DNA from: a phage
Length of the DNA stretch: 64,000 nucleotides
Reading direction: 5' to 3' (one strand)
Assembly (NCBI GenBank): GCA_033648345.1
Contig: GCA_033648345.1_4121.1
Below, in pieces: positions 1 through 64,000 of this stretch. Below the pieces are notes generated by a model, which worked only from the letters and a program-made list of their open reading frames with translations, was not told the DNA's origin and did no database searches. How positions within the stretch are numbered: position 1 is the stretch's first letter; the number at the start of each line of letters is the position of its first letter. Both the position numbers and the translations under genes were made by a program.

Positions 1-405
1 TCCGTCTTTCATTAATATAAATGCTGTATAACCACATAACATTTTTTTAATTTGGGTAACATCTATACCAGTGAAATACACAGCCCAGTCAGTATATCCT
101 TGTTGGAAAGTATTAGAATTCGTGAATGCATATGTTGAACCTGAACCATATATTTTATCACCTTTAATAACAACGGAAAACGATCCTAACCATAAGTCAT
201 CAACTTCAGTTGTGATTTGTTGAACTGCTCCTAACGATACAAACTGTGTACTTAAACCCGCATTATAGTTTGAATCTTCACCGTGTGCATATACAGTGCC
301 ATCTTGCATTAGAAACATTTCAAGAGTGTAACTAACAACACTTTTCTTTATATTATTAACTTCGATTATATTCCCATAATCAAACATTCTAACAAAAGGT
401 AACAT
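1..405 (-). CDS. RCC1-repeat (beta-propeller-like) protein, paralog 1, C-terminus outside window
   Basis: Open frame to window edge; N-terminus MLPFVRMFDYGN shared with the two downstream paralogs; AAGGAGG SD 5 nt upstream. Confidence 0.6.
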   Translation of the reverse strand, partial: MLPFVRMFDYGNIIEVNNIKKSVVSYTLEMFLMQDGTVYAHGEDSNYNAGLSTQFVSLGAVQQITTEVDDLWLGSFSVVIKGDKIYGSGSTYAFTNSNTFQQGYTDWAVYFTGIDVTQIKKMLCGYTAFILMKDG

Positions 406-477
406 AATTCCCTCCTTTATTCATTATACTTTATTTAATACAAATAAGAATTCCTGTATCGAGTACTGGCATTCAAT

Positions 478-1626
478 TTATTGTAAAAAGGACATATCTA
501 CTTCTGTATAACTAAGAATGTTTTGACCAGCAATTCCACCCATTACTACTATTGCATACCCACAATAATATAATTTCCCAGTGTCCGTAAGTATAAGTGA
601 ACCAGAAGGTGTTCTTACCAAATTACACGAACTATTAAAAGAAGTATACGAAGGAGTATAGGAGTACTGATTAATATTATTACCAACACCTAATTGACCA
701 CCCCTATTCGAACCAGATGCATAAAGTACTTCATCTGCTTTGACAATATGTGATGCCATGTTAGCAACACATGCATATACACCATATACCCCTGTACTCA
801 ATAATGTAGGAGTCTTGTATTGAATATCAGTACTAGTAGATGTTCCACCTGTGCCAAATTCATTACCATATTGTGCTCCGTACTGCTTCCCACATGCGTA
901 CAAATTATTATCCGATTTGATAAAAAATGTACTCTGATAACTTACATCAAAATCTATAACATCCGAAGAAATCATCGTTACCCCAGTAATCGAAGTTTGA
1001 TTACCAGTACCCAACTGGTAGTAATAGTTAAAACCACAACCCCATAAAGTATTATCTTCTCGCAAATAAATGTTACCAACAGCCTTTTTAACAGATGTTA
1101 TAGTACTGACCTTCTTGAATGTATTAAATGAATCAATGTTAGTACCATCTCCAAAGGAGGATATGTTCGATGCGTTATTAGCACCACAACAATATAATGT
1201 CCCATCCTTCAGTACTAAATTTACCTTCATATCATTAAAACTGCTCATGTACTCAATATCAGATACACTAATACCACCTGATGTTATCCACGTAGTACAG
1301 TCCGTCCATAACGTCTTCCTATCAGTTACCCCAGTAAATGCCTTCGTGTTACCAGTGATAAACACTTTACCAGTACCCTTTTCTTCATACAATTGACAAT
1401 CACTACTGTTATCTTCCAATAAAACCCTCTGTACATTCTCTGCACAAAGAATAAATTTACTCGATGCTACACCTGTTCCAGTACCCCAATTCGTCGCAGA
1501 AGATGCATACAACTTATGTGTTAGTGTATCATGCAAATACATAGAACCACTAGAATATATTTTAAAACGCCCTTCTTTCTCAGGTATAATATTCCCATAA
1601 TCAAACATTCTAACAAAAGGTAACAT
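478..1626 (-). CDS. RCC1-repeat protein, paralog 2
   Basis: Track ORF 478..1644 trimmed to internal Met (MNKGGN is the SD AAGGAGG); repeated G-x-x-GQLG-x-G motifs typical of RCC1 blades. Confidence 0.65.
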   Translation of the reverse strand: MLPFVRMFDYGNIIPEKEGRFKIYSSGSMYLHDTLTHKLYASSATNWGTGTGVASSKFILCAENVQRVLLEDNSSDCQLYEEKGTGKVFITGNTKAFTGVTDRKTLWTDCTTWITSGGISVSDIEYMSSFNDMKVNLVLKDGTLYCCGANNASNISSFGDGTNIDSFNTFKKVSTITSVKKAVGNIYLREDNTLWGCGFNYYYQLGTGNQTSITGVTMISSDVIDFDVSYQSTFFIKSDNNLYACGKQYGAQYGNEFGTGGTSTSTDIQYKTPTLLSTGVYGVYACVANMASHIVKADEVLYASGSNRGGQLGVGNNINQYSYTPSYTSFNSSCNLVRTPSGSLILTDTGKLYYCGYAIVVMGGIAGQNILSYTEVDMSFLQ

Positions 1627-1654
1627 ATTCCCTCCCTTATTCATTATACTATAT

Positions 1655-1690
1655 TTAATACAAATAAGAAAGCCAGTACAGAGTACTGGC
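1655..1690 (-). terminator. Rho-independent terminator (minus strand)
   Basis: Perfect hairpin GCCAGTAC-nnn-GTACTGGC at 1672-1690 followed on the minus strand by UUUCUUAUUUG, just downstream of the 1698..2864 stop. Confidence 0.5.
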
Positions 1691-1697
1691 CTATCAA

Positions 1698-2864
1698 TTA
1701 CGAAAAACGTGGATCATCAAGAACAAACACTGTACTACTTGGACCACCTTGTGTGGTGACAGCACTAGTACTGTAAAGAAAGTTACCATCCGTCATATAA
1801 GTTCTACGATTCGTACAAATAACTCTTACTTTATTCATATCGATATCAGGATTAGGTAATGGACATGAAGTATACACTGATACATCAGTACTTGTTCCTA
1901 TCCCCAGCGTACCTTCATTTGTGGTTGAACCGCTATTCAACCCACTAGCATATATACCACTGCTTGTAATAACAAAAGTGGCGTAGAATGGAGAACCTTC
2001 ACCTATATTTAATTTAGTTCCAGGTGGTTGTCTTGCCGCAGCAACCGCACCATATGCTTTCCCACCAGATGTGGCAAGATTACCAAGAGCACCATACTGT
2101 TGTTGTCCACCATTATACACTGTGTTAGTGCCATCACTGTTAGTGTGGATACCAATAGAATTATAGTTACTGTTGCTATATACTAACGCGGTATTCGAAG
2201 TAACTGTATTTCGTGTATATACTTTATATTGTTGGGTAAAATTACCACTAGTGGACGTACCCTGTACAGTTCCAGTGTAGTATATATATCCGTCTGTACC
2301 AATGAATGAGTGCATAACACTACCTGCAAAAATTTTTTCGGGAGTAACACCTGACGGTATTGTTGATTGTACAAATCTACCCACTACATTTGTTGTTGTA
2401 TTATTTCCCAATTGACCGGAGTCACCATAACCACTTGACCATATGGTATTGTTCTCAAGAAGAACACTAATTGATAATCTTGATAAAGCTATTTCTTTAA
2501 CATCACTTTCTAATGTATCAAAAAATGAAGTACAATTTGTCCAAGTGTTCACTACGCTAGAACTAACACCAATTTGTTTATTATCACCAGAACTATAATA
2601 ATTCCCATCATATGTTTGTATAAGTATAACAGAACTACCAACCCATACTTTATCAACTGAACCAAACGTTCTTGTCCATGTGGTAACTATATCCCCGCTA
2701 TTATTACCCAATCCAAAGCAACCACTACTATCTACACCTCGTACATATAAATCTCCTGAAGTCATCAGAACTGCACAGAATGATTGTGCACCTTTAACAT
2801 CTTTAATTGGCTCTGGTTCAGGTGCAACATTCCCATAATCAAACATTCTAACAAAAGGTAACAT
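1698..2864 (-). CDS. RCC1-repeat protein, paralog 3
   Basis: Track ORF 1698..2882 trimmed to Met after SD; SGYGDSGQLGNN and GGQQQYGALGN RCC1-like blades. Confidence 0.65.
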   Translation of the reverse strand: MLPFVRMFDYGNVAPEPEPIKDVKGAQSFCAVLMTSGDLYVRGVDSSGCFGLGNNSGDIVTTWTRTFGSVDKVWVGSSVILIQTYDGNYYSSGDNKQIGVSSSVVNTWTNCTSFFDTLESDVKEIALSRLSISVLLENNTIWSSGYGDSGQLGNNTTTNVVGRFVQSTIPSGVTPEKIFAGSVMHSFIGTDGYIYYTGTVQGTSTSGNFTQQYKVYTRNTVTSNTALVYSNSNYNSIGIHTNSDGTNTVYNGGQQQYGALGNLATSGGKAYGAVAAARQPPGTKLNIGEGSPFYATFVITSSGIYASGLNSGSTTNEGTLGIGTSTDVSVYTSCPLPNPDIDMNKVRVICTNRRTYMTDGNFLYSTSAVTTQGGPSSTVFVLDDPRFS

Positions 2865-2912
2865 ATTTCCTCCTTTATTCATTATATCATATTTACCCCA
2901 TAAACAAAACCC

Positions 2913-2941
2913 TTGACAACCTTCCAGTACTGATGTACTAT
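2913..2941 (+). promoter_or_regulatory. sigma70-type promoter driving the FamA array
   Basis: TTGACA-17-TACTAT in the divergent intergenic region. Confidence 0.5.
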
Positions 2942-2966
2942 AGAAGGAATATAAGGAGAACTACAC

Positions 2967-3194
2967 ATGACAAATACTCTTAAGTACTACCTCAATACTC
3001 TAAATGAACTAGAGTACGCGAAGTTTCTCGCGGATAGTTCGTGGCTAATTGAGCTAAAAACACATAACAGTACTGGATGTAACCTTATGCTGAACAATGC
3101 ACTTGATACCCTTGTAGTGAGTATTTTACACAGCACCATCTGCGGGGATAGCAATAAACAATTATCAAAAATCTTAGTACTGGTAGCTCTATGA
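2967..3194 (+). CDS. FamA-like small protein (divergent first member)
   Basis: 75 aa ORF with SD AAGGAG; LKYYLNTL N-terminus. Confidence 0.5.
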   Translation: MTNTLKYYLNTLNELEYAKFLADSSWLIELKTHNSTGCNLMLNNALDTLVVSILHSTICGDSNKQLSKILVLVAL

Positions 3195-3403
3195 ACACTA
3201 TGAACATTGAACAGTACTACATTGATGCACTACCAACAAAAGGTCTACGAGAAAGCCTACTGTATACACAAAATAATTATATAAACCTCAAACATTGTCC
3301 TAAACTCTTGAACTCGTACAGGAATAATAAAATAAGAAATGCTGTACAAGGGGTAGAAAGTATGCAATACTATTACATCCTAACCCTTTTAATCGAGCAC
3401 TAA
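3191..3403 (+). CDS. FamA small paralog
   Basis: ATGA overlap with upstream gene; EQYYID N-term motif. Confidence 0.6.
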   Translation: MNTMNIEQYYIDALPTKGLRESLLYTQNNYINLKHCPKLLNSYRNNKIRNAVQGVESMQYYYILTLLIEH

Positions 3404-3404
3404 T

Positions 3405-3590
3405 ATGTATAAAGAATTCTACTGTAGTAAGCTGCACAAACAATACAGAGATTCATTTCCCAATGAACCTATGGATATGAATAGTCCCTTTTATAAATTT
3501 GACTTCAGACTGGAGACACGTTATGCAATAGAACATCAATTTCCTGAAACTAAGTACTTATCTATCATGAACCTCATCTTTAAGTTCTAA
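3405..3590 (+). CDS. FamA small paralog
   Basis: MYKEFY N-term, LIFKF C-term; TAATATG junction. Confidence 0.6.
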   Translation: MYKEFYCSKLHKQYRDSFPNEPMDMNSPFYKFDFRLETRYAIEHQFPETKYLSIMNLIFKF

Positions 3591-3601
3591 AAGAGTACTA
3601 T

Positions 3602-3814
3602 ATGAAAACTATGAACATACACCAGTACTACTTAGATATTCTCCCTAAAGATGTACAGTTCATCCTTAAACAAGAATACAGTACTTTAAAAAACCTTAAA
3701 AGAACCGCACCGAATGTATTAATCCTGCACCAAGAAAATGTAGTTGATAATATTCTACAAGGTGTACCAGGGACCGAGTACTTTAACATAATAAGGCTAA
3801 TTACATTACCATGA
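3602..3814 (+). CDS. FamA small paralog
   Basis: Near-duplicate architecture of 3191..3403 (MxTMNIxQYY...LQGV). Confidence 0.6.
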   Translation: MKTMNIHQYYLDILPKDVQFILKQEYSTLKNLKRTAPNVLILHQENVVDNILQGVPGTEYFNIIRLITLP

Positions 3815-3996
3815 ATCATATATTATACTATTACCAAAATCTATCCGACAGGGACAAGTACACCCACAACTCCAATGTATGGTACTACAAACGCGGTAGT
3901 ATAAGAGACAAACAACATTACTTCTGTATTGCTATAAAAGAAGCACTAACAACTAAGTACACGTACAGAGCAGTACTGAAACTTATTGATATGTAA
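3811..3996 (+). CDS. FamA small paralog
   Basis: ATGA overlap; C-term VLKLIDM. Confidence 0.55.
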   Translation: MNHILYYYQNLSDRDKYTHNSNVWYYKRGSIRDKQHYFCIAIKEALTTKYTYRAVLKLIDM

Positions 3997-4006
3997 AGAG
4001 AATACT

Positions 4007-4192
4007 ATGAATACATTTGAGTACTATACAAATAAACTATCTATGCCAGAAAGATCTCATCTCTATGTGTGGAGAAATGCGTATAAAAGCGGCAATAAAC
4101 TTATACAAAGAAATTCCCTTACAGTGTGTACAAATTTAATTAAAGCAGAGTACCGCACATATATTGAAGTACTCAAACTGATAGCAATATAA
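4007..4192 (+). CDS. FamA small paralog
   Basis: Start moved to MNTFEYY after upstream stop; C-term VLKLIAI. Confidence 0.55.
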   Translation: MNTFEYYTNKLSMPERSHLYVWRNAYKSGNKLIQRNSLTVCTNLIKAEYRTYIEVLKLIAI

Positions 4193-4200
4193 GGTACTCT

Positions 4201-4380
4201 ATGCAAGAATTCTATATCTATAACCTCCAGCACAAAGATAGATACAACTATAATAAATTCCAAAGGTACTACACAGTCGGAAACAAAAGAGATAAAAAAC
4301 GATACTTTCTATCATGTACAGTAGAAGCACAAAACGAAAAGTACAGGTACAGAGAAGTACTTAAACTAATCTCTATGTAA
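4201..4380 (+). CDS. FamA small paralog (59 aa, absent from ORF track)
   Basis: MQEFYIYNL...VLKLISM by manual translation. Confidence 0.5.
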   Translation: MQEFYIYNLQHKDRYNYNKFQRYYTVGNKRDKKRYFLSCTVEAQNEKYRYREVLKLISM

Positions 4381-4388
4381 GGAATAAT

Positions 4389-4568
4389 ATGCAAGAATAC
4401 TATATAGAACACATAAACATTAAAGACCGTTTCATGTACGACACCTTCGTGAAGTACTACAACCTGGCAACTAACAGTACTAAAAATATTAATCTCAATA
4501 GCTGCATTCATCACGCACTAACAAAAGATAATCCCTTCAGGGAAATCCTCGCACTCGCATCTGTATAA
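4389..4568 (+). CDS. FamA small paralog (59 aa, absent from ORF track)
   Basis: MQEYYIEHI... by manual translation. Confidence 0.5.
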   Translation: MQEYYIEHINIKDRFMYDTFVKYYNLATNSTKNINLNSCIHHALTKDNPFREILALASV

Positions 4569-4578
4569 AGGAAACCAA

Positions 4579-5238
4579 ATGAAACTTAATGCACACAGCA
4601 AACAATACCTTAAGCACTTTAAGTACCTCAACAGTATTCAAGCAGAATCTTTTACACCAGCATATACGTATCACCCAAATGTACTAAAGAAACGAAATAA
4701 AAAGAAAAAATCCAGAAATGTTCTCGTATCTAAGAACCTCAAATCGTACTTGAAGAAAAATAATATAGCTCTTGCTTTTATTAATATCTATCATACTGAT
4801 TTAAAAGTATTGAGTACTAATACCAGCACAAAAGCACTAAAGAATGCATCTATCTATATACACATGGATAATATCCCGTGCACTATAATTCTATCTTTCG
4901 GGAATGTATACTTCTTCGGGAATTGTAATAGCACCCATGATATCAGTACTGCACAATTCCAAATCGGAGATATGTACTGCATGGGTTCAGAAAAAATACA
5001 CGATAACATGCACTTCTTCCAAAAGCAACGTACTAACGAAACTGATACAGTACTGCAATTCCTCAAAGAACTACAAAACAAAGAATTAACACCAGAAGAA
5101 GAATTCATGTACAGTACTGTAATCGATAATCCAGAACTCTATAAAAACGCGTACAAACTAACAAAACATGTACAGGAACTTATCAGTACTGATAAGAAAT
5201 TTCATAACCTCATTACGTATATTACAAACTATGTATAA
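4579..5238 (+). CDS. 219-aa protein with FamC-like motif inside the FamA array
   Basis: Contains LTPEEEFMYSTVID, resembling the FamC EE-x-F-FQ-x-S-T-V motif. Confidence 0.55.
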   Translation: MKLNAHSKQYLKHFKYLNSIQAESFTPAYTYHPNVLKKRNKKKKSRNVLVSKNLKSYLKKNNIALAFINIYHTDLKVLSTNTSTKALKNASIYIHMDNIPCTIILSFGNVYFFGNCNSTHDISTAQFQIGDMYCMGSEKIHDNMHFFQKQRTNETDTVLQFLKELQNKELTPEEEFMYSTVIDNPELYKNAYKLTKHVQELISTDKKFHNLITYITNYV

Positions 5239-5413
5239 AGAATACTACAAAGATAAAATCCCAATGCATCTACAACACCATATACCAAACGTTGCATTGG
5301 GTATCAAAGATCACGCAAAGATAATGTTCCAACAATGTACTAAGTACACGCTCATATACGATGATAATCCATATATGCTGTACTACGTAGTAATGCTAAC
5401 ATTCAGGTACTAA
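5231..5413 (+). CDS. FamA small paralog
   Basis: Start moved to MYKEYY; C-term MLTFRY. Confidence 0.6.
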   Translation: MYKEYYKDKIPMHLQHHIPNVALGIKDHAKIMFQQCTKYTLIYDDNPYMLYYVVMLTFRY

Positions 5414-5415
5414 TA

Positions 5416-5613
5416 ATGAATATAAAAGAATACTACGTAAGTAAACTTGCAATTAATTACCAAATGCTTATTCCCCGCAATCCTGTAGATTTCAAAGATA
5501 AGAGCAAAACAATATACTACCGCCAGCATATAATGCATACAATAGAAGAAGATGATTATGATGATGATATGTATAACCTGTACAAAGTACTAACACTTAT
5601 ATTCAGGTACTAA
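5416..5613 (+). CDS. FamA small paralog
   Basis: MNIKEYY...LTLIFRY. Confidence 0.65.
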   Translation: MNIKEYYVSKLAINYQMLIPRNPVDFKDKSKTIYYRQHIMHTIEEDDYDDDMYNLYKVLTLIFRY

Positions 5614-5614
5614 T

Positions 5615-5800
5615 ATGTATAAAGAATACTACATAGAGAAACTCCCAATGTATCTCCAACACCTTGTACCAACAGAACCATTGGGTATAGAAAAAGACTA
5701 CGAAAAAGACTACTTCGTTAAGTGCACTAAATCCTCAATAGATATTGAGGACTATAATCGAGTACTGTATCACATCCTTTTACTAATATATAAGTACTAA
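5615..5800 (+). CDS. FamA small paralog
   Basis: MYKEYY...LLLIYKY. Confidence 0.65.
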   Translation: MYKEYYIEKLPMYLQHLVPTEPLGIEKDYEKDYFVKCTKSSIDIEDYNRVLYHILLLIYKY

Positions 5801-5801
5801 T

Positions 5802-5990
5802 ATGAATAACCACAAAGAATACTACACACAATTTCTCCCCAGCATTTTTGAACACTACGCCAGATATAAAGTCCCCCTGGATAACGATTTGGCAGTACTG
5901 GGATTCAATAACTGCATAGAACGAAGTATAGAAAATAGTAGTACTTATGACCAATTATATAACATCATACTACTCATATACAGGTACTAA
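5802..5990 (+). CDS. FamA small paralog
   Basis: MNNHKEYY...FNNCIERS...ILLIYRY. Confidence 0.65.
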   Translation: MNNHKEYYTQFLPSIFEHYARYKVPLDNDLAVLGFNNCIERSIENSSTYDQLYNIILLIYRY

Positions 5991-5991
5991 T

Positions 5992-6180
5992 ATGCATAAA
6001 GAATACTACACAAAATATTTCCCAATGTACCTCAGTACTAATCTATTAGATAAACCTCGCGGTATCAATGCTCAAAACGATAAAGTGTACTTTACTATGT
6101 GCACTAAAGCATGTATACTAGATTTTGATAGCTATCATCGAGTACTGTATCATACCCTGTACCTAGCTTTCGTGTACTAA
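5992..6180 (+). CDS. FamA small paralog
   Basis: Start moved to MHKEYY; C-term YLAFVY. Confidence 0.6.
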   Translation: MHKEYYTKYFPMYLSTNLLDKPRGINAQNDKVYFTMCTKACILDFDSYHRVLYHTLYLAFVY

Positions 6181-6190
6181 AGAGGCCAAT

Positions 6191-6397
6191 ATGAACGAAC
6201 AGAAAGAATTCTACACCAAATACCTCAGTGCATCAGAACAAATGTTTCTAAGGAGTGTATCACCTTTACGTTTAGATACACCACACGCCAGAGATTGTTT
6301 TAATAATTGTATACGTATTACTCTAGAAGCTTTAGAAAACAATAACAAAAATATTCAGTACTCAGGCGTAATGGGACTAATATTCTTCTATGAATAA
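6191..6397 (+). CDS. FamA small paralog
   Basis: MNEQKEFY...FNNCIRIT...LIFFYE. Confidence 0.65.
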   Translation: MNEQKEFYTKYLSASEQMFLRSVSPLRLDTPHARDCFNNCIRITLEALENNNKNIQYSGVMGLIFFYE

Positions 6398-6578
6398 CAA
6401 AGAATTCTACATAAACCATCTGGAACTAAACTCCCAAATGCTTATACCACTAAACCCAATAGATATCAAGGATAAGAAAAATACCAAACAATTCCACTAC
6501 CACACACTATGTGCTATCAACCCTGATTATAATACATATAAACTGTACTACATTCTCGCCCTAATATATAGGTACTGA
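6390..6578 (+). CDS. FamA small paralog
   Basis: MNNKEFY...LALIYRY. Confidence 0.65.
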   Translation: MNNKEFYINHLELNSQMLIPLNPIDIKDKKNTKQFHYHTLCAINPDYNTYKLYYILALIYRY

Positions 6579-6579
6579 T

Positions 6580-6765
6580 ATGCATAGAGAATACTATATA
6601 CAATTTGTTAAAGGGAACTACAAACACGCCGTCCCCGTAAACCCCTTAAATTCTAATGACCCAAGTACTATATTCTTGTTCCATGACGCAATACGTACAG
6701 TACTCAATACTAAAGATGAACAGGTGCAGTACGTATTCTTACTATTACTTATATACAGACACTAA
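6580..6765 (+). CDS. FamA small paralog
   Basis: MHREYY...LLLIYRH. Confidence 0.65.
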   Translation: MHREYYIQFVKGNYKHAVPVNPLNSNDPSTIFLFHDAIRTVLNTKDEQVQYVFLLLLIYRH

Positions 6766-6782
6766 AGCACTAAGGTACTAAC

Positions 6783-6986
6783 ATGTATAAAGACTTCTAC
6801 ATAAATCATCTTAGTCCCGCAAAACAATCATTCTATAAAGCAAAACCAATGAAAATGAAATTACAAAATAATTTCACAAAAATATGCTATAATAACTGTA
6901 TACGTAGTACTATACAAGCACTGCAAGAAAATGACAACAATAAACTATACTCCAACATAATGGCACTCCTATATATCTATGAATAA
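6783..6986 (+). CDS. FamA small paralog
   Basis: MYKDFY...YNNCIRST...LLYIYE. Confidence 0.65.
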   Translation: MYKDFYINHLSPAKQSFYKAKPMKMKLQNNFTKICYNNCIRSTIQALQENDNNKLYSNIMALLYIYE

Positions 6987-7188
6987 TGAACATAAAGAAT
7001 TCTACTCCAAACACCTCAGCCCCTCAGAACAAATGTTTCTAAGGACTACAGCACCTTTAAATACTGATACATATTTCGGCAGATTATGCTACAATAATTG
7101 TATTCAAATGACTTTAAACGCAAACGACAATAATAACAGTACTAACATGTACTCAGGCATCATAGGTATACTATTCCTATATGAATAA
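6979..7188 (+). CDS. FamA small paralog
   Basis: MNNEHKEFY...YNNCIQMT...LFLYE. Confidence 0.65.
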   Translation: MNNEHKEFYSKHLSPSEQMFLRTTAPLNTDTYFGRLCYNNCIQMTLNANDNNNSTNMYSGIIGILFLYE

Positions 7189-7369
7189 TTACAAAGACTT
7201 CTATTTGAATACACTACCTACTGTACTTTCTCTAAGTGCTCAATGTAAAATCCCGCTGGATAATCCTTACGCCAGATATAACTATTCCATAACTGTTAAT
7301 CGATGTATAGAGAATCATTGCAGTACTAACCAGTACTATAACATAATCCTACTTATATTCAGGTACTAA
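7181..7369 (+). CDS. FamA small paralog
   Basis: MNNYKDFY...ILLIFRY. Confidence 0.65.
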   Translation: MNNYKDFYLNTLPTVLSLSAQCKIPLDNPYARYNYSITVNRCIENHCSTNQYYNIILLIFRY

Positions 7370-7370
7370 T

Positions 7371-7550
7371 ATGAACGAACACAAAGACTTCTATATAAGA
7401 AAACTAACATTCGTCCCCGTAAAAATATATAAAGAATGCGACCCAAGATTATACCTATGGCACTTCAATGAGTGCATAAAAGATTCTATATACCCTAAGA
7501 ACTATAAAGAACAATTGTGCTCAGTACTAACACTAGTACTATCATATTAA
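7371..7550 (+). CDS. FamA small paralog (59 aa, absent from ORF track)
   Basis: MNEHKDFYIRKL... by manual translation. Confidence 0.5.
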   Translation: MNEHKDFYIRKLTFVPVKIYKECDPRLYLWHFNECIKDSIYPKNYKEQLCSVLTLVLSY

Positions 7551-7563
7551 TAGAGATAATACT

Positions 7564-7755
7564 ATGCATAAAGACTATAAAGAGTACTATATAAGTAAAC
7601 TCAAAGAGAATGAACAAGCATGGGTTAACAATTTAATCCCCCTGGCAATGACTCAATACGAATTTAATATGTGTACAAAGATTGTTTTAACTAGTAATGA
7701 TATCTCTAATACGTACTACTTCCTATTAAGAGTACTATATGGTACTTTGAAATAA
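7564..7755 (+). CDS. FamA small paralog
   Basis: MHKDYKEYYISKL... Confidence 0.6.
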   Translation: MHKDYKEYYISKLKENEQAWVNNLIPLAMTQYEFNMCTKIVLTSNDISNTYYFLLRVLYGTLK

Positions 7756-7766
7756 TAAGGTATACT

Positions 7767-7973
7767 ATGCAGAACATAAAAAACTATAAAGAGTACTATA
7801 TAAGTAAACTACCACCGACTGACCAAGCATGGATTAGATCTATAATAGTACTGGCATTTAATAGATATGCATTTAACAGATGTACCGAGATTGCTATAGA
7901 CCCTTATAATATTAAAGAGAATGTACAGCATAATCAGTACTACTATATGTTAATGCTTATATATAGGAAGTAA
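7767..7973 (+). CDS. FamA small paralog
   Basis: MQNIKNYKEYYISKL...LMLIYRK. Confidence 0.6.
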   Translation: MQNIKNYKEYYISKLPPTDQAWIRSIIVLAFNRYAFNRCTEIAIDPYNIKENVQHNQYYYMLMLIYRK

Positions 7974-8320
7974 TTCAACATATAGACAGGGGAAGCTCCG
8001 CAGGGAAAGCATTGGACAGGCTTTAACATATGTTATATATGTTAAAATTCAGCCTGCTCGACGTCTGAATTGTTAAAATTCAGCCTGGACAAATGCGATC
8101 ACTAGGATTCTCCCCAGGCTAAACCCCGTAATCATATGTAGTCATAAGTAATCATATATAAACATTTATGTAATCATTTATAATCATTGTAGTGATTAGT
8201 ATTGAGTACTAGAGTGTAATAGAGTGTAATAGAGTACAGGAATGTGCACGTTTAATCAAGAACGTAGCAGTACTGCCCCAAAAGTATTCAGTACTGAAGG
8301 TGTCGATATCCCACTAAGTA

Positions 8321-8346
8321 GGCAGAGGAAGTCTGCCGTACTTTTT
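8321..8346 (+). terminator. Terminator-like hairpin
   Basis: GGCAGA-GGAAG-TCTGCC followed by GTACTTTTT. Confidence 0.4.
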
Positions 8347-8681
8347 AGTTTCCAAGCTCCTTTTCCATTTTGCAAATTACATCAAATGTAATCAAAAGTA
8401 ATCACGCAATGATTAGTACTGAATTATTACTTTCACCTTAATTTCAATTACCCCTTTACCCTTCGGGGTAAAATTCCATTACCCCTTGAGGCTCCAGCAA
8501 AAAGTTGGTTAGTACTCCATCCTAAATCTCGATCCTAAAAATTTTGGAGTACCTATGAAATAAAAGTTGGATCTTCGAAAGTTGAAATTTACGTTGGGAC
8601 GTTTGTGATTTGTGGGATATAATGATGTTTGTAGTCGGGTAGTTCTCAAGAATATCAGTACTGAATGGTGAAAGAAAGTTA

Positions 8682-8709
8682 TTGACATTATGATTCAGTA
8701 CTGTATAAT
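8682..8709 (+). promoter_or_regulatory. Orphan sigma70-type promoter in non-coding region
   Basis: TTGACA-16-TATAAT followed by GTTTTACAT; no long ORF downstream. Confidence 0.45.
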
Positions 8710-9096
8710 GTTTTACATAGAGAGATGAGTTGCCGCAAACAATTCATTCACTCTACTTCCTGTCGTGAGACAGTACAGAAAGATAGTTCCTCCTATGGGT
8801 GGTACATCTTTTAGAACCTCTTTTTTCGTAATATGAACAGTACTGATATTAACAGAATGGTGTCAATACTGATTTTAATCTAAAGCATTATGCCACCAGC
8901 TTGTGCTGGTGGATTCCCTCTAACAGTATTCAGTACTACATGATAGTCTTCATCCTCCTAGGGTAACATAGTGAGGGCTATGATGGCAGTACTGAATACT
9001 CCTTTCACAAGATAGATCTATGGTATAGTACTGACGTATTTTGGGCGTAGTTACCCTGGATGGATTTTGGACGTAGATATGTCTAGCCCTCCAGAA

Positions 9097-9240
9097 GTCT
9101 GGAAGTAAATATGGCTATCCATCTAGACGGCTAAACGGCTAGATTTCTGGATGGCTGGGTGGCTGGGTGGCTGGGTGGCTAGACGTTTGGACGGCTAAAC
9201 GGCTAGATGGTTACACGTCTGGAAGTATAGACGGCTAAAT
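9097..9240. repeat. Iteron cluster with near-symmetric architecture
   Basis: (GGCTGGGT)x3.5 tandem at 9153-9180 flanked by two copies of TAGACGGCTAAACGGCTAGAT and outer GTCTGGAAGTA repeats. Confidence 0.65.
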
Positions 9241-9998
9241 CAAAATTTTATTTTGTTTTTTCCAATAGTTCCCCTACCGCGTGGGGATAGTTTCCCCGCA
9301 GTATCTGGAGTTAGATTTTTCTGAATCTGGAATCATTATCTTATAAACTGGGGGCAATGTCAACAGCCTGGACGGATATTTTTAAAAATTTTTTCAGTAC
9401 TGAATTTTGGGCGTAACTATGCACCCGGTGGGCTTGAGTCTTTCTCGACTTGATGGAACTATTATACAGTACTGGAAAAATAAAGCAATACCCTGGAAGC
9501 AAAAAAGTTTTAATTAATTTGCTTGCTATCCTGGGCCGGACTATGGTACTATATTTCAGTACTGAGAAAGTGCGTTTACCTGCTAGGGTGCGGGAGTGTA
9601 TCCTTTTTTTATATCTTGAATTTTGGGCGTAATTCCGCACCCTCTGGGGTTTCCGCTTTCTCGCGTCTATGTAGTAATTATACGCTTTTTCAGGATCAAG
9701 TCAATACCTAAAAACAAAATAATTGAAAATAATTTAACGCGTTTAAACGGCCAGTAAAGCCCTGGAATGATTGGAATGGTGCAAATGTATAGCTTAGGTG
9801 TATTAATGCGTTAGAATGCGTCTGAGGCCGTTTTATGGGGTATAGGGATGATTTGGTGGATTGATTCAGTACTGAATAATAGTACTACTATATAGAAAGA
9901 TAGTTCCCCTGGATGGTTGCAGTACTGAATGATAGTACTGAATAATAGTTCCCCTATATAGAAAGAAAACTATTTTAAAAAGTATTTGTAGAAAGTAC

Positions 9999-10026
9999 TT
10001 GCAAACTAAGTTTAACGGCGTATAAT
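9999..10026 (+). promoter_or_regulatory. Class-I early promoter
   Basis: AAAGTACTTGCAA-16-TATAAT-GTTTTACATC consensus. Confidence 0.6.
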
Positions 10027-10081
10027 GTTTTACATCGAGAGCGGGAACACTTCCCGCTACATATTACGAGAGATTAAAACG

Positions 10082-10444
10082 ATGGCGACTCAAATCACTA
10101 AAATTATTGCTAACCTGGTTAACTTCCGCGACGAGATGAAAGGTCTTCCGGCTGAAACGGTAAAAATTCACATCGCAGCTTATCGGGAACTTATTGCAAT
10201 GTTGCCGCTTAAGCGTGAACAATACGCCGCGACCGTGATGCTTGATGCGATGATCCATAAGATGATCGCCAGTGATTTGACGATGGCGTATCAGTATATG
10301 GGTGAATTGTTCGCGGTGTATAGTAAACCAGTACCAGGAATGGAAAGTACAGAAGTATTACACGGTTTAAATTTAAAACAAGATGCATGGGATAATATGC
10401 CTCGTTTCCTGGTATGGGCTGACAGTGGCAAGATTTACGAATAA
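10082..10444 (+). CDS. Hypothetical early protein (120 aa)
   Basis: Start moved from track ORF 10025 to Met after the 5'UTR hairpin GCGGGAACACTTCCCGC. Confidence 0.65.
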   Translation: MATQITKIIANLVNFRDEMKGLPAETVKIHIAAYRELIAMLPLKREQYAATVMLDAMIHKMIASDLTMAYQYMGELFAVYSKPVPGMESTEVLHGLNLKQDAWDNMPRFLVWADSGKIYE

Positions 10445-10458
10445 GTTTTAGAAAGTAC

Positions 10459-10486
10459 TTGCAAACTAAGTTTAAAAGCGTATAAT
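10459..10486 (+). promoter_or_regulatory. Class-I early promoter
   Basis: TTGCAA-16-TATAAT. Confidence 0.6.
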
Positions 10487-10536
10487 GTTTTACATCAGGT
10501 GGGGAATAGTTCCCCACTATATAAGAGGATTAAAAA

Positions 10537-10776
10537 ATGGCTAAATCAAAAATGTTCTTAGGTCACAAAAACAAAACTCATTGGAATGTAAGCCTTTGGA
10601 TTAATAACGATGAGTCATTGTACCGGTTGGCCCTGGACTTTATTGCCGCCAATACTAATCGCAATGATGCGGCCCGTCATATGATGTTATTTTTAGAACA
10701 GACTGGACAAGATAAAACACCGGACGGATTCAAATATAGCACTACTGCGATCCGTGCGGCGATGGTTGGAATGTAA
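10537..10776 (+). CDS. Hypothetical early protein; paralog of 12576..12815
   Basis: Shared GHKNKTxWNVSLWINN...TPDGFKYSTTAIRAAMVGM; SD AAGAGGA. Confidence 0.7.
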   Translation: MAKSKMFLGHKNKTHWNVSLWINNDESLYRLALDFIAANTNRNDAARHMMLFLEQTGQDKTPDGFKYSTTAIRAAMVGM

Positions 10777-10861
10777 TAGAATTTATTTAAAGTACTATCG
10801 CAAAAAATGATAGTACTTTATAATAGTGTTTTATTCATACACCAACGATAAGGGCAACAGC

Positions 10862-11128
10862 ATGAATATTAAGTATTTTGCGACGCGTGAACAAGCTCGG
10901 ATCGCCGCACGCCAGGACGGGGCAACGTTTAAAGATATGGGCGTACAATCGGAACGTGGTAAACGTTGGGCCATTATAAAGCGTAGTACCGCCAGATCAT
11001 TACAGTACTGGTTAGCGGCGTTAAAAAGTCCCGATAGTGTATCGCGTCGAGTGGTAGAAATAAAGCTCGACCGAAAGGGCAACCGCGTGACCGTGTACCG
11101 TACTAAAAAGATTGCAGTACTTGAATAA
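10862..11128 (+). CDS. Hypothetical early protein; paralog of 23885..24280
   Basis: Shared KYFATREQARIAARQDGATFKDMG and DRKGNRVTVY motifs; start moved to MNIKYF. Confidence 0.65.
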   Translation: MNIKYFATREQARIAARQDGATFKDMGVQSERGKRWAIIKRSTARSLQYWLAALKSPDSVSRRVVEIKLDRKGNRVTVYRTKKIAVLE

Positions 11129-11135
11129 AAAGTAC

Positions 11136-11163
11136 TTGCAAACTATGTTTAATGGCGTATAAT
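11136..11163 (+). promoter_or_regulatory. Class-I early promoter
   Basis: TTGCAA-16-TATAAT. Confidence 0.6.
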
Positions 11164-11215
11164 GTTTTACATCGAGAGCGGGAACACTTCCCGCCTATAA
11201 CCTGGAGTAATAAAA

Positions 11216-11446
11216 ATGACTAATATGTATATGACTGAAGTTAAAACCGTAAAAGATACTACCACGAATAAAACTACTTACTTACAGCGGATCTGCGGTG
11301 TATGGCAACGTATCAGCAAATCAAAGTACTTTAAATTAACATCATATGCAAACCGTTCGGATTCATTCAGTACTGAAATAAAAGGTAATAAAGTACACCA
11401 ATACGGCACTTATTATTATTATAGCCTGGACGCGATTGCAGTATAA
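11216..11446 (+). CDS. Hypothetical early protein (76 aa)
   Basis: ORF after promoter, hairpin and SD GGAGT. Confidence 0.6.
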   Translation: MTNMYMTEVKTVKDTTTNKTTYLQRICGVWQRISKSKYFKLTSYANRSDSFSTEIKGNKVHQYGTYYYYSLDAIAV

Positions 11447-11476
11447 GCAGTTTACAAATCTTTACAATTGCCGGTA

Positions 11477-11505
11477 TTGACTTATTTTGTCAGTACTGGC
11501 ATAAT
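11477..11505 (+). promoter_or_regulatory. Promoter of convergent pair (candidate small-RNA promoter)
   Basis: TTGACT-17-CATAAT; no ORF downstream, followed by the conserved CCCA-GGGTGC leader motif. Confidence 0.5.
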
Positions 11506-11620
11506 GTATTCATTGGCAGATAAGCCGTAGCCCATAGGGTGCGGGAGTGTATCTATAGAAAAAGTAGTTTATTACAGTTACAATTGTGCACCCGGTGGGT
11601 TAGCTGTTGTCATGGGGTAT

Positions 11621-11649
11621 ATTATGCCAGTACTTGATAATGCTGTCAA
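11621..11649 (-). promoter_or_regulatory. Convergent minus-strand promoter
   Basis: Reverse complement reads TTGACA-17-CATAAT and faces the promoter at 11477. Confidence 0.5.
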
Positions 11650-11695
11650 TACTTTTTTTTACTATTCAGTACTGAAAACTATTTTTAAAAAGTAC

Positions 11696-11723
11696 TTGCA
11701 AACTATGTTTAAAGGCGTATAAT
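11696..11723 (+). promoter_or_regulatory. Class-I early promoter (P1 of tandem pair)
   Basis: TTGCAA-16-TATAAT followed by structured leader ACATCAGGACGGGGAACG... Confidence 0.55.
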
Positions 11724-11813
11724 GTTTTACATCAGGACGGGGAACGAAATAAGTAACTCCCCGTTAAGTAGCCCAGGAGTAAGGCACACGAAAAACTCCC
11801 CTGATAAAATAGT

Positions 11814-11841
11814 TTGACAAATGTTTTTAAAAGCGTATAAT
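11814..11841 (+). promoter_or_regulatory. Promoter P2 of tandem pair
   Basis: TTGACA-16-TATAAT. Confidence 0.55.
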
Positions 11842-11873
11842 ACTTACATCAACTACTGAATGAGGGTTACAAA

Positions 11874-12485
11874 ATGAAAACTATCACTACTACTACTTTC
11901 GTTATGGATTTTTCTGAATTGAACGCAGAACAAAAAACGTCAGCTATCGAACTGGTTCGGGAACGTGAAAAAAACTCAAACGACAATTATTTTTCTGAAA
12001 GTGAAATTGAATACTATAAAGAAACAGTACTACCGGAATATGGCATTAATGACGCTGAAATACAATTCAGTGGTTTTTGGTCCCAGGGTGACGGTGCATC
12101 AATCAGTACTGACCACGTTGACGGTGTGAAGTTTTTACGCAAGGTAAGAGCATTAACTAAGTATCGCTCAATCCGTCACTTGCTGAATGAAGATGATTTG
12201 GCGATGAGTGTAAAGCGTTCTCATTCTTTGTACTTGCATGAGAATACTGTAAGCGGGTACATTGAATCGGCTTACACTGATTTAACCGCAAAACAAGAAA
12301 CGTTAGTTAATGAGCTTGAGGAACTACTCACTGAAACTATTCGTGAATTATCCCGCAAGTTGTACCGTGATTTAGAGAATGCATATGAGGATCAATTCAC
12401 TACTGAAAACATCGTATCACTGATTGAGGGTAACGAATATCAATTCAATGTTATTGATGGCGTAGTAGAATCAATCGAATATTAA
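11874..12485 (+). CDS. Hypothetical acidic early protein (203 aa)
   Basis: ORF with upstream tandem promoters; SD GAGGG. Confidence 0.7.
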   Translation: MKTITTTTFVMDFSELNAEQKTSAIELVREREKNSNDNYFSESEIEYYKETVLPEYGINDAEIQFSGFWSQGDGASISTDHVDGVKFLRKVRALTKYRSIRHLLNEDDLAMSVKRSHSLYLHENTVSGYIESAYTDLTAKQETLVNELEELLTETIRELSRKLYRDLENAYEDQFTTENIVSLIEGNEYQFNVIDGVVESIEY

Positions 12486-12497
12486 TTCAAAAAGTAC

Positions 12498-12525
12498 TTG
12501 CAAACTAAGTTTAAAAGCGTATAAT
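12498..12525 (+). promoter_or_regulatory. Class-I early promoter
   Basis: TTGCAA-16-TATAAT. Confidence 0.6.
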
Positions 12526-12575
12526 ACTTTATATCGAGGCGGGGAGTGGTTCCCCGCTCAAACGAGGATTTAAAA

Positions 12576-12815
12576 ATGGCTAGTACTAAAACTTATAACG
12601 GACACAAAAACAAAACTCAATGGAATGTAAGCCTTTGGATTAATAACGGTGAGTCATTGTATCGGCTTGCACAAAGTTGTATCGCACAAAGTAGAACTAA
12701 AGATATTGCAGCGGAATGCATGTACCGCAGATTAAAAGCCAACGGTACTACTACAACGCCGGACGGCTTTAAGTATAGCACTACTGCGATCCGTGCTGCA
12801 ATGGTTGGAATGTAA
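12576..12815 (+). CDS. Hypothetical early protein; paralog of 10537..10776
   Basis: Start moved to MASTKTYNGHK after hairpin GGCGGGGAGTGGTTCCCCGC. Confidence 0.7.
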   Translation: MASTKTYNGHKNKTQWNVSLWINNGESLYRLAQSCIAQSRTKDIAAECMYRRLKANGTTTTPDGFKYSTTAIRAAMVGM

Positions 12816-12873
12816 TATTCAGTACTGTAACAATGGCGGGGAATGGTTCCCGCCTTTATTGAGGGTTTATCTA

Positions 12874-13134
12874 ATGAGTAAAGTAATTAACTATACAGTA
12901 CTAAGCAAGTCATTGTCTATCAGTGAATGCACCGATGGTTTTTGGCTTTATGATGAAACGCGTGGAATGAATTTAGCTATGCGTGTAAAAACTGCTGAGG
13001 CGGCGTATCTTGAGGCACTGGAATACTACCAGGAACGTTTAACGGAAGTAGAAGAAGATTATAAAAGCCTCAAAGCGAAAGTAGATCATTTCGTCGGTCA
13101 ATTCATCGAGGAAGACGACGATAAACAATACTGA
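12874..13134 (+). CDS. Hypothetical early protein (86 aa)
   Basis: Start moved to MSKVINY after hairpin GGCGGGGAATGGTTCCCGCC and SD GAGGG. Confidence 0.6.
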   Translation: MSKVINYTVLSKSLSISECTDGFWLYDETRGMNLAMRVKTAEAAYLEALEYYQERLTEVEEDYKSLKAKVDHFVGQFIEEDDDKQY

Positions 13135-13222
13135 AAAAAAGTACTTGCAATTAGTTTTCAGTACTGTATAATAGTTTACATCAAGTGGAGAAATGGTTCT
13201 CCCTGGTAATGAGGAAAATAAA

Positions 13223-13444
13223 ATGGCTAATATCACTACTCTTTCCCAACTGGAAGCACTGGTTAAATCTATGCGGGAACATGCCGACAAAATCGGCGTA
13301 CAAGATCCAGCCGTTTGCTTCTGCGACGAATTGAATGATGATACCCTTGTAATAGCAGAAGTCCAGGACGTTTCTAACTATTCCTCGCGTTACACTGGCG
13401 GCGTAGCAAATAAAGGCGACTTCTGTTTATACCTTACAAAATAA
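13223..13444 (+). CDS. Hypothetical early protein (73 aa)
   Basis: Start moved to MANITT after hairpin and SD. Confidence 0.6.
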   Translation: MANITTLSQLEALVKSMREHADKIGVQDPAVCFCDELNDDTLVIAEVQDVSNYSSRYTGGVANKGDFCLYLTK

Positions 13445-13449
13445 CAACG

Positions 13450-13480
13450 CGGGGAGATAATAACTCCCCGTTACTTTTTC
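13450..13480 (+). terminator. Rho-independent terminator
   Basis: CGGGGAGATAATAACTCCCCG followed by TTACTTTTT. Confidence 0.6.
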
Positions 13481-13550
13481 AGTACTGAATCATTTAATAG
13501 ACGGATCTATGCACCCGGTGGGTTAGTGACTGTTTCGTCTTGATGTAGTA

Positions 13551-13579
13551 ATTATGCCAGTACTGGATGCAGTTGTCAA
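13551..13579 (-). promoter_or_regulatory. Minus-strand promoter with conserved leader (candidate small RNA)
   Basis: Reverse complement TTGACA-17-CATAAT followed by ACATCAAGACG...CCCACCGGGTGCAT; no ORF. Confidence 0.45.
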
Positions 13580-13612
13580 CAACTATTTTTCAAATACTTT
13601 TTATTAAAATAC

Positions 13613-13640
13613 TTGCAATTAGTTTTTAAACGCGTATAAT
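13613..13640 (+). promoter_or_regulatory. Class-I early promoter
   Basis: TTGCAA-16-TATAAT. Confidence 0.55.
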
Positions 13641-13687
13641 GTTTTGCATAGGGGGAGCGGTTCCCCTGGTAACTAAGGAATAATAAA

Positions 13688-13924
13688 ATGCTTGAACAAA
13701 TCAAATCAACGTCTGCGAATGTAACGGGAACGGTAGCACACTTTACTAGTGATGAATCGCGGGGCGTTCCCTATTGTGCTGTACATGTAAACACTGATGG
13801 CAACTACTGGTTTACGGTTTACGGATCATATTCATTTGGACGGCCTGGGCATCAAAAAATTCTGGATAAAGTACAACCAACGGGTAAAAATATCACTGCC
13901 GAAATGTTTTATAAAAAATCATAA
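13688..13924 (+). CDS. Hypothetical early protein (78 aa)
   Basis: Hairpin GGGGGAGCGGTTCCCC then SD AAGGAA. Confidence 0.65.
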   Translation: MLEQIKSTSANVTGTVAHFTSDESRGVPYCAVHVNTDGNYWFTVYGSYSFGRPGHQKILDKVQPTGKNITAEMFYKKS

Positions 13925-13929
13925 AGTAC

Positions 13930-13957
13930 TTGATAATAGTTTTTAGTACTGTATAAT
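13930..13957 (+). promoter_or_regulatory. Early promoter
   Basis: TTGATA-16-TATAAT. Confidence 0.5.
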
Positions 13958-14008
13958 ATTTTACATCGCAAGGGGGAGCGGTTCCCCCTAGTAACTAAGG
14001 ATAATCAA

Positions 14009-14308
14009 ATGAAAATTGCAATCATCGCCCTGGCTTTATCTGTTTCCTCTTTCGCTGTTAATGCGTCATTAGATGTAAGTAGTGAAAAATTCATTCAGTG
14101 CACTGTTGCAATGACCGATGAAAGAACTGGCGAGATTGTATTAAAGGATTTAGAGATCCAGCCGGAAGCATTTAAAAACGGCCCGTTCCATGAAGAAGAC
14201 GAAAACGGTAGCACAACAATTTATTATGATGCCAGTACTAAACGCGGTTCGGTCACTGTAATGGATACTGAGAAAGTAACTCATACTGGCGTTATTAATT
14301 GCCGTTGA
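14009..14308 (+). CDS. Small secreted/periplasmic protein
   Basis: N-terminal signal-peptide-like MKIAIIALALSVSSFAVNA. Confidence 0.65.
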   Translation: MKIAIIALALSVSSFAVNASLDVSSEKFIQCTVAMTDERTGEIVLKDLEIQPEAFKNGPFHEEDENGSTTIYYDASTKRGSVTVMDTEKVTHTGVINCR

Positions 14309-14329
14309 TAGATACTACGGGGTAACATC

Positions 14330-14560
14330 ATGACTAAGCGAATTGTTTTACTTAACGAAAGCAGTACTACACAACTACTTAACGCCGTGCATTATGATAT
14401 TGAAACGAGCGTTAATCTTATCAGTACTGTAGTACTGTTGGACACTGGAAAGGTCGCCAATGATAAAGCGATTGCAGGTATATTAACGGATCTTGAGCCT
14501 GGTAGCAGTGCACCAATAACGTTAAATGGTAAAGTGTTTAATATTTTACTCACTGATTAA
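14330..14560 (+). CDS. Hypothetical protein (76 aa)
   Basis: ORF closely following upstream gene. Confidence 0.55.
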   Translation: MTKRIVLLNESSTTQLLNAVHYDIETSVNLISTVVLLDTGKVANDKAIAGILTDLEPGSSAPITLNGKVFNILLTD

Positions 14561-14566
14561 GTACAT

Positions 14567-14594
14567 AGCCCACCTGGTGGGCTTTTTTGTTTTT
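14567..14594 (+). terminator. Rho-independent terminator
   Basis: AGCCCACC-TGGTGGGCT followed by TTTTTTGTTTTTG. Confidence 0.75.
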
Positions 14595-14642
14595 GTAGTA
14601 TCGTAGTACTGAGATACTTTGAAAATAGTTTTAAAAAAGTAG

Positions 14643-14670
14643 TTGACATTACCGCAGAAAAGCGTAGAAT
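14643..14670 (+). promoter_or_regulatory. Early promoter
   Basis: TTGACA-16-TAGAAT followed by conserved leader ACATCAAGACGGGGAGC. Confidence 0.5.
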
Positions 14671-14793
14671 GTATTACATCAAGACGGGGAGCACTAAGTA
14701 GACCGCCAGTAAGTCGAACGAAAAACTGGACACGTCGAGAAAACTTTGATACACTAATAAACGTAAACTAAACTTTAATTGAGGATTTATAAA

Positions 14794-15276
14794 ATGGCTA
14801 ATGTAAAATCATTCATCAAAGCACTGGTAGCAAATGAAACTAACGTCGCGGCAGAGATCCTGGCTGAACTGGATAACGATACCATGAAAGCGGTACGCAA
14901 TAATTTTAACATCGCGTACAGTACTGCGAAAGAACTACAAGCAAATAAAGCAGCAGAGATCGAGGCAGCAAAGGCGGCCCGTGAAGCAGAACTACAAGCA
15001 ACAATTGAAAGTATTCAGGCGGCAGTAGTTGGATTGGATCTGGAAGTAGTTACAGAGATGGCACAAAAAGCCCTGGCGAAAAAGTACGGGGAAGACAAGC
15101 CAGAAGTAAAAGCCAAAAAATGGATTCAAGAACGTGTAGCGGTAGTACTTGATAATGGGGAAGAATATCTGATTCCGGTGCGTGGTAACTGCATTGCTGT
15201 AGTACTGGATGCGATTAACTCCAGCGGTATGACTCGCGAGGAATGGATCGAAGCTCATCGCAAAGTGGAAGCATAA
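14794..15276 (+). CDS. Hypothetical protein with Ala/Glu-rich helical segment (160 aa)
   Basis: Start moved to MANVKSF after SD GAGGA. Confidence 0.65.
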   Translation: MANVKSFIKALVANETNVAAEILAELDNDTMKAVRNNFNIAYSTAKELQANKAAEIEAAKAAREAELQATIESIQAAVVGLDLEVVTEMAQKALAKKYGEDKPEVKAKKWIQERVAVVLDNGEEYLIPVRGNCIAVVLDAINSSGMTREEWIEAHRKVEA

Positions 15277-15297
15277 CAATTAAAGTACTGAATCACT

Positions 15298-15325
15298 AGC
15301 CCACTGTATAAGTGGGCTTTTTTGT
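15298..15325 (+). terminator. Rho-independent terminator
   Basis: AGCCCAC-TGTATAA-GTGGGCT followed by TTTTTTG. Confidence 0.75.
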
Positions 15326-15477
15326 GTTTATCGTTTACCAGGCCACCAGCACCGCCTAGAATCGATTCTAACGCATTAAACTGATTATCTGATGCATCGC
15401 CCTAGCTGGTGGAGTTAAGGCCGTTAGAATGCGATTTAGAGCGTTTAAAGTATTTTGCAAAAAGTAATAAAAAGTAC

Positions 15478-15505
15478 TTGCACGATTCAGAGATTAGCGT
15501 ATAAT
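15478..15505 (+). promoter_or_regulatory. Class-I early promoter
   Basis: TTGCAC-16-TATAAT. Confidence 0.5.
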
Positions 15506-15550
15506 GTTTTACATCAAGGCGAAACACCTTAACTAACTGAGGATATAAAG

Positions 15551-15703
15551 ATGAATACTTATGAACTGGATTGTTTCACTATGCAAGTAATGTTAGTATG
15601 CAGTAAAAAAGAATGGTCATCAAAGGAATTTAAAGCAGTTATTGCGTGTGCAAAACACGGCAAGACTATCAATGAAACGGCATCAATCATTGATAAACTT
15701 TAA
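15551..15703 (+). CDS. Small hypothetical protein (50 aa, absent from ORF track)
   Basis: Manual translation MNTYELDCFTMQ... with SD GAGGA. Confidence 0.45.
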   Translation: MNTYELDCFTMQVMLVCSKKEWSSKEFKAVIACAKHGKTINETASIIDKL

Positions 15704-15711
15704 AAAATAGT

Positions 15712-15740
15712 TTGACAATAGTTTTAAGTACTGACATAAT
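15712..15740 (+). promoter_or_regulatory. Class-II early promoter
   Basis: TTGACA-17-CATAAT with AGTACTG before the -10. Confidence 0.6.
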
Positions 15741-15773
15741 ACATACATCAACTACTGAATAGGAATCAAAACA

Positions 15774-16001
15774 ATGGCTATCGTAATCACTCGCGTATCT
15801 GGTACTACTGGCAATTCTTCTACTGTTGCTGTAATTACTAATAAGAAAGGTGCGGAATTACATTTTGCAATGAATACCTGGGCGGTGAATGAGTTCGGTC
15901 AGTGGGCTAGTGTAGAATACATTGAAACCTATCAAGTGCCAACCATTAGCTTAACGGATCTCGGCGTAGATCGTATCTTATGCCTGGATGAATTAAATTA
16001 A
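15774..16001 (+). CDS. Hypothetical early protein (75 aa)
   Basis: ORF after promoter; SD AGGAA. Confidence 0.65.
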   Translation: MAIVITRVSGTTGNSSTVAVITNKKGAELHFAMNTWAVNEFGQWASVEYIETYQVPTISLTDLGVDRILCLDELN

Positions 16002-16008
16002 AAAAGTA

Positions 16009-16037
16009 CTTGCAAAGTAAATCAAATAAAGTATAAT
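16009..16037 (+). promoter_or_regulatory. Class-I early promoter
   Basis: TTGCAA-17-TATAAT; hairpin GGGGAGAAATGGTTCTCCCC at 16050-16069. Confidence 0.6.
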
Positions 16038-16086
16038 ACATTACATCAAGGGGAGAAATGGTTCTCCCCACTACAAGGAAACTAAA

Positions 16087-16230
16087 ATGAAAACTTGTCA
16101 ATGTGGTCAGAAATCTATTACGGGTTTAAAGCGGGGCGTTGCTCTTTGCCAGTACCATTATAATTTACAAGTATGGGGTAAAGAATGGGCCGACCAGGTG
16201 GAAGCAGCAAAGAAAGCAAAAAGTAAGTAA
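16087..16230 (+). CDS. Small Cys-containing (zinc-ribbon-like) protein (47 aa, absent from ORF track)
   Basis: Manual translation MKTCQCGQKS...CQYH with SD AAGGAA. Confidence 0.5.
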   Translation: MKTCQCGQKSITGLKRGVALCQYHYNLQVWGKEWADQVEAAKKAKSK

Positions 16231-16311
16231 AAATATTATCACAGTACTATTGACATAGTTTGATAGTACTGGCATAATAGATTTTATCAAGACAACTAAG
16301 AGGAAACAATA
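16221..16311 (+). repeat. Duplicated ~91-bp promoter cassette (copy 1)
   Basis: Near-identical to 16515..16605; contains TTGACA-17-CATAAT and SD AAGAGGAAA. Confidence 0.8.
16250..16278 (+). promoter_or_regulatory. Class-II early promoter
   Basis: TTGACA-17-CATAAT. Confidence 0.6.
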
Positions 16312-16524
16312 ATGGCTATCATCACAAAAATCAAAGTAAACAAATCACTGGTTAAGCTGGAAGAAGTGAAAGAAGGTTATAAAGTATCGTGGTGCGGCAT
16401 GTATCGGATTTTTACAGATGTTGACGATGCAATCAATTACTACACTGACACGGTAAAAAACTTTGTTCGTGCTGATGTGGTTATGGCAGTGGCAACACAC
16501 AAAGCATCGAAAGAAAGTAAGTAA
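16312..16524 (+). CDS. Hypothetical early protein (70 aa)
   Basis: ORF downstream of duplicated promoter cassette. Confidence 0.65.
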   Translation: MAIITKIKVNKSLVKLEEVKEGYKVSWCGMYRIFTDVDDAINYYTDTVKNFVRADVVMAVATHKASKESK

Positions 16525-16605
16525 AAATATTATCACAGTACTATTGACATAGTTTGATAGTACTGGCATAATAGATTTTATCAAGACAACTAAGAGGAAA
16601 TTAAA
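16515..16605 (+). repeat. Duplicated ~91-bp promoter cassette (copy 2)
   Basis: Near-identical to 16221..16311. Confidence 0.8.
16544..16572 (+). promoter_or_regulatory. Class-II early promoter
   Basis: TTGACA-17-CATAAT. Confidence 0.6.
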
Positions 16606-16950
16606 ATGGCTAACATCAACACTATCGCAGCACAAAATATCAACCTGTCTTCTGTTGAAGTTGTACATATTGCCGCTCGGCGTTGGTTCCAGGCTTCATA
16701 TGGTAACACTTATTTCTCTTTAAGTGTAGACGTAGAAATTGATGGTAATTTTATTGAAGTAGTAAACGTGCCGTTCCAATATGGATACGGGGATCATTTT
16801 GACACTGTAGCAATGGAAGAATTTAGCAAGGTTATTAATATGGAAGGTAAAGAGTTTTTACGCGGTTCTTATCTTTCACGTTTTTGCCGTGATAATAATA
16901 TCACTGTTTACAGTTCGGTAACTGATGTTAAACGCAAAAAAGATCTTTAA
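16606..16950 (+). CDS. Hypothetical early protein; paralog of 23466..23789
   Basis: Shared GNTY...F.YGYG...DVKRKKD motifs. Confidence 0.7.
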   Translation: MANINTIAAQNINLSSVEVVHIAARRWFQASYGNTYFSLSVDVEIDGNFIEVVNVPFQYGYGDHFDTVAMEEFSKVINMEGKEFLRGSYLSRFCRDNNITVYSSVTDVKRKKDL

Positions 16951-17030
16951 TTAGCTTTACTTTATGCAGATACTTTGATATAGTGTCTGCATAGGGGAAA
17001 GAAATTAAATTAACTTAAGAGGATAGTATA

Positions 17031-17300
17031 ATGAAAAATATCAGTACTTTAATTGATGCAGGTACACATGTTCGGCGGTCTATGGTTGCAACCAGTACTA
17101 CAAAACAAGTAGCAAGCGGTTATCTTGTATTTGTGCACGATGGAAAACTCCTGGAACGTTCAATCAATTTTGATGTTAAAAACAATTGCCGTTTTATTAT
17201 TTTTAAGCGTGAACAATATAAAATTGATTTACCAGCGAAGCCCATTAGCGGGGCGTATAACGTCTATTCATTGTTTGAGCGTCAACCATACACCTATTAA
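17031..17300 (+). CDS. Hypothetical protein (89 aa)
   Basis: SD AAGAGGA; upstream inverted repeat TGCAGA...TCTGCA. Confidence 0.6.
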   Translation: MKNISTLIDAGTHVRRSMVATSTTKQVASGYLVFVHDGKLLERSINFDVKNNCRFIIFKREQYKIDLPAKPISGAYNVYSLFERQPYTY

Positions 17301-17351
17301 TCAAAACATCGTTAGCGGTCGATTTAGGCCGCTTATATTGGGGATTATACC

Positions 17352-17624
17352 ATGAACGTTAATCAAGTACTGAATGAGATCGAAAGCATCATTAAACCAA
17401 TGAAACGCATTGATGCTATGTTAACACCGGAAGAATGCCGCCTTTATGAGCGTTACAGCGTCGAACAAGTCCAGGCAATGGCTATGGCTACCCCAGCCGT
17501 TAAACAGCCTGAGAACGCGTTACAGGACGTTACAGGGGATTATATCATCAATCCAGTACTAGGGAAGATGGCGGCAATCACCGAAGATCAACAAGACTAC
17601 TTAAGCCAGTACTTAAAAGGTTAA
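17352..17624 (+). CDS. Hypothetical protein (90 aa)
   Basis: ORF with SD GGGGA. Confidence 0.6.
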   Translation: MNVNQVLNEIESIIKPMKRIDAMLTPEECRLYERYSVEQVQAMAMATPAVKQPENALQDVTGDYIINPVLGKMAAITEDQQDYLSQYLKG

Positions 17625-17629
17625 TTAAT

Positions 17630-17839
17630 ATGCTTACTGTACAGGATAAGATCGACATCTTAAAGGTTAATATGTATGTGATTGATGCCGTACCTGGTAA
17701 AGTATTTGCATACGATGACACTACTGTAAGCGATTTCTACTATAGCCAGGCCGTGGGGGATCTTTCTGTACAGTCGGTTATTGAAAACGTAGTTAATGCA
17801 GCGTATGAGCATTTACTTTCAAATAGTACTTGCAATTAG
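17630..17839 (+). CDS. Hypothetical protein (69 aa)
   Basis: ORF whose 3' end overlaps the next promoter. Confidence 0.55.
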   Translation: MLTVQDKIDILKVNMYVIDAVPGKVFAYDDTTVSDFYYSQAVGDLSVQSVIENVVNAAYEHLLSNSTCN

Positions 17840-17857
17840 TTTTTAAACGCGTATAAT
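17830..17857 (+). promoter_or_regulatory. Class-I early promoter
   Basis: TTGCAA-16-TATAAT; hairpin GGGGAGAAATGATTCTCCCC follows. Confidence 0.6.
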
Positions 17858-17908
17858 GTTTTACATGAAGGGGAGAAATGATTCTCCCCACTAATTAAGG
17901 AATATGAA

Positions 17909-18055
17909 ATGAAAGCATCAAAAAAGAGTAATACTAAGAAAGCACGTTCACCTTTCGCTGGGGTATTCCCTTTACGTTTCGTTGATGAAGTGGTTTCCTA
18001 CCCGCCGGGCCTTACTCCTGAGATGGTAGAAAGTTTGCGTAAATCTAAAAAATAG
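17909..18055 (+). CDS. Small basic protein (48 aa, absent from ORF track)
   Basis: Manual translation MKASKKSNTKKARSPFAG... with SD AAGGAA. Confidence 0.5.
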   Translation: MKASKKSNTKKARSPFAGVFPLRFVDEVVSYPPGLTPEMVESLRKSKK

Positions 18056-18058
18056 TAC

Positions 18059-18086
18059 TTGCAATTAGTTTTTAAACGCGTATAAT
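18059..18086 (+). promoter_or_regulatory. Class-I early promoter
   Basis: TTGCAA-16-TATAAT; hairpin at 18099-18118. Confidence 0.6.
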
Positions 18087-18136
18087 GTTTTACATAGAGG
18101 GGAGAAATGGTTCTCCCCAATAACAGGAGAATCAAA

Positions 18137-18289
18137 ATGAAACAATACAATGCTCGGTTTGATGTTACTATCGGCAACGGCAAAGGTCAATTTTCTTTCA
18201 GTACTCGCCGCAGTTATACAGAAAACTTCCTGCGTAATTGTGCACTGACCGCCGCACAAATTAAACATTACTTCCAGGCTAAAAAATGA
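18137..18289 (+). CDS. Small hypothetical protein (50 aa)
   Basis: Start moved to MKQYNARF after SD AGGAGAA. Confidence 0.6.
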   Translation: MKQYNARFDVTIGNGKGQFSFSTRRSYTENFLRNCALTAAQIKHYFQAKK

Positions 18290-18375
18290 AATCATTAGCT
18301 TATTACAGTTCAGCGGTGATCGGTGCATTGATCGCGGCATTGTTAGTAACCTATCTATTCTTTATGGTGATTTAA
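18286..18375 (+). CDS. Tiny hydrophobic membrane peptide (29 aa)
   Basis: ATGA-coupled ORF MKSLAYYSSAVIGALIAALLVTYLFFMVI; a single TM-length hydrophobic stretch. Confidence 0.45.
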   Translation: MKSLAYYSSAVIGALIAALLVTYLFFMVI

Positions 18376-18510
18376 ATGAATCCTAACGGTTTAATTTACA
18401 GTACTCCTAAAACGAAAGCAGATAAAGCGAAAGCACGTAAAGCGAAAGTAAAGGAGTACATTAAGCAAGGCATGACGCGAAAGGCGGCAGTACTGAAAGC
18501 TAAAAAATAA
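18376..18510 (+). CDS. Small Lys-rich basic protein (44 aa)
   Basis: Manual translation MNPNGLIYSTPKTKADKAKARKAKVKEY... Confidence 0.45.
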   Translation: MNPNGLIYSTPKTKADKAKARKAKVKEYIKQGMTRKAAVLKAKK

Positions 18511-18520
18511 ATGAAAAAAG

Positions 18521-18550
18521 TGGTTGACTTCGGTCAGCCATTTTGCTATT
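18521..18550 (+). terminator. Rho-independent terminator
   Basis: TGGTTGAC-TTCG-GTCAGCCA followed by TTTTGCTATTAT. Confidence 0.7.
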
Positions 18551-18645
18551 ATATATTCATTGAGAGATAGCTCACTAGCCCACCGGGTGCATAAGTGTAT
18601 CTATTATATAAGTATTGAGTACTGAAAACTATTTTTAAAAAGTAC

Positions 18646-18673
18646 TTGCAAACTATCTCAATAAGCGTATAAT
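18646..18673 (+). promoter_or_regulatory. Class-I early promoter
   Basis: TTGCAA-16-TATAAT. Confidence 0.6.
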
Positions 18674-18724
18674 GTTTTACATCGAAAGGGGAAACGGTTT
18701 CCCCTGGTAATAAGGAAACAAATC

Positions 18725-19066
18725 ATGACTATTGCAATTGCTCAATCTAACTTTGAAAATGAAATCATCGCCCAGGCACTGCGTTTAAATGATGGTCGGG
18801 CCGAAATTAATTACGGTTTCAATTCAGGCGGTTGTGAAAAATATCAGTACTTTGTAACTGCTGATGGCGGTGTCCTGGGCATCAATACCGTTATTGTAAA
18901 CATTCAGAAAATTAATTTCAATGATCCAGACGATAGCCAGTTTTACATTGTAGGCGTAGACGTGAACTATGAGGATGACTCACTAACTGATGATCACACT
19001 GGCGAGCGGTTAGAAAGTGCATACGGTGAAGATGATTATCAGTCCGGTCCAGAAGATTTCGAATAA
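18725..19066 (+). CDS. Hypothetical acidic protein (113 aa)
   Basis: ORF after promoter, hairpin GGGGAAACGGTTTCCCC and SD AAGGAA. Confidence 0.7.
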   Translation: MTIAIAQSNFENEIIAQALRLNDGRAEINYGFNSGGCEKYQYFVTADGGVLGINTVIVNIQKINFNDPDDSQFYIVGVDVNYEDDSLTDDHTGERLESAYGEDDYQSGPEDFE

Positions 19067-19079
19067 TATAAAAAATAGT

Positions 19080-19107
19080 TTGACAATAGATTATAGTACT
19101 GTATAAT
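19080..19107 (+). promoter_or_regulatory. Class-II early promoter
   Basis: TTGACA-16-TATAAT. Confidence 0.6.
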
Positions 19108-19157
19108 TAATTACATCAAGGGGAGAATAGTTCTCCCCAACTAAGAGGAAAAAGAAA

Positions 19158-19340
19158 ATGGCTGAATTAATCGCTCGGAATACAATTGCAGGCGTTGAAG
19201 ATGTAACATTATCATATGATTCAGATAAACAAGTTTACGTCGTTCGTTATGGTCTGATTGGTGTTAACGTTGATTATATTGATGAAGCCTTTGAAAAATA
19301 CTTTGAATTTATTAATATGGCTTATAATGATTATCGTTAA
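19158..19340 (+). CDS. Hypothetical early protein (60 aa)
   Basis: Promoter, hairpin GGGGAGAATAGTTCTCCCC, SD AAGAGGA. Confidence 0.65.
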   Translation: MAELIARNTIAGVEDVTLSYDSDKQVYVVRYGLIGVNVDYIDEAFEKYFEFINMAYNDYR

Positions 19341-19348
19341 AAAATAGT

Positions 19349-19376
19349 TTGACAATAGATTATAGTACTGTATAAT
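19349..19376 (+). promoter_or_regulatory. Class-II early promoter
   Basis: TTGACA-16-TATAAT. Confidence 0.6.
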
Positions 19377-19430
19377 AGTTTACATCAAGGGGAGAAAAAC
19401 TTCTCCCCACTAACAGAGAGAGAAAACAAA

Positions 19431-19643
19431 ATGGCTAATATCTGCACTGTACTGAAAAATGCAAAACAAGTTTTATTTTCTGATCACGATCATTTAAACA
19501 AGGATATTACGGGCGTTCGGAATATCAAAGATGTAAAAAGTGTTATGGGTATCTATTGCAATATGAAACGTGTCGGCACGTTCGGCGATAAAGTACTATA
19601 CCAGGCAGGGGATTATAACTTCACATTAACCATCATCAATTAA
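19431..19643 (+). CDS. Hypothetical early protein (70 aa)
   Basis: Promoter, hairpin GGGGAGAAAAACTTCTCCCC, SD. Confidence 0.65.
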   Translation: MANICTVLKNAKQVLFSDHDHLNKDITGVRNIKDVKSVMGIYCNMKRVGTFGDKVLYQAGDYNFTLTIIN

Positions 19644-19733
19644 AATATATTACCAGTACTATTGACAACGTTTGATAGTACTGTATAATAAGTTTTATAA
19701 ACAGTAGTTAACTTAACCTAAGAGAGAAACAAA

Positions 19734-19877
19734 ATGATCGCACTGGATTCATTCATCGACGCAGTACTGGCAAAAACTGGCGAGGATCTGACCGCAGAAC
19801 AATACGCGATGATCGAGCAATGTCAGCAAAACGGTAAATCGGTGAAAGATACTGTTAAGATTATCCGCAAGATGTAA
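19734..19877 (+). CDS. Small hypothetical protein (47 aa, absent from ORF track)
   Basis: Manual translation MIALDSFIDAVLAKTGEDL... after class-II promoter near 19663. Confidence 0.5.
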   Translation: MIALDSFIDAVLAKTGEDLTAEQYAMIEQCQQNGKSVKDTVKIIRKM

Positions 19878-19883
19878 TATTAT

Positions 19884-19912
19884 AGCCCACTGGTTAACGC
19901 TGGTGGGCTTTA
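19884..19912 (+). terminator. Terminator-like hairpin
   Basis: AGCCCAC-12 nt-GTGGGCT followed by TTTAATCATTT. Confidence 0.5.
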
Positions 19913-19976
19913 ATCATTTACCCTATACAATGCCAGTACTCAACCGTTTATCTCGTTAGAATGCGTTACAGGACGT

Positions 19977-20180
19977 TTGACAATGATTAGCATGAAATCA
20001 GTACAAAAACAAATAGAAACATTATCAAAAATTAAACGTAAACAATACTCCTTAGAATATACAATCAATGGTAACTATCATCTAATGAAAGAAAATAATT
20101 TTATAGTCATTGATGAATCATTGCAAATTATTAGTATAGTACTGAAAGCATTAATCAATGACAGAAAAAAATTAAAATAA
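19977..20180 (+). CDS. Hypothetical AT-rich ORF (67 aa)
   Basis: Track ORF; weak SD, so low confidence. Confidence 0.35.
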   Translation: MTMISMKSVQKQIETLSKIKRKQYSLEYTINGNYHLMKENNFIVIDESLQIISIVLKALINDRKKLK

Positions 20181-20183
20181 TTG

Positions 20184-20212
20184 TTGACATACAATGCCAG
20201 TACTGGCATAAT
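20184..20212 (+). promoter_or_regulatory. Promoter with conserved leader (candidate small RNA)
   Basis: TTGACA-17-CATAAT followed by ACATCAAGACGAGAACGTCACTAACCCATAGGGTGCACAAATGTAACTAT; no ORF for ~300 bp. Confidence 0.5.
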
Positions 20213-20274
20213 ACTTACATCAAGACGAGAACGTCACTAACCCATAGGGTGCACAAATGTAACTATATAATATC

Positions 20275-20347
20275 GATCAATAAATGATCAAAAAAGTACT
20301 GGATCAATTTAGCATAAGGAGTATAATTCTGATCAATTCTTGATCAA
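20275..20347. repeat. Cluster of five GATCAA sites including palindrome TTGATCAA
   Basis: GATCAA at 20275, 20286, 20302, 20331, 20342 upstream of the TraR-like gene. Confidence 0.7.
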
Positions 20348-20508
20348 AGGCAATATACGCAGTTGAATTTATATAGACAGTACAAAGGCGTTACTATCCG
20401 TGGTAATGCTGGTGGATATGTAGTATCATATGGTTTGAATAAGATTAGCACTAGTAGTATTATTGTAGCATTACAGTACTATAGTATTTTTATAATGAGG
20501 TTAAAATA

Positions 20509-20766
20509 ATGGCTGTTGGATTCGCGAAGGACGGGGCCGAGCAAGACGAGATTAACGCAGTGATTCAGGCCGCTGTAAACCACGCTAGAAAGCAAATTAA
20601 CGCACAAAGAGAATCACTGGTACATTGCCTCGACTGCGGCGATAAAATCCCTGAGAATCGACGCCAGGCCGTTATAGGGTGCATGTATTGTATTACTTGC
20701 CAGGAGGATCATGATAGTACTTTTAAAAGAGATCCGCGTAATTGTTGGCATAGATCTATGAGATAA
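20509..20766 (+). CDS. TraR/DksA-family C4 zinc-finger protein
   Basis: RKQINA...HCLDCGDKIPENRR...CMYCITCQ fits the TraR pattern C-x2-CG-x-IPE-x-RR ... C-x2-CQ. Confidence 0.8.
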   Translation: MAVGFAKDGAEQDEINAVIQAAVNHARKQINAQRESLVHCLDCGDKIPENRRQAVIGCMYCITCQEDHDSTFKRDPRNCWHRSMR

Positions 20767-20773
20767 AAAGTAA

Positions 20774-20801
20774 TTGACAGTACTGAAAGATAGTGTATAA
20801 T
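20774..20801 (+). promoter_or_regulatory. Early promoter with extended -10
   Basis: TTGACA-16-TGTATAAT. Confidence 0.6.
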
Positions 20802-20830
20802 GTTTTATATCTTAACTGAGGATTGAAATC

Positions 20831-21187
20831 ATGGGTATTCAACACATCACGCGTACTACTGACAATGGCGAGATCACTGGTTATCAGGTACAGGGCAAAG
20901 TAGCACAATTGCAGTACTGGTTTGTTAAACGTGGAATCATTGCACCGGATCTTGATTATGACCGTGTAGCGTTTATTGATTCTCTTTATGTTGATCCTGA
21001 TAGTCGGGGCAATGGTGAAGGTAACGAATTAATGAATGCCTTTATTGATGCCGCCGATGATTCAGATTGTATCATCTTAGAATGCGATACGGGAGAAGAT
21101 AACGCCTTTAATCTTAAAGAATGGTACGAAGGCTTCGGATTCGAGGTATTGATAGATAGTGAATATCCTATCATGATTTTATCATAG
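20831..21187 (+). CDS. Putative GNAT-like acetyltransferase (weak)
   Basis: VDPDSRGNGEGNELMNAF resembles the GNAT acetyl-CoA-binding motif; 118 aa. Confidence 0.45.
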   Translation: MGIQHITRTTDNGEITGYQVQGKVAQLQYWFVKRGIIAPDLDYDRVAFIDSLYVDPDSRGNGEGNELMNAFIDAADDSDCIILECDTGEDNAFNLKEWYEGFGFEVLIDSEYPIMILS

Positions 21188-21190
21188 TAC

Positions 21191-21219
21191 TTGCATTTAG
21201 TTTTCAGTACTGTTATAGT
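21191..21219 (+). promoter_or_regulatory. Early promoter
   Basis: TTGCAT-17-TATAGT; hairpin GGGGAAACATCTTCCCC follows. Confidence 0.5.
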
Positions 21220-21266
21220 ACTTGCATCAAGGGGAAACATCTTCCCCTACTAAGAGGAAATAAAAA

Positions 21267-21455
21267 ATGGAAAACTTATCAAGTATTTTAGTACAAGATG
21301 ATTTCGGTAATCCTGGAAGTGCTATCATTGTTCGGGGCAATAAAGCAACGTTTGTTATTGCTGGTGGACCCGTACAGCGTAGCATTAAAAATAATGCTGT
21401 TACCATTAATAATGTACGCTATCGCTTAGATAAAGAATTAATTCATAAACTGTAA
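21267..21455 (+). CDS. Hypothetical early protein (62 aa)
   Basis: ORF with SD AAGAGGAAA. Confidence 0.6.
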   Translation: MENLSSILVQDDFGNPGSAIIVRGNKATFVIAGGPVQRSIKNNAVTINNVRYRLDKELIHKL

Positions 21456-21482
21456 TATTAATTTAATAGAGGATAACAATAA

Positions 21483-21806
21483 ATGTACATTCATACTACT
21501 ATCACAAAGGAAGTCCGTTGCCAGTTCGAAAGTATTCCGGGCGTATGTTTCATCACTGGTACGTTTTCCCCTGGTGATCGTGATAATCCAGTACTGTTAC
21601 AATTACGCCATCCATCATGGGATAAAGCATTTGATCTACCGTTGAATGAATTCGCAACTACTGCTGAAAAGTACATTAAAAATATTCGCGAGAATGATCG
21701 ACTATTCATTAATGCTTTTAGTGATTCCGCGTTAAGCGAGATCCACGGCGTATTGGTTGCAATCATGGAATCAATGCAGAAAACTAAATTCAAACAAGGT
21801 GAATAA
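21483..21806 (+). CDS. Hypothetical protein (107 aa)
   Basis: ORF with SD AGAGGA. Confidence 0.6.
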   Translation: MYIHTTITKEVRCQFESIPGVCFITGTFSPGDRDNPVLLQLRHPSWDKAFDLPLNEFATTAEKYIKNIRENDRLFINAFSDSALSEIHGVLVAIMESMQKTKFKQGE

Positions 21807-21812
21807 AAACTA

Positions 21813-21840
21813 TTGACAATGCAATCCAGTACTGTATAAT
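21813..21840 (+). promoter_or_regulatory. Class-II early promoter
   Basis: TTGACA-16-TATAAT; hairpin GGGGAGAAATGATTCTCCCC follows. Confidence 0.6.
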
Positions 21841-21889
21841 AGTTTACATGAAGGGGAGAAATGATTCTCCCCACTAAGAGGAAAGAAAA

Positions 21890-22102
21890 ATGCAAGGTCA
21901 ACTAATCGTTCGTAAATGGTCTGATACTAACGAAAAACCGTGGGATGTACAATACATCGCCCCAAATGGTGAATCCAGATATCAACCAGGTGTAACGCAT
22001 AGTACTGAGCAATTCGCCGCCGCTCATCGCGAACGTCTGTTACAATCAATGCAGCAAGGTTCCGGTGAAAAATTCATTCAGGATCATTGGCTGAAAGATT
22101 AA
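21890..22102 (+). CDS. Hypothetical early protein (70 aa)
   Basis: ORF with SD AAGAGGAAA. Confidence 0.65.
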   Translation: MQGQLIVRKWSDTNEKPWDVQYIAPNGESRYQPGVTHSTEQFAAAHRERLLQSMQQGSGEKFIQDHWLKD

Positions 22103-22108
22103 AAAGTA

Positions 22109-22137
22109 CTTGCACTGTACTGAATAAAGTGTATAAT
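22109..22137 (+). promoter_or_regulatory. Class-I early promoter
   Basis: TTGCAC-17-TATAAT. Confidence 0.55.
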
Positions 22138-22188
22138 GTTTTATATCGGAAGGGGAATAGTTCCCCTCCGAACAAAGAGGAAAGTATA

Positions 22189-22362
22189 ATGGTCCAGGTA
22201 GAATTAACAGTACTGAAAGATCTGTTTTATCGGATTGGTACTACTGGCGAATATCCGAAGGGTGATAATGCAAAACTTTACGTATCACTCGACTTATGGC
22301 AACGCGAACAATTAGCAACGGCCTGGCGTAAAGGCAAAGCAGATCGAGAGGTGAAAGCATGA
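22189..22362 (+). CDS. Hypothetical early protein (57 aa)
   Basis: Start moved to MVQVEL after hairpin GGAAGGGGAATAGTTCCCCTCC and SD. Confidence 0.55.
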   Translation: MVQVELTVLKDLFYRIGTTGEYPKGDNAKLYVSLDLWQREQLATAWRKGKADREVKA

Positions 22363-22508
22363 AAGAATTCTTATTTGAAGTAGTGTTTCAAGGTGTCGGC
22401 AATAACCAACTGATTCGATCAAGTGGTTATAATGTTAACCAGGCATGGAATAACATTAAACAAATGTACCCGAACGCTATCACATATCGCAACCCGAAAG
22501 AAGTTTAA
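22359..22508 (+). CDS. Small hypothetical protein (49 aa, absent from ORF track)
   Basis: ATGA-coupled ORF MKEFLFEVVFQGVGNN... Confidence 0.45.
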   Translation: MKEFLFEVVFQGVGNNQLIRSSGYNVNQAWNNIKQMYPNAITYRNPKEV

Positions 22509-22518
22509 AAATAATTGA

Positions 22519-22555
22519 AAAAGGGATTGACTCCGGTCAGTCCCTTTGCTATTAT
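22519..22555 (+). terminator. Terminator hairpin with embedded promoter-like TTGACT
   Basis: AAGGGATTGAC-TCCG-GTCAGTCCCTT followed by TGCTATTATAT. Confidence 0.7.
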
Positions 22556-22655
22556 ATACGCATAGAAACAAATTAGCCCACCGGGTGCATAAATGTATCT
22601 ATTGTTTGCTGGTGGCTAGTACTATCAAGTACTGAAAACTATTTTTAAAAAGTAC

Positions 22656-22683
22656 TTGCAAAGTATCACGATAAGCGTATAAT
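22656..22683 (+). promoter_or_regulatory. Class-I promoter P1 with structured leader
   Basis: TTGCAA-16-TATAAT followed by ACATCAGGACGGGGAACGAAACAAGTAACCCCG... Confidence 0.55.
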
Positions 22684-22771
22684 GTTTTACATCAGGACGG
22701 GGAACGAAACAAGTAACCCCGTTAAGTAGTCCAGGAGTAAGACATACGAAAAACTCCCCTGATAAAATAGT

Positions 22772-22799
22772 TTGACAATAGAAAGTAAACGAGTATAAT
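22772..22799 (+). promoter_or_regulatory. Promoter P2
   Basis: TTGACA-16-TATAAT. Confidence 0.55.
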
Positions 22800-22832
22800 A
22801 CTTACATCAACCACTGATAAGGAAACATTAAA

Positions 22833-23108
22833 ATGCGGATTCTACTGACAGCTAACGAAATCGAACAAGTACTGACTACTAACCTGGAAGACTGGAAACG
22901 TGAAGCAGATATCCAGGCGGTTCAATGGCTTAACGATAAGTTAACGCCGGATGACTTAAGCAAGATTGTAGATCCTCAATTCTACGAAGATATTCACGAC
23001 ACCGCGTTAAGCGTCGAGGATGTACTTGATAAGCACTACATTGATACTGATTTACATGTTTACGGTCGTAAAAACTTTATCACTATTCACGACATTTACA
23101 ATACTTAA
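22833..23108 (+). CDS. Hypothetical acidic early protein (91 aa)
   Basis: ORF after tandem promoters; SD AAGGAAA. Confidence 0.7.
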   Translation: MRILLTANEIEQVLTTNLEDWKREADIQAVQWLNDKLTPDDLSKIVDPQFYEDIHDTALSVEDVLDKHYIDTDLHVYGRKNFITIHDIYNT

Positions 23109-23111
23109 GTA

Positions 23112-23139
23112 TTGACAAAGTATCTTAGTACTGTATAAT
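23112..23139 (+). promoter_or_regulatory. Class-II promoter (duplicated cassette, copy 1)
   Basis: TTGACA-16-TGTATAAT; whole ~90-bp cassette repeated at 23377..23468. Confidence 0.6.
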
Positions 23140-23196
23140 AGTTTACATCAAGTGAGGGGAAACGGTTCCCCTCCTAACAAAGAGAGAGAAATAAAA

Positions 23197-23379
23197 ATGG
23201 CTAAGTGCACTATCTGCAAGAAAGAAATAGTATTAGTTCCAAGTGCCCGTGAACGTGCCGCTCGGTTTGGTGGCAAAGCGTCAGACTATACAAAAATGTT
23301 TACTGCCCATACAGCTTGCCAGGTAGCAAAACGTTCACAAGAAAGCGTAGAATTAATGCGTAAACTTTCCAAAAAATAA
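23197..23379 (+). CDS. Small CxxC protein (60 aa)
   Basis: Start moved to MAKCTICKKE; second Cys pair near the C-terminus. Confidence 0.6.
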   Translation: MAKCTICKKEIVLVPSARERAARFGGKASDYTKMFTAHTACQVAKRSQESVELMRKLSKK

Positions 23380-23381
23380 GT

Positions 23382-23409
23382 ATTGACAAAGTATCTTAGT
23401 ACTGTATAA
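23382..23409 (+). promoter_or_regulatory. Class-II promoter (duplicated cassette, copy 2)
   Basis: Identical to the promoter at 23112. Confidence 0.6.
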
Positions 23410-23465
23410 TAGTTTACATCAAGTGAGGGGAAACGGTTCCCCTCCTAACAGAGAGAGAAATAAAA

Positions 23466-23789
23466 ATGGCTATGATCCTTACCCAGAAAGTGGAATTGAA
23501 AATTGTAACCTCCTTTGACATTAAAGTTAATCGGTGGACTGATTCACACGGCAATACTTACCACTCTTGCTACGTGTCTGCGTTAATTGGCGACCGCTGG
23601 GAAGACCTGGGACACGAAACCTTTACATACGGTTACGGTACGCAAGGCGAATACACTGGTTTGGAGATCATTAAAGAAACCGTTATAGGTTTCAACCCGA
23701 AAGAAAAAGTTATTCACCGCATCGAAAAAGAGATTAACAAAGAAATAACAGTTCGCTACTACGATGTAAAACGTAAGAAAGACATGTAA
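23466..23789 (+). CDS. Hypothetical early protein; paralog of 16606..16950
   Basis: Shared GNTY...YGYG...DVKRKKD motifs. Confidence 0.7.
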   Translation: MAMILTQKVELKIVTSFDIKVNRWTDSHGNTYHSCYVSALIGDRWEDLGHETFTYGYGTQGEYTGLEIIKETVIGFNPKEKVIHRIEKEINKEITVRYYDVKRKKDM

Positions 23790-23811
23790 TAGAATCCATT
23801 TAAAGTACTAT

Positions 23812-23840
23812 TTGACATTGCCCAGATAGTACTTTATAAT
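23812..23840 (+). promoter_or_regulatory. Class-II early promoter
   Basis: TTGACA-17-TATAAT. Confidence 0.6.
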
Positions 23841-23884
23841 AGACTCTAACTTGTAGTACTAACTCAACTAATAGGATGTATACC

Positions 23885-24280
23885 ATGATTACTAAATTCT
23901 ACGCTACCCGTGAAGCTGCCCGTATTGTTGCACGCGAGGAAGGAGCAGCATTTAAAGACATGGGAACGACAGCACCGAAAGGTCAACGCTGGGCCGTACA
24001 GTTCAAAGAAATCTCTGATATTGTGAATTCACCTGAGCCAGTACTGACAGCAGCAGAACTAAAACGAGCGGATATGCTGGCGGCAATACTTGACGCACAA
24101 GATGAGTTTATCGCTGATTCTGATATCAAAGTACAGGTAAACCACACCGCATGGACTCACGCGGATCACCTGGCAAACCTTAAGCGTCCAAGTGAACTGA
24201 TTCGCAACCAGAAAGAGATCCGACATGATCGTAAGGGTAATCGTGTAACAGTATACAGTAAACGCCGCCAGGTTATCTAA
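23885..24280 (+). CDS. Hypothetical protein; paralog of 10862..11128
   Basis: Start moved to MITKFYATREAARIVAREEG. Confidence 0.65.
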   Translation: MITKFYATREAARIVAREEGAAFKDMGTTAPKGQRWAVQFKEISDIVNSPEPVLTAAELKRADMLAAILDAQDEFIADSDIKVQVNHTAWTHADHLANLKRPSELIRNQKEIRHDRKGNRVTVYSKRRQVI

Positions 24281-24302
24281 TAACTTGCAGTACTAACAAC
24301 AC

Positions 24303-24328
24303 GGCGGGATCAGTTCCCGCCTTTTTTA
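24303..24328 (+). terminator. Rho-independent terminator
   Basis: GGCGGGATCAGTTCCCGCC followed by TTTTTT. Confidence 0.75.
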
Positions 24329-24341
24329 TAGGACAAACAAA

Positions 24342-24596
24342 ATGATTAAGGTTCAACTATATAAAGATAACATCTTACGGGTACACTATAAAGCACCGAA
24401 GAGAATCATCACAAAGGCCGTACAGCTTGCTAATGAGTTTATTAATGGTAACCTATTACCGAGGAAGTTAAGCAACGGGAAACTGCGTGTAATCGACGTG
24501 GACACTAACAACAGGATAGTAATCGAGAACACAGGAAAGATAAACCTTTATGAGCATCAACAATACAATAAGAAAATAAAACTAATATCACGTTGA
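24342..24596 (+). CDS. Hypothetical protein (84 aa)
   Basis: ORF with SD GGACAAACAAA. Confidence 0.55.
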   Translation: MIKVQLYKDNILRVHYKAPKRIITKAVQLANEFINGNLLPRKLSNGKLRVIDVDTNNRIVIENTGKINLYEHQQYNKKIKLISR

Positions 24597-24621
24597 CAGT
24601 ACTCAATTGTTTTAGTATTAT
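24593..24621 (+). promoter_or_regulatory. Promoter (duplicated cassette, copy 1)
   Basis: TTGACA-17-TATTAT; cassette repeated at 24869. Confidence 0.5.
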
Positions 24622-24649
24622 GTACACATACCAACACGGGAGAAACAAA

Positions 24650-24868
24650 ATGAAATTATCTAAAATCGAAAAGAAAACTATTGATGAAGCAGTTAAGCAC
24701 GGTTATACCTTTCGTAATGATTCACATTTTACCAATTATCAACAAGGGTATCGTACTATTAAAAAACTTATTGACAAAGGTTTATTAGTTGAAGTCAATA
24801 ACGGCAATGGCATTGAGTATCAACCAACACAGGACGCATTTTATTTTAAGAAATATAATATTATCTAA
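24650..24868 (+). CDS. Hypothetical protein (72 aa)
   Basis: Start moved to MKLSKIEKK after SD GGGAGAAA. Confidence 0.6.
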   Translation: MKLSKIEKKTIDEAVKHGYTFRNDSHFTNYQQGYRTIKKLIDKGLLVEVNNGNGIEYQPTQDAFYFKKYNII

Positions 24869-24898
24869 TTGACAGTACTCAAATGTTTTAGTACTATA
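24869..24898 (+). promoter_or_regulatory. Promoter (duplicated cassette, copy 2)
   Basis: TTGACA-18-TACTAT. Confidence 0.45.
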
Positions 24899-24926
24899 TG
24901 TACATACCAACACGGGGGAAAACAAA

Positions 24927-25169
24927 ATGATTACTTTAGAAAAACGTATCAAAGAAACTACATCGCTGGTGGAATTGTTAACAGTACTCAAATGTAAAAC
25001 AACACCATTCAGCACGCCGGACTTTATTAATATGGTTGATGTTAACGGTCGTTATCGCATTGCAGTAGAACATGGAACAGCGAAAGTATTCAGTACTAAA
25101 AACACTAAGGAAGTGATTCACGCGGTTAGTGTGAAAAAAGTGGTTGCCATTGATAGTAAAGTACTGTAA
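24927..25169 (+). CDS. Hypothetical protein (80 aa)
   Basis: ORF after duplicated promoter cassette. Confidence 0.6.
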   Translation: MITLEKRIKETTSLVELLTVLKCKTTPFSTPDFINMVDVNGRYRIAVEHGTAKVFSTKNTKEVIHAVSVKKVVAIDSKVL

Positions 25170-25200
25170 TATAGTTTCATTAACTCAAGGAGTAAATGCA

Positions 25201-25785
25201 ATGCGTAATTATACTAAATTCATCCGTACACTGTCAGAAATGGAAACCAACAAAGAGATCCTTTCAGCTTGTCGGTTAGCTGGCCTGGAGATCATCGGTG
25301 CTGGTTCTTCCCGTATAGTATTCGCTTTAAATGATCGGTTAGTGATTAAGGTCGCGAATTGTGATGCGGGTGTAGAACAAAATGAAACTGAATGTAAGGT
25401 ATGGAATTTTTTAGACTATGACCGCCCTCAGTTGAAACAGTACTTTGCAAAGGTGCATATGCATTTATGCGATCCTGATAATATGTTTATCGTTATGGAT
25501 CGGTTGAGTACTGCAAGCAAAGGCAGTGTGAAGCACGTTAACGCGTGCAATGAATTAAAGTACAATATTAAACGTAATGCAATCGAACGCCAGCACCGCT
25601 TTGCTGATGCACTACAACACGTTGATGATACATTATCAACACTAACGATAAGAGATATCAGAAAACAGAATATCGGCCAGGATCGTAATGGCCTTATTAA
25701 AGTACTTGATTACGGTTTAACCAGCAATATCTGGAATCAGTACTATAAAAAGCGTGATGTGGCAGCAAGTAAAGTAACACGATAA
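25201..25785 (+). CDS. Protein-kinase-like protein (Ser/Thr kinase fold motifs)
   Basis: Gly-rich loop IGAGSSRIV plus Lys VIKVA; catalytic-loop-like RDIRKQNIG; DYG in place of DFG. Start moved to MRNYTKF after SD AAGGAG. Confidence 0.5.
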   Translation: MRNYTKFIRTLSEMETNKEILSACRLAGLEIIGAGSSRIVFALNDRLVIKVANCDAGVEQNETECKVWNFLDYDRPQLKQYFAKVHMHLCDPDNMFIVMDRLSTASKGSVKHVNACNELKYNIKRNAIERQHRFADALQHVDDTLSTLTIRDIRKQNIGQDRNGLIKVLDYGLTSNIWNQYYKKRDVAASKVTR

Positions 25786-25796
25786 AAAAAGATTAA

Positions 25797-25833
25797 AAAA
25801 GGGATTGACTCCGGTCAGTCCCTTTGCTATTAT
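25797..25833 (+). terminator. Terminator hairpin with embedded promoter-like TTGACT
   Basis: Same element as 22519. Confidence 0.7.
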
Positions 25834-25925
25834 ATATTCATTGAGAGATAACTCACTGACCCATAGGGTGCGGAAGTGTATCTATTATATAAGCATTCAG
25901 TACTGAAAACTATTTTAAAAAAGTA

Positions 25926-25954
25926 CTTGCATTGTACTTAGAATCAAGTATAAT
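25926..25954 (+). promoter_or_regulatory. Class-I early promoter
   Basis: TTGCAT-17-TATAAT. Confidence 0.6.
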
Positions 25955-26008
25955 GTTTTATATCGAGAGGGGGAAATGGTTCTCCCTGGTACATTAAGGA
26001 ATAAAATC

Positions 26009-26416
26009 ATGACTACTACTAATCAAGCTCGGTCCATCGCCAACGATAAAAATCATGCTGCAATGGTCGCTGGTTACATTGAAGCTATGCAATTCAGTAC
26101 TGTACACAATGAGAACGGCGAATACCTGGAAGATTATGAATTATCAGAGCAAGCCCATCAAGCGGCAGTGATTGCATGTTCACGTTTCCTTGCTGTACAT
26201 GGTGAAGATATGGAAACAGTACAAAAACACCATAATCCTGATTATACTTATAGTCATGCAGGTCATGATCTCTTTCTTACTCGCGAAGGTCACGGCACTG
26301 GTTTTTGGGATCGTGATATCGGTCACTATGATGATATATTCACTAAGTACTGCGAAGAAATCAACGTTTGCGATCCCTATGTAGGCGATGATAATCTAAT
26401 CTATATGGGCGAATAA
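26009..26416 (+). CDS. Hypothetical His-rich protein (135 aa)
   Basis: Start moved to MTTTNQ after hairpin and SD AAGGAA. Confidence 0.65.
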   Translation: MTTTNQARSIANDKNHAAMVAGYIEAMQFSTVHNENGEYLEDYELSEQAHQAAVIACSRFLAVHGEDMETVQKHHNPDYTYSHAGHDLFLTREGHGTGFWDRDIGHYDDIFTKYCEEINVCDPYVGDDNLIYMGE

Positions 26417-26422
26417 AAGTAT

Positions 26423-26450
26423 TTGACAAAGTATATCAGTACTGTATAAT
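26423..26450 (+). promoter_or_regulatory. Class-II early promoter
   Basis: TTGACA-16-TATAAT. Confidence 0.6.
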
Positions 26451-26504
26451 AGTTTACATCAAGGGGAGAATAGTTCTCCCCCACCAATAAAAGGAAACAA
26501 AATT

Positions 26505-26777
26505 ATGTCCAGCTACTCCGCTACTATGATCATTAAAGATATGAACGGTAATCCTACTTCTGCTGGTGGATCATTTGGAAACATTAATTTAGATGGTCGG
26601 TTATCCATGCAATCAGCCATCGATGCAGCGAAAGAAGTTTTTAAGAATGAATGTACTGTAAGTAAGCTGGATTATATGGGATTCGCTATCGAAAAAACTA
26701 ATCGTTTTGTGAACTACAAAAATCCACTGATGATCGATACTAACCTGAAAGCAAACGAAGTGGGGTACTTATTATGA
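26505..26777 (+). CDS. Hypothetical protein (90 aa)
   Basis: ORF after hairpin GGGGAGAATAGTTCTCCCCC. Confidence 0.65.
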   Translation: MSSYSATMIIKDMNGNPTSAGGSFGNINLDGRLSMQSAIDAAKEVFKNECTVSKLDYMGFAIEKTNRFVNYKNPLMIDTNLKANEVGYLL

Positions 26778-26965
26778 CAGTTGAAGAAGTTAAAAAAGTA
26801 CTGGCAGTACTACGCTATCATAATCATTGCAAGGTGAAGAATGATCCTGATTATCTCGATTCATCCCTGGAAGAGGATACACTACAAGCAATAAGCCATA
26901 TGCAAAAAATGCTTAAGCGTATGACCGAAAAGAATAGGCCGGACTATATCGGAAATAAAATTTAA
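26774..26965 (+). CDS. Hypothetical protein (63 aa)
   Basis: ATGA-coupled ORF. Confidence 0.55.
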   Translation: MTVEEVKKVLAVLRYHNHCKVKNDPDYLDSSLEEDTLQAISHMQKMLKRMTEKNRPDYIGNKI

Positions 26966-26972
26966 AAAGTAC

Positions 26973-27000
26973 TTGCATTGTAGTTAGATTAACGTATAAT
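26973..27000 (+). promoter_or_regulatory. Class-I early promoter
   Basis: TTGCAT-16-TATAAT. Confidence 0.6.
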
Positions 27001-27052
27001 GTTTTATATCGAGAGGGGGAAATGGTTTCCCCTCAAGTCCAGGAGATACACC

Positions 27053-27316
27053 ATGAACACTATCGAAATCACTATCAATGCACACGTATACGACAACGTA
27101 GTACTGCAAACTACTATGACCGCTAATGATACCAGTACTTTGCGGAATACTGTTATTAGTGCCGTATGTGCTGCAATCGGTGATGTATCCCTGGAAAATG
27201 CAGAACATATCAACAACGGTTTCACTATGTGCAAGCGTGATAACGCAAAACATATCATCGTGGAAGGTTACGGCGGTGTAGAATTTAATGTTTATATGAA
27301 AAAAGTACTTGCATAA
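27053..27316 (+). CDS. Hypothetical protein (87 aa)
   Basis: Start moved to MNTIEIT after hairpin GAGGGGGAAATGGTTTCCCCTC and SD AGGAGA. Confidence 0.65.
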   Translation: MNTIEITINAHVYDNVVLQTTMTANDTSTLRNTVISAVCAAIGDVSLENAEHINNGFTMCKRDNAKHIIVEGYGGVEFNVYMKKVLA

Positions 27317-27335
27317 TAACTAAAACAAAGTATAA
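27308..27335 (+). promoter_or_regulatory. Class-I early promoter
   Basis: TTGCAT-16-TATAAT. Confidence 0.55.
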
Positions 27336-27383
27336 TGTTTTGCATAGGGGGAGATATCCTCCCCCACTAAAAGGAGTAATAAA

Positions 27384-27608
27384 ATGGCTAACTTTGATGA
27401 ACTGATGCGGGAAGTAGCTAACCTGGCAGAAGAGAAGAAATCATTCGATTCTATCTATAACACCGCTCACCGTGATTCAGTACTGGCATGTAACCAGGAT
27501 CAAAAAGATGAACTAATCGCCACCTATCATGAAGCATGGAAGTACTACCGACAATGGGAGAAAGAAGAAAGTGAGTCTACCATTGACGGCCTCAATAATC
27601 TAATCTAA
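27384..27608 (+). CDS. Hypothetical acidic protein (74 aa)
   Basis: ORF after hairpin GGGGGAGATATCCTCCCCC and SD AAGGAG. Confidence 0.65.
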   Translation: MANFDELMREVANLAEEKKSFDSIYNTAHRDSVLACNQDQKDELIATYHEAWKYYRQWEKEESESTIDGLNNLI

Positions 27609-27684
27609 AAGTTTTATTTCAGTACTATTGACATAGCTTGATAGTACTGATGTAATAACTTTACTAACTACAAGGGGAAACATA

Positions 27685-27942
27685 ATGGAACAGTTCACAC
27701 AATATCGGGTAAATCCACAAGCTATGGCCTACGTAGAAGACCATAAAACGTTACCAGTACTGCAACCAGTTAAAGGCCGTATCTATCGTGGCCTTGCCTG
27801 GGATACGGCCCAGGATGGATATAAAACCGTCGCCGTGGGGATGTATTGCGGGAATGGTGAATGGTTTGATCCTAGCAATCCGATTGCACTTGACAGTACT
27901 GAAAAAATGAAATGGGCCGACTACATCGAAGATATTTCATAA
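27685..27942 (+). CDS. Hypothetical protein (85 aa)
   Basis: ORF with upstream TTGACA promoter-like element. Confidence 0.6.
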   Translation: MEQFTQYRVNPQAMAYVEDHKTLPVLQPVKGRIYRGLAWDTAQDGYKTVAVGMYCGNGEWFDPSNPIALDSTEKMKWADYIEDIS

Positions 27943-27949
27943 AAACTAT

Positions 27950-27977
27950 TTGACAGTACTAACCAGTAATGTATAAT
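27950..27977 (+). promoter_or_regulatory. Class-II early promoter
   Basis: TTGACA-16-TATAAT. Confidence 0.6.
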
Positions 27978-28032
27978 GTTTTACATAGAGCGGGGGAATA
28001 GTTCTCCCGCCAATAGTTTGGAGTTAAACATT

Positions 28033-28233
28033 ATGTCTATCGCTATCGCCCTGGTTGAAGTACTGAAAGAAGCTAAAGCCAACCAGATCGACGTAAAGAT
28101 CCAGGAACTACAAAACGGCTTAATCGGCTGTACTTGTACCGCTGGTGGAGCGGCAGACTATCGAGAACACGAATCACTCGAATCACTGGTTCGGTATCTT
28201 ACCATGATCGTTGATGATTGGAGAATCATCTAA
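28033..28233 (+). CDS. Hypothetical protein (66 aa)
   Basis: Start moved to MSIAIALVEV after hairpin GCGGGGGAATAGTTCTCCCGC and SD GGAG. Confidence 0.6.
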   Translation: MSIAIALVEVLKEAKANQIDVKIQELQNGLIGCTCTAGGAADYREHESLESLVRYLTMIVDDWRII

Positions 28234-28247
28234 CAAAAAAAGAATAA

Positions 28248-28284
28248 AAAAGGGATTGACTCCGGTCAGTCCCTTTGCTATTAT
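28248..28284 (+). terminator. Terminator hairpin with embedded promoter-like TTGACT
   Basis: Same element as 22519. Confidence 0.7.
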
Positions 28285-28480
28285 ATACGCATAGACAAAA
28301 ACTAGCCCACAGGGTGCATAGGTGTATCTAAAATATATAGTTAATAACGGTGAGTAACTATCTGCTGGTGGAGTGAAAACTATTAATAAAAAAAACTATT
28401 GACAAAGTATATCAGTACTGCAATAATGTATCTCGTAGGGCGGCAATGGTGCGACGGCCCACAAAGTTAGGAGATTCAAA

Positions 28481-28813
28481 ATGAGTACTTCAATCGCTAT
28501 CGTTAAAGCTTTCATCCGTACCAATGTTTCATCTGTATTCATCGACGGTCTGGATCGGGAAGTAGAATACTCAATCATTATCGCACAGACTGCAAACGGT
28601 GCTCGGTATATCCTTAATAATAGTGAAGCAAATCACTACTACTTCACTAAAGCTACTGGCTTTAAACGCATCGATGCTGACGTAGTATACACTAAGATGA
28701 ATAAGCTGGTAGACAAGATTAACGCGAAAGGTACTATCGATTTACAGTACTGGACCGAAACCGATCCAGAATATGGATCTCACCGCTACCTGAATCCAGG
28801 TATTAAAATGTAA
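28481..28813 (+). CDS. Hypothetical protein (110 aa)
   Basis: ORF with SD AGGAGA. Confidence 0.65.
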   Translation: MSTSIAIVKAFIRTNVSSVFIDGLDREVEYSIIIAQTANGARYILNNSEANHYYFTKATGFKRIDADVVYTKMNKLVDKINAKGTIDLQYWTETDPEYGSHRYLNPGIKM

Positions 28814-28820
28814 AAAGTAC

Positions 28821-28848
28821 TTGCATAGTACTTAGATTCATGTATAAT
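28821..28848 (+). promoter_or_regulatory. Class-I early promoter
   Basis: TTGCAT-16-TATAAT. Confidence 0.6.
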
Positions 28849-28902
28849 GTTTTACATAGAGAGGGGGAAATGGTTCTCCCTCCTAAATTAAGGAGTTTTA
28901 TC

Positions 28903-29304
28903 ATGACCTTCTCAATCACTTCCTTCGCTGACGTTTTAGTACTGGCTCGGACTTTTGGTAAAGCTGGCCTTGAGCACGCTGTAAGTAATGGTCATATGCA
29001 CCCTGAATATTGCCGCATCATTGGAAGCTGTAAACGTTGGGCTGTGTCCCGTAACATTGAGATTGAAAACTTCAATGACGGTAACAACGAATATACAGTT
29101 GATGCAGTATTCGAAGTCGTTGATCTCGGCGGTATCTATAACACTAACCTGAATGATGTGCGTATCGTTCGCACGGGGTTCGGTGCTTATGATGTATCTA
29201 TCCGTGAAGCTATGGACAAGGGATACATTAGCAAGGACCAGTTAGCTTACATCATGCAGCAAACTAAGGAACGTAACGAAGCACGCACTATCTTAGGACT
29301 GTAA
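28903..29304 (+). CDS. Hypothetical protein (133 aa)
   Basis: Start moved to MTFSITSF after hairpin and SD AAGGAG. Confidence 0.65.
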   Translation: MTFSITSFADVLVLARTFGKAGLEHAVSNGHMHPEYCRIIGSCKRWAVSRNIEIENFNDGNNEYTVDAVFEVVDLGGIYNTNLNDVRIVRTGFGAYDVSIREAMDKGYISKDQLAYIMQQTKERNEARTILGL

Positions 29305-29372
29305 GCGTTACACATCACCAAACATCATAGGCCGCCTTGTAGCGGCCTTAACTATATCAGGAGGGCATACAT

Positions 29373-29582
29373 ATGTTCTATACAGTATACAGCGTTCTAG
29401 GTACTATTGCAGGCGTACATGATAACGTCAATGATGCTATGCGTACAGTACTGCAACAGGTTCCACTAAAGCCTAAGACCATTAAGCAGATGACAGCACG
29501 ACTAACCAGGGCGACGGCTGGCGTGGAAGTATGGCAGGACTATGGGGATACACAGATAATCGTAAGCGTAACGAAGGATTAA
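29373..29582 (+). CDS. Hypothetical protein (69 aa)
   Basis: ORF with SD AGGAGGG. Confidence 0.6.
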   Translation: MFYTVYSVLGTIAGVHDNVNDAMRTVLQQVPLKPKTIKQMTARLTRATAGVEVWQDYGDTQIIVSVTKD

Positions 29583-29865
29583 TGCGTAAAAGGATTTAGT
29601 ACTGAATCATAAAAAAGTCAAGGCATTTTTAAACTTCAGCGTTAAAAAAATGCATAGGTAATCCCTTGACTTTTATGAATAAAAAGGGATTGGACTATGG
29701 CAAAATGCGTAGGGGGCTTAACTGCGGGTAACCTTAGCGACTTCGAAAAAAGGAGTGATAGGGGCTTGACTTTTTATATAATTCTGATAATATATAGTCT
29801 ATATTATATTTCATTCATATTTTATATGTTAGTTACATTAACTCAACATTAGAGGTCACAGAACT

Positions 29866-30231
29866 ATGAATCCATCATCTAATAAATGTGGTACTTCCTT
29901 TAATGTAGAATGGTTATTTTTTAAACCCACATCTACTATAAAATCATTCATTGCTGATATCACTGAAGCACCTGACACCCTTGTATCAGTTGTTAACAAC
30001 AATAACGAAATGGTATTTTCTATTGATGAAAATCAATATGCAGATATCTATTCATTGAGTCGTATAAAAAACTTAGTTGTACTGTCCGAGAAAGCGTTCG
30101 CAAAAGAAGCGAAGAAATGGGATTTTAAACTTCCTATTGAATTGGTACGTGAAATACAAAAATTGGGATGTACTACTATTGAGAATTGTAAAGACTCACG
30201 TGCTACTGGGAATATTTCATTTGAAGTATAA
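29866..30231 (+). CDS. Hypothetical AT-rich protein (121 aa)
   Basis: Track ORF; SD AGAGG; first gene of the AT-rich right-hand zone. Confidence 0.55.
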   Translation: MNPSSNKCGTSFNVEWLFFKPTSTIKSFIADITEAPDTLVSVVNNNNEMVFSIDENQYADIYSLSRIKNLVVLSEKAFAKEAKKWDFKLPIELVREIQKLGCTTIENCKDSRATGNISFEV

Positions 30232-30317
30232 TGCATTTATATGAACAAAACATCTTGACATCATGCCTCACATGGGGTATGATGTTTTTTCACATATGAA
30301 CCTATGGATTTTATCCT

Positions 30318-30515
30318 ATGCGTATTTTAACTAAAGAACAGCACCACGAAAGACTTATCAATAACATGGCTATGATAATGTATAAGTCCCATGACCGTGG
30401 TATTGCATATAAGCGTGAATTGGTTATGGCACTATTCATTGGAACTAACTTTCAGGAAAGGTATGTCAAGGATTGGATTTGGTATTTAATTGAAGATATA
30501 ACGAGTAAACTATGA
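30318..30515 (+). CDS. FamB small paralog
   Basis: C-terminal IGTNFQERYVKDWIWYLIEDI. Confidence 0.65.
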   Translation: MRILTKEQHHERLINNMAMIMYKSHDRGIAYKRELVMALFIGTNFQERYVKDWIWYLIEDITSKL

Positions 30516-30712
30516 AAATGCGTATTTTAAATAAAGAAGAATATCAATCACTGTTACGTAAAAACTACGTAAAGATTTACAACACAGACACACACGTAGA
30601 ACGAATGGAGTTATACCTTTTGATTACATTGGGAACAAACTATCAGGGTAGATGGGTGTGGCAATATATGGATACATTGAAAAATAAAATATTGTCCACG
30701 AGGAAACAATGA
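30512..30712 (+). CDS. FamB small paralog
   Basis: LGTNYQGRWV; ATGA overlap. Confidence 0.65.
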   Translation: MKMRILNKEEYQSLLRKNYVKIYNTDTHVERMELYLLITLGTNYQGRWVWQYMDTLKNKILSTRKQ

Positions 30713-30918
30713 AAACTATAACACGAACCCAATCATTAGGTCTTATCTTGAAATACATGGACTTAATGTTGGATATCAGCAAAGACCTTCCTAAAACTGA
30801 AATCCAAGTTGCAAGAGCAGAGATCCGCATGTTAGCTGTACTGAACACAAACCATCAGGAAGAGTATGTTGACGATTGGATTCGATTTTTAATAGAAGAT
30901 ATTAAGAGTAAACTATGA
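30709..30918 (+). CDS. FamB small paralog
   Basis: LNTNHQEEYVDDWIRFLIEDI. Confidence 0.65.
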   Translation: MKTITRTQSLGLILKYMDLMLDISKDLPKTEIQVARAEIRMLAVLNTNHQEEYVDDWIRFLIEDIKSKL

Positions 30919-31130
30919 ATATCATTACAAACTCAAATCAATATACCGAACGCGTCGCTGCCAGACAACTTGAAATTCTCATAGTATATGAAGAGACTGA
31001 TGATTTGAACTTAGCATTAGTATTGGAAAATGATATACTATTGGGTGCATTCCTCGGCACAGATTATCAGGAGCACTTCTTGAATGAGTATATAATTGCA
31101 CTCCAGAAATACATTAAGAGCAAACTATGA
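30915..31130 (+). CDS. FamB small paralog
   Basis: LGTDYQEHFL. Confidence 0.65.
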   Translation: MNIITNSNQYTERVAARQLEILIVYEETDDLNLALVLENDILLGAFLGTDYQEHFLNEYIIALQKYIKSKL

Positions 31131-31345
31131 AACATTTAAGTAACTCCGAGAAGAATAAAATTATCATTGCTGCAATAAACAAATATTTTACACTTCCTCA
31201 CACAGAAGGTTTATGTGTAAGGGAACACAGGATAAACACCACCGATATACGCATGATGGCTGTACTGGGGACGAACTTTCAGGAAGAGTATGTTGTTGCA
31301 CACATAGTTGCCCTCACTGATCTAATAAGGGACAAATGCAAATGA
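31127..31345 (+). CDS. FamB small paralog
   Basis: LGTNFQEEYV. Confidence 0.65.
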   Translation: MKHLSNSEKNKIIIAAINKYFTLPHTEGLCVREHRINTTDIRMMAVLGTNFQEEYVVAHIVALTDLIRDKCK

Positions 31346-31560
31346 AAGACATAAACACTCAAGAATATCTTAAACGATTAGAACAAGGGAAGAACTTTAG
31401 ACTTCAAGTTTACGATGATGAATCACTAACATCCAATGAAAAGTATGTTATACTAACAGACTCAACATTAATACCATTTGTAGGAACAAACTATCAGGAG
31501 GTTATGGTAGACAACCACATCACGGCCTTAAAATGTCATGTCAGGGATTTAGGTAAATGA
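31336..31560 (+). CDS. FamB small paralog
   Basis: VGTNYQEVMV. Confidence 0.65.
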   Translation: MQMKDINTQEYLKRLEQGKNFRLQVYDDESLTSNEKYVILTDSTLIPFVGTNYQEVMVDNHITALKCHVRDLGK

Positions 31561-31814
31561 GACGCTTAACACAAGATGAATATGAAACTATAGTTCGTAA
31601 ACTAACCCCCGTCGCCAGTATAGTCTACGATGACCCCAGCCTTACATGGAACCAAATGCGAGCTAAAGTTAATGAGCTATGGTTGCTGTACTTTATGGGG
31701 ACTCAATATCAAGATAAGTTTTGCACAGAATATGTCGAACAATTAATGAATGTTATACAGGATAAACTAGATGATTATTGGCTCACAAAACATGAAGACT
31801 TTATCAGGAGTTGA
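31557..31814 (+). CDS. FamB small paralog
   Basis: MGTQYQDKFC. Confidence 0.65.
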   Translation: MRRLTQDEYETIVRKLTPVASIVYDDPSLTWNQMRAKVNELWLLYFMGTQYQDKFCTEYVEQLMNVIQDKLDDYWLTKHEDFIRS

Positions 31815-32043
31815 GTATCAAACTGCCCTATTCTCTTTAATCCATACCCTTAGAAAAAACAATGCCTTACATGGTGCACCTGAAGTGGATGTTATCAACG
31901 GTGAACTTTATCTTATGAAATTCATTGGAACAAACTATCAAGATCTGTTCATTCAACGATACTTGGCAGCATTAAGAAACCAAATCCAATATAAAACCCA
32001 GAGAGCCAAAAAAGAATGGAATAAACAATGCGACAAAGAATGA
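31792..32043 (+). CDS. FamB small paralog
   Basis: IGTNYQDLFI; start uncertain (track 31771). Confidence 0.55.
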   Translation: MKTLSGVEYQTALFSLIHTLRKNNALHGAPEVDVINGELYLMKFIGTNYQDLFIQRYLAALRNQIQYKTQRAKKEWNKQCDKE

Positions 32044-32279
32044 ACCACAAAATGTATTGTAAACTATTGCAGACACTGGCACAGAAACACTATGACACGG
32101 TATCTGAAATATTACCCTATGATATCATGCGTTTACTTCACTGTGAGGCCGAGATGCTTGTACTGATGACAGGCACTGATAAAAAAGCAATTGCCAAATC
32201 AATAGATATGTTCATCGAAGCACAATGTCAACACATTAGAACCGAGATATGGAGACGAGAGAATGATAACACTAAATGA
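32028..32279 (+). CDS. FamB-like small paralog (divergent)
   Basis: TGTDKKAIAKSIDMFIE variant of the motif. Confidence 0.5.
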   Translation: MRQRMNHKMYCKLLQTLAQKHYDTVSEILPYDIMRLLHCEAEMLVLMTGTDKKAIAKSIDMFIEAQCQHIRTEIWRRENDNTK

Positions 32280-32478
32280 GTTTCAGTATCATTGGAGGTT
32301 ACAAGCTATAAGAAGGAAAGTTGTTAGTATTTCTTTAGACAAGTCTATTGCACAAGAGGACAAATGTGTTATAATAGCTGAAATGAAGTTGGGTGTATTC
32401 GTAGGAACAAACTATCAAAACATCTACACTGACGTATTGTTAAGTGCCTTACGTAACAAGGTGATATCAAAAGAATGA
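32263..32478 (+). CDS. FamB small paralog
   Basis: VGTNYQNIYT. Confidence 0.65.
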   Translation: MITLNEFQYHWRLQAIRRKVVSISLDKSIAQEDKCVIIAEMKLGVFVGTNYQNIYTDVLLSALRNKVISKE

Positions 32479-32693
32479 GAAAATTAATAGGTTACGAATA
32501 TGTTAAGCTTCTGAAAACATGTGCCAACAGAAGAGTAAAGATTCAATCTGATAAGAGCATCCCTGCCAACCTAAAACATGCAATGGTAGCTGAACTCTAT
32601 GCAGGGGCACTCATAGGAACAAACTATCAACAAATGTATATAGACATGTGGGTTGATGCATTAGTCAAGGTGATCCAAAGTAAATGCAAATGA
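32475..32693 (+). CDS. FamB small paralog
   Basis: IGTNYQQMYI. Confidence 0.65.
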   Translation: MRKLIGYEYVKLLKTCANRRVKIQSDKSIPANLKHAMVAELYAGALIGTNYQQMYIDMWVDALVKVIQSKCK

Positions 32694-32932
32694 TTAATTT
32701 AAGTAAATCTGAATATAAAGAACGCCAAGCAAAAATCTTACCTAAACTTAATGAAATCCATTTCGGTGAAGTAAACAAACACGAAAATAAGATGATTATG
32801 AAGCGTGAGACAAAGCTATGTGCATTCTTAGGAACTAACTATCAGGAGTATTATGTAGAGGAATATATAATTACACTTAAGAAATACATTGGGAGTAAAC
32901 TAAGTAAATGTACGAGAAATGCAAATGATTAA
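32684..32932 (+). CDS. FamB small paralog
   Basis: LGTNYQEYYV; MQMINLSK N-terminus. Confidence 0.65.
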   Translation: MQMINLSKSEYKERQAKILPKLNEIHFGEVNKHENKMIMKRETKLCAFLGTNYQEYYVEEYIITLKKYIGSKLSKCTRNAND

Positions 32933-33137
32933 TTTAAGTAAAGATGAATATTATGATCGTCTTGCAAAAACTTATCCAGCACGTAACGCCGTTTATAATA
33001 GTAACATTATTGAACGCTCAAAGAAGTTGATTGTAGTAAATGAGATTAAGATGCTTTCAGTCTTAGGAACAAACTATCAAGAGAATGCTGTACTGTTGTT
33101 AATTGATGCCCTCAAGAGAGAGATACAAAGTAAATGA
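32919..33137 (+). CDS. FamB small paralog
   Basis: LGTNYQENAV; MQMINLSK N-terminus. Confidence 0.65.
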   Translation: MQMINLSKDEYYDRLAKTYPARNAVYNSNIIERSKKLIVVNEIKMLSVLGTNYQENAVLLLIDALKREIQSK

Positions 33138-33358
33138 TTAATTTATCTTTCCATGAATATCAAAAACGTTTAAATGCATCCAGAGATATAAGGATTCAAA
33201 TATTCAATAACAAAAGATTGAAGCCTGATATCAGAAAAATCAAAATTATAGAAGCAGAGTTATGCAACTTTCTAGGGACCAACTATCAGGCAGGTAAGGT
33301 AAAAAACTATCTTAGAGAACTAATGAATAGTATTGAAAATAAATGCGAGGGTAATTAA
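33134..33358 (+). CDS. FamB small paralog
   Basis: LGTNYQAGKV. Confidence 0.65.
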   Translation: MINLSFHEYQKRLNASRDIRIQIFNNKRLKPDIRKIKIIEAELCNFLGTNYQAGKVKNYLRELMNSIENKCEGN

Positions 33359-33359
33359 C

Positions 33360-33623
33360 ATGAAAATGATTAATTTAAGTAAAGATGAATATACCGAGCG
33401 TATGACAAAAATTACGCACAAACGTAATACAATCTATCACAACCCAGAAATTCAACACAGTAAGAAGATGATTATGATGCGTGAGTTAAAGATGGGTGTA
33501 TTCTTAGGAACAAACTATCAAGATACAGAAGTAAATCGCTTAATCGCGGAGTTACTACTGGAAATCAAAGGTAAGCTGTACTTTTATCAAATGACCCGTC
33601 CACTAAGGTGTACTGATCGATGA
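33360..33623 (+). CDS. FamB small paralog
   Basis: LGTNYQDTEV; start moved to MKMINLSK. Confidence 0.6.
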   Translation: MKMINLSKDEYTERMTKITHKRNTIYHNPEIQHSKKMIMMRELKMGVFLGTNYQDTEVNRLIAELLLEIKGKLYFYQMTRPLRCTDR

Positions 33624-33862
33624 ATATTGTGAATAACATCAGAATAGCAGAAAGATTTGATAGAATTGGGGAAGCTCTGAGAAGATACGATAAAGAATAT
33701 GGTCATTTAAGCTTTTCTATAGAAAAGAGATATGAACTTGAAGCAGAGTTTAAAATGCAGTTCCTCTTAGGTACACAGTATCAAAACCAATATGTAGAAA
33801 AATGGATTTCACTTTTAATCCAGACAATTTACGTAAGGAACATTAAATGCAAAATGAAATGA
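33620..33862 (+). CDS. FamB small paralog
   Basis: LGTQYQNQYV. Confidence 0.65.
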   Translation: MNIVNNIRIAERFDRIGEALRRYDKEYGHLSFSIEKRYELEAEFKMQFLLGTQYQNQYVEKWISLLIQTIYVRNIKCKMK

Positions 33863-34107
33863 TATACTTAACACATGATGAGTTAACAGAAAGACTAGAT
33901 AAATCCAAAAAACTTACAAATAAACTTCCTCACAACACAAACCAAACCCCAGCGGAAAGGAGTGCAGAAGTTTTATTCCAAACATTACCATACCTTCTTG
34001 GAACTGATAGGCAAGAGTATCACATTGAACGTATAATTAAATATCTCAAAATTACTATTAAGGAAAAAGTAAATGCAAATGCAAATGAAATACTTAACAG
34101 ACGATGA
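33847..34107 (+). CDS. FamB small paralog
   Basis: LGTDRQEYHI. Confidence 0.65.
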   Translation: MQNEMIYLTHDELTERLDKSKKLTNKLPHNTNQTPAERSAEVLFQTLPYLLGTDRQEYHIERIIKYLKITIKEKVNANANEILNRR

Positions 34108-34330
34108 GTTAAAAGAACGATTAATTAAATCCAGAAAACTTACAAATCAACTTCCAATCGACACAAACAAGTCACATGCCGAAAGGAGTGCAGAAGTTTT
34201 ATACATTCAACTCCTGTACTTTCTTGGAACTGACAGACAAGAGTATTACATTGAAAGTATGCTTCGATATCTTAAATTCTCTATAAAGGAAAAGATACAT
34301 GCTCAAGAATTTAAAAATCCTAACAGTTAA
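34073..34330 (+). CDS. FamB small paralog
   Basis: LGTDRQEYYI; near-duplicate of 33847..34107. Confidence 0.65.
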   Translation: MQMQMKYLTDDELKERLIKSRKLTNQLPIDTNKSHAERSAEVLYIQLLYFLGTDRQEYYIESMLRYLKFSIKEKIHAQEFKNPNS

Positions 34331-34556
34331 TGAATATCATAAGATTGTAATGAAAACTAATAGTGCAATTTCTAAAAAATCAAACCCAAAGTACATACTG
34401 GAACACACATTCGAAGAACGCCAATTAGCTCTAGTTGAAGCAAAACTTCTTGCACTCCTAGGAACAAACTATCAGGAAGAATACATTAGAAAACTAATAT
34501 ACCTTTTAACTAAACACATCAGGAAAAGAAAAAAGCATGAAGCACTTGACAGATGA
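34299..34556 (+). CDS. FamB small paralog
   Basis: LGTNYQEEYI. Confidence 0.65.
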   Translation: MLKNLKILTVNEYHKIVMKTNSAISKKSNPKYILEHTFEERQLALVEAKLLALLGTNYQEEYIRKLIYLLTKHIRKRKKHEALDR

Positions 34557-34767
34557 TGAACATGGGCTTATAGTAATGGATGTAATCAACATCGAATACA
34601 AAAAGTTGATACGCTACCGTTGTTATGAAGATAAGCAACTCGTTCTAGCAGAACAGAAGTTGTTTCGACTCTTAAACACAAACTTCCAAGCACAATACGA
34701 AGAATCGTATTTGTACCTACTGTCGAGGAAAGCAAAAAGAGATTATGAAAATTTTAAGCCACAGTGA
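34537..34767 (+). CDS. FamB small paralog
   Basis: LNTNFQAQYE. Confidence 0.6.
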   Translation: MKHLTDDEHGLIVMDVINIEYKKLIRYRCYEDKQLVLAEQKLFRLLNTNFQAQYEESYLYLLSRKAKRDYENFKPQ

Positions 34768-34960
34768 ACAAACAGAATTGTTAATCTTTAATACAAGTAA
34801 ATTCTTAAACATAACATTGTCTGATATAGATGATGATGAAAAAGAGTTACTTAGAGCAGATTTAAGAGTTCTTTTATATATTGGAACTAACTTCCAAGAG
34901 CAATTCGTTGAGGACTACATCGATGAACTTAAAGAATCTGTACTGAGAACATGCAAATGA
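34745..34960 (+). CDS. FamB small paralog
   Basis: IGTNFQEQFV. Confidence 0.65.
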   Translation: MKILSHSEQTELLIFNTSKFLNITLSDIDDDEKELLRADLRVLLYIGTNFQEQFVEDYIDELKESVLRTCK

Positions 34961-35184
34961 AAATCCTTTCACCAAGTGAATACCACGAACTATTAAGTAG
35001 TTTAATTCTAAAATTGTATATAGCAAAGACCACAGATTTACCTGATGAAGAAAAAAATATTCTAATGAGTGAAATCTATGTTAATTCTACCCTAGGGACT
35101 AACTATCAAGAATGTAATATTAATGATTACATCAAAGAACTAAAAAGGTTTATCCAATGCAAATGCGAATCATTACCGAAGTAG
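34951..35184 (+). CDS. FamB small paralog
   Basis: LGTNYQECNI. Confidence 0.65.
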   Translation: MQMKILSPSEYHELLSSLILKLYIAKTTDLPDEEKNILMSEIYVNSTLGTNYQECNINDYIKELKRFIQCKCESLPK

Positions 35185-35408
35185 AATACCTAACAATCAT
35201 AAATGGACTGTTTTCGAAGTTATTTGCCATTAACACATCAAAACTTCCAGATACTGATAAAATTATTAAGTTAAATGAAATCTACGTTCAAGCTACTCTA
35301 GGAACAAACTATCAAGAAGCCAATGTGTATAATTACATTAATACACTCAAAAGGGTAATAAAATTAAAATGCACAGACAGCACAAACAGCCAATACACAA
35401 ACCCCTAG
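35157..35408 (+). CDS. FamB small paralog
   Basis: LGTNYQEANV. Confidence 0.65.
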   Translation: MQMRIITEVEYLTIINGLFSKLFAINTSKLPDTDKIIKLNEIYVQATLGTNYQEANVYNYINTLKRVIKLKCTDSTNSQYTNP

Positions 35409-35608
35409 GAACAGCAGAATACATTGAACTAATGGCTGCAAACTTCTCATCCTTTAAGAAACTGATGCAAGAATCAAATAATGATTTAGAATATCATATC
35501 AAAAGTTCAGATTTAAGAATGCTTCTCACCCTAGACACAGATTCCCAAGAGCGATTTGTCAATGAGCATATTAGAGCACTTTTAAATGGCATCAGGGATA
35601 AACTATGA
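35369..35608 (+). CDS. FamB small paralog
   Basis: LDTDSQERFV. Confidence 0.6.
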   Translation: MHRQHKQPIHKPLGTAEYIELMAANFSSFKKLMQESNNDLEYHIKSSDLRMLLTLDTDSQERFVNEHIRALLNGIRDKL

Positions 35609-35820
35609 AGGAAATATCAAATCAAGAGTACTTGGCACTATTCAGGAAGAATAATCACAAATATATGGCACTTGATTCAAGAACTGATATAAGTGAACTT
35701 GAAAAAAATCTTTTGCGTTCAGAGATGATAGTACTGACACTCTTAGGAACACAGCATCAAGAGAGAACTGTTAATTCACACATAGAGATTCTTATGCAGA
35801 TAGTACAGGAAAAGATATGA
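35605..35820 (+). CDS. FamB small paralog
   Basis: LGTQHQERTV. Confidence 0.65.
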   Translation: MKEISNQEYLALFRKNNHKYMALDSRTDISELEKNLLRSEMIVLTLLGTQHQERTVNSHIEILMQIVQEKI

Positions 35821-36038
35821 GAATCATAACACAACAAGATATGCTTAAGTTCGCAAGGGTTCATGCATCTGAATTTGATGCTATATTATCAAAAAGTTAC
35901 AACAACCCTTATACACAAGATGTACATTACAGTGAATTATGGATGTATATACTTTTAGGTACAGATCATCAAGAGCAAGCAGTACAGAAGTATTTGACAG
36001 CTTTACGTGATGCTACAGCTAATGGAGTACGTGTTTAA
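35817..36038 (+). CDS. FamB small paralog
   Basis: LGTDHQEQAV. Confidence 0.65.
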   Translation: MRIITQQDMLKFARVHASEFDAILSKSYNNPYTQDVHYSELWMYILLGTDHQEQAVQKYLTALRDATANGVRV

Positions 36039-36039
36039 T

Positions 36040-36282
36040 ATGAAAGTACTGACAGAACTAGAAATGTATCATAGATTTAATAAGTACTATCATTTACTTA
36101 AGCCTATACAGAGGATTAAATGTCCATTTGAAGAGAAACAGGTTTTAATCTATGAGCACAAGTTCTTTGTATCATTAGGTACAGATCAACAAGAGTACTA
36201 TTTGACGTTGTACTTGATTACATTAATAGATTTCATTCACTATAAAACCACACAATCTAATAAAGAGAAATATGAAAACTAA
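36040..36282 (+). CDS. FamB small paralog
   Basis: LGTDQQEYYL; start moved to MKVLTELEMY. Confidence 0.6.
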   Translation: MKVLTELEMYHRFNKYYHLLKPIQRIKCPFEEKQVLIYEHKFFVSLGTDQQEYYLTLYLITLIDFIHYKTTQSNKEKYEN

Positions 36283-36616
36283 TATACAACTCAAGGTATA
36301 TAAATCCTATGAACATATATATATCAAAAGTAGTCTATGTAGAGATGTAATGGACTACAAGGGTAAGCCATTCACAATTACGTATGATTCTTATATTAAT
36401 GATTTATATATATCATTTGTTAATTACGAAAATAAAATATACAAGCACGTTGATATTAAAGATTTAAGTACTTTATCACCAGAGGAATACTTTCAAGAAT
36501 CATTAGTATGGGATTTAGAATTTCCTATGCCATTAGTACATAAAATGATAGTACTAATGAAAGAAGCTAAACAGGAGCCTAATGGTGATTATGAAGAACA
36601 CATTATTGAGTACTGA
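36272..36616 (+). CDS. FamC paralog (short form) at the FamB/FamC border
   Basis: SPEEYFQESLVWD motif. Confidence 0.65.
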   Translation: MKTNIQLKVYKSYEHIYIKSSLCRDVMDYKGKPFTITYDSYINDLYISFVNYENKIYKHVDIKDLSTLSPEEYFQESLVWDLEFPMPLVHKMIVLMKEAKQEPNGDYEEHIIEY

Positions 36617-36619
36617 ACA

Positions 36620-36835
36620 ATGAAAAGATTATCATACAAAGATTACACCAATCTTATCAGGACTTTACAACCAGAAATTAGAAGAATTAATTCTCTTCCT
36701 ATATCTAATGAAGAATGTTCAGTACTGAAAGATGAGTTAATCTTAAAACACACAGTAGGAACAAACTATCAAGCTGATAGTGTTCGATATTTAATTTGGG
36801 GGTTGATGTGTCAAATAAAGTCCAGACAAGCTTGA
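36620..36835 (+). CDS. FamB small paralog
   Basis: VGTNYQADSV. Confidence 0.65.
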   Translation: MKRLSYKDYTNLIRTLQPEIRRINSLPISNEECSVLKDELILKHTVGTNYQADSVRYLIWGLMCQIKSRQA

Positions 36836-36860
36836 CAGTACTCTTCATTACTGCTATAGT
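36832..36860 (+). promoter_or_regulatory. sigma70-type promoter
   Basis: TTGACA-17-TATAGT. Confidence 0.5.
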
Positions 36861-36890
36861 ACACTAACGTTAATCATTAGGGTAAAAATT

Positions 36891-37136
36891 ATGTTAAATT
36901 TTTTAAATTTCCTTATCGTCTTGTGTATTGTTCTTGGGATTGCACCATTTGTATTGTATTTCATGGATTCAGATGAAATGCAGAAGATGAATTGCACAAA
37001 GACAGGACAGAGTAGAGTAGAGACGATTCTTATGCCTGTTACCGTTATTGTTAATAATATGCCCATTACAAACATGGTCCCTACCCTAACGACAACGTAC
37101 CAGTACTCTTGTACAGACGGAGAGAGGTGGAGATAA
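36891..37136 (+). CDS. Small membrane protein (N-terminal TM helix)
   Basis: MLNFLNFLIVLCIVLGIAPFVLYF hydrophobic N-terminus. Confidence 0.55.
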   Translation: MLNFLNFLIVLCIVLGIAPFVLYFMDSDEMQKMNCTKTGQSRVETILMPVTVIVNNMPITNMVPTLTTTYQYSCTDGERWR

Positions 37137-37459
37137 TGCGTAAGTTCAATTGTATTGTACGTAAGAATTCATGTTACATTGTAGTAGCTGATTTTAATAC
37201 AGGTTCTGGGTTGAAGATATTTGAGTACAGAAAATGCAATAATTCTTTTCATTGGAAATTGGGTGCAAGAAAAGCAAAAACAATTTCAGTACCGAATTTA
37301 TGTTCTATCTCTGAAGAAGAAGAGTTTCAGTACTTGTTAGTACATGATGATTCTTTAGGATTTACATTCGAAGATATGAAGGAAGTACAAAAGCAGATGA
37401 TTGCACATTGTCATCTTCCAAAGAATTTTGTTCAACGCGTATGTGAATTCTACATATAA
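37136..37459 (+). CDS. FamC paralog (short form)
   Basis: SEEEEFQYLLVHDD; start moved to MRKFNC. Confidence 0.6.
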   Translation: MRKFNCIVRKNSCYIVVADFNTGSGLKIFEYRKCNNSFHWKLGARKAKTISVPNLCSISEEEEFQYLLVHDDSLGFTFEDMKEVQKQMIAHCHLPKNFVQRVCEFYI

Positions 37460-37468
37460 GAGAAGAAT

Positions 37469-37780
37469 ATGAAATTTAATATAGCAAAAACATCGAGTAT
37501 ATGTATTTTTGGTTATGCAGAAGAGTTAGGTGATATTGACATTCTTTTGTACAAAAAGGATGGTGTTATGCATTTCAAGTACCAGGATGAAGAGGCAGAC
37601 AATTATCTTTTACCTAATTTAGTACACATGCAGGAAGAGGAATTATTCCAGTACAGCCTTGTGTACGACATTGATATTTGCACGATGCCAGTATTAATTA
37701 GTATTCAAAAAGTGATGCTCGATATGTATGATAAGCTAATACAAGGTATGTCAGGGAGGATCATTGAAATTGATATATAA
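37469..37780 (+). CDS. FamC paralog (short form)
   Basis: QEEELFQYSLVYD. Confidence 0.65.
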   Translation: MKFNIAKTSSICIFGYAEELGDIDILLYKKDGVMHFKYQDEEADNYLLPNLVHMQEEELFQYSLVYDIDICTMPVLISIQKVMLDMYDKLIQGMSGRIIEIDI

Positions 37781-37808
37781 GAATTTACCTAAAGGAGATG
37801 CAATATAA

Positions 37809-38060
37809 ATGTACAAAAAAATAAACCGTTATTTGTATGCATCAAAGTACAGGGATTTTTGTTTACAAGGGGGAGATGACGATTTTGCTCTGAGGTTATC
37901 GGAATTTAATATGTTATTTTATCTTGGTACATCAGTACAAGAAGAAATGGTACAGAAATTTCTCAATCACCTTGGACGAAAAATTAATATACAAATTTTG
38001 ATGCTTAAGTTACAGAATGAGATAAATGAATATGAATCCAGAAATAGTTCAGGATCTTAA
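37809..38060 (+). CDS. FamB-like gene embedded in the FamC array
   Basis: YLGTSVQEEMVQKFLNHL. Confidence 0.55.
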   Translation: MYKKINRYLYASKYRDFCLQGGDDDFALRLSEFNMLFYLGTSVQEEMVQKFLNHLGRKINIQILMLKLQNEINEYESRNSSGS

Positions 38061-38436
38061 AAAAGTAATATTTCTTTTGAATACAAGAAGCTCTTTATAT
38101 AAGGAGTTCAAGGATATTAAAACATCGTGTAATATAGATTTTTTTGAAACCATACATGCGGAGTTTCGTGATTTAATTGCAGATGCATTGTTTGAATTTT
38201 CCGAGAAATATCAAGGTACAGTCTTCGGTGTTAAGAATGTTCTTCGTCCAAGTACAGGTACAAGGAAGATTGAGTTATCACATTTTACAATTGGTAACAA
38301 CGATTTATTCAGTTATAACCCCAGTACATCTTTATATTTTATTCCTGTTTCAGACAAAAATCATCCTATTCATTACGGATGGATTATATCTTATACAATA
38401 AATGGGACGGAGTATCCTATTAAATGGCACGATTAG
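38026..38436 (+). CDS. Hypothetical protein (136 aa), no family motif
   Basis: Track ORF. Confidence 0.5.
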   Translation: MNMNPEIVQDLKKVIFLLNTRSSLYKEFKDIKTSCNIDFFETIHAEFRDLIADALFEFSEKYQGTVFGVKNVLRPSTGTRKIELSHFTIGNNDLFSYNPSTSLYFIPVSDKNHPIHYGWIISYTINGTEYPIKWHD

Positions 38437-38453
38437 GGTGTGAAGATTATAAT

Positions 38454-38576
38454 ATGAATATATTATTAAGAAATATTAATGCAGATTATTGTGTATGGGT
38501 TAAGAATAGAGATATGATGTATTATGATTTTTATTTAGATTGTGCCATTAAGCGTTTTTTAAGAGAAGAACATTAA
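38454..38576 (+). CDS. Small hypothetical ORF (40 aa)
   Basis: Manual translation; overlaps the next start; low confidence. Confidence 0.3.
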   Translation: MNILLRNINADYCVWVKNRDMMYYDFYLDCAIKRFLREEH

Positions 38577-38758
38577 TGAAAACCGTTAATACAAAAGCAA
38601 TAAATGATTTAAATGATTCTTTATTAGTAAGTATCAAGATGTATTACAATATACATTTAAAGGGTGGTATAGATAATTACAATTATTATCTTTCATTAGT
38701 TACAATAGAACATTTAAATTATATAGATCAGTTATTACATCCAAATCCACCAAATTAA
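38576..38758 (+). CDS. Small hypothetical protein (60 aa)
   Basis: Track ORF. Confidence 0.45.
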   Translation: MKTVNTKAINDLNDSLLVSIKMYYNIHLKGGIDNYNYYLSLVTIEHLNYIDQLLHPNPPN

Positions 38759-38769
38759 GGAATACCAAT

Positions 38770-39330
38770 ATGAATGATATTGAGTTATTGGTACATAAGA
38801 TTTGCACAATATCGTTTGTGCTGAACAATTCGAATACAGTACAGAGTTCCCTTTTAAGAATTAATAAAGTTGGGAGTAGTTTATATTTGGAAGTAAAAGC
38901 TGGTTTTGCAGGACAGTACAATGATAAAATCAAAGAAGAAGTTAAGGGAAGTGAAGATGCTTACATTGAGGTTTGTGCAACAGTTGGTTCAAATCCAATT
39001 TCAGTATCACCGTTAATGCGAAATGAAAATTCAGAATTTGATTCCAGTTTTGAAGGTTATTTGTGGTACAATTATGGTGATGATTATTTTATATATCAAA
39101 ATTCCAAAACGGATTATAGTGAAGAAGGTATAAAATTCATTGATCCTTACAATGAAGCAGAAGTATTTCAGACATCCCTAATATACAATACAAATCAAAT
39201 GAAGTATCTTATGTTGTTTAGTACAATGCATTTGAATCCATTGAAAGATAATTTAAAATTTTTCATTCGTTTAGAATTAGTTGATATTGCTTATGATCTT
39301 TTAATGCAAGGATATAGTTATGAAGTATAA
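38770..39330 (+). CDS. FamC paralog (long form)
   Basis: NEAEVFQTSLIYN. Confidence 0.65.
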   Translation: MNDIELLVHKICTISFVLNNSNTVQSSLLRINKVGSSLYLEVKAGFAGQYNDKIKEEVKGSEDAYIEVCATVGSNPISVSPLMRNENSEFDSSFEGYLWYNYGDDYFIYQNSKTDYSEEGIKFIDPYNEAEVFQTSLIYNTNQMKYLMLFSTMHLNPLKDNLKFFIRLELVDIAYDLLMQGYSYEV

Positions 39331-39631
39331 AATGCTGTATACATTAACATTAATATATGTAGAATTAGAATCCGATTCAGATGCATGGAATTTGGTTAAA
39401 GAGGTCGATACCAATCAATGGTACATGGCAAATTTAGACGAACATGTTGTTACGGATTATTTTATAGATTTTAATACATTATCTGAAGAAGAATTTTTCC
39501 AAATGCAATTGGTGGTTGACATGTACGGACATGACATGGTAACATTAAGAAATATACAGAAAGTAGTTAATGAATTCCAAAGCAAGAAAGATTATGAGGT
39601 AGGAGCGTATTATGACATCGACGTACAGTGA
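39320..39631 (+). CDS. FamC paralog (short form)
   Basis: LSEEEFFQMQLVVD. Confidence 0.65.
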   Translation: MKYKMLYTLTLIYVELESDSDAWNLVKEVDTNQWYMANLDEHVVTDYFIDFNTLSEEEFFQMQLVVDMYGHDMVTLRNIQKVVNEFQSKKDYEVGAYYDIDVQ

Positions 39632-39978
39632 AAGCAATGAGTACAATAGTTATGATATATAAAATGCTTTATACAGTATCGGGGATATATGTAGAATTAG
39701 AACCCGATTATCCAGATGGATGGAATTTTATTAAACGCTCCGAAAGAAATACATGGCACATGGCACATTTGGATAATGACGTAATATTAGACAATTTTGT
39801 GGATTTTAATACATTATCAGAAGAAGAATTCTTCCAAATGCAATGTGTGCTTGACACAAAAGGATTTGATGTGCTATTATTAAAGAATATACAAAAAGCT
39901 GTTAACGAATTAATATCCAATGACGAGTTAGGCAAAGTGAGGCTGTTCCATGATCTCGAAGTACCGTACCAGCAATGA
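39628..39978 (+). CDS. FamC paralog (short form)
   Basis: LSEEEFFQMQCVLD; near-duplicate of 39320..39631. Confidence 0.65.
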   Translation: MKAMSTIVMIYKMLYTVSGIYVELEPDYPDGWNFIKRSERNTWHMAHLDNDVILDNFVDFNTLSEEEFFQMQCVLDTKGFDVLLLKNIQKAVNELISNDELGKVRLFHDLEVPYQQ

Positions 39979-40519
39979 AATTCAGTACACCTACGCTAAT
40001 GCCATTCTTATGGGACAAAAGTTAGCTTGTATTGTTGCAGCCTTATATAATGTACAGAAAGCAGCACATAATAAAAAACCATATACAAGAATCATTAACG
40101 CATTCATGGGGTTTAAACCATCTGATTTTGATTCACATATTGCGTGCACAAGTTATTTTGACAAACGATTCAATACACCTGATACCCCAAATGCCCGTAG
40201 TGTTATTAGTCTTTTACAGTTTAATCCAACACCAGTTATATCAAAGAATGATTTGGATTACACATGGTACAATTCAAATCAAGATTCATTTTATTCTAAT
40301 GATCAATCGATTGAATATAATAAAATTAAATCAGAGGAAGCATTTTTTCAGGAATCATTATTTACACATGAACGTTCTTTGTTTTATAGTGTTATGTTGA
40401 GTACAGTATACAATAGTCCATTACACAAGAATAACAAAATTAATTTCAGTTTTTGTGCTTATGCGATTGATGGTGTTTATGAGTGCTTAATGGAGGTATT
40501 GAGTTATGAAGCTGAATAA
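39950..40519 (+). CDS. FamC paralog (long form)
   Basis: SEEAFFQESLFTHE. Confidence 0.6.
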   Translation: MISKYRTSNEIQYTYANAILMGQKLACIVAALYNVQKAAHNKKPYTRIINAFMGFKPSDFDSHIACTSYFDKRFNTPDTPNARSVISLLQFNPTPVISKNDLDYTWYNSNQDSFYSNDQSIEYNKIKSEEAFFQESLFTHERSLFYSVMLSTVYNSPLHKNNKINFSFCAYAIDGVYECLMEVLSYEAE

Positions 40520-40847
40520 TACATTTGATATTAAGAAGTTAAGAGAATGGTTTTATAGTATTGAAATTGAAGCCATTCCTTATCATACATATGAACAAAG
40601 TGATTTACAAAGTATTGATATCAGAGAGTTGTACAAATATTATCAGAGTGCATTAGAGATGCATAAGTTATTTTTGAGTACAAATTTCATTCTAAATTAC
40701 AATTTTGAGGAATTTAATAATTATAATTTAGTACAGAAATATGTAGTAGCAAAGTACATGTACAATCAAGGTATCAAAGGTTGCCTCGAATTCAATACCG
40801 TTCTTATTTTAGTTGAGGTAATTTTATGCACCGCATGTCTGATTTAG
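40506..40847 (+). CDS. Hypothetical protein (degenerate FamC-like)
   Basis: Track ORF; motif not evident. Confidence 0.45.
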   Translation: MKLNNTFDIKKLREWFYSIEIEAIPYHTYEQSDLQSIDIRELYKYYQSALEMHKLFLSTNFILNYNFEEFNNYNLVQKYVVAKYMYNQGIKGCLEFNTVLILVEVILCTACLI

Positions 40848-41323
40848 AGTTCAGTTTAGATGCAGCCTTTAAATTTGTTCACAAAATAGAAACAATATAT
40901 CGTACATTATGTGCAATAACATCAGTATCAAAAGAGTTTGATGTTGGTGAAAGGTATCAGGTGTGGAATAATTCATTTTATAATAAAGAACATTCTGCGA
41001 CGGCATTTTATATTTTAGCATTTAATCCCAGCAATTGTTACCCTGAGAAGCATGAACGTTATCCAAATGACGACATGTGGTTTGAGTACAAAGAAGATGC
41101 TGATATGTCGTCAATTGTAGTTCCTGATGATTTTAATGCACAAGATTTAACAGAAGAGTGGTGGTTCCAGCAGAATTTAGTACATGATGATATTGATTTA
41201 TTTTTCTATATTGCATTTAAAATGCTTTATCACAACAATATAGTTAAAGAAAGTTTATCGTTTTCATGTCTATATATTGATGATTTGTACAATGAAATTC
41301 AAATAAACATGCCTGTATCGTAA
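40826..41323 (+). CDS. FamC paralog (long form)
   Basis: TEEWWFQQNLVHDD. Confidence 0.65.
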   Translation: MHRMSDLEFSLDAAFKFVHKIETIYRTLCAITSVSKEFDVGERYQVWNNSFYNKEHSATAFYILAFNPSNCYPEKHERYPNDDMWFEYKEDADMSSIVVPDDFNAQDLTEEWWFQQNLVHDDIDLFFYIAFKMLYHNNIVKESLSFSCLYIDDLYNEIQINMPVS

Positions 41324-41341
41324 GATATGGGCTTTTTTTGT

Positions 41342-41370
41342 TTGACACGAGTACAAATGCATGGTACAAT
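41342..41370 (+). promoter_or_regulatory. sigma70-type promoter inside the FamC array
   Basis: TTGACA-17-TACAAT. Confidence 0.5.
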
Positions 41371-41396
41371 GTGTAATCATTTTTAAGGAGATACCT

Positions 41397-41972
41397 ATGG
41401 AAAATTTTAAAATACCAGATGATTTCAATTCAGTACAAGAGATTGTACACAAGGTTCATTATATTTTTAATGAATTAATTATTGCCAATTCATCCGGTAT
41501 GCAAATTGAGTTAAAGGATATTGATAGAGAAGAAGTTTTTTTGGGTTCCCCAAATTCAATCATTCCTTTTTATGGACAAGATCGTTTATGGTTCATGAGA
41601 GATACCCCAATTGACAAATACAAAATACAAACAAAATCAGAGTTTTATTCTATTTTTGAATATCTTAATATTACATTACAAACACAAGATATAAATGCAA
41701 TGAGTGCCATGAGTGCAGAGGATTATTTTCAGTACAGTACAGTGTATAGTCCAGAAGAAATCTTTGTTGTTATGCTCGTTGCAAAATTGAGTACAGTTGA
41801 TTTTGGGACGTACCCAAATAAATCATTCAAGATTATTATTCCTGCATTCGTCGATCTTTATGATTTCATTGTGCACAAGAAAGAAAGTACAGTGTACGAT
41901 ATGTATCGTTCAAATATCAGTTTATTTGCATCAAGTGCAGTAAATGCAGTGATTACAGGGGAATTAAAATGA
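41397..41972 (+). CDS. FamC paralog (long form)
   Basis: SAEDYFQYSTVYSPEE; start moved to MENFKIPDDF after SD AAGGAG. Confidence 0.65.
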   Translation: MENFKIPDDFNSVQEIVHKVHYIFNELIIANSSGMQIELKDIDREEVFLGSPNSIIPFYGQDRLWFMRDTPIDKYKIQTKSEFYSIFEYLNITLQTQDINAMSAMSAEDYFQYSTVYSPEEIFVVMLVAKLSTVDFGTYPNKSFKIIIPAFVDLYDFIVHKKESTVYDMYRSNISLFASSAVNAVITGELK

Positions 41973-42577
41973 ACATAGACCAATTAATGAAGTACAGTAC
42001 AAATACAATTCCAGTGCTAAGTAAAGCATTAGATGCATTCAATGCTAAGTACCCTGAAGGTTCAGAGTTAAATATTCCTTTTACCACAGAAGGAATTGTT
42101 GATACGTACATTGTAAACATCAGTAGTACAGGTATTGTTTTGAAGCAAAAGTACGGCGAAAGTGAATATTATGGATTGAAGCTGGATAATATTTCAGGAG
42201 AGAAGACACCTTATGAGTTTTGGGTTCCGAATAACATTGAGTCATGGAAAACAAATATTAATAAGAGAGACGAAAGAAATTTACCTCTTGTACAAAATAA
42301 TGAAAAAAGAATTGACGTATTTTATTATTACAGTACAGCCCAGTTTCCAGAAGAGATTTATTTAAATTCAGAGGTGCATGAAGATATTGAATCATTTTTC
42401 TTTCAGTTATCATTGGTACAGGATATCATGCCTGTGCAAATGTTCAGGGATGAAATAAATTTAGCGAAAGAGATTTCGGATATGTTACCTGAATTTAGTG
42501 TTCTTTATGGTAGTAGAGCTTTACCTGAAAATGTATACAAAGAATTTATTTCCATTGTTAAAGGGTTGAATATATAA
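41969..42577 (+). CDS. FamC paralog (long form)
   Basis: ESFFFQLSLVQD. Confidence 0.65.
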   Translation: MNIDQLMKYSTNTIPVLSKALDAFNAKYPEGSELNIPFTTEGIVDTYIVNISSTGIVLKQKYGESEYYGLKLDNISGEKTPYEFWVPNNIESWKTNINKRDERNLPLVQNNEKRIDVFYYYSTAQFPEEIYLNSEVHEDIESFFFQLSLVQDIMPVQMFRDEINLAKEISDMLPEFSVLYGSRALPENVYKEFISIVKGLNI

Positions 42578-42578
42578 T

Positions 42579-42773
42579 ATGACCGCCTATGATATCAAAC
42601 AAAGGCATACGAAGTTTGATTTGTTCACATACCAATTCCACAATGATATAGTGAATTTTAACATCAATGCGTCATTGCATCCTACATCACAAGATGATTT
42701 TGACAACAGAGTGCTTAACATCGTGGTGCTTTTGTGTTATAATCATTTCAGTGAATATTTTAACACAAGATAA
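42579..42773 (+). CDS. Small hypothetical protein (64 aa)
   Basis: Track ORF. Confidence 0.45.
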   Translation: MTAYDIKQRHTKFDLFTYQFHNDIVNFNINASLHPTSQDDFDNRVLNIVVLLCYNHFSEYFNTR

Positions 42774-42786
42774 GGTTGAGGCACAC

Positions 42787-43305
42787 ATGTATCAGGCCAA
42801 GTACAATACATCATATGCATTTGCACACAACATTTTGAAGATCATCAAAGCGTTAGAGGGTGGATTGCTTAGTCATAAGTACACCAAAGTAGGTGACAAT
42901 TGGTTCAGAAATGATGATGAGTTCAGAAGTCATAAGATTGTTTACAGCAATAATTACAGTGCCAATTACCTTCAGGATGTTGCTATGTGCTTCGAATACG
43001 TGTTACAGTTCAGGGGTTCCATCAGTCCAGAGCTAAGAGAACACATGTACATTCGATACCTACCAATGCTTAAGGATGAGAAAACAATATTCAATTCAGT
43101 ACACCACAGAGTACGAGAGAGAACATTCAGGGATATTTTAGAAGATGAAGCTGCATATTTCCAGCAATCATTGATTGATGCTCCTGATGTGTTACAGATG
43201 CAGAATTTGTATAATGTATTAGATGCGAACATCGATACGGATATCTTTTTTTCCTTAAGTGATTATGAAACATTTTTGGAAGATTTAAAGGAAATAGGAT
43301 TATGA
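42787..43305 (+). CDS. FamC paralog (long form)
   Basis: DEAAYFQQSLIDAPD; start moved to MYQAKYNT. Confidence 0.6.
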   Translation: MYQAKYNTSYAFAHNILKIIKALEGGLLSHKYTKVGDNWFRNDDEFRSHKIVYSNNYSANYLQDVAMCFEYVLQFRGSISPELREHMYIRYLPMLKDEKTIFNSVHHRVRERTFRDILEDEAAYFQQSLIDAPDVLQMQNLYNVLDANIDTDIFFSLSDYETFLEDLKEIGL

Positions 43306-43646
43306 GTAGATTTTCAGTTTATATAGTAAACGTCAGTAAAGATGGTAGTTTAATTGAATTTGATGTAGTTGATGACAATGATAATTCATATTGTATTAAG
43401 GTACAGGACAATGATGTACAGTTCAGTACAAGGACAAATTTTGAAAATCCAGTCCAAGTTCCGAATTTCATAGAAGATGAAGCTGCACGATTCCAATACG
43501 AAACGGCCTTTGATAATTTAGCGATGCATATTATTATGCAACAGAGTTTAGTTCAATTGCTTCAGGTATTCAGACAAAATATATATGTACACGAAGTGTC
43601 GATTAATGGCATTCAAAGTTCCGTTTTGTTCAGTACAAATATGTAA
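43302..43646 (+). CDS. FamC paralog (short form)
   Basis: DEAARFQYETAFD. Confidence 0.6.
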   Translation: MSRFSVYIVNVSKDGSLIEFDVVDDNDNSYCIKVQDNDVQFSTRTNFENPVQVPNFIEDEAARFQYETAFDNLAMHIIMQQSLVQLLQVFRQNIYVHEVSINGIQSSVLFSTNM

Positions 43647-43656
43647 GGAAAGTACA

Positions 43657-44211
43657 ATGAGTTCAATGAGTTTATTAGATACATTAGAAAAAGACAGAAG
43701 TGCCATTAAGAGATTAAAAAATCTTGTCCAGAGCATTGCGAACAACGCTGAGAAGTTCAGTGACAATCTTAGTATAGGTGATATAACCAGTACAGGAATA
43801 AAATCCCTGAAGTCAGATTTATTAATTCATAAGGAAGATAAATTATTATTTGTATTGAGTTCAGATTTAATGGTTGCAAGTAATGGTTTCAATTCGATAT
43901 CAACACAAGATGGTAGCACAGGATTATATCTATCACAGGGTGTCCAGACGAACGAACAAAAGTGTTTTAGTTCAGGAGTACAGAATCCCTTTAAGTTCAG
44001 TACAGAACAAGCTACAGAGCTTTTAGATGCTTCAGAAGAGATGTTATTTCAGTACAAAACGGTTCATACAGATTTTGAATTACGATGCATGTACGCTGTT
44101 AAGCATTATGTTCAGGAGTTCGAGAATTTAAGTTATCTTTTAGTTCGAACGAATACAAAGAACATTGGTGCATTAGAAGATTACATTTCAAAAGTTGTTA
44201 AAGGGTGCTAA
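43657..44211 (+). CDS. FamC paralog (long form)
   Basis: SEEMLFQYKTVHTD; start moved to MSSMSLL. Confidence 0.6.
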   Translation: MSSMSLLDTLEKDRSAIKRLKNLVQSIANNAEKFSDNLSIGDITSTGIKSLKSDLLIHKEDKLLFVLSSDLMVASNGFNSISTQDGSTGLYLSQGVQTNEQKCFSSGVQNPFKFSTEQATELLDASEEMLFQYKTVHTDFELRCMYAVKHYVQEFENLSYLLVRTNTKNIGALEDYISKVVKGC

Positions 44212-44220
44212 AGGGTGCTG

Positions 44221-44382
44221 ATGAAAGAGTTATTTGAAGAACAGTTCGATACATATGTGGATAATATTCTTTATTCCAGTCGTGCTAGTCAACGAGGAAA
44301 TCGTGCTTACAACATAGATTACCTATTAACGGTGCTGAGTTCACAGTACACCTACGCTGTGCAGAGGACATATTATGGATAA
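44221..44382 (+). CDS. Small hypothetical protein (53 aa)
   Basis: Manual translation MKELFEEQFD... Confidence 0.4.
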   Translation: MKELFEEQFDTYVDNILYSSRASQRGNRAYNIDYLLTVLSSQYTYAVQRTYYG

Positions 44383-44578
44383 TTTTAGAGATGTTGCTAA
44401 GGAGAAGTTCAAGTGCAGTTTAGATTACGGTTTAAATGATTTTCTTACATGCACAATGTACAGGAATGATGATTATGAGCAATCCGTAATTTCGTTGCAC
44501 AGATATTTCGAAATAATTTACGCAAGATATCTTAGAAGGTTAGATGGGATAGGGGATTGGAATTATGATTACGTTTGA
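44375..44578 (+). CDS. Small hypothetical protein (67 aa)
   Basis: Track ORF. Confidence 0.5.
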   Translation: MDNFRDVAKEKFKCSLDYGLNDFLTCTMYRNDDYEQSVISLHRYFEIIYARYLRRLDGIGDWNYDYV

Positions 44579-44789
44579 AGAGCCGGAAGTAGTATATTGC
44601 TATAGTGTGAAAGGTTTTGAATACATGATGGATTCGATTTTGAAGGATACATATTTGGTTCAGATTGCAGTTACAGATAATACAGATAATGCATTACAGC
44701 GAGTATTGAATATATACGAGAGGACGAGTCGAAGGCTTTGTGCATTGAAAAGGATTGAAGAAATCAAGCTTTCTAGGCTGAATAAATAG
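44565..44789 (+). CDS. Small hypothetical protein (74 aa)
   Basis: Track ORF. Confidence 0.5.
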   Translation: MITFEEPEVVYCYSVKGFEYMMDSILKDTYLVQIAVTDNTDNALQRVLNIYERTSRRLCALKRIEEIKLSRLNK

Positions 44790-44986
44790 AGACGTTTCGT
44801 TTTCACAGGCCGCAGGGGGGGGTCAAAAAAAATTTTCGCTGAAAAACATGTTAAGGTATATGTTTAATATAAAGTTTTAAAATGTGTTCACAGAGTACAG
44901 TTCATGTTTCCTGAAACAAAAAATACCCCGCCGCGAACGTTCTCCTTATATTGGAGTTTACCTTATTAATTACAGTTGAGATTAAG

Positions 44987-45364
44987 ATGGAAATAAAATA
45001 TAATGATTTTTGTGCAAGGACATGGATGTACACTGGTGAGTTAGTTACGCACTCTAACTTATACAAGGGTGATTTAAACTACGCAAGGGACAAGATTTTA
45101 AAGTACTGGAATTCTGACTTTTATTTGATGGATTTTAGTACTGGGTTTAGGGGTAAAGCAACCGAGATGTTGGACTATACAGTACTTGATGATGCGGCAC
45201 TGTTTCAGGAGGCATTAGTATTTGATAAGAAGTACATCTGTACATTAGAAGAGATGATTGAAATCCAGCGTAGAATTAAATGTATTCACAGAGAATGTAT
45301 AGACATCTGGTGCAGTACTGGTGAGGCTGATTTCTGGAAATTTTTTAATCTAGGGGAAGAGTGA
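44987..45364 (+). CDS. FamC paralog (short form)
   Basis: DAALFQEALVFDKKYICTLEE; start moved to MEIKYNDF. Confidence 0.6.
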   Translation: MEIKYNDFCARTWMYTGELVTHSNLYKGDLNYARDKILKYWNSDFYLMDFSTGFRGKATEMLDYTVLDDAALFQEALVFDKKYICTLEEMIEIQRRIKCIHRECIDIWCSTGEADFWKFFNLGEE

Positions 45365-45720
45365 TGGAATTTGATTTTGTAATATCAGTACATTCTTTTA
45401 AGAACAGTTTTCAGTACTTTTGTAATTTAAACAAAGGTGATTTAATGCACAGTGCAAATGAGTATATTCATTACACTCAGGGTAAATTTACATTCATTGA
45501 TTACAGTTCATTACAGTATCCGCATCAGGATATGCCGGATTATACAGTACTTGATGAGGCTGAACTATTTCAGGAGTCATTAGTATTTGATAAGAAGTAC
45601 TTGTGTACATTTGAAGAAGTAATTGCAATACAAAATGAAATGAAAGAGTATGACTCTTTGAATAAAGGCAATGTCAGTATTAATCAAGAATACAAATTCA
45701 ATATAGGAATTCCAGAATGA
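45361..45720 (+). CDS. FamC paralog (short form)
   Basis: EAELFQESLVFDKKYLCTFEE. Confidence 0.7.
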   Translation: MMEFDFVISVHSFKNSFQYFCNLNKGDLMHSANEYIHYTQGKFTFIDYSSLQYPHQDMPDYTVLDEAELFQESLVFDKKYLCTFEEVIAIQNEMKEYDSLNKGNVSINQEYKFNIGIPE

Positions 45721-46061
45721 CATTTGATTTTTCTATGTTTATACCTAAGATTAGTACTTCACTGGAAGTGTATTGCAATCTTAACAAAGGTGATTATGAA
45801 CACAAAATGGATCAGTACATTAAATTTAATGGTTCTTACTTTAGCTTCATTGATTATCAGGCCAAAGGAACAGTTGTAGAAAATATGAAAGACTATGCAA
45901 CTGTACATGGTGAGGCTGAAATATTTCAAGAGTCATTAATATTTGACAAGAAGTACTTGTGTACACTAGAGGAAGTTATTGAACTCCAACAGAAGATGAA
46001 AGAATATAGAAGAATCTGCATAGAGACTGATTCCAAAGATAGGTATTGTTTTAAGCTATGA
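45717..46061 (+). CDS. FamC paralog (short form)
   Basis: EAEIFQESLIFDKKYLCTLEE. Confidence 0.7.
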   Translation: MTFDFSMFIPKISTSLEVYCNLNKGDYEHKMDQYIKFNGSYFSFIDYQAKGTVVENMKDYATVHGEAEIFQESLIFDKKYLCTLEEVIELQQKMKEYRRICIETDSKDRYCFKL

Positions 46062-46243
46062 ATAAAAAAGAACAAATGGAATCATTCATGAATACAATAC
46101 TTCGACGATTCGTAATTGATATTAGACATAACAACAGCATTAGGAATGATATGTACTTCGGTACATATGATATTAGTGAATTGTATATAGCTAATATTCA
46201 CATGGTTTACCGAGATTATATCAAGACACAACACAGGAGTTGA
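46058..46243 (+). CDS. Small hypothetical protein (61 aa)
   Basis: Track ORF. Confidence 0.45.
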   Translation: MNKKEQMESFMNTILRRFVIDIRHNNSIRNDMYFGTYDISELYIANIHMVYRDYIKTQHRS

Positions 46244-46244
46244 T

Positions 46245-46715
46245 ATGAGTTTTGCAAGAGCATTAGAAATTGCTAAGTTAATTGATTTATGTAAAAAGGA
46301 AATAGTACTCAATCGTCTCAATGGGTATCTATTCAAGGAAGGTAAAGCTTATTGTCGAATGATATACGATGACAGTAGTGAGTACATTCACATGTACGAA
46401 GAAAACTTAGATTCTTCTGAAACAACACTCACTGGGTGTGATGTTAATCTGGAAGATAATTACATGTACTTCTGTCGTGATGCTGATATTTTAATACAAT
46501 ATACTGACATTATAACTGGTACAGCAGAAAAACATCTTCCGTATTCAGTACTGGATAATGACTGGGGAAGTGAAGAGTTCTACTTCCAGCAGAATACTAT
46601 CTACGAGGAAGATGTGCTTGACAAGCTTGTCATTCTGTGGTACTTTAATAATACCGATTGTCCTAGCTTCTATCTGGACTTGGATCTACTACGAGTTATT
46701 AAAGAGGATATATGA
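46245..46715 (+). CDS. FamC paralog (long form)
   Basis: SEEFYFQQNTIYEEDVLDKLVILWYF. Confidence 0.7.
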   Translation: MSFARALEIAKLIDLCKKEIVLNRLNGYLFKEGKAYCRMIYDDSSEYIHMYEENLDSSETTLTGCDVNLEDNYMYFCRDADILIQYTDIITGTAEKHLPYSVLDNDWGSEEFYFQQNTIYEEDVLDKLVILWYFNNTDCPSFYLDLDLLRVIKEDI

Positions 46716-47152
46716 GTTTAGCAAGTGCACTTAAACTGGCACACAAAATACATCACTTCCACGATAACATAAAAAGTGGTTTCTATGGTGATAAAGTAAG
46801 TGCATTTGGTAATGAGTATTATCTATCAGGTATAAAGACATACTCTGATGATATTTTACTTATGGGCCATGATAAAGACAATACTATACAGTACTCTTCA
46901 TGTAGTCAATATACTAGTTTTTTTGTATATATTCCAGGTACTAAGATTACTTTTGACACATCAAATACACCTGTTGACTTCGGGGTACTTGATGGGCCGT
47001 GGGGTACTGAAGAGTATTACTTCCAACAGAGTCTTATTTTTAACCAAGAAATGCTTGATTCCTTGGTTGTTTTGTGGTACTTTAAGGAATTGAATTTTGA
47101 ACCCTTCTTCCTTGACTGGGGAGCATGTGAATATTTAAGTACAGGGGATTAG
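46712..47152 (+). CDS. FamC paralog (long form)
   Basis: TEEYYFQQSLIFNQEMLDSLVVLWYF. Confidence 0.7.
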   Translation: MSLASALKLAHKIHHFHDNIKSGFYGDKVSAFGNEYYLSGIKTYSDDILLMGHDKDNTIQYSSCSQYTSFFVYIPGTKITFDTSNTPVDFGVLDGPWGTEEYYFQQSLIFNQEMLDSLVVLWYFKELNFEPFFLDWGACEYLSTGD

Positions 47153-47154
47153 TA

Positions 47155-47643
47155 ATGTCATTACAAAGTGCATTGAAAGAAGCAAAGAAGATTCATGAGT
47201 ACATGATTATGGTACAAGAAGGTTCAGTTCCTGGGGTGTATAAAACATCTGATACTGAATTTTTTGTAAAAGACCGCGACGATTATGATGAGTCAGAGAT
47301 ACATGCAGAAACGTTAGTACTACACACTGATACGGGTGATACTGATGACTGTGAATATCATATGTACAATCAATACATTAGTTATTGTAGAGATGAAGAT
47401 ATTATAATTTACAGCCCTGATTACGATGATTATGACACAATTATTCCGTATTCAGTACTGGATGGTCCGTGGGACAGTGAGGAATATTACTTCCAGAACA
47501 GTACTGTGTACAATGAAGAAGAATTAGATGTTATTGTAATTATGTGGTACTTTAAAAGTATTGGTTCTGGTAGTTTCTATTTCGATTATGAATACGTAGA
47601 GAATACTGTAGGGGAAGATAATGTCATTACGAAGTGCTCTTGA
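47155..47643 (+). CDS. FamC paralog (long form)
   Basis: SEEYYFQNSTVYNEEELDVIVIMWYF. Confidence 0.7.
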   Translation: MSLQSALKEAKKIHEYMIMVQEGSVPGVYKTSDTEFFVKDRDDYDESEIHAETLVLHTDTGDTDDCEYHMYNQYISYCRDEDIIIYSPDYDDYDTIIPYSVLDGPWDSEEYYFQNSTVYNEEELDVIVIMWYFKSIGSGSFYFDYEYVENTVGEDNVITKCS

Positions 47644-48064
47644 TAAAGCAAAAGAACTACAGGCATATATTGAAGATATTAAGGCTGGGAAGTTCGAAGA
47701 AGTATACAAAGCCGAGAATGGTAACTACTACAAGGATTGTGATTTTGCTACAACTACAGTTATTCTTGGGTTGAATTCCAAAAGTCCCGCAGATTTTTCA
47801 CAATACAATCCAGATGCAGAATTTATCAGTTATGCTTATGGTGGTGAAATCCGTTTTTATAATCGCAGCAGACCTTTAAAATTGAACTTTGAAGTACTGA
47901 AAGGTCCGTGGGATAGTGAAGAGTATTACTTCCAGAATAGTACTTTGTATGATGATGAAGTACTAGATACTTTAGTTATTATGTGGTACTTTAAAAGTAT
48001 TGATAGTACAAGATTTTATTTGGATTATGAATATGTACGTGAAGCATATAAGGGCAAACGATGA
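47621..48064 (+). CDS. FamC paralog (long form)
   Basis: SEEYYFQNSTLYDDEVLDTLVIMWYF. Confidence 0.7.
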   Translation: MSLRSALDKAKELQAYIEDIKAGKFEEVYKAENGNYYKDCDFATTTVILGLNSKSPADFSQYNPDAEFISYAYGGEIRFYNRSRPLKLNFEVLKGPWDSEEYYFQNSTLYDDEVLDTLVIMWYFKSIDSTRFYLDYEYVREAYKGKR

Positions 48065-48375
48065 AATTCTTATACAGTATTCAGTACATTCCAGGTACAA
48101 TTAGTTTAATGTATTTCTTCGATCATGATAATTTCCAGCAACTTGCCGTTAGAAGATGTAATGAATCTTTAATGATTGAATATCTTCACGATTGTGATTA
48201 TATTCCCGACTTTCTTGAATGCGATTACAGTGATGATCATGAAACATTTCTTTTTCAGGAATCACTTATATGGGATAAGAGAATTAATTTTCATGCCTTA
48301 ATTGAGATACAAAAACAAGTGAAGTACTACTGGGATTACTTAATTACCCAAAAATATATAGAGATTGAAATATAA
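48061..48375 (+). CDS. FamC paralog (short form)
   Basis: HETFLFQESLIWDKR. Confidence 0.65.
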   Translation: MKFLYSIQYIPGTISLMYFFDHDNFQQLAVRRCNESLMIEYLHDCDYIPDFLECDYSDDHETFLFQESLIWDKRINFHALIEIQKQVKYYWDYLITQKYIEIEI

Positions 48376-48818
48376 TGTACGAAAGTGATCTTAAGCACGC
48401 TGAGGAATTAGTTAATATAGTAAAGTTCTTTCAAAATAATGTAAAGTACTTAGACGACAAAGGGGCATATATTAGTACTATAAGTGTTGGTACAGATATT
48501 CTAGGATTAGGTAATGAATATAAGTACGAGTCCCATGATTATGATTTGGAATTCAAGTACTTCGAATGGAATTCTGGGACTTTCTATTCAATCGATGAAA
48601 GTGGGGGATACATTGAATTCACAGAAGAAGAAGTACTATTCTTAAATTCAGAATATGCTTACTTCCAGTACAGTACTATATACCCAAGTAGTGCATTAAG
48701 AGCTTTAGTAGTTTTTAATGCATTTCTGAAAGAGAACTTTAATAATTCTATATTCATTGATTTAAATTATGTATATGAACTAAATCAGGTGATATATATG
48801 GAGTCCAGAAAAAAATGA
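48375..48818 (+). CDS. FamC paralog (long form)
   Basis: SEYAYFQYSTIY. Confidence 0.65.
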   Translation: MYESDLKHAEELVNIVKFFQNNVKYLDDKGAYISTISVGTDILGLGNEYKYESHDYDLEFKYFEWNSGTFYSIDESGGYIEFTEEEVLFLNSEYAYFQYSTIYPSSALRALVVFNAFLKENFNNSIFIDLNYVYELNQVIYMESRKK

Positions 48819-49270
48819 GTTACGAAAGTGCAATCAAGAAAGCAAATGATATTCTAAAAGTTGTTAAGTTCTTCAAAGAAAATCCTGAATACGTAGATGA
48901 TGAACGAAGAGAAGTTTCTAATGGCACGAAGATTACAATTGATTCTTTATTTGACACTAGCAACAACAACTGTAGTACTATTGAATTAGCATACGATTAT
49001 ATTTCATTGAACAGAAAATATGATGAAGTTACGATAGAGCGTCATGAGAATGAAGAATCTTTTAAAATTTCTGATATTTTATCTCTGAGTACAGAAGAAG
49101 GGTACTTTCAGGGAAGTACTGTTTATAATGAAGGAACACTTGACAATCTATGTACATTTAGTGTACTATATCAGAAGTCAGTACTGGATATATTTTATCT
49201 AGACACTGAAAAACTTGATAGGTTAGTTGATTTCGTTACTATAGAAGAGGCATCCTTTGAGAAAAATTAA
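48815..49270 (+). CDS. FamC paralog (long form)
   Basis: TEEGYFQGSTVY. Confidence 0.65.
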   Translation: MSYESAIKKANDILKVVKFFKENPEYVDDERREVSNGTKITIDSLFDTSNNNCSTIELAYDYISLNRKYDEVTIERHENEESFKISDILSLSTEEGYFQGSTVYNEGTLDNLCTFSVLYQKSVLDIFYLDTEKLDRLVDFVTIEEASFEKN

Positions 49271-49793
49271 TATTAATGATTATGATGCATTACAAGATTT
49301 ATCAAAAAAGATTCGCACTATCGTACCAGTACTGAAAAAATGCAGTACTGGATTAATCGATCCTAGTACTGTTGTTAATGAGAAGTACAATTTTCATTAT
49401 GTATTACAGGGTACTGGGGCATTCCAGAAGTGTGAGGTGCGTGAGAAACACGTAATTGATACATCATTGTTTTCTATTGGTGCACCTATGTCGAATAATA
49501 CTATTTTCCTGGATGACGCAGGAAATATTCAACAATTAACATTTAAGAAAAGGAAAAAGAACAATAACATTGGTGTGTACGCGATGAAGTGGGGTCAACC
49601 TGATTTGAAGCGTGAAATTCACATCCCTAAGTACAATTACAATTCATTTGAAGAACAGTGCTTTCAACTATCTTGTACTGATCCTGACTATGCTATTATT
49701 CAGTTCTATATGGAATTGCAGATTGCATTTAACAGTAATTTGTATATTAACTTATTGGCGATGAACATCGATGAAGTATTCAAAAACATTTAA
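49257..49793 (+). CDS. FamC paralog (long form)
   Basis: FEEQCFQLSCTD. Confidence 0.6.
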   Translation: MRKININDYDALQDLSKKIRTIVPVLKKCSTGLIDPSTVVNEKYNFHYVLQGTGAFQKCEVREKHVIDTSLFSIGAPMSNNTIFLDDAGNIQQLTFKKRKKNNNIGVYAMKWGQPDLKREIHIPKYNYNSFEEQCFQLSCTDPDYAIIQFYMELQIAFNSNLYINLLAMNIDEVFKNI

Positions 49794-49989
49794 TCGAATT
49801 GAATACATGAGAACTGTGAGTGCAGTGTGGGACATATGGTTCACTACTAAACCAAAAATGGATTACCATGACTTTAAGCTATTGTTCTTCGTTGGTTCTA
49901 ATAAACAGGACGTTGCAATGAAGGGTTATATTGAGCACTTACAGGAACTAATACAGAAGAGGATTTATGAAAATAATAGACCAAAGTGA
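49771..49989 (+). CDS. FamB-like gene embedded in the FamC array
   Basis: FFVGSNKQDVAMKGYIEHLQELI; start uncertain. Confidence 0.5.
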   Translation: MKYSKTFNRIEYMRTVSAVWDIWFTTKPKMDYHDFKLLFFVGSNKQDVAMKGYIEHLQELIQKRIYENNRPK

Positions 49990-50161
49990 CATTGATAAAC
50001 TCTTCGGTATATACTCTAAAAGAATGATGCAAATATCAGACTCATTTAGTACTGAATTCAAAGAATTAAAAGTACTGATGTATTTGGGCACACAGTATCA
50101 GGAACAAGTTGTTAAAGAATATATTGATTCTTTACAGAAGGATATCCGTTATGTACAATGA
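49967..50161 (+). CDS. FamB-like gene embedded in the FamC array
   Basis: YLGTQYQEQVVKEYIDSL. Confidence 0.6.
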   Translation: MKIIDQSDIDKLFGIYSKRMMQISDSFSTEFKELKVLMYLGTQYQEQVVKEYIDSLQKDIRYVQ

Positions 50162-50705
50162 ACTTGACTTGACATTTGAGCGTGTAAAAATCTTCATTGA
50201 AACTTATCTTATGCATGAAACTATACTGAAAACAAAAGGAATATGGTTCACTGATAAATTTCTTACTCTAGCTATGAGAGGTGGAATGAAACATCTGTAC
50301 TGCACAGATAATGCAAGAATTTCAGTACTGAATTATGATGAAAGTGTAGCATCCAGTACCAGTTTAATTTCTACATACAATGATAATGTTATTAGTATTA
50401 TGTGCAATATGAATGTCCCATCTATTTCTGTATATAAAAACTGTGATAGTTCATTGGGGTACAAGATTGAGCAGTACTTATATCCTAACACAGAAGAAAA
50501 CATCTTTCAAAATAGTCTTATGTGGGATGATACATCTACTAAGTGCATATATCTTTATAATAAATTAAAAGAGTACATTGTTGATAGTTCAATTAGTACT
50601 GCTGTATTCAGTGTTACTGTTTTTAATGATAATCGTGAAGATATGAGTTATTACAGAGACATTGTAAGAATACATGCAATGTATAAGGATCTACTATGTT
50701 ATTAA
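50151..50705 (+). CDS. FamC paralog (long form)
   Basis: TEENIFQNSLMWDD; start moved to MYNELDL. Confidence 0.6.
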   Translation: MYNELDLTFERVKIFIETYLMHETILKTKGIWFTDKFLTLAMRGGMKHLYCTDNARISVLNYDESVASSTSLISTYNDNVISIMCNMNVPSISVYKNCDSSLGYKIEQYLYPNTEENIFQNSLMWDDTSTKCIYLYNKLKEYIVDSSISTAVFSVTVFNDNREDMSYYRDIVRIHAMYKDLLCY

Positions 50706-51298
50706 ATGCAAATAAATGTTGTAGTACTGAGGTTCATTTGTATTTTAAGAAATTAGTAAATGATATTATCTATATGCAAGAAATCATTTATCACAAAAGA
50801 ATGGACTTAGAAAAAGCATTAGTTCAGTTCTCTTTTAATCTCGATGGTGATATATCGTTAGATGGTGATGGATTGCGTATAGCATTTGACGGTAATACAA
50901 ATAGGGTTTTCTTTTGGATAGATAATAAATTATGTTCATCAATATGTCGTACTTTTTATAACCCTATTTCGGACTTATATCAATTGGTGTATTCTAAAGG
51001 TGCAGTTGAAGCATCATACGGTGATAGCTTTGCACTAGGAAAGAGTATCCCATATATGCAATCATTTGATATTGAATTAGTCAGTACTGATGAAGATGCA
51101 ATGTTCACAAATGATATAACAATGCAGCGTGAATCTGCAATGAGATATATTACAAATTCTATGCATACATTCTTCGAAAGAACAGAATTTGATAATGTGT
51201 ATATAGCAAATGTAAATATTTTTACTGACCTTTGTCAGTTCTTGAGAAGTATTTTTGATTTCGATGAAAGCTATTGTAAGCTTTATACTGAGGTTTAA
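50696..51298 (+). CDS. FamC-like protein (degenerate motif)
   Basis: 200 aa; TDEDAMFTNDITMQ in motif position. Confidence 0.5.
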   Translation: MLLNANKCCSTEVHLYFKKLVNDIIYMQEIIYHKRMDLEKALVQFSFNLDGDISLDGDGLRIAFDGNTNRVFFWIDNKLCSSICRTFYNPISDLYQLVYSKGAVEASYGDSFALGKSIPYMQSFDIELVSTDEDAMFTNDITMQRESAMRYITNSMHTFFERTEFDNVYIANVNIFTDLCQFLRSIFDFDESYCKLYTEV

Positions 51299-51303
51299 AT
51301 GCC

Positions 51304-51663
51304 ATGAATACCATTAGTATTACGTACTACACAACGAAAAAATACGTTTGTTGTTTACTTTCGTTAAAGACAAATGATGATATGTTTGAAATGGCGGCAT
51401 ATACATTAGAATTGTCAGAAGATGGATTTCAATGTCATGAAGCGTACTCAAATACACGTGAAGATACAATTGATACTACGCTAATGCAAGAAGATGAGTT
51501 ATTTCAAGAAAGTTTAGTATGGGATAAAAAATACTATTGTGATTTTGATTTTCTTTGTTTAATCCAGAAAGAAATGAAAAGGATCTTCGACAATTATCCG
51601 GTGAAGAGATTGAGTACTAAGCCGGAGCAGTACAGGAGAATTTTATTCCGTTATGAAGACTGA
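51304..51663 (+). CDS. FamC paralog (short form)
   Basis: QEDELFQESLVWDKKYYCDF. Confidence 0.7.
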   Translation: MNTISITYYTTKKYVCCLLSLKTNDDMFEMAAYTLELSEDGFQCHEAYSNTREDTIDTTLMQEDELFQESLVWDKKYYCDFDFLCLIQKEMKRIFDNYPVKRLSTKPEQYRRILFRYED

Positions 51664-51991
51664 ATTAGTAAAAATAATGTACGCAACTCACACTAAGTTA
51701 TTATTGGTTAAAATGGATTATAACAGAAAACATAATGAATTCTGTACATTAATCCGAAATGAGGAATCATTTACATTGCGTACCAATGATAAGCCAATGC
51801 TAACTATAAATGATTTTTCATGTTTAGATACAGGTGAATTGTTCCAGGAGTCATTAGTACTGGATAGTAGTATACATTTGGAAATTGAAGTACTACAACA
51901 GTACCAGATACTTTTGAATCGTATTATGGAAAATTATCCATGTGAAGTTGGTGGACCAATGCAATTCAAATCAAAGATGTATGAATTATGA
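51653..51991 (+). CDS. FamC paralog (short form)
   Basis: DTGELFQESLVLDSS. Confidence 0.65.
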   Translation: MKTELVKIMYATHTKLLLVKMDYNRKHNEFCTLIRNEESFTLRTNDKPMLTINDFSCLDTGELFQESLVLDSSIHLEIEVLQQYQILLNRIMENYPCEVGGPMQFKSKMYEL

Positions 51992-51998
51992 GGTTAGT

Positions 51999-52532
51999 AT
52001 GTTAGATAAAATAAAGAACAAGGGTACACAATACAATCATCTTAAGTTGGATACGTTCGAGGCAGCAATCAGTACTGCACAAGATATAATTGATATTATC
52101 AAGTACATTAAAGAAAATAAGTTAAAATGTGTGAAAACGCCAGAACGTACAATGTACAAAGATGACGACCTTCACGTATCAGTTGTTAAGCCAAAAGATA
52201 AGGATGGTAATAGAGATTTCTATAATAACAGTGGACAGTATGAATGTGAATATGATCCCGAATTTAGAGGTGGATTCATGTGCTTCAGTAAAACAGATAC
52301 TTCACATGTTGAGATACGTACATTAAAAGGTCTAGGTAGATTTGAGTTCATGGATATAGAACTAAATGAAGAAAACTACTTCCAACAATCATTACTTAAT
52401 ACTGAATACAATTTAGGTGTACTATTCATGTACAAGTACTTATATGAGCACTTAAATGAAGACTTCTATCTGGACTTAGAAGATTACCATTTAGTATGGA
52501 AAGAAATGGTAGAACTTCGTGAGAACTCTTGA
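51999..52532 (+). CDS. FamC paralog (long form)
   Basis: NEENYFQQSLLNTE; start moved to MLDKIKNK. Confidence 0.6.
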   Translation: MLDKIKNKGTQYNHLKLDTFEAAISTAQDIIDIIKYIKENKLKCVKTPERTMYKDDDLHVSVVKPKDKDGNRDFYNNSGQYECEYDPEFRGGFMCFSKTDTSHVEIRTLKGLGRFEFMDIELNEENYFQQSLLNTEYNLGVLFMYKYLYEHLNEDFYLDLEDYHLVWKEMVELRENS

Positions 52533-52591
52533 CACCCTCCAAATCTTTGTGATATAATCTCTTTATATTAATTGTAAAGGGTTATATCACA

Positions 52592-53071
52592 ATGTCCAAA
52601 GACCTATCATTTAGCAATGCACAAAAAATCGCACAAAATATCATTAAACTTCATAAGTTCCTTTTAACAGTTAAAGAGAATATAATTCTCCCACGATGCA
52701 CACTTTATGCGTACAAAAATTATTTGTCAATGAATAGCAATTTGTTGCATACTACAGATGAGAATTTCTGTGGTATTCGTGTACTTGACGATGCACCATC
52801 AGGGGATTTTATCTCATATTGTTTCCATACATCTGATAGTTTTAAGTACTATCATCCTAGATCTGATGATGATGATGAATATGACACATTTAATGTTAGA
52901 TCAGAAGAAGAATTCTTCCAGTACAGTACTTTGTACAATGAGAGAATCGTGTTTAGTTCTACAATTTTTACAGTACTTAAAGATGAACTCAATGACGCAA
53001 ATGATAGATTCTATATGGATTTAAACTTCGTAGATGAAATCATTGAGTACATGGAGAAAAATGGTCTATGA
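52592..53071 (+). CDS. FamC paralog (long form)
   Basis: SEEEFFQYSTLYNE; SD AAAGGG. Confidence 0.65.
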   Translation: MSKDLSFSNAQKIAQNIIKLHKFLLTVKENIILPRCTLYAYKNYLSMNSNLLHTTDENFCGIRVLDDAPSGDFISYCFHTSDSFKYYHPRSDDDDEYDTFNVRSEEEFFQYSTLYNERIVFSSTIFTVLKDELNDANDRFYMDLNFVDEIIEYMEKNGL

Positions 53072-53550
53072 TTACAACAGAATATGATTACGATGGTGTT
53101 TTAGAATTTGCATCTAACATTCATCGCATTGCAAAGGAGTTCAGAAGTCCCCAACCTTTCGGTGGAATGCCTTTTGGTGGAATGTTCCAATATGACCAAT
53201 TCAGTTCAACCAAAGGAAGACTTGCCTTTAAAAATAATAGGGACAATCAAGTATATGCTGAGTACTTTGACGATAATGACTTTCATTACAGAGGTGAATA
53301 TATTTCATATTGCCAAGGGTCCGATTTGAAGATTAACATTGATACATTTAGAGATTCAGTGTTTATCCCTTATAGTGAGTTAGTTTTCATGACAGAAGAA
53401 ATGTACTTCCAAGAGTCTTGTATTCATGATGCAAAAGTACTTAATGCTATATTACTTTATGGTGCACTACTTCATCATTACAAATACAAACAACGATTCT
53501 TTTTAGATTTAGATGTATACCATAAATGCGTGGATTATTTGAATGCATAA
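53068..53550 (+). CDS. FamC paralog (long form)
   Basis: TEEMYFQESCIHD. Confidence 0.65.
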   Translation: MITTEYDYDGVLEFASNIHRIAKEFRSPQPFGGMPFGGMFQYDQFSSTKGRLAFKNNRDNQVYAEYFDDNDFHYRGEYISYCQGSDLKINIDTFRDSVFIPYSELVFMTEEMYFQESCIHDAKVLNAILLYGALLHHYKYKQRFFLDLDVYHKCVDYLNA

Positions 53551-53905
53551 TACAACAACAATTCAGTACATGACGGATGGCAATGATTGCTTTGCTTCAA
53601 GATATGAATTCATCAAGAACCATTTCGTAACCTATATCCCTGAATATAATCAGTTTTATCTACAGATTTACCAAAATGATTCATATATGAATGAGATATA
53701 TTCTGAAATAAAAATCCCTGATTATAGTACTTTATCAGAAGAGGAATTGTTTCAGGAGAGCACTGTCAATACTGAAGATGTGTACGAACTAATGGAATAC
53801 CAGAAGGTACTTAAATATTTCCATGAAGTTCAGGATATACAAATGGATAGTGTTAAAACGTGGAATTATAACACATACGAGGTAAATTATGTTCGAAATG
53901 ATTAA
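53543..53905 (+). CDS. FamC paralog (short form)
   Basis: SEEELFQESTVNTED. Confidence 0.65.
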   Translation: MHNTTTIQYMTDGNDCFASRYEFIKNHFVTYIPEYNQFYLQIYQNDSYMNEIYSEIKIPDYSTLSEEELFQESTVNTEDVYELMEYQKVLKYFHEVQDIQMDSVKTWNYNTYEVNYVRND

Positions 53906-54302
53906 AATTATGCAACGATGCATTGTTGACCAACATGGAATATATGGATATAGTTTAAGTGCAGCTATTGACAAAAACAAAACAACCTATGTAAGCTATA
54001 ATGCAGTACTTGGATTTGATATATTCATTAATGCCAACAATAAAATCAAACAAGCCAAAGATGTATCTATAATGACCCCTGATGAGCTATTTCAGTACAG
54101 CTTAGTTCTGCCGGGCTGTATTGATTTACAACGCCTAGGAGCTATACAGAAGGTTTTACGCGAACATAAAGTACAACCAAATAAAATTACACACATTCCA
54201 GAAACATTCTACAAACCCATAGAAGTAGAAACACCTGATTATATGTTAAGTGATGATGAGTTCTACAAGAAACACTTCCCTGGTAAAGTTTGGAGAGACT
54301 AA
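53889..54302 (+). CDS. FamC paralog
   Basis: TPDELFQYSLVLPG. Confidence 0.65.
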   Translation: MFEMIKIMQRCIVDQHGIYGYSLSAAIDKNKTTYVSYNAVLGFDIFINANNKIKQAKDVSIMTPDELFQYSLVLPGCIDLQRLGAIQKVLREHKVQPNKITHIPETFYKPIEVETPDYMLSDDEFYKKHFPGKVWRD

Positions 54303-54784
54303 TGAACCGAAAGTACAGAGAAACTATGAAGTTCGCTAAGGAGTGTTTAGAGACAGTTGATTTCATTTTCGATAACAAAGACTCACTGGGTCATCACTTC
54401 GTAATTACAAAGAAAGAAGATAAGAGATACAAGTGTCAAAGATTAGGATACAGTATTGAGTTCTCCTTAATGATTGATGGAATGATAAACTCCTTATATG
54501 AATGTGGTAAGACTGATTACCTTTCATTTAGATCATGGAGTGAAGGTATCATGTTCTTGAGAACAAATGGAGTTTTATATCCGTTTCTTGATGATTTATC
54601 AGAAGAAAGTTACTTTCAAAATAGTTTAATTTACACAGAAAAAGAACTCAAGATGCTATTCATTATGTCGTACTTTAAAAAGTACTGCAATTTTAAATCA
54701 TTATCTTTTGAGATCTCTGCAATGAAAGTATTCATTAAAAATGTAAAAGAATTAAAGAGGATTTACGATGTACATAGAAAATGA
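54290..54784 (+). CDS. FamC paralog (long form)
   Basis: SEESYFQNSLIYTEKELKMLFIMSYF. Confidence 0.65.
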   Translation: MERLMNRKYRETMKFAKECLETVDFIFDNKDSLGHHFVITKKEDKRYKCQRLGYSIEFSLMIDGMINSLYECGKTDYLSFRSWSEGIMFLRTNGVLYPFLDDLSEESYFQNSLIYTEKELKMLFIMSYFKKYCNFKSLSFEISAMKVFIKNVKELKRIYDVHRK

Positions 54785-55310
54785 TAATGTAAAATGCATT
54801 GCCGACATTTGTATAAAATTAATGAAAATTTTCATTAACCCAAAATACAAGACTCGTTCTTTACGTCATAATATTGATGATCATTGTGTAATTACTATTC
54901 TAGGTAGTATGCTTGATGTAAAGTACGATGGTAAATTGTTATTCGGTATACGAGAAGAGAAGATAGATGATGTCTTCTTTTCTCCTAAAGATAAGTTTGA
55001 ACCTTCTGATTATAAAGTAATTATTCGTGATGATAGTATCTACATTAGTAGTGACTATTCAAATTACGTCGAACAGATATACACTGAAAATGTTGACTAC
55101 AACCATGAACTACTAGATTTACCAACATCAGACATAGATATGGAGAGAATCAAATTTTCATTATCAAATAATGAGTACTTAGGTATACAAACATATTATG
55201 CACTTCAGGGAAAGATTCCACCTGCGATGTATATAAGAATTGAGATTGGTAATGTATTCAGTGATACGGTTATATCAATTGCTGATAAAATATTGAAGGT
55301 ACAATTATGA
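54768..55310 (+). CDS. FamC-like protein (degenerate motif)
   Basis: 180 aa track ORF in array context. Confidence 0.5.
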   Translation: MYIENDNVKCIADICIKLMKIFINPKYKTRSLRHNIDDHCVITILGSMLDVKYDGKLLFGIREEKIDDVFFSPKDKFEPSDYKVIIRDDSIYISSDYSNYVEQIYTENVDYNHELLDLPTSDIDMERIKFSLSNNEYLGIQTYYALQGKIPPAMYIRIEIGNVFSDTVISIADKILKVQL

Positions 55311-55864
55311 ATTTTACTAATTATAATTTACATAGACTTGAATTACGTCATTGTATTGCATTTGCAAAAACATTAATGTGCATCATTGATACACTATCAT
55401 CTAAAACTTTTCGAAAGGATAATGATTTATGCCTTAAAAAAGGTAAAGTACAAAAATACGATTATACAGATGAAACGTATTTTGATATCTTTTTGGGAAC
55501 AAATGATAGTACAAGAGTAGGATGTTTGGGAACAGTTGGGACACATTGCTTTACATGGAATCCAAATTCAAGTACAGTACGAATTGACACCAACGATACA
55601 TGTTATGCTGACCTTAGTACTGAATCTGATTTAGAATCAGTTATGTTCCAACACATGTTAATCCATAAACCAAATGAAATTCTTTATCTTGTTGCTTTTA
55701 GTTATCTCTTACAAAATTATAAATCAGGTTTTACTATTGAAACTGATATCGATGAGATTATGGATGAGATTCCTAGTTTAAAAGATATTCTTGAAGAAAA
55801 AGATTTCTATCAGGACTTTAGAGATTTATACAACATGCACAGGGAGTTATCTGATAATGAATAA
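55307..55864 (+). CDS. FamC paralog (long form)
   Basis: TESDLESVMFQHMLIHK. Confidence 0.6.
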   Translation: MNFTNYNLHRLELRHCIAFAKTLMCIIDTLSSKTFRKDNDLCLKKGKVQKYDYTDETYFDIFLGTNDSTRVGCLGTVGTHCFTWNPNSSTVRIDTNDTCYADLSTESDLESVMFQHMLIHKPNEILYLVAFSYLLQNYKSGFTIETDIDEIMDEIPSLKDILEEKDFYQDFRDLYNMHRELSDNE

Positions 55865-56375
55865 AGATGATATTCTAATCAGACTAATCAACAGTCTGTT
55901 AAAATTCGTGAATAGTGATAGTGATACACACAATGTAGGTGACATTGAATTCAAATCATTTGGAATGTACGGTGAGGACAAAACATATTATGCATCAATG
56001 AAATTCCAAGATTATTATGAAATGTTAATTGCGTTAACATACGAAGATGTGGACCCAAGATGGAGTTCCAGTATTTCTCTGTCGAGAATGGTAATTCGTA
56101 GTAAACATCGTTACATTTCGTCAAAGAATACTCCTAATTTGTTTGATATTGTTTTGAATGAAAATACCAACCCCCCATCTAAACATGATATCGTACCTTT
56201 AACTGATGAAGTACAGTTTCAATTGAGTACCATTTGTGATGAAGATGTGATATCATGTATGAAAATTTACGAGAAGATTGGTAGTGATATCCCTAAGAAC
56301 TATTACATAACAATAGATGGAACGTACCTCCGAGATGAGGCTCTAGCGTACATTGACAGCGTTTTACCAAAATAA
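55857..56375 (+). CDS. FamC paralog (long form)
   Basis: TDEVQFQLSTICDED; start moved to MNKDDIL. Confidence 0.6.
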   Translation: MNKDDILIRLINSLLKFVNSDSDTHNVGDIEFKSFGMYGEDKTYYASMKFQDYYEMLIALTYEDVDPRWSSSISLSRMVIRSKHRYISSKNTPNLFDIVLNENTNPPSKHDIVPLTDEVQFQLSTICDEDVISCMKIYEKIGSDIPKNYYITIDGTYLRDEALAYIDSVLPK

Positions 56376-56400
56376 AGACCCTTATGGGTCTTTTTGTGTT
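56375..56400 (+). terminator. Rho-independent terminator
   Basis: AAGACCC-TTAT-GGGTCTT followed by TTTTGTGTTT. Confidence 0.7.
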
Positions 56401-56406
56401 TAGTGC

Positions 56407-56435
56407 TTTACATGAGCATTCAGGTGTGTTATAAT
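56407..56435 (+). promoter_or_regulatory. sigma70-type promoter with extended -10
   Basis: TTTACA-17-TGTTATAAT. Confidence 0.55.
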
Positions 56436-56462
56436 CGCTTTTAACAGAGTACAGGAGAAGAT

Positions 56463-57026
56463 ATGAGTACTGAATTAATTAAAGAAATCACATTGTTGGT
56501 AAAGCATTGTTTTAAGTTCATTGATGATAATGGTTCACGCCAGTACATTAAAGTTAATGAGAAATATAACATTAACGTCCTAAAGAATGAAACCGTTAAC
56601 AGTTATGCAAACATTGAGTTAGATGTTGAGGACAAATACACAGCATTACACATCATTTCGTCCGGCGATAGAAAACAAGATTATCGTTCTACATTTTATG
56701 ATGATAGTGTTACTGTTGGTTATAAATTTCATAAAAATAAAATTGCCTATAAGAATACATACACACATGAAGTAATTGAAGAGTACAATTATAAAATTAA
56801 AAAAGACGAGTACGATGTACTTTTATTCAATGCGAACCTCATACACAACGCTGGTACTGTTCGCAATCTTATGTTAGCATATGAAATTCCAAAGATTATA
56901 GAAAGAAATGAATTGATAATCTTTAAAACTATATTAAAATTCAGTACAGAAGAATTAGAAGATCTAGTACTGGCTCTTAAGACGTTCATCAATGAACATG
57001 TACCTGTTAAATTAGAGGACTTATAA
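56463..57026 (+). CDS. FamC-like protein (degenerate motif)
   Basis: 187 aa ORF after promoter and SD AGGAGAAG. Confidence 0.55.
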   Translation: MSTELIKEITLLVKHCFKFIDDNGSRQYIKVNEKYNINVLKNETVNSYANIELDVEDKYTALHIISSGDRKQDYRSTFYDDSVTVGYKFHKNKIAYKNTYTHEVIEEYNYKIKKDEYDVLLFNANLIHNAGTVRNLMLAYEIPKIIERNELIIFKTILKFSTEELEDLVLALKTFINEHVPVKLEDL

Positions 57027-57610
57027 TGCAAGCTGAACACATTCAAATTATGAAATTGATGCATGACATTGCAGAACTATCTGAAAAGCACAACATTACT
57101 GAACATGAGCCTATTGGAAATTATCGTCTTAAAGTTGAATGCAAATCACCATATCGTTTTGGTTCAGTAGTACTGGAGTCTTATAAAGTTTACGATTATG
57201 GAACGACGAAAAAAGGTTCATGGGATACTATGGCAATGTATATCCGAACATCAAGGCATAGTGAGCAAATCGGTTCCATTACTCCAAACATGATATTTGT
57301 CAATGCTTTACACGAAGATATTAATCGAATTGTTGAATCTAATTTTGATGACGTAGAGAATGATACATATTTGGAAATTCCACCAGAACTAGATCAATGT
57401 GAAGACATTCGCGAAGGATACATTTTTCAGAGATCAGTACTTGACAACTTCAAGGAATTTGAGTACATGATGCTTTGCTATGAAACTGCAAAAGCTATTG
57501 ACACTGGTGAATTGGTAATGTATAGTAAGTTCATTAACTGTGAATCCGATACATTAAAAGAGCTACACACGGCAATCAAAAACATCAAGGATACATATGA
57601 ACGCTTATAG
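57026..57610 (+). CDS. FamC paralog (long form)
   Basis: REGYIFQRSVLDNF. Confidence 0.65.
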   Translation: MQAEHIQIMKLMHDIAELSEKHNITEHEPIGNYRLKVECKSPYRFGSVVLESYKVYDYGTTKKGSWDTMAMYIRTSRHSEQIGSITPNMIFVNALHEDINRIVESNFDDVENDTYLEIPPELDQCEDIREGYIFQRSVLDNFKEFEYMMLCYETAKAIDTGELVMYSKFINCESDTLKELHTAIKNIKDTYERL

Positions 57611-58175
57611 TTATATGACAGCCCGACACCAACAGCTATATGATATCAGTACAAAAATGTTATCAATTGTTAGTAGTGCAAAAGAAATTGAAAAACAATA
57701 CCTCATCCGTGATGTAGCAATTTCATCTAAATGTTGGTCCAATGAATATTACGATCACGGTATTCTTACTATTTCTGGGGCTAGAAATATTTGTATTGTA
57801 AAAAATAAAAATAAAAGTAATGAAGAGTGTGAGATTAGAACCGATATACAAATTAAGGATGATGGAAGTTTTTCACACCACCCATTCCATATTAGTACTA
57901 TTGGTGTTTTATATAATATTAAAGTACTATTCGGTGATGAAGAGTATGTGTTAAAAGCTATCAATCCAGATTCAAGTACAGTTGAAGAAGAACTGTTCCA
58001 GATGAGCACTGTTATACCTGAAGAGGTTCTTAGTACTGTTATTTTTTGTAGTTTAATTTATCACACATACAAAAAGTACCAGTTCGATTTCCACATTTTA
58101 GGAACGTACATCTTCAATACTTTGAATGTTGATCGTTTAAAAGCATTAAATGCAGCAATGGATAAGGTGCTATAA
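57597..58175 (+). CDS. FamC paralog (long form)
   Basis: VEEELFQMSTVIPEE. Confidence 0.65.
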   Translation: MNAYSYMTARHQQLYDISTKMLSIVSSAKEIEKQYLIRDVAISSKCWSNEYYDHGILTISGARNICIVKNKNKSNEECEIRTDIQIKDDGSFSHHPFHISTIGVLYNIKVLFGDEEYVLKAINPDSSTVEEELFQMSTVIPEEVLSTVIFCSLIYHTYKKYQFDFHILGTYIFNTLNVDRLKALNAAMDKVL

Positions 58176-58603
58176 TGACAAGAGATGAATGCTTATACAT
58201 ATGGGATATAATTGAAACTACACTTTCAAATCCAGAAAATTATAAAACAAAAAAAAGACAACGACACAAAATATGGATAGATTTGTTCGTTGAGGGCATA
58301 CACGCAGTGACTATTTGGGATTCACCGAGGGCATCATCATCTACTCTGTTGGACAATGAATGCATTGATTGCATTAATTCCACTTTTCATCTCCACGGTA
58401 CTACATATTTCGGCACATTTCTGGATATTGAAAGTAAAGATGATATTGATTCACTTGCTTTACAATACGGAGTACTGTATGATACTAAATTAATTTACGA
58501 TTTAGTACTAGCTTCTTATGTGTATAAATTAATGATGAAATATAATCATATTTCAGTTTCAGTTTATACTAAGGATATTCTTTCATTAAGAGACAAAACA
58601 TGA
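58175..58603 (+). CDS. FamC-like protein (degenerate motif)
   Basis: SLALQYGVLYD in motif position. Confidence 0.5.
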   Translation: MTRDECLYIWDIIETTLSNPENYKTKKRQRHKIWIDLFVEGIHAVTIWDSPRASSSTLLDNECIDCINSTFHLHGTTYFGTFLDIESKDDIDSLALQYGVLYDTKLIYDLVLASYVYKLMMKYNHISVSVYTKDILSLRDKT

Positions 58604-59106
58604 GTTTATTAAATGCACGAGAATTAGTTGAGATGTATGAGATCTTATCTTCATATAAAAATTCTCCAAAAGATGTAATTCTCAACAAAAAGTTCCATGT
58701 CAATGTTGATCATATGAAAAATATAGATATGATTTCTTTAGTGGAAAGTCGTAAATCGGGTCTTGAGCGTGATATCATGCGTTTGATTTATATTACCAAA
58801 CCATCATATACTAATGATAGTTCAATTAGTAATGAGACGTTTTTGTACACTCCTTATACTGATTGTACTTTAGTTTCAATGTCTAATCAGAAACAAGATA
58901 CTATCCAATTCATCAATACCAGTACTGATAACATTGAAGAAAATGAATTCCAAAACAATACATTAAGTTCATGTAGTAGTGTTATAACCTTTATGTCATA
59001 TCTGTGGTCAATCAAATCAAATGCAATTGTATATAGTTCTAATTACACACAAGATAGTATTGTTGAATCATTTAAAGTTCTAAAGGAATACTATGAAAAT
59101 AACTAA
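58600..59106 (+). CDS. FamC paralog (long form)
   Basis: IEENEFQNNTLSS. Confidence 0.6.
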   Translation: MSLLNARELVEMYEILSSYKNSPKDVILNKKFHVNVDHMKNIDMISLVESRKSGLERDIMRLIYITKPSYTNDSSISNETFLYTPYTDCTLVSMSNQKQDTIQFINTSTDNIEENEFQNNTLSSCSSVITFMSYLWSIKSNAIVYSSNYTQDSIVESFKVLKEYYENN

Positions 59107-59674
59107 TGATTTTATTAGAAGCTTAGTGCACCCTATGCTTGGTGTTATGAAAAAACTACAGACTCTACCTGAAGACAACGATTACAAGTTTAATCGTTTT
59201 GATTCGGATGTGTTTTGTATTGAAATGGAAATTAATAACAATCGTTATTTTCATTTAAAATTCAAAGAATCGTCGAGTTCGCACTACAACTTTGACATGA
59301 ATTTTAAAATAAGCAATGATATTGAAGAAAACGCAATATCAAATCATATTAGCAGAAATGGTTTCATGCATAGAACTAATATGTTCAATAATAAAAACAG
59401 TATTATATCTAAATGGAATCATCAATTCACTAAAATTTGTGATATTGATTGCAGTACATTTGGTGAAGAACAATACTTTCAGTTAAGTACAATACATGAA
59501 CTTCCACCATATGATTGTGTAAAAACATGGTTTGATATTCATAATATAATTGATGATGCAATCGTACTTCCATTTGGGTTGTCAATATCATATACTGCAC
59601 CTAAAACGTTTGTTTTTACTGAAGATATGATTATGAAAAAGATATGGGCGATGATCCCACTTATGCTTGATTAA
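59093..59674 (+). CDS. FamC paralog (long form)
   Basis: GEEQYFQLSTIHEL. Confidence 0.65.
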   Translation: MKITNDFIRSLVHPMLGVMKKLQTLPEDNDYKFNRFDSDVFCIEMEINNNRYFHLKFKESSSSHYNFDMNFKISNDIEENAISNHISRNGFMHRTNMFNNKNSIISKWNHQFTKICDIDCSTFGEEQYFQLSTIHELPPYDCVKTWFDIHNIIDDAIVLPFGLSISYTAPKTFVFTEDMIMKKIWAMIPLMLD

Positions 59675-59685
59675 CGGAGAACTAC

Positions 59686-60237
59686 ATGAATCAAAGTCAT
59701 GATCTTTTTAAATTATGTGCATCCAAAGATGTGGAAGGATGGGCAGATAAAATCAATACAATTATTAACCGTTATCTTGGCTTCTGTGCACGATCACGAA
59801 GTGAAGGTTCAATGCGTTTCCAAATAACCATGACAATCGATGGTGTTACGATTTATGTCAACGAAGAACGTCTTGGTATTAATCTCTATGATAGTTGTGT
59901 CTTTGCTATTCACCAGAAAATGGGGGCAGGTTGGGGTTGTAATAATATGAACACCAATGCATTTTTCTGGGTAGGTCATAGCAACACAGTACTTGATCCT
60001 TCAAAGAAATCAAACCTTTTAGATGATAATTTGGTATATGATTTAGCTTACTCTGAAGAACAACATTTCCAGTTAAGTACATTGCATAATTTAGTCAAAT
60101 ATGAAGATTGTATCAAAGCATTAGAATTATGCCATTCACTTGAACTTAAAGAAAAATTGATACAAATTTACCCATTGTTCTTCCATGAAGAAGTACAATG
60201 CACACTAGATCATATTTTATATGGGTACGACAAATGA
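59686..60237 (+). CDS. FamC paralog (long form)
   Basis: SEEQHFQLSTLHNL. Confidence 0.65.
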   Translation: MNQSHDLFKLCASKDVEGWADKINTIINRYLGFCARSRSEGSMRFQITMTIDGVTIYVNEERLGINLYDSCVFAIHQKMGAGWGCNNMNTNAFFWVGHSNTVLDPSKKSNLLDDNLVYDLAYSEEQHFQLSTLHNLVKYEDCIKALELCHSLELKEKLIQIYPLFFHEEVQCTLDHILYGYDK

Positions 60238-60836
60238 GAAAAAGTTATCAAGAAGCTATTGACCTAATTCGAGAAGTTATTAAGGCGGCTCCAGGTGCGA
60301 TAGCATTCAAGAAGTCCCTATATAAAAAGTATGGTCCCATGTCAAGTATGTGCTGTCAAAAGAAACGTAGTAAATTTACTACGCAGTACTGGCATGATTC
60401 TATTATCCTGAGTAATGAACATCAGCGTATTTTAACAATCGAATCAGTAGATAATCAATATGGTGAAGGAATGATTTGTGTTCCTGACTATGATGAAATT
60501 AATTTCAATTGTGGAGATTATGAGACAACATTATTATTACACGAGGGTTACCCTGAAGGTGATGTAATGGCAGAGTATAATCCAAAAACCAAAATACTGA
60601 AACGTGGTATGCAGTTCAAAATCAATAACAAAGATGATGTGGAAGCAGCACTAATGCAACTTAGTACTAGTGAACCTATCACTATTGATGTAGAAGAGTT
60701 ATGGGGCATCATTTCAGTACTTAATGAGTGTTATAAAATTAAATCATTACATAAGTACTCTATCATTTTACATACTAATTGTGCAATGATAAAATGCAAG
60801 AACATACAAGAGATGGTGGTTCCAGATGAACTTTAA
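60234..60836 (+). CDS. FamC paralog (long form, divergent motif)
   Basis: VEAALMQLSTSEP; start moved to MRKSYQ. Confidence 0.55.
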   Translation: MRKSYQEAIDLIREVIKAAPGAIAFKKSLYKKYGPMSSMCCQKKRSKFTTQYWHDSIILSNEHQRILTIESVDNQYGEGMICVPDYDEINFNCGDYETTLLLHEGYPEGDVMAEYNPKTKILKRGMQFKINNKDDVEAALMQLSTSEPITIDVEELWGIISVLNECYKIKSLHKYSIILHTNCAMIKCKNIQEMVVPDEL

Positions 60837-61410
60837 AGAAATAGAAAGTAAAATTAAGTACTTCAAAGATATTAAAAAACTTTGGGAAAAGTATAAAATT
60901 GATTATCAGTTCCAAGATGATGATACTGTTCAAAGCATTGATATTAATATTCGTGTGAAGTTTAAGAATGGCAATTATGGCGAAGTTAAATTGAATGCTA
61001 TTGGTGTATTCCTTAAGGATTATGATGGTTCTTCACTCGCTCAATTCGATTTCACACCTGATCCTGATGATATGTTATTGAGTGAAGTCAATGCATATGA
61101 CCTTGAGATGTTTAATGGTAAACCTTTACTATTCCGCTTATCAGATGAATGGGATGAGGTTTACTACACATACAAAGATGGTGTGATTCGAGACGTAAAT
61201 GATGAAGTAGTAAATGATATGGAAGAACGTCTATTTCAAGAATCATGTGTGTCATCGGAGTCATATACATATCAATATCTACTTGACATGTTCGATTTGT
61301 ATAGTAAAATAGATTCAGAAATGAGTACATTGGGTATTCATTATCTTACAATCAACGACTTTGCACAACTTGAAACAGCGGTTAAAGCACTGGTCAAAGT
61401 ACTGAAATAG
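60826..61410 (+). CDS. FamC paralog (long form)
   Basis: MEERLFQESCVSSE. Confidence 0.65.
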   Translation: MNFKEIESKIKYFKDIKKLWEKYKIDYQFQDDDTVQSIDINIRVKFKNGNYGEVKLNAIGVFLKDYDGSSLAQFDFTPDPDDMLLSEVNAYDLEMFNGKPLLFRLSDEWDEVYYTYKDGVIRDVNDEVVNDMEERLFQESCVSSESYTYQYLLDMFDLYSKIDSEMSTLGIHYLTINDFAQLETAVKALVKVLK

Positions 61411-61419
61411 GAATGAATA

Positions 61420-61833
61420 ATGAAACTGTATCATGCGAGTACTGTAAAAATTGATAACTTTTATATCCCGTATGGTGGCCTTCATATGGGAGGTAAACAC
61501 AGTGCTTTAGAAGCTGCATTACGCAAACTGAGAAGCCCACTAAACGTCGTTGACGCTGATACAGTATACTTGCATACCTTAGAAGTTGATGTTGATAACG
61601 TGCTTCTATGGACGGATATGGGCAGTGATGATGAATGGCGTGGAGTGATTGAGTACTGCGAAATTAACGGCTATGATGCAGTTCAGTACCAAAACGATTA
61701 CGAACCAGATACAGTTCCTAGCTATATGATTTGGGATACGTCTAAGGTTCGCATTATTGAAGTTGATGCGATGCATATGGATGAAGCTGAAATGATCATC
61801 GAAGATTTCCTTGATGAATATGAAGGTGTATAA
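61420..61833 (+). CDS. Hypothetical protein (137 aa), no family motif
   Basis: Track ORF; locally higher GC than neighbours. Confidence 0.55.
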   Translation: MKLYHASTVKIDNFYIPYGGLHMGGKHSALEAALRKLRSPLNVVDADTVYLHTLEVDVDNVLLWTDMGSDDEWRGVIEYCEINGYDAVQYQNDYEPDTVPSYMIWDTSKVRIIEVDAMHMDEAEMIIEDFLDEYEGV

Positions 61834-62351
61834 TGATTGAACCTATGACAGTACTAGCACGTACTAAATTATTATTGAAGATTGGTGAGATATTCACTGA
61901 TATTTTGTACAGTGGGATTGATATACATGAATTAGGCATTAAGCAACCGTGGGAAATAACCAAGTTCTCTGCGTTCTATCGTTTATCATATAAAGGGGAA
62001 ACGGTTCTGGACTGGAACCCCAAAGCCAAATTCATGGAATATGCGGCGTTATATGGAAGCAATGGTGGTATAACAAATAATTTTAAAGAAATTAAAGTCC
62101 TAATTGGGTCAAAGGAATTTAATGATCTACTATATCCAGAATTTAAGTTAACAGAAGAATTAATATTTCAGTACTCTTTGATTTTAAAAGATCTTAATGA
62201 TTTAGAGTACTACAAAGAGTTAGTAGATATTTTTATTAATACTCGACTTTCAAAAGATATTGTGATATTCTGGTATGTTGAGTATGTTACAGAGGAATTG
62301 CTTGAAGAATTTCTTCTAAATATGACAGCAATCAAGGAGAAGTTATGTTAG
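61833..62351 (+). CDS. FamC paralog (long form)
   Basis: TEELIFQYSLILKD. Confidence 0.65.
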   Translation: MIEPMTVLARTKLLLKIGEIFTDILYSGIDIHELGIKQPWEITKFSAFYRLSYKGETVLDWNPKAKFMEYAALYGSNGGITNNFKEIKVLIGSKEFNDLLYPEFKLTEELIFQYSLILKDLNDLEYYKELVDIFINTRLSKDIVIFWYVEYVTEELLEEFLLNMTAIKEKLC

Positions 62352-62818
62352 ACATTTTAGGAAACATCGATACAGCAAATTATTTTATTCAAGATGCACT
62401 GTTCAATACAGTACAGAAAGGGTTGGATGTACGATGTAATATCCATCAGGGAGATGGGTATTTTGTTGATATCACAGAAACACGCAAGAACGTGTTCAAT
62501 TTAAACATTACCACATTAGCACGTCAGAACATTGCACGCATTCTGGTTAATAAAGATGAAATAGTTCTTCGTTATAATTCCAAATTCTTATTCACATACA
62601 AGAAGAAGACTGACATGTTCAGTACTAATTTGTTTGATGAACCCTTCAATCTGGAAGACTTAGAAGCAACTTTCTTTACACAGAACACTATGCTGAAATT
62701 CAATGATGTTGAATTTTCATCAGAAGTAATGTCTGAAACACTACAAATGGTTAAGGTAGTATTCTATGCTTTTCAACAGTTTAACGAAGAACGAAACAAG
62801 GTTAACAACAACAGATGA
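62345..62818 (+). CDS. FamC paralog (divergent motif)
   Basis: LEATFFTQNTMLKF. Confidence 0.55.
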   Translation: MLDILGNIDTANYFIQDALFNTVQKGLDVRCNIHQGDGYFVDITETRKNVFNLNITTLARQNIARILVNKDEIVLRYNSKFLFTYKKKTDMFSTNLFDEPFNLEDLEATFFTQNTMLKFNDVEFSSEVMSETLQMVKVVFYAFQQFNEERNKVNNNR

Positions 62819-63179
62819 ACTAATCGCGGCGATGGGAGCCAATGAGAAATACTTCAATGGGATTCATTTTTTTAAAACAGATCTTAGTGAAAGTAAAGTA
62901 CTATATGTGTATGGTTCCCAGTACTGCATTGTCACAAAGCACCCAGATTCGATTTCACTAAAATTTAACACTTATTCAAAAAACTTCTTGACGATTAATA
63001 AAAGCAATGTTACTATGTCTGGTATAGGGAATCAGGTTGTTGAGATTCCTTTGGACTCAATTGATTCTATTGAGTTCTTTCAATACGAGTGCTTAGGTGT
63101 TGATTTTGGTACTGTCAGTACTGAATCTATGCGAACATTAATTAATTTACTTAAAGGTAAAGTTCATGCTTTTAACTAA
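62766..63179 (+). CDS. FamC paralog
   Basis: DSIEFFQYECLGVD; start uncertain (52-nt overlap with upstream gene). Confidence 0.5.
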   Translation: MLFNSLTKNETRLTTTDELIAAMGANEKYFNGIHFFKTDLSESKVLYVYGSQYCIVTKHPDSISLKFNTYSKNFLTINKSNVTMSGIGNQVVEIPLDSIDSIEFFQYECLGVDFGTVSTESMRTLINLLKGKVHAFN

Positions 63180-63666
63180 TTCGATGAAGAATTCATTTAA
63201 AATTATCAAAGAAATACTAAATGGGTCTAAAACTTCTAGTGGGTCTTCCTTTACTAGTGACCAGATCCAACACAGTACAAAGGATTGTACTGTAATCTTT
63301 GGGTTACATAGTCTGCGTTTGACAATAGTAAATAATATTGATAACACAGCAATTGTAATCACCCCATGTCATATTCAGAATGAAACAGGTGCATACTTAC
63401 ACCACATGGGGACTGTATTCTACATCTTCAATACTGAAGAAAACATTGTTAAAGAATACAACACACTCAATGTTGATGCAGGTGAGTTATTCCAATTGAG
63501 TACTGTCAATGATTGTAACTTCAGTGACAATGCAGAAGTACTTCCATTGTTTCTAAGTCTTCTCAATAACATGGAAAAACTAACCATTGCATACAACAAA
63601 AGTGACGTACCGCAAGCAGTATTGAATATCACCGAAGCAATGGAGAAATACAAAGCTGTGACCTAA
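63166..63666 (+). CDS. FamC paralog
   Basis: DAGELFQLSTVNDCN. Confidence 0.65.
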   Translation: MLLTNSMKNSFKIIKEILNGSKTSSGSSFTSDQIQHSTKDCTVIFGLHSLRLTIVNNIDNTAIVITPCHIQNETGAYLHHMGTVFYIFNTEENIVKEYNTLNVDAGELFQLSTVNDCNFSDNAEVLPLFLSLLNNMEKLTIAYNKSDVPQAVLNITEAMEKYKAVT

Positions 63667-63708
63667 TATATGTGCACATGGAGTGCCTTTGAAGATCAAG
63701 GATAGATC

Positions 63709-64000
63709 ATGGAGATTAAAACTGTTGAGAATGGAAAGATAGATGACATTTTAGAGTTGGACGCATTCAAAGTTCATGATATAATGTTCAATGTAAAGGA
63801 CATAATTCAGTGCTTGTTTTTATGCAGTAAAACTATGCACGACTTCTTTCACAATCCAAATACTAATGTTTTCATACTAACAATCAGTACTAGCAATTCG
63901 TTTATCATGGGTATGCCTATGAGTACAAATGACGAGTACATTGATTGTGTTATTCGTAACAATGATAATATTACCCCACAATCTGAAGTACGTAAGAAAA
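63709..64000 (+). CDS. Hypothetical protein, 3' end outside window
   Basis: Open frame from ATG 63709 to window edge by manual translation. Confidence 0.45.
   Translation, partial: MEIKTVENGKIDDILELDAFKVHDIMFNVKDIIQCLFLCSKTMHDFFHNPNTNVFILTISTSNSFIMGMPMSTNDEYIDCVIRNNDNITPQSEVRKK

What the first reader, a model, noticed from the sequence alone, without database searches (positions are those of the whole stretch)
16221..16605. Duplicated promoter-SD cassettes serving unrelated genes
Near-identical ~90-bp cassettes (promoter, leader, SD, ATGGCTA start) occur at 16221..16311 and 16515..16605, at 23107..23199 and 23377..23468, and at 24593..24652 and 24869..24929. Each pair sits in front of different coding sequences. 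This suggests promoter modules are copied as units, possibly by recombination at the conserved leader, or that new genes were captured behind pre-existing cassettes.
Basis: seen in the sequence. Interest (0 to 1): 0.45.

Follow-up and report, generated by a model that had tools for sequence, protein, structure and literature searches.

The report
Shuffling promoter cassettes in jumbo phage
The duplicated stretches are real copies of strong early-gene promoter cassettes in a giant E. coli phage; they also act as portable homology that lets small genes of unknown function be inserted, deleted and re-ordered, a mechanism already described in T4-type phages.

Summary
Observation confirmed. All three pairs exist at the stated coordinates (about 96%, 98% and 82-85% identity over 70-100 bp). 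Similarity stops within about 10 nt of the start codon, and the proteins within each pair are unrelated.

The window comes from an Asteriusvirus, a 121Q/PBECO4/phAPEC6-like jumbo coliphage of about 350 kb. The pairs are the closest members of an array of about 43 sigma-70 consensus promoter cassettes at 8.6-29 kb, all on the + strand, each in front of a small gene of unknown function. There are five adjacent best-match pairs, not three.

For each reported pair, at least one relative has a single (pair 3: demonstrably chimeric) cassette and lacks the gene in between. Crossovers map inside the -35 box (SP27) and at the SD-ATG (E9.1), so recombination is general, not site-specific. The same genes and cassettes occur in a different order in rV5-like phages.

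This matches PeSL-mediated modular shuffling described for T4-type phages, here in another lineage and without sequence homology to RB49/phi1 cassettes. I file it as a new member of a known kind, of modest interest.

Side observation: AGTACT is the commonest hexamer in the window (286 sites, 19 expected). It is conserved and sits at two fixed positions in the cassettes. It is unexplained.

The parts
8682..28900 (+). Array of about 43 sigma-70-type early promoter cassettes, each in front of a small ORF. Compositionally distinct early region (GC 0.36-0.40, against 0.30-0.35 elsewhere).
16219..16311 (+). Cassette 1a. It contains the stop codon of the 144-bp gene, an AT-rich tract, TTGACA-N17-(TGG)CATAAT, a leader and SD AAGAGGAAA. 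The promoter lies inside a roughly 60-nt inverted repeat (CAGTACTAT...ATAGTACTG core).
   Evidence: fold -19.5 kcal/mol, z -4.25
16312..16524 (+). g1, a 70-aa ORFan (phrog_35559, unknown function) flanked by cassettes 1a and 1b. Absent from ph0011, SP27, phAPEC6 and G17. Present in 21 phage records, including three Vequintavirinae.
16513..16605 (+). Cassette 1b, about 96% identical to 1a. It overlaps the last 12 nt of g1.
16606..16950 (+). g1d, a 114-aa ORFan (phrog_6246). Unrelated to g1. Distant paralog of g2d. Replaced by a 324-bp allele in G17 and Turkey5.
23111..23196 (+). Cassette 2a: TTGACA-N16-TATAAT (12/12 consensus), leader hairpin GAGGGGAA-ACGG-TTCCCCTC, and SD.
23197..23379 (+). 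g2, a 60-aa Cys-rich ORFan (phrog_8738). Absent from phAPEC6, which has one cassette. Present in 38 records, including rV5/phi92-like phages.
23382..23465 (+). Cassette 2b, identical to 2a except for a 2-bp indel. It carries the 2a-type hairpin loop, unlike the orthologous b copy in ph0011. This indicates gene conversion in this lineage.
23466..23789 (+). g2d, a 107-aa ORFan (phrog_6246), paralog of g1d (31% identity, E 3e-10).
24583..24649 (+). Cassette 3a: TTGACA-N17-TATTAT with a short leader. No significant stem-loop (z +0.36).
24650..24868 (+). g3, a 72-aa ORF. Its ortholog in Turkey5 is annotated 'transcriptional regulator'. Absent from SP27. Present in 27 records.
24859..24926 (+). Cassette 3b (TTGACA-N17-TACTAT), 82-85% identical to 3a.
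24927..25169 (+). g3d, an 80-aa ORFan, unrelated to g3.
17820..18136 (+).
   Evidence: (D1)
19069..19430 (+). A fifth adjacent pair: cassettes at 19080 and 19349, flanking ORF 19158-19340. This ORF is absent from all five jumbo relatives compared; in phAPEC6 a single shared cassette (97 bp of junction overlap) replaces it.
16001..16086 (+). Hairpin-type cassette in front of the 144-bp gene. In phage E9.1 this same cassette drives g1 instead.

Best explanation
The repeats are copies of a composite early-gene regulatory cassette of an Asteriusvirus jumbo coliphage. A cassette runs from the upstream gene's stop codon through an AT-rich tract, a near-consensus sigma-70 -35/-10 promoter (often with an extended -10), usually a stem-loop, and a Shine-Dalgarno sequence, to the ATG (often ATGGCT).

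Each cassette is predicted to let host RNA polymerase transcribe one small early gene straight after infection. About 43 copies lie head-to-tail in one region, so they also provide 60-100 bp of portable homology. General homologous or microhomology recombination between two copies deletes the gene between them and leaves one chimeric cassette. The reverse reaction, or recombination with a co-infecting phage or an excised circle, inserts a [gene + cassette] unit and creates an adjacent near-identical pair. Gene conversion between neighbours keeps some pairs almost identical. The likely enzymes are the phage's own T4-type UvsX/UvsW/SSB machinery.

Shown here: the repeat structure; promoter consensus; stem-loop covariation; single (pair 3: chimeric) cassettes in relatives; crossover positions; the same gene behind different cassettes; patchy and re-ordered gene distribution across two phage lineages; purifying selection on cassettes.

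Inferred: promoter activity; which recombination enzymes act; the direction of each event (insertion or deletion); circular intermediates; the role of the leader hairpin. For the hairpin I favour 5'-end mRNA stabilisation or attenuation of read-through.
For: Identity of the source.

Repeat boundaries.

Junction alignments:
- Pair 1: ph0011, SP27 and phAPEC6 have a single cassette.
- Pair 2: phAPEC6 has a single cassette with a 2a-type left flank and a 2b-type hairpin loop.
- Pair 3: SP27 has a chimera with the crossover in TTGACAGTACTCAA.
- In E9.1, g1 is fused to the 16010-type cassette at AGGAAAC.A.AATG.

The 228-bp to 270-bp interval has five different gene arrangements among seven genomes.

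Of 39 unique indel breakpoints against five relatives, 24 fall in cassettes, against 24% expected (p = 6e-7). Many junctions carry 55-119 bp of overlapping homology.

No within-pair protein similarity.

Adjacent cassettes are each other's best match far more often than chance.

Cassette core identity to relatives is 0.956, against 0.890 at third codon positions.

22 of 43 cassettes have a 6-9 bp GGGG...CCCC stem-loop starting 8-14 nt after the -10, with GC-to-AT compensatory changes.

In the Vequintavirinae phage A7_1 the shared block is exactly cassette-g1-cassette (w16247-16585), with different neighbours, and other shared genes are in a different order.

phAPEC6 encodes a UvsX-like RecA, a UvsW helicase and an SSB.

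The anatomy and the indel pattern match the published description of PeSLs (PMC2839356; PMC4122927).
Against: No transcription or recombination experiment is available, so promoter activity and the hairpin's function are inferred from sequence.

Breakpoint enrichment in intergenic DNA is partly expected anyway, because only indels that preserve genes survive.

The identity switch between the window and E9.1 lies in the last ~60 nt of g1, not strictly inside cassette 1b. So not every exchange uses the cassette.

One adjacent pair (17830/18059) flanks a gene present in all five relatives.

Pair 3 has no stem-loop. Most leader hairpins lack a T-tract, so they are not canonical terminators.

The direction of each event (insertion or deletion) cannot be decided from these data.
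Confidence: 0.78

Rival explanations
1. Ordinary tandem gene duplications: each pair is a duplicated promoter plus gene whose coding parts have since diverged.
For: The pairs are adjacent and direct. Short similarity extends about 8 nt into the ORFs of pair 1.
Against: BLASTP finds no within-pair similarity. The genes belong to different PHROG families. DNA identity falls from 96-100% to background within about 10 nt, which is incompatible with uniform divergence. Relatives lack exactly one gene plus one cassette.
Confidence: 0.03
2. Selection on function plus local gene conversion only. The cassettes are similar because strong promoters converge on one optimum and neighbours homogenise each other. 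They play no role in moving genes, and the indels arise by unrelated illegitimate events that survive only in intergenic DNA.
For: Cassettes are under purifying selection. Window copy 2b carries a 2a-type loop, unlike its ortholog in ph0011, which is a conversion signature. Intergenic breakpoints are expected from survivorship.
Against: Junctions in relatives are precise single cassettes with 55-119 bp of homology to both window copies. SP27's cassette is a clean 3a/3b chimera. Non-consensus positions (spacer, leader) are identical within pairs. The block shared with a different phage subfamily is exactly cassette-gene-cassette.
Confidence: 0.12
3. A site-specific cassette system, integron-like or endonuclease-driven. 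A dedicated phage enzyme recognises a fixed site in the cassette (for example the AGTACT palindrome) and catalyses or triggers insertion and excision.
For: AGTACT lies at fixed positions in about three quarters of the cassettes and inside the SP27 crossover interval. The motif is hyper-abundant and conserved.
Against: Crossovers map to different places: the -35 box in SP27, the SD-ATG in E9.1, and a region upstream of the hairpin loop in phAPEC6. No integrase, recombinase or homing endonuclease is annotated in 25-31 kb of four relatives. AGTACT is also abundant inside genes, where no indels end. Cassettes in the Vequintavirinae phage lack AGTACT yet flank the same genes.
Confidence: 0.07

Closest known systems
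PeSLs (promoter-early stem-loop cassettes) of T4-type phages RB49/phi1, T4/PST and KVP40/nt-1 (Arbiol et al. 2010, PMC2839356; Comeau et al. 2014, PMC4122927)
   Same: Same anatomy: upstream stop codon, AT-rich tract, sigma-70 consensus -35/-10, a stem-loop often GGGG...CCCC at variable positions, SD and ATG, in all about 100 bp. Many copies lie in ORFan-rich hyperplastic regions. A gene flanked by two cassettes in one phage corresponds to a single chimeric cassette in a close relative. Crossovers fall at various points between the AT-rich tract and the ATG.
   Different: Different phage lineage: Asteriusvirus, a RaK2-like jumbo phage, plus rV5-like Vequintavirinae. BLAST finds no similarity to RB49/phi1 cassettes. 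The commonest stem-loop position here is in the transcribed leader, 8-14 nt after the -10, and lacks a T-tract. AGTACT is embedded at fixed positions. Mini-circles and terminator activity, shown experimentally for RB49/phi1, are untested here.
Morons of lambdoid phages (Hendrix et al. 2000, as discussed in PMC2839356)
   Same: Single accessory genes that bring their own promoter and are patchily distributed among relatives.
   Different: Morons are thought to insert by illegitimate recombination without conserved flanking repeats, are often in the opposite orientation, and carry their own terminator. Here the genes are co-oriented, are flanked by a repeated cassette that supplies the homology, and mostly lack terminators.
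Integron gene cassettes
   Same: Arrays of small, promoter-proximal, interchangeable ORFs separated by repeated recombination sites. Circular intermediates are postulated.
   Different: Integrons use a dedicated tyrosine recombinase, attC/attI sites and a single common promoter. Here every gene has its own promoter, no recombinase is nearby, and the crossover sites vary.
RpoD-like early promoters with UP elements in the related jumbo phage CBB (PMC5259590)
   Same: Same phage clade. Sigma-70-like promoters with UP-like elements are concentrated in a region of short hypothetical genes and in the terminal repeat.
   Different: That paper predicts only 18 promoters and does not describe the stem-loops, the cassette repeats or their role in indels.

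Membership tests
PeSL cassettes (T4-type phages) | Sigma-70 consensus -35 and -10 boxes (early promoter) | tested here: met
   About 43 sites TTG(A/C)(C/A)N-N16-18-TATAAT-like at 8.6-29 kb. Ten are perfect 12/12 matches at 14-27.5 kb, all on the + strand.
PeSL cassettes (T4-type phages) | AT-rich tract upstream of -35 that holds the stop codon of the upstream gene | tested here: met
   AAAAAGTAC / TAAAAAATAGT tracts precede the -35. Pair 1 begins at ...AGTAAGTAA, the stop of the upstream gene.
PeSL cassettes (T4-type phages) | Stable stem-loop, often polyG...polyC, at a variable position relative to the promoter | tested here: met
   22 of 43 cassettes have a 6-9 bp GGGG...CCCC hairpin 8-14 nt after the -10, with compensatory changes. 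Pair 2 has it. Pair 1 instead has an AT-rich inverted repeat spanning -35/-10 (z -4.25). Pair 3 has none (z +0.36). So the feature is met for the family but not for every copy.
PeSL cassettes (T4-type phages) | Shine-Dalgarno sequence and start codon of the downstream gene at the 3' end | tested here: met
PeSL cassettes (T4-type phages) | Gene flanked by two cassettes in one genome corresponds to a single chimeric cassette in a close relative | tested here: met
   A single cassette replaces all three reported pairs and pair 19080/19349 in at least one relative; for pair 3 it is demonstrably chimeric.
PeSL cassettes (T4-type phages) | Concentration in hyperplastic, ORFan-rich regions | tested here: met
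   The flanked genes fall in PHROGs of unknown function or none. Five arrangements of one interval occur among seven genomes.
PeSL cassettes (T4-type phages) | Stem-loop acts as a transcription terminator or attenuator | not testable with these tools
   Most leader hairpins have no T-tract, and the terminator scan does not call them. A reporter assay is needed.
PeSL cassettes (T4-type phages) | Recombination between neighbouring cassettes yields mini-circles during infection | not testable with these tools
   Needs inverse PCR or long-read sequencing of infected cells.
PeSL cassettes (T4-type phages) | Sequence homology to RB49/phi1 PeSLs, or residence in a T4-like (Tevenvirinae-type) genome | tested here: not met
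   BLAST of a cassette hits Asteriusvirus, other RaK2-like jumbo phages and rV5-like phages, and none of the T4-type phages. The source taxonomy is Asteriusvirus. It therefore works like a PeSL but is an analogue in another lineage.
Tandem gene duplication | Similarity continues through the coding regions | tested here: not met
Integron-like site-specific cassettes | Fixed crossover site and an adjacent dedicated recombinase | tested here: not met
   Crossovers lie at the -35, at the SD-ATG and upstream of the hairpin loop. No recombinase is annotated in the relatives' early regions; that part rests on annotation only.

The most novel reading that the evidence does not exclude
The cassettes may belong to a lineage-specific system built on the palindrome AGTACT. 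This hexamer is the commonest in the window, about 15 times expectation, occurs in all reading frames, and is 25-100 times denser than in E. coli. It is more conserved than other hexamers, and it sits either on the 5' edge of the -35 box or against the extended -10 in about three quarters of the cassettes.

The most novel reading is that a phage-encoded (or hijacked) dimeric protein recognises AGTACT. It could use the site to switch the whole early promoter array off or on, to mark phage DNA as self, or to nick there and so stimulate the recombination that shuffles the cassettes. The SP27 crossover interval contains an AGTACT.
Probability: 0.2. Interest if true: 0.65.

Novelty: new member of a known kind. 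Interest (0 to 1): 0.3.

Why it matters
It extends promoter-cassette-mediated gene shuffling beyond the T4-type phages where it was defined. It now covers the RaK2/121Q-like jumbo phages and, through shared cassettes and genes, the rV5-like phages. That gives a concrete route by which small host-takeover genes move within and between phage lineages that infect E. coli.

In practice it explains why the early regions of otherwise about 95%-identical therapeutic jumbo coliphages differ gene by gene. It also supplies about 40 natural, very strong sigma-70 promoter/leader modules for testing.

It does not open a new kind of biology. The AGTACT hyper-abundance found in passing is the less expected item.

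Tried and rejected
1. Tandem gene duplication: rejected, no within-pair protein similarity.

2. Known RNA families or tRNAs in the cassettes or the ORF-less modules: none.

3. A MAFFT plus RNAalifold consensus of the leader hairpins was uninformative, because differing loop lengths misaligned the stems. I replaced it with a hairpin-anchored tabulation.

4. Pfam on ten flanked or flanking proteins gave only a ParE-like hit for 24342-24596. PHROGs gave families of unknown function. So gene function does not help explain the pairs.

5. I expected the window/E9.1 identity switch to lie inside cassette 1b. It lies about 20-60 nt upstream, in the 3' end of g1, so I do not claim that every exchange uses the cassette.

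6. Literature searches for PeSL-like elements in Asteriusvirus, RaK2-like or rV5-like phages, and for AGTACT enrichment, found nothing specific.

7. The AGTACT-free islands (30-34 kb and 38-44 kb) turned out to be Asteriusvirus DNA that varies among relatives. There was no clear foreign origin, so I did not pursue them.

8. I did not use the large protein-homology, structure-prediction or metagenome tools. The question was settled at the DNA level.

Full report
SOURCE AND CONTEXT

Megablast of 15400-19400 hits 73 phage records. The best hits are 348-386 kb Escherichia phages of the genus Asteriusvirus (ph0011, SP27, G17, phAPEC6, 121Q, PBECO4 and others) at 90-95% identity, with only 54-88% of the query covered. 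The incomplete coverage already points to indels.

In the annotated relatives the region is a run of co-oriented 45-165-aa 'hypothetical protein' genes. In relatives whose termini were determined it lies in the long direct terminal repeat: vB_Ec-M-J carries that annotation, and records of 367-386 kb hold two copies.

The window has no tRNA and no Rfam family. The early region at 8-30 kb has a higher GC content (0.36-0.40) than the rest of the window (0.30-0.35).

Global alignments and the repeat finder confirm the three pairs:
- Pair 1: 16219-16318 against 16513-16612, about 96% identical.
- Pair 2: 23111-23203 against 23382-23472, identical apart from a 2-bp indel.
- Pair 3: 24583-24652 against 24859-24929, 82-85% identical.

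The boundaries are sharp. On the left the repeat starts in the last codons or stop codon of the upstream gene. On the right it ends at the ATG or within about 8 nt after it.

'ATGGCTA' holds for pairs 1 and 2 only.

The proteins behind each pair are unrelated: BLASTP with word size 2 finds nothing significant. They fall in different PHROG families of unknown function.

THE PAIRS BELONG TO A MUCH LARGER FAMILY

A pattern scan finds about 43 cassettes on the + strand between 8.6 and 29 kb, and almost none elsewhere. The independent promoter scan finds ten perfect 12/12 TTGACA-N16/17-TATAAT sites at 14-27.5 kb, all on the + strand.

A cassette has these elements in order:
- the upstream stop codon;
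- an A-rich tract;
- the -35 box (TTGACA or TTGCAA);
- a 16-17 nt spacer, often ending in TG;
- the -10 box (TATAAT or CATAAT);
- a conserved initial transcribed sequence (GTTTTACATCAAG);
- usually a stem-loop;
- an SD sequence;
- the ATG, often as ATGGCT.

22 of the 43 cassettes carry a 6-9 bp GGGG...CCCC stem-loop that starts 8-14 nt after the -10. Pair types vary in a compensatory way, GC to AT at stem positions 4, 7 and 8.

The three reported pairs differ in structure. Pair 2 has the GC hairpin. The pair-1 promoter is instead embedded in a roughly 60-nt inverted repeat (-19.5 kcal/mol, z -4.25, 0 of 200 shuffles fold as well). Pair 3 has no significant structure.

Only about seven canonical terminators lie in the 13.5 kb scanned, and the leader hairpins lack T-tracts.

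Median pairwise identity among cassettes is about 0.6. Five adjacent reciprocal-best pairs stand out: the three reported plus 17830/18059 and 19080/19349. Ten cassettes have an immediate neighbour as best match, against about 2 expected, and only 4 of 5000 permutations reach that.

COMPARISON WITH RELATIVES

Local BLAST of 14-27.5 kb against ph0011, SP27, G17 and phAPEC6, and later Turkey5 and E9.1, shows collinear blocks of 91-98% identity interrupted by gene-sized indels. At many junctions the two neighbouring BLAST segments overlap by 55-119 bp in one genome. That means a single cassette in one genome matches both copies in the other.

Base-level alignments show the following:
- Pair 1: ph0011, SP27 and phAPEC6 go straight from the 144-bp gene through one cassette into the 345-bp gene. 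G17 has one cassette followed by a different 324-bp gene. Turkey5 has both cassettes, g1 and the 324-bp gene.
- Pair 2: phAPEC6 has one cassette, with the 2a left flank and the 2b-type hairpin loop and gene.
- Pair 3: SP27 has one cassette that is 3a-type up to the -35 and 3b-type afterwards. This places the crossover inside TTGACAGTACTCAA.
- E9.1 lacks the 144-bp gene and cassette 1a. There g1 is fused at AGGAAAC.A.AATG to the hairpin-type cassette that drives the 144-bp gene in the window. So the same gene is served by two different promoters in two genomes.

The interval between the 228-bp and 270-bp genes has five arrangements among seven genomes.

Across five relatives, 24 of 39 unique breakpoints fall in cassettes as I defined them, against 24% of the sequence (binomial p = 6e-7). 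Several of the rest lie just outside my boundaries.

Caveat: survivorship alone would enrich intergenic breakpoints. The junction homology and the chimeric cassettes are the stronger evidence.

Not every exchange uses a cassette. The switch from about 85% to about 99% identity to E9.1 lies in the last ~60 nt of g1.

DISTRIBUTION OF THE FLANKED GENES

- g1 is found in 21 records at only 82-91% identity, although its neighbour g1d is 99.6% identical to E9.1.
- g2 is found in 38 records.
- g3 is found in 27 records.

All of them also occur in 137-151 kb rV5/phi92-like phages (Vequintavirinae, Justusliebigvirus).

In the Vequintavirinae phage A7_1 the block shared with the window is exactly cassette-g1-cassette (w16247-16585, 87% identity), with different neighbours. 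Other shared genes lie in a different order. A7_1 has the same cassette architecture, including the GC leader hairpin and ATGGCTA.

The cassette sequence itself gives 9-24 BLAST places per Asteriusvirus genome. It gives weaker hits in RaK2, K64-1, 7t3 and Hallingskeid, and none in T4-type phages.

SELECTION AND CONVERSION

Cassette cores are 95.6% identical to the relatives, leaders 94.1%, and third codon positions 89.0%. So the cassettes are constrained.

Window copy 2b carries the 2a-type loop (GGGGAAACGG), whereas the orthologous b copies in ph0011 and phAPEC6 read GGGG-AATGG. This is a gene-conversion signature, and it explains why pair 2 is nearly perfect in this genome.

MECHANISM

Shown: the repeated composite promoter cassettes; the indels bounded by them, with a chimeric cassette in SP27 for pair 3; variable crossover points; interchangeable promoter-gene linkage.

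Inferred:
- The cassettes are strong host-RNA-polymerase early promoters.
- Recombination is general. It is probably carried out by the phage's T4-type UvsX, UvsW and SSB set, which phAPEC6 encodes. In T4 this machinery needs less than 50 bp of homology (stated in PMC2839356).
- Insertion across lineages needs a circular [gene + cassette] intermediate or copy-choice, because both crossovers must use the same resident cassette.
- The leader hairpin, which starts at about +5 of the predicted transcript, most likely protects the 5' end of the mRNA or attenuates read-through. The protective role of 5'-terminal stem-loops in E. coli is from my own knowledge, not tested here.

COMPARISON WITH KNOWN SYSTEMS

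The anatomy and the indel pattern match PeSLs, the promoter-early stem-loop cassettes of RB49/phi1 (PMC2839356) and of T4/PST and KVP40/nt-1 (PMC4122927). The published description covers:
- the stop codon, AT-rich tract, sigma-70 boxes, a stem-loop at five possible positions (generally GGGG...CCCC), SD and ATG;
- about 100 bp of conservation;
- ORFan-rich hyperplastic regions;
- an ORF flanked by two PeSLs in one phage against a single chimeric PeSL in the other;
- crossovers between the -10 and the ATG, between the SD and the -10, or in the loop.

Two features are untestable here: terminator activity and mini-circles.

One feature is tested and not met: sequence homology with the T4-type cassettes, or residence in a T4-type genome. 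So this works like a PeSL and is best called a PeSL-type cassette in another lineage.

I found no paper describing this for Asteriusvirus, RaK2-like or rV5-like phages. The CBB paper notes only clustered RpoD-like promoters with UP elements.

VERDICT

It is a new member of a known kind, and interest is modest (0.3).

SIDE OBSERVATIONS

1. AGTACT is the most frequent hexamer in the window: 286 sites against 19.5 expected.
- It is usually found as CAGTACTG.
- It occurs in all three reading frames (61, 48 and 71 sites).
- Its density is about 6 per kb in the early regions of five relatives, 1.56 per kb in the phAPEC6 core-gene region (78 sites against 14 expected), 0.06 per kb in E. coli K-12, and 0.49 per kb in the Vequintavirinae locus that shares the same genes.
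- Sites are fully conserved in 94% of comparisons, against 78% for other hexamers.
- In cassettes it occupies two fixed positions, on the 5' edge of the -35 or against the extended -10.
- It is unexplained. HIP1 of cyanobacteria is the nearest analogue.

2. Nine ORF-less promoter-led modules share an invariant CCCAnnGGGTGC core. Some are convergent and mutually complementary.

Noticed in passing
whole window; dense at 1-29.6 kb, none at 30-34 kb and 38-44 kb: The palindrome AGTACT (usually CAGTACTG) is the commonest hexamer in the window: 286 sites against 19.5 expected. It occurs in all three reading frames. Sites are fully conserved in 94% of comparisons with five relatives, against 78% for other hexamers. 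Density is about 6 per kb in Asteriusvirus early regions, 1.6 per kb in phAPEC6 core genes, 0.06 per kb in E. coli K-12, and not enriched in the Vequintavirinae locus that shares the same genes. In cassettes it sits at two fixed positions, overlapping the 5' edge of the -35 or abutting the extended -10. No literature was found; it resembles the HIP1 phenomenon of cyanobacteria.
   Followed up: partly
window + strand about 11477, 18524, 20184, 22527, 25805, 28256; - strand about 13579, 11649, 9704: ORF-less modules: a promoter-like TTGAC(T/A)-N17-TATTAT/CATAAT followed by about 60 nt with an invariant CCCAnnGGGTGC core. In the TATTAT type the -35 lies inside a GC hairpin that also looks like an intrinsic terminator. 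The copies at 11477(+) and 11649(-) are convergent and mutually complementary. No Rfam match. They may be small RNAs or terminator-promoter junction elements.
   Followed up: partly
window 16606-16950 and 23466-23789: The two 'downstream' genes of pairs 1 and 2 are distant paralogs of each other (31% identity, E 3e-10; both phrog_6246; both end DVKRKKD[LM]). G17 and Turkey5 carry a 324-bp allele at the first locus. Homologs occur in 142 phage records, mostly rV5/phi92-like.
   Followed up: partly
window 24342-24596 and 24650-24868: ORF 24342-24596 has a ParE-like toxin domain (PF24732, E 4.6e-11). The next gene, g3 of pair 3, is annotated 'transcriptional regulator' in phage Turkey5 and is missing from SP27. 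This may be a toxin-partner pair in which the partner is dispensable.
   Followed up: no
L005 (Escherichia phage A7_1, Vequintavirinae) 2250-7450, against window 10.5-19.5 kb: A 145-kb rV5-like phage of a different subfamily shares at least eight of these small early genes and the cassette architecture at 68-90% nucleotide identity, but in a different order. This implies exchange of early-gene modules between phage lineages that infect E. coli.
   Followed up: partly
window about 8.6-29.7 kb: The cassette array corresponds to the region annotated or duplicated as the long direct terminal repeat in relatives: vB_Ec-M-J carries a 'Direct Terminal Repeats' feature, and records of 367-386 kb hold two copies. 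Its GC content is higher (0.36-0.40) than the rest of the window (0.30-0.35). So the strong early promoters lie in the terminally redundant DNA.
   Followed up: no
window 11660-11852 against 22620-22817; 18504-18731 against 25783-26016 and 22506-22704: Longer multi-element repeats (two consecutive cassettes, or terminator + conserved module + promoter) recur 3-11 kb apart at 75-88% identity. Recombination between them would delete or invert multi-gene blocks.
   Followed up: no

What the first reader, a model, noticed from the sequence alone, without database searches (positions are those of the whole stretch)
20270..20350. Five GATCAA sites, including the palindrome TTGATCAA, upstream of the TraR-like gene
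Five GATCAA hexamers lie within ~75 bp in an otherwise AT-rich leader that follows a promoter at 20184 and precedes the TraR/DksA-like gene at 20509. Each contains a GATC, so this could be a Dam/SeqA-sensitive regulatory region, or an operator array for a repressor recognising TGATCAA half-sites.
Basis: partly seen in the sequence, partly recalled or inferred. Interest (0 to 1): 0.5.

Follow-up and report, generated by a model that had tools for sequence, protein, structure and literature searches.

The report
GATC-site array around accessory phage promoter
Five copies of GATCAA really are packed into 72 bases of this giant E. coli phage, and they wrap around a second, previously unnoticed early promoter inside an optional 329-base gene cassette, so they are probably a small local switch (methylation- or protein-dependent) rather than anything essential to the phage.

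Summary
GATCAA lies on the + strand at 20275, 20286, 20302, 20331 and 20342, and the last site is the palindrome TTGATCAA. This is the only place in the 64-kb window, and in the whole 348.5-kb genome of the close relative 121Q, with 4 or more GATC in 100 bp. GATCAA is also the only hexamer in 121Q with 5 or more copies in 80 bp.

The window is an Asteriusvirus (121Q/PBECO4-like jumbo coliphage). The array sits about 12 kb inside the roughly 21-kb direct terminal repeat, among early genes.

- A conserved 48-codon gene (20363-20509) lies between the array and the DksA/TraR gene.
- A second sigma-70-type promoter, P2 (TGGATC-16-TATAAT, 20300-20327), sits inside the array. The sites fall at about -59, -48, -32, +1 and +9 relative to it.
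- The whole 329-bp unit is absent from some Asteriusviruses, so it cannot be an origin or a packaging site.

A second allele (PBECO4 group) has four GATC in a different arrangement. Both alleles keep two 11-bp-spaced GATC pairs.

Best reading: a GATC-dependent (Dam/SeqA-type) or protein-operator control of P2. This is unproven. Interest is modest.

The parts
20275..20280 (+). GATCAA site 1 (cGATCAAt). About -59 to -56 relative to the inferred P2 start. Forms an 11-bp pair with site 2.
   Evidence: intact in 8 of 8 group-1 genomes and present as TTGATCAA in the PBECO4 group
20286..20291 (+). GATCAA site 2 (tGATCAAaaaa), about -48 to -45. Followed by an A-run whose length varies from 4 to 7 among relatives.
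20302..20307 (+). GATCAA site 3. Its GATC lies inside the -35 hexamer of P2: TGGATC here, TTGATC in the PBECO4 group.
20331..20336 (+). GATCAA site 4 (tGATCAAt), at about -3 to +1 of P2. Absent from the PBECO4-group allele.
20340..20347 (.). Site 5, the 8-bp palindrome TTGATCAA, at about +9 to +12 of P2. Lies 11 bp from site 4. Absent from the PBECO4-group allele.
20266..20292 (+). First copy of the 27-nt direct repeat TATAATnnnGATCAATnnnTGATCAAA (holds sites 1 and 2).
   Evidence: family D2; 2 matches, 0.02 expected
20322..20348 (+). Second copy of the 27-nt direct repeat (P2 -10 box plus sites 4 and 5), 78% identical to the first copy.
20300..20327 (+). P2, a sigma-70-type promoter-like element: AAAAAAGTAC-TGGATC-16 nt-TATAAT. 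It is homologous to the recurrent early promoters AAAAAGTAC-TTGCAA-16-TATAAT of the terminal repeat. The inferred start is near 20334, 29 nt upstream of the TTG start codon.
   Evidence: the PBECO4 version TTGATC-16-TATAAT scores 10 of 12. The promoter is inferred; no transcript data.
20184..20212 (+).
20219..20255 (+). P1 leader with two small hairpins (GACG..CGTC and CCCAtaGGG). It is one copy of a repeated element of the terminal repeat. A stand-alone copy on the - strand runs from 13582 to 13440 and ends in a terminator.
20363..20509 (+). 48-codon gene (g029 of fEgEco12), TTG start. Its stop overlaps the ATG of the DksA/TraR gene. No known family.
   Evidence: same-length ORF in the divergent PBECO4 allele; dN/dS 0.32; variable sites by codon position 2/4/13; no Pfam hit; homologues only in Asteriusvirus
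20509..20766 (+). DksA/TraR-type C4 zinc-finger gene, 85 aa.
   Evidence: PF01258, E = 3.9e-9; annotated the same way in relatives
20182..20510 (+). Optional 329-bp cassette (P1, leader, GATCAA array with P2, 48-codon gene). It is bounded by the 10-bp direct repeat TTAAAATAAT (20172-20181 and 20501-20510) and is missing from phAPEC6, ph0011 and G17.
   Evidence: (family D3)

Best explanation
The five GATCAA sites are DNA-level control sites for a secondary early promoter, P2 (20300-20327). P2 sits in an optional 329-bp cassette and drives a 48-codon gene and the translationally coupled DksA/TraR-like gene.

The cassette's intergenic part is a diverged copy of a tandem-promoter module that recurs in the terminal repeat. 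In this copy, GATC-containing heptamers have replaced three things: the upstream A/T-rich segment (sites 1 and 2), the -35 hexamer (site 3), and the usual 5' stem-loop (sites 4 and 5, at +1 and +9).

Proposed mechanism (inferred, not shown): the state of the GATC adenines sets P2 activity. These are methylated by host Dam and perhaps by the phage's own PF05869 Dam. Two routes are possible. Methylation could act directly, through the methylated A in the -35 hexamer and at the start site. It could also act through SeqA, which binds hemimethylated GATC pairs about one helical turn apart. Both alleles of the cassette offer exactly two such 11-bp pairs. On this view P2 would behave differently on the infecting, fully methylated genome and on newly replicated, hemimethylated copies. 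That would tie expression of the DksA-like host-takeover gene to the onset of phage replication.

Shown: the sites, their uniqueness, their positions relative to promoter-like elements, the cassette, and the conservation. Inferred: P2 activity, the methylation state, and any SeqA or RNA polymerase effect.
For: - Uniqueness. This is the only locus with 4 or more GATC in 100 bp in 348.5 kb of 121Q, and GATCAA is the only hexamer with 5 or more copies in 80 bp.
- Position. P2 has the same architecture as the recurrent early promoters (AAAAAGTAC, -35 hexamer, 16 nt, TATAAT) and aligns with paralogous modules. Site 3 occupies the -35 hexamer. In PBECO4 P2 is TTGATC-16-TATAAT, 10 of 12. The sites lie at -59, -48, -32, +1 and +9.
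- The invariant core is GATC. Across the nine sites of the two alleles GATC is 9 of 9, while one site is GATCTG rather than GATCAA.
- Both alleles have two GATC pairs spaced 11 bp, although the pairs sit at different places. In vivo, SeqA binding is most favoured by spacings of about 10 or 20 bp (PMC2912659).
- Constraint. In 8 group-1 genomes, 0 of 30 site positions vary against 6 of 58 inter-site positions (p = 0.09). The non-coding 150 nt varies far less than third codon positions of the adjacent gene (9 of 150 against 13 of 49, p = 0.0003).
- Methylation machinery. 121Q gene 417 matches PF05869 Dam, E = 7e-32. The hosts are E. coli and Salmonella, which have Dam and SeqA (established knowledge).
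- Precedent in a phage. The P22 gtr promoter has two GATC pairs, one of them in the -35 region, and methylation directly affects promoter activity (PMC2909390).
Against: - Dam and SeqA need only GATC, yet AA follows 8 of the 9 sites and T precedes 7 of 9. The repeated unit is therefore longer than GATC. That fits a sequence-specific binder, or simple local duplication, at least as well.
- The -35 hexamer of P2 in this window is weak (TGGATC, 3 of 6), and the consensus scan did not list it. There are no transcript data for any Asteriusvirus in the searched literature.
- The spacing between site 2 and site 3 varies from 14 to 17 bp among relatives, so there is no fixed geometry across the whole array.
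- The sites-versus-spacers conservation test is not significant.
- The methylation state of the phage DNA is unknown, and the specificity of the phage Dam homologue is unknown.
- The cassette is dispensable: it is absent from phAPEC6, ph0011 and G17.
Confidence: 0.3

Rival explanations
1. The array is an operator for a sequence-specific DNA-binding protein of the phage or the host. That protein recognises (T)TGATCAA units arranged as direct repeats with an 11-bp period. It represses or activates P2 by occupying the -35 hexamer, the start site and +9. GATC is then only the palindromic core of the motif.
For: - The motif is longer than GATC: AA follows all 5 sites here, against 9 of 141 other GATC in the window.
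- All five sites face the same way.
- 27-nt modules TATAATnnnGATCAATnnnTGATCAAA occur twice.
- The sites overlap core promoter positions.
- The same-face 11-bp period is typical of tandem-binding regulators (established knowledge, e.g. P2 Cox boxes and response-regulator direct repeats).
Against: - There is no second array anywhere in 348.5 kb, so the binder would have a single target.
- No candidate binder was found. The cassette's own 48-aa product has no Pfam match, and a single-sequence model shows one long helix rather than a recognisable DNA-binding fold.
- No match to DnaA, IHF, FNR or CRP consensus sequences. The only OxyR-like matches are half-sites 56 bp apart, with no properly spaced partner.
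- One PBECO4-group site is GATCTG.
Confidence: 0.2
2. The array has no function of its own. It is a by-product of local duplication, slippage or gene conversion in a hyperplastic, recombination-prone early region. An 11-nt unit containing TGATCAA was copied a few times within a decaying promoter module.
For: - The sites look like 11-bp tandem units (GATCAAnnnnT twice) and a duplicated 27-nt block.
- The two alleles differ by gain and loss of sites: in PBECO4, 6 substitutions within 12 nt create TCTGATCAAT, which is nearly identical to the site 4-5 unit of this window.
- The cassette is optional.
- The A-run length drifts.
- The conservation of sites against spacers is not significant (p = 0.09).
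Against: - Nothing comparable has accumulated anywhere else in 348.5 kb. This includes the roughly 60 similar promoter modules of the terminal repeat.
- The non-coding stretch is significantly less variable than neighbouring synonymous sites.
- Sites were gained independently in both alleles, and each allele ended with two 11-bp GATC pairs.
- The repeated unit is a GATC-containing palindrome in a genome that otherwise avoids GATC and TGATCA: observed/expected 0.51 for TGATCA.
Confidence: 0.3
3. The element works as RNA. In transcripts from P1 the palindromic GAUC cores pair (site 1 with 5, site 2 with 4) into a 71-nt hairpin. The hairpin modulates stability or translation of the 48-codon gene and the DksA-like gene, or GAUCAA is a repeated protein-binding motif in the 5' UTR.
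For: - Inverted repeat 20275-20300 / 20320-20345, 77% complementary.
- Predicted hairpin of -15.5 kcal/mol, z = -2.2.
- All sites lie on the transcribed strand downstream of P1.
- The AAAGG ribosome-binding-like sequence directly follows the 3' arm.
Against: - The PBECO4-group allele lacks sites 4 and 5 and folds into a different topology, so there is no conserved structure and no compensatory change.
- The z-scores are modest. Any two TGATCA copies can pair, so the hairpin is an automatic consequence of the repeats.
- No Rfam match.
- Transcripts from P2 would lack the 5' arm.
- The A-run indels alter the stem.
Confidence: 0.1
4. The array is an essential cis-acting site of the genome. It would be either a replication origin (GATC-rich, as in oriC or P1 oriR) or a P1-pac-like packaging site built from TGATCA hexamers.
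For: - P1 pac has seven TGATCA/G hexamers carrying Dam sites (PMC10028697).
- oriC and P1 oriR are GATC-rich (established knowledge).
- The array is unique in the genome and AT-rich.
Against: - The whole cassette is absent from phAPEC6, ph0011 and G17. G17 has no GATCAA array in its first 24 kb.
- The array lies about 12 kb inside a roughly 21-kb terminal repeat, not at a terminus (PMC13070987).
- There are no DnaA boxes within 900 bp.
- The terminase is T4 gp17-like, not PacAB.
Confidence: 0.02

Closest known systems
Dam-dependent promoter control with paired GATC sites: phage P22 gtr, also agn43, opvAB and Mu mom (OxyR plus Dam)
   Same: - Several GATC lie within about 100 bp of a promoter and are arranged as pairs.
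- One GATC falls in the -35 region. In gtr the sites start at -110/-97 and -46/-33, and methylation also affects the promoter directly (PMC2909390).
- The element is carried by a phage that infects a Dam+ enterobacterium.
   Different: - The pairs here are 11 bp apart, not 13.
- There is no credible OxyR tetramer site, only two half-site-like matches 56 bp apart.
- The phage is strictly lytic, so heritable phase variation makes no sense here.
- The sites also cover +1 and +9.
- The flanks are conserved as TGATCAA.
SeqA-bound GATC clusters (oriC, dnaA promoter region, P1 oriR core; SeqA as activator of lambda pR)
   Same: - A dense GATC cluster with neighbours about one helical turn apart, the spacing most favourable for SeqA in vivo (PMC2912659).
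- AT-rich context.
- Located next to or inside promoters.
   Different: - Not an origin: it is dispensable and has no DnaA boxes.
- Only five sites.
- SeqA binding was not tested.
Phage P1 pac site (seven TGATCA/G hexamers, cleavage controlled by Dam methylation)
   Same: The repeated unit is the same hexamer: three of the five sites here, and three of the four in PBECO4, read TGATCA. Each holds a Dam site (PMC10028697).
   Different: - The location is internal to the terminal repeat.
- The cassette is optional.
- The hexamers are not split into 4+3 groups around a cleavage site.
- The terminase is of a different type.
Promoter-early-stem-loop (PeSL) cassettes of T4-type phages
   Same: The surrounding terminal repeat consists of small ORFs, each preceded by a near-consensus sigma-70 promoter followed by a GGGGA..TCCCC stem-loop. 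The array sits in a diverged copy of such a module, and the cassette is an indel between otherwise collinear genomes.
   Different: - In this copy the stem-loop is replaced by GATCAA sites.
- The cassette junctions are a 10-bp repeat, TTAAAATAAT, at gene ends, not PeSL sequences.

Membership tests
Dam/SeqA-responsive GATC cluster | Local excess of GATC over the genomic background | tested here: met
   5 GATC in 72 bp. It is the only cluster of 4 or more per 100 bp in the window and in 348.5 kb of 121Q. Against the GATC-richer terminal repeat alone the excess is moderate.
Dam/SeqA-responsive GATC cluster | At least two GATC on the same helical face, about 10-31 bp apart | tested here: met
   Sites 1-2 and 4-5 are 11 bp apart. 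In the PBECO4 allele two other pairs are 11 bp apart. The spacing preference is from PMC2912659.
Dam/SeqA-responsive GATC cluster | A GATC adenine methyltransferase acts on the DNA | tested here: inconclusive
   121Q gene 417 matches PF05869 Dam (E = 7e-32), but its specificity is unknown. Host Dam is established knowledge. The methylation state of the phage DNA was not found in the literature searched.
Dam/SeqA-responsive GATC cluster | Binding or promoter activity depends on methylation state | not testable with these tools
   Needs reporters in dam and seqA hosts, gel shifts, and methylation sequencing.
OxyR/Dam switch (gtr, agn43, mom) | OxyR site made of two half-sites ATAGnTnnnAnCTAT 22 bp centre to centre, overlapping the GATC sites | tested here: not met
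   The best half-site matches are 8 of 10 (20323) and 7 of 10 (20267). They are 56 bp apart and neither has a partner at the required spacing.
P1-type pac site | Clusters of TGATCA/G hexamers flanking the packaging cleavage point at a genome end | tested here: not met
   The hexamers are present, but the locus is about 12 kb inside the terminal repeat and absent from related viable phages.
Replication origin with GATC repeats (oriC, P1 oriR) | DnaA boxes or iterons next to the GATC cluster; element indispensable | tested here: not met
   No DnaA box, strict or relaxed, in 19900-20800. The cassette is missing in phAPEC6, ph0011 and G17.
Sigma-70 early promoter of the terminal-repeat module family (P2) | AAAAAGTAC, a -35 hexamer, a 16-nt spacer and TATAAT, placed about 30-80 nt upstream of a start codon | tested here: met
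   P2 is AAAAAAGTAC-TGGATC-16-TATAAT, 35 nt before the TTG start. It aligns with modules at 18579, 22577 and 25860. The PBECO4 version scores 10 of 12. Its activity was not tested.
Structured RNA element | Secondary structure conserved with compensatory changes; match to a known family | tested here: not met
   No Rfam hit at E <= 1. The hairpin seen in this allele is replaced by a different fold in the PBECO4 allele. No covariation is available.

The most novel reading that the evidence does not exclude
A lytic jumbo phage may use a private GATC array as a replication sensor. The accessory promoter for its DksA/TraR-like host-takeover gene would be read differently on the incoming, fully methylated genome and on hemimethylated daughter genomes. 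The difference would come through SeqA or through methyl-adenine in the -35 hexamer and at the start site. That would give replication-coupled timing of an early gene without a dedicated phage regulator. The array would have been assembled recently, and twice independently, by converting parts of a standard promoter module into TGATCAA units.
Probability: 0.15. Interest if true: 0.6.

Novelty: new member of a known kind. Interest (0 to 1): 0.3.

Why it matters
If the array is functional, it would be a compact natural example of methylation-state or SeqA-dependent promoter control in a strictly lytic jumbo phage. Early-gene regulation in this group is essentially unstudied. It would also show how a standard promoter module can be rewired by a few local conversions.

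It also bears on when a phage DksA/TraR-type RNA-polymerase modulator is expressed.

If it is not functional, it is still a clean marker of two cassette alleles and of a presence/absence polymorphism in the Asteriusvirus terminal repeat. Either way it is a local accessory feature and not a core element of the phage.

Tried and rejected
- Origin of replication or pac site. Rejected: the cassette is absent from phAPEC6, ph0011 and G17, the position is internal to the terminal repeat, and there are no DnaA boxes.
- Known RNA family or tRNA-like element. No Rfam match in 19000-22000.
- Conserved RNA hairpin. Present in this allele (z = -2.2) but not conserved in the PBECO4 allele.
- Coding repeat. 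The sites fall in different reading frames, and the only ORF across them is 19 codons with no ribosome-binding site (read). The real gene starts at 20363.
- Host transcription-factor sites. No IHF, FNR, CRP or DnaA consensus. OxyR-like matches are half-sites only.
- Scan of IMG/VR for TGATCAANNNNTGATCAA.
- Acquisition from the host. No similarity in 5,426 complete E. coli genomes.
- The 48-aa product as the binder. No Pfam match, homologues only in Asteriusvirus, and the single-sequence AlphaFold model is one helix at pLDDT 71, which gives no support.
- More distant relatives carrying the DksA gene (other jumbo phage genera and T4-like phages). They have other genes directly upstream and no array.
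- Literature on Asteriusvirus promoters, methylation or restriction digests with GATC-sensitive enzymes. Nothing relevant was found.

Full report
**What the window is.** Megablast of 19000-22000 finds 79 phage records. The best are at 92-97% identity and all are jumbo coliphages of the genus Asteriusvirus: fEgEco12, vB_Ec-M-J, 121Q, PBECO4 and others. Position 1 of fEgEco12 aligns to window 8317. The termini of fEgEco12 and its 20,993-bp direct terminal repeat were determined by PhageTerm and restriction digests (PMC13070987). The repeat therefore corresponds to about 8317-29726. The finding lies about 11.96 kb inside this repeat. The region is made of dozens of very small genes, each preceded by a near-consensus sigma-70 promoter.

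**The observation.**
- GATCAA is at 20275, 20286, 20302, 20331 and 20342 on the + strand. The last site is part of TTGATCAA.
- The window holds 146 GATC, and the only span of up to 250 bp with five of them is this one.
- In 300 Markov simulations, 5 or more GATC in 72 bp appeared twice. Six or more GATCAA/TTGATC hits never appeared.
- GATC is at its expected frequency inside the terminal repeat (87 observed, 74-93 expected). It is 2-3-fold depleted outside. Judged on GATC alone against the local background, the cluster is therefore only moderately unusual.
- The decisive point is the shared flank. All five GATC are followed by AA on the same strand, against 9 of 141 elsewhere.
- I fetched the whole 121Q genome. 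Among 620 GATC in 348,532 bp, the homologous locus is the only one with 4 or more GATC per 100 bp. GATCAA is the only non-low-complexity hexamer with 5 or more same-strand copies in any 80 bp.

1. *A gene lies between the array and the DksA/TraR gene.* It is a 48-codon ORF (20363-20509, TTG start) whose stop overlaps the ATG of the zinc-finger gene.
   - It is annotated in several relatives.
   - In the divergent PBECO4 allele it keeps the same length with a GTG start.
   - It has dN/dS of 0.32 between alleles. Among eight close genomes its variable sites fall 2/4/13 by codon position. It is therefore a real gene.
   - It has no Pfam match and no homologues outside Asteriusvirus.

2. *The 329 bp from 20182 to 20510 are an optional cassette.* They hold P1, its leader, the array and the 48-codon gene.
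   - In phAPEC6, ph0011 and G17 the upstream gene abuts the DksA gene directly.
   - The cassette is bounded by the 10-bp direct repeat TTAAAATAAT.
   - G17 has no GATCAA array in its first 24 kb.
   - This alone excludes an essential cis-acting role such as an origin or a packaging site.

3. *The non-coding part of the cassette is a diverged copy of a module that recurs in the terminal repeat.*
   - The module starts with a promoter whose transcript begins with a short leader containing CCCAnnGGGTGC.
   - About 100 nt later comes a second promoter of the form AAAAAGTAC-TTGCAA-16 nt-TATAAT, then gttttacatc, a GGGGA..TCCCC stem-loop, a ribosome-binding site and a start codon.
   - Examples are at 18524/18646, 22527/22656 and 25805/25927.
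   - The alignment places the cassette's AAAAAAGTAC-TGGATC-16 nt-TATAAT (20290-20327) on the second promoter of these modules. I call this element P2.
   - In the PBECO4-group allele P2 reads TTGATC-16-TATAAT and scores 10 of 12 in the consensus scan.
   - Taking the start 7 nt after the -10 box, the GATC of the five sites span -59/-56, -48/-45, -32/-29, -3/+1 and +9/+12.
   - Compared with the paralogous modules, the GATCAA units have replaced the upstream A/T-rich segment, the -35 hexamer and the 5' stem-loop. None of the paralogues has GATC at these places.

**Internal structure of the array.**
- There is a 27-nt direct repeat, TATAATnnnGATCAATnnnTGATCAAA, at 20266 and 20322.
- Because TGATCA is a palindrome, there is also an inverted repeat (20275-20300 / 20320-20345). 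As RNA it could form a 71-nt hairpin of -15.5 kcal/mol with z = -2.2.
- The same sequences read on the - strand give two weak promoter-like matches, TTGATC-16-TATACT and TTGATC-18-TATAGT.

**Comparative evidence.**
- Relatives fall into three groups.
  - Thirteen records carry this allele.
  - About fifteen (PBECO4, slurp01, SP27, E9.1, Salmonella SD phages) carry a second allele.
  - Others lack the cassette and match only a paralogous copy of P1 and its leader elsewhere.
- In the eight first-allele genomes examined, all five GATCAA are intact. The changes lie between them, including an A-run after site 2 that varies from 4 to 7 A.
  - Counted as events, 0 of 30 site positions vary against 6 of 58 spacer positions (p = 0.09).
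  - The whole 150-nt non-coding stretch varies much less than third codon positions of the adjacent gene (9 of 150 against 13 of 49, p = 0.0003).
  - This suggests constraint, with the caveat that mosaic recombination can produce similar patterns.
- The second allele reads TTGATCAAAAAATGATCTGATCAATACTTGATCAATTT. That is four GATC. Sites 4 and 5 are absent, and a new site has been created between sites 2 and 3 by six substitutions within 12 nt.
- Three things follow from the second allele.
  - The hairpin is not conserved: the second allele folds differently.
  - The only element common to all nine sites is GATC, since one site is GATCTG.
  - Each allele ends up with exactly two GATC pairs spaced 11 bp: 1-2 and 4-5 here, and 1-2 and 2b-3 there.

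**Mechanism.**
- *Placement.* The array lies on a promoter, is unique in the genome and is locally conserved. This points to DNA-level control of P2, and so of the 48-codon gene and the translationally coupled DksA/TraR-like gene (PF01258).
- *Dam/SeqA-type reading.* I consider this marginally the most likely, for four reasons.
  - GATC is the invariant core.
  - Eleven-bp pairs match the spacing that most favours SeqA binding in vivo (PMC2912659).
  - The hosts are Dam+ SeqA+ enterobacteria (established knowledge), and 121Q encodes a PF05869 Dam homologue.
  - A unique site needs no dedicated regulator if it uses host GATC-reading proteins.
  - The P22 gtr promoter is a phage-borne precedent with two GATC pairs, one in the -35 region, and a direct effect of methylation on the promoter (PMC2909390).
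- *Sequence-specific operator reading.* It is nearly as good, because the conserved unit is (T)GATCAA rather than GATC and the units are oriented direct repeats.
  - Its weakness is the absence of any other target site, or of any candidate binder.
  - Tests for DnaA, IHF, FNR, CRP and OxyR sites were negative or unconvincing.
- *Neutral origin by local duplication.* It cannot be excluded, and I give it about the same weight as the best functional model.
- *Status.* All of these are inferences. No tool available here measures transcription, methylation or binding.

**Comparison with known systems.** The element works most like Dam-sensitive promoter regions (gtr, agn43, mom; the GATC-containing promoters of dnaA and IS10) and SeqA-bound GATC clusters. 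It shares its hexamer with the P1 pac repeats (PMC10028697). It fails the tests for an OxyR switch, a pac site and an origin. It passes the geometric tests for a SeqA target and for membership of the phage's own early-promoter module family. I found nothing in the searchable literature on this locus or on Asteriusvirus early regulation.

**Verdict.** This is a real, statistically exceptional and conserved short-repeat array. It is best explained as a local regulatory device on an accessory early promoter. It is a new example of a known kind of element, and its mechanism is unproven. A specialist would find it mildly interesting. It becomes more interesting only if replication-coupled, methylation-dependent timing is demonstrated.

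Noticed in passing
whole window; 121Q genome (L155-L161): AGTACT is by far the most over-represented 6-bp palindrome: 286 copies in the window (13 times expectation) and 903 in 121Q (7.7 times). It often occurs as the 8-bp palindrome CAGTACTG (194 copies in 121Q). It sits in promoter spacers (..cagtactgTATAAT), directly upstream of -35 hexamers (AAAAAGTAC-TTGCAA) and between genes. It looks like a genome-wide cis-element of unknown function.
   Followed up: partly
window 1-8316, 8317-29726 and 29727-64000: GATC is at its expected frequency inside the terminal repeat (87 observed, 74-93 expected, 4.1 per kb). It is 2-3-fold depleted on both sides (0.7 and 1.5 per kb). In 121Q the 140-150 kb bin has 49 GATC against about 16 per 10 kb elsewhere.
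   Followed up: partly
121Q genome (L155-L161): Four 6-bp palindromes (CCATGG, CAGCTG, AGGCCT, AGCGCT) are completely absent although about 31 copies of each are expected (CCGCGG and CCCGGG are also absent, 8.4 expected each). This suggests strong restriction-site avoidance.
   Followed up: no
window 13582-13440, minus strand: A stand-alone paralogue of P1 and its leader. It has a TTGACA-17-CATAAT promoter, then a transcript of about 110 nt with two small hairpins (GAC..GTC and CCCAccGGG), ending at a bidirectional terminator (AACGGGGAG..CTCCCCGCGTTGTTATTTTG). It is antisense to the early genes and is a candidate small RNA. The same arrangement occurs in phage G17.
   Followed up: partly
window 9432(-), 9648(-), 11531(+), 11599(-), 13522(-), 18579(+), 20241(+), 22577(+), 25860(+), 28306(+): Ten copies of a conserved leader element, CCCAnnGGGTGC, each about 25-40 nt downstream of a promoter. 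Several are followed about 100 nt later by a second promoter, giving a tandem-promoter module.
   Followed up: partly
window 20172-20181 and 20501-20510: The 10-bp direct repeat TTAAAATAAT bounds the 329-bp cassette. Both the upstream gene and the 48-codon gene end in ..LK-stop. Either gene can therefore be translationally coupled (TAATG) to the DksA-like gene, with or without the cassette.
   Followed up: yes
window 8317-10000: The left end of the terminal repeat is about 1.7 kb without genes and full of short repeats: TGGCTGGG four times near 9150-9180, GACGGCTAAACGGCTAGAT-like units, and many CAGTACTGAAT copies. In 121Q the matching region holds four-copy clusters of TAATCA, GATGGC and AGTACT. 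It may be the terminase recognition or end-processing region.
   Followed up: no
window 8600-29000: Nearly every small early gene is preceded by a near-consensus sigma-70 promoter followed by a GGGGA..TCCCC stem-loop and a ribosome-binding site. This resembles the promoter-early-stem-loop cassettes described for T4-type phages (from my own knowledge).
   Followed up: no
L158:43985-44506 (121Q gene 417, just beyond the window's right end): A 173-aa protein matching PF05869, phage-type DNA N6-adenine methyltransferase (E = 7e-32). 121Q gene 91 is a C5-cytosine methyltransferase. Their target sequences are unknown.
   Followed up: partly
L162 (phage TH47, an UNVERIFIED record): The 48-codon gene carries a premature stop (TAC to TAA at codon 39) in this record only.
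   Followed up: no
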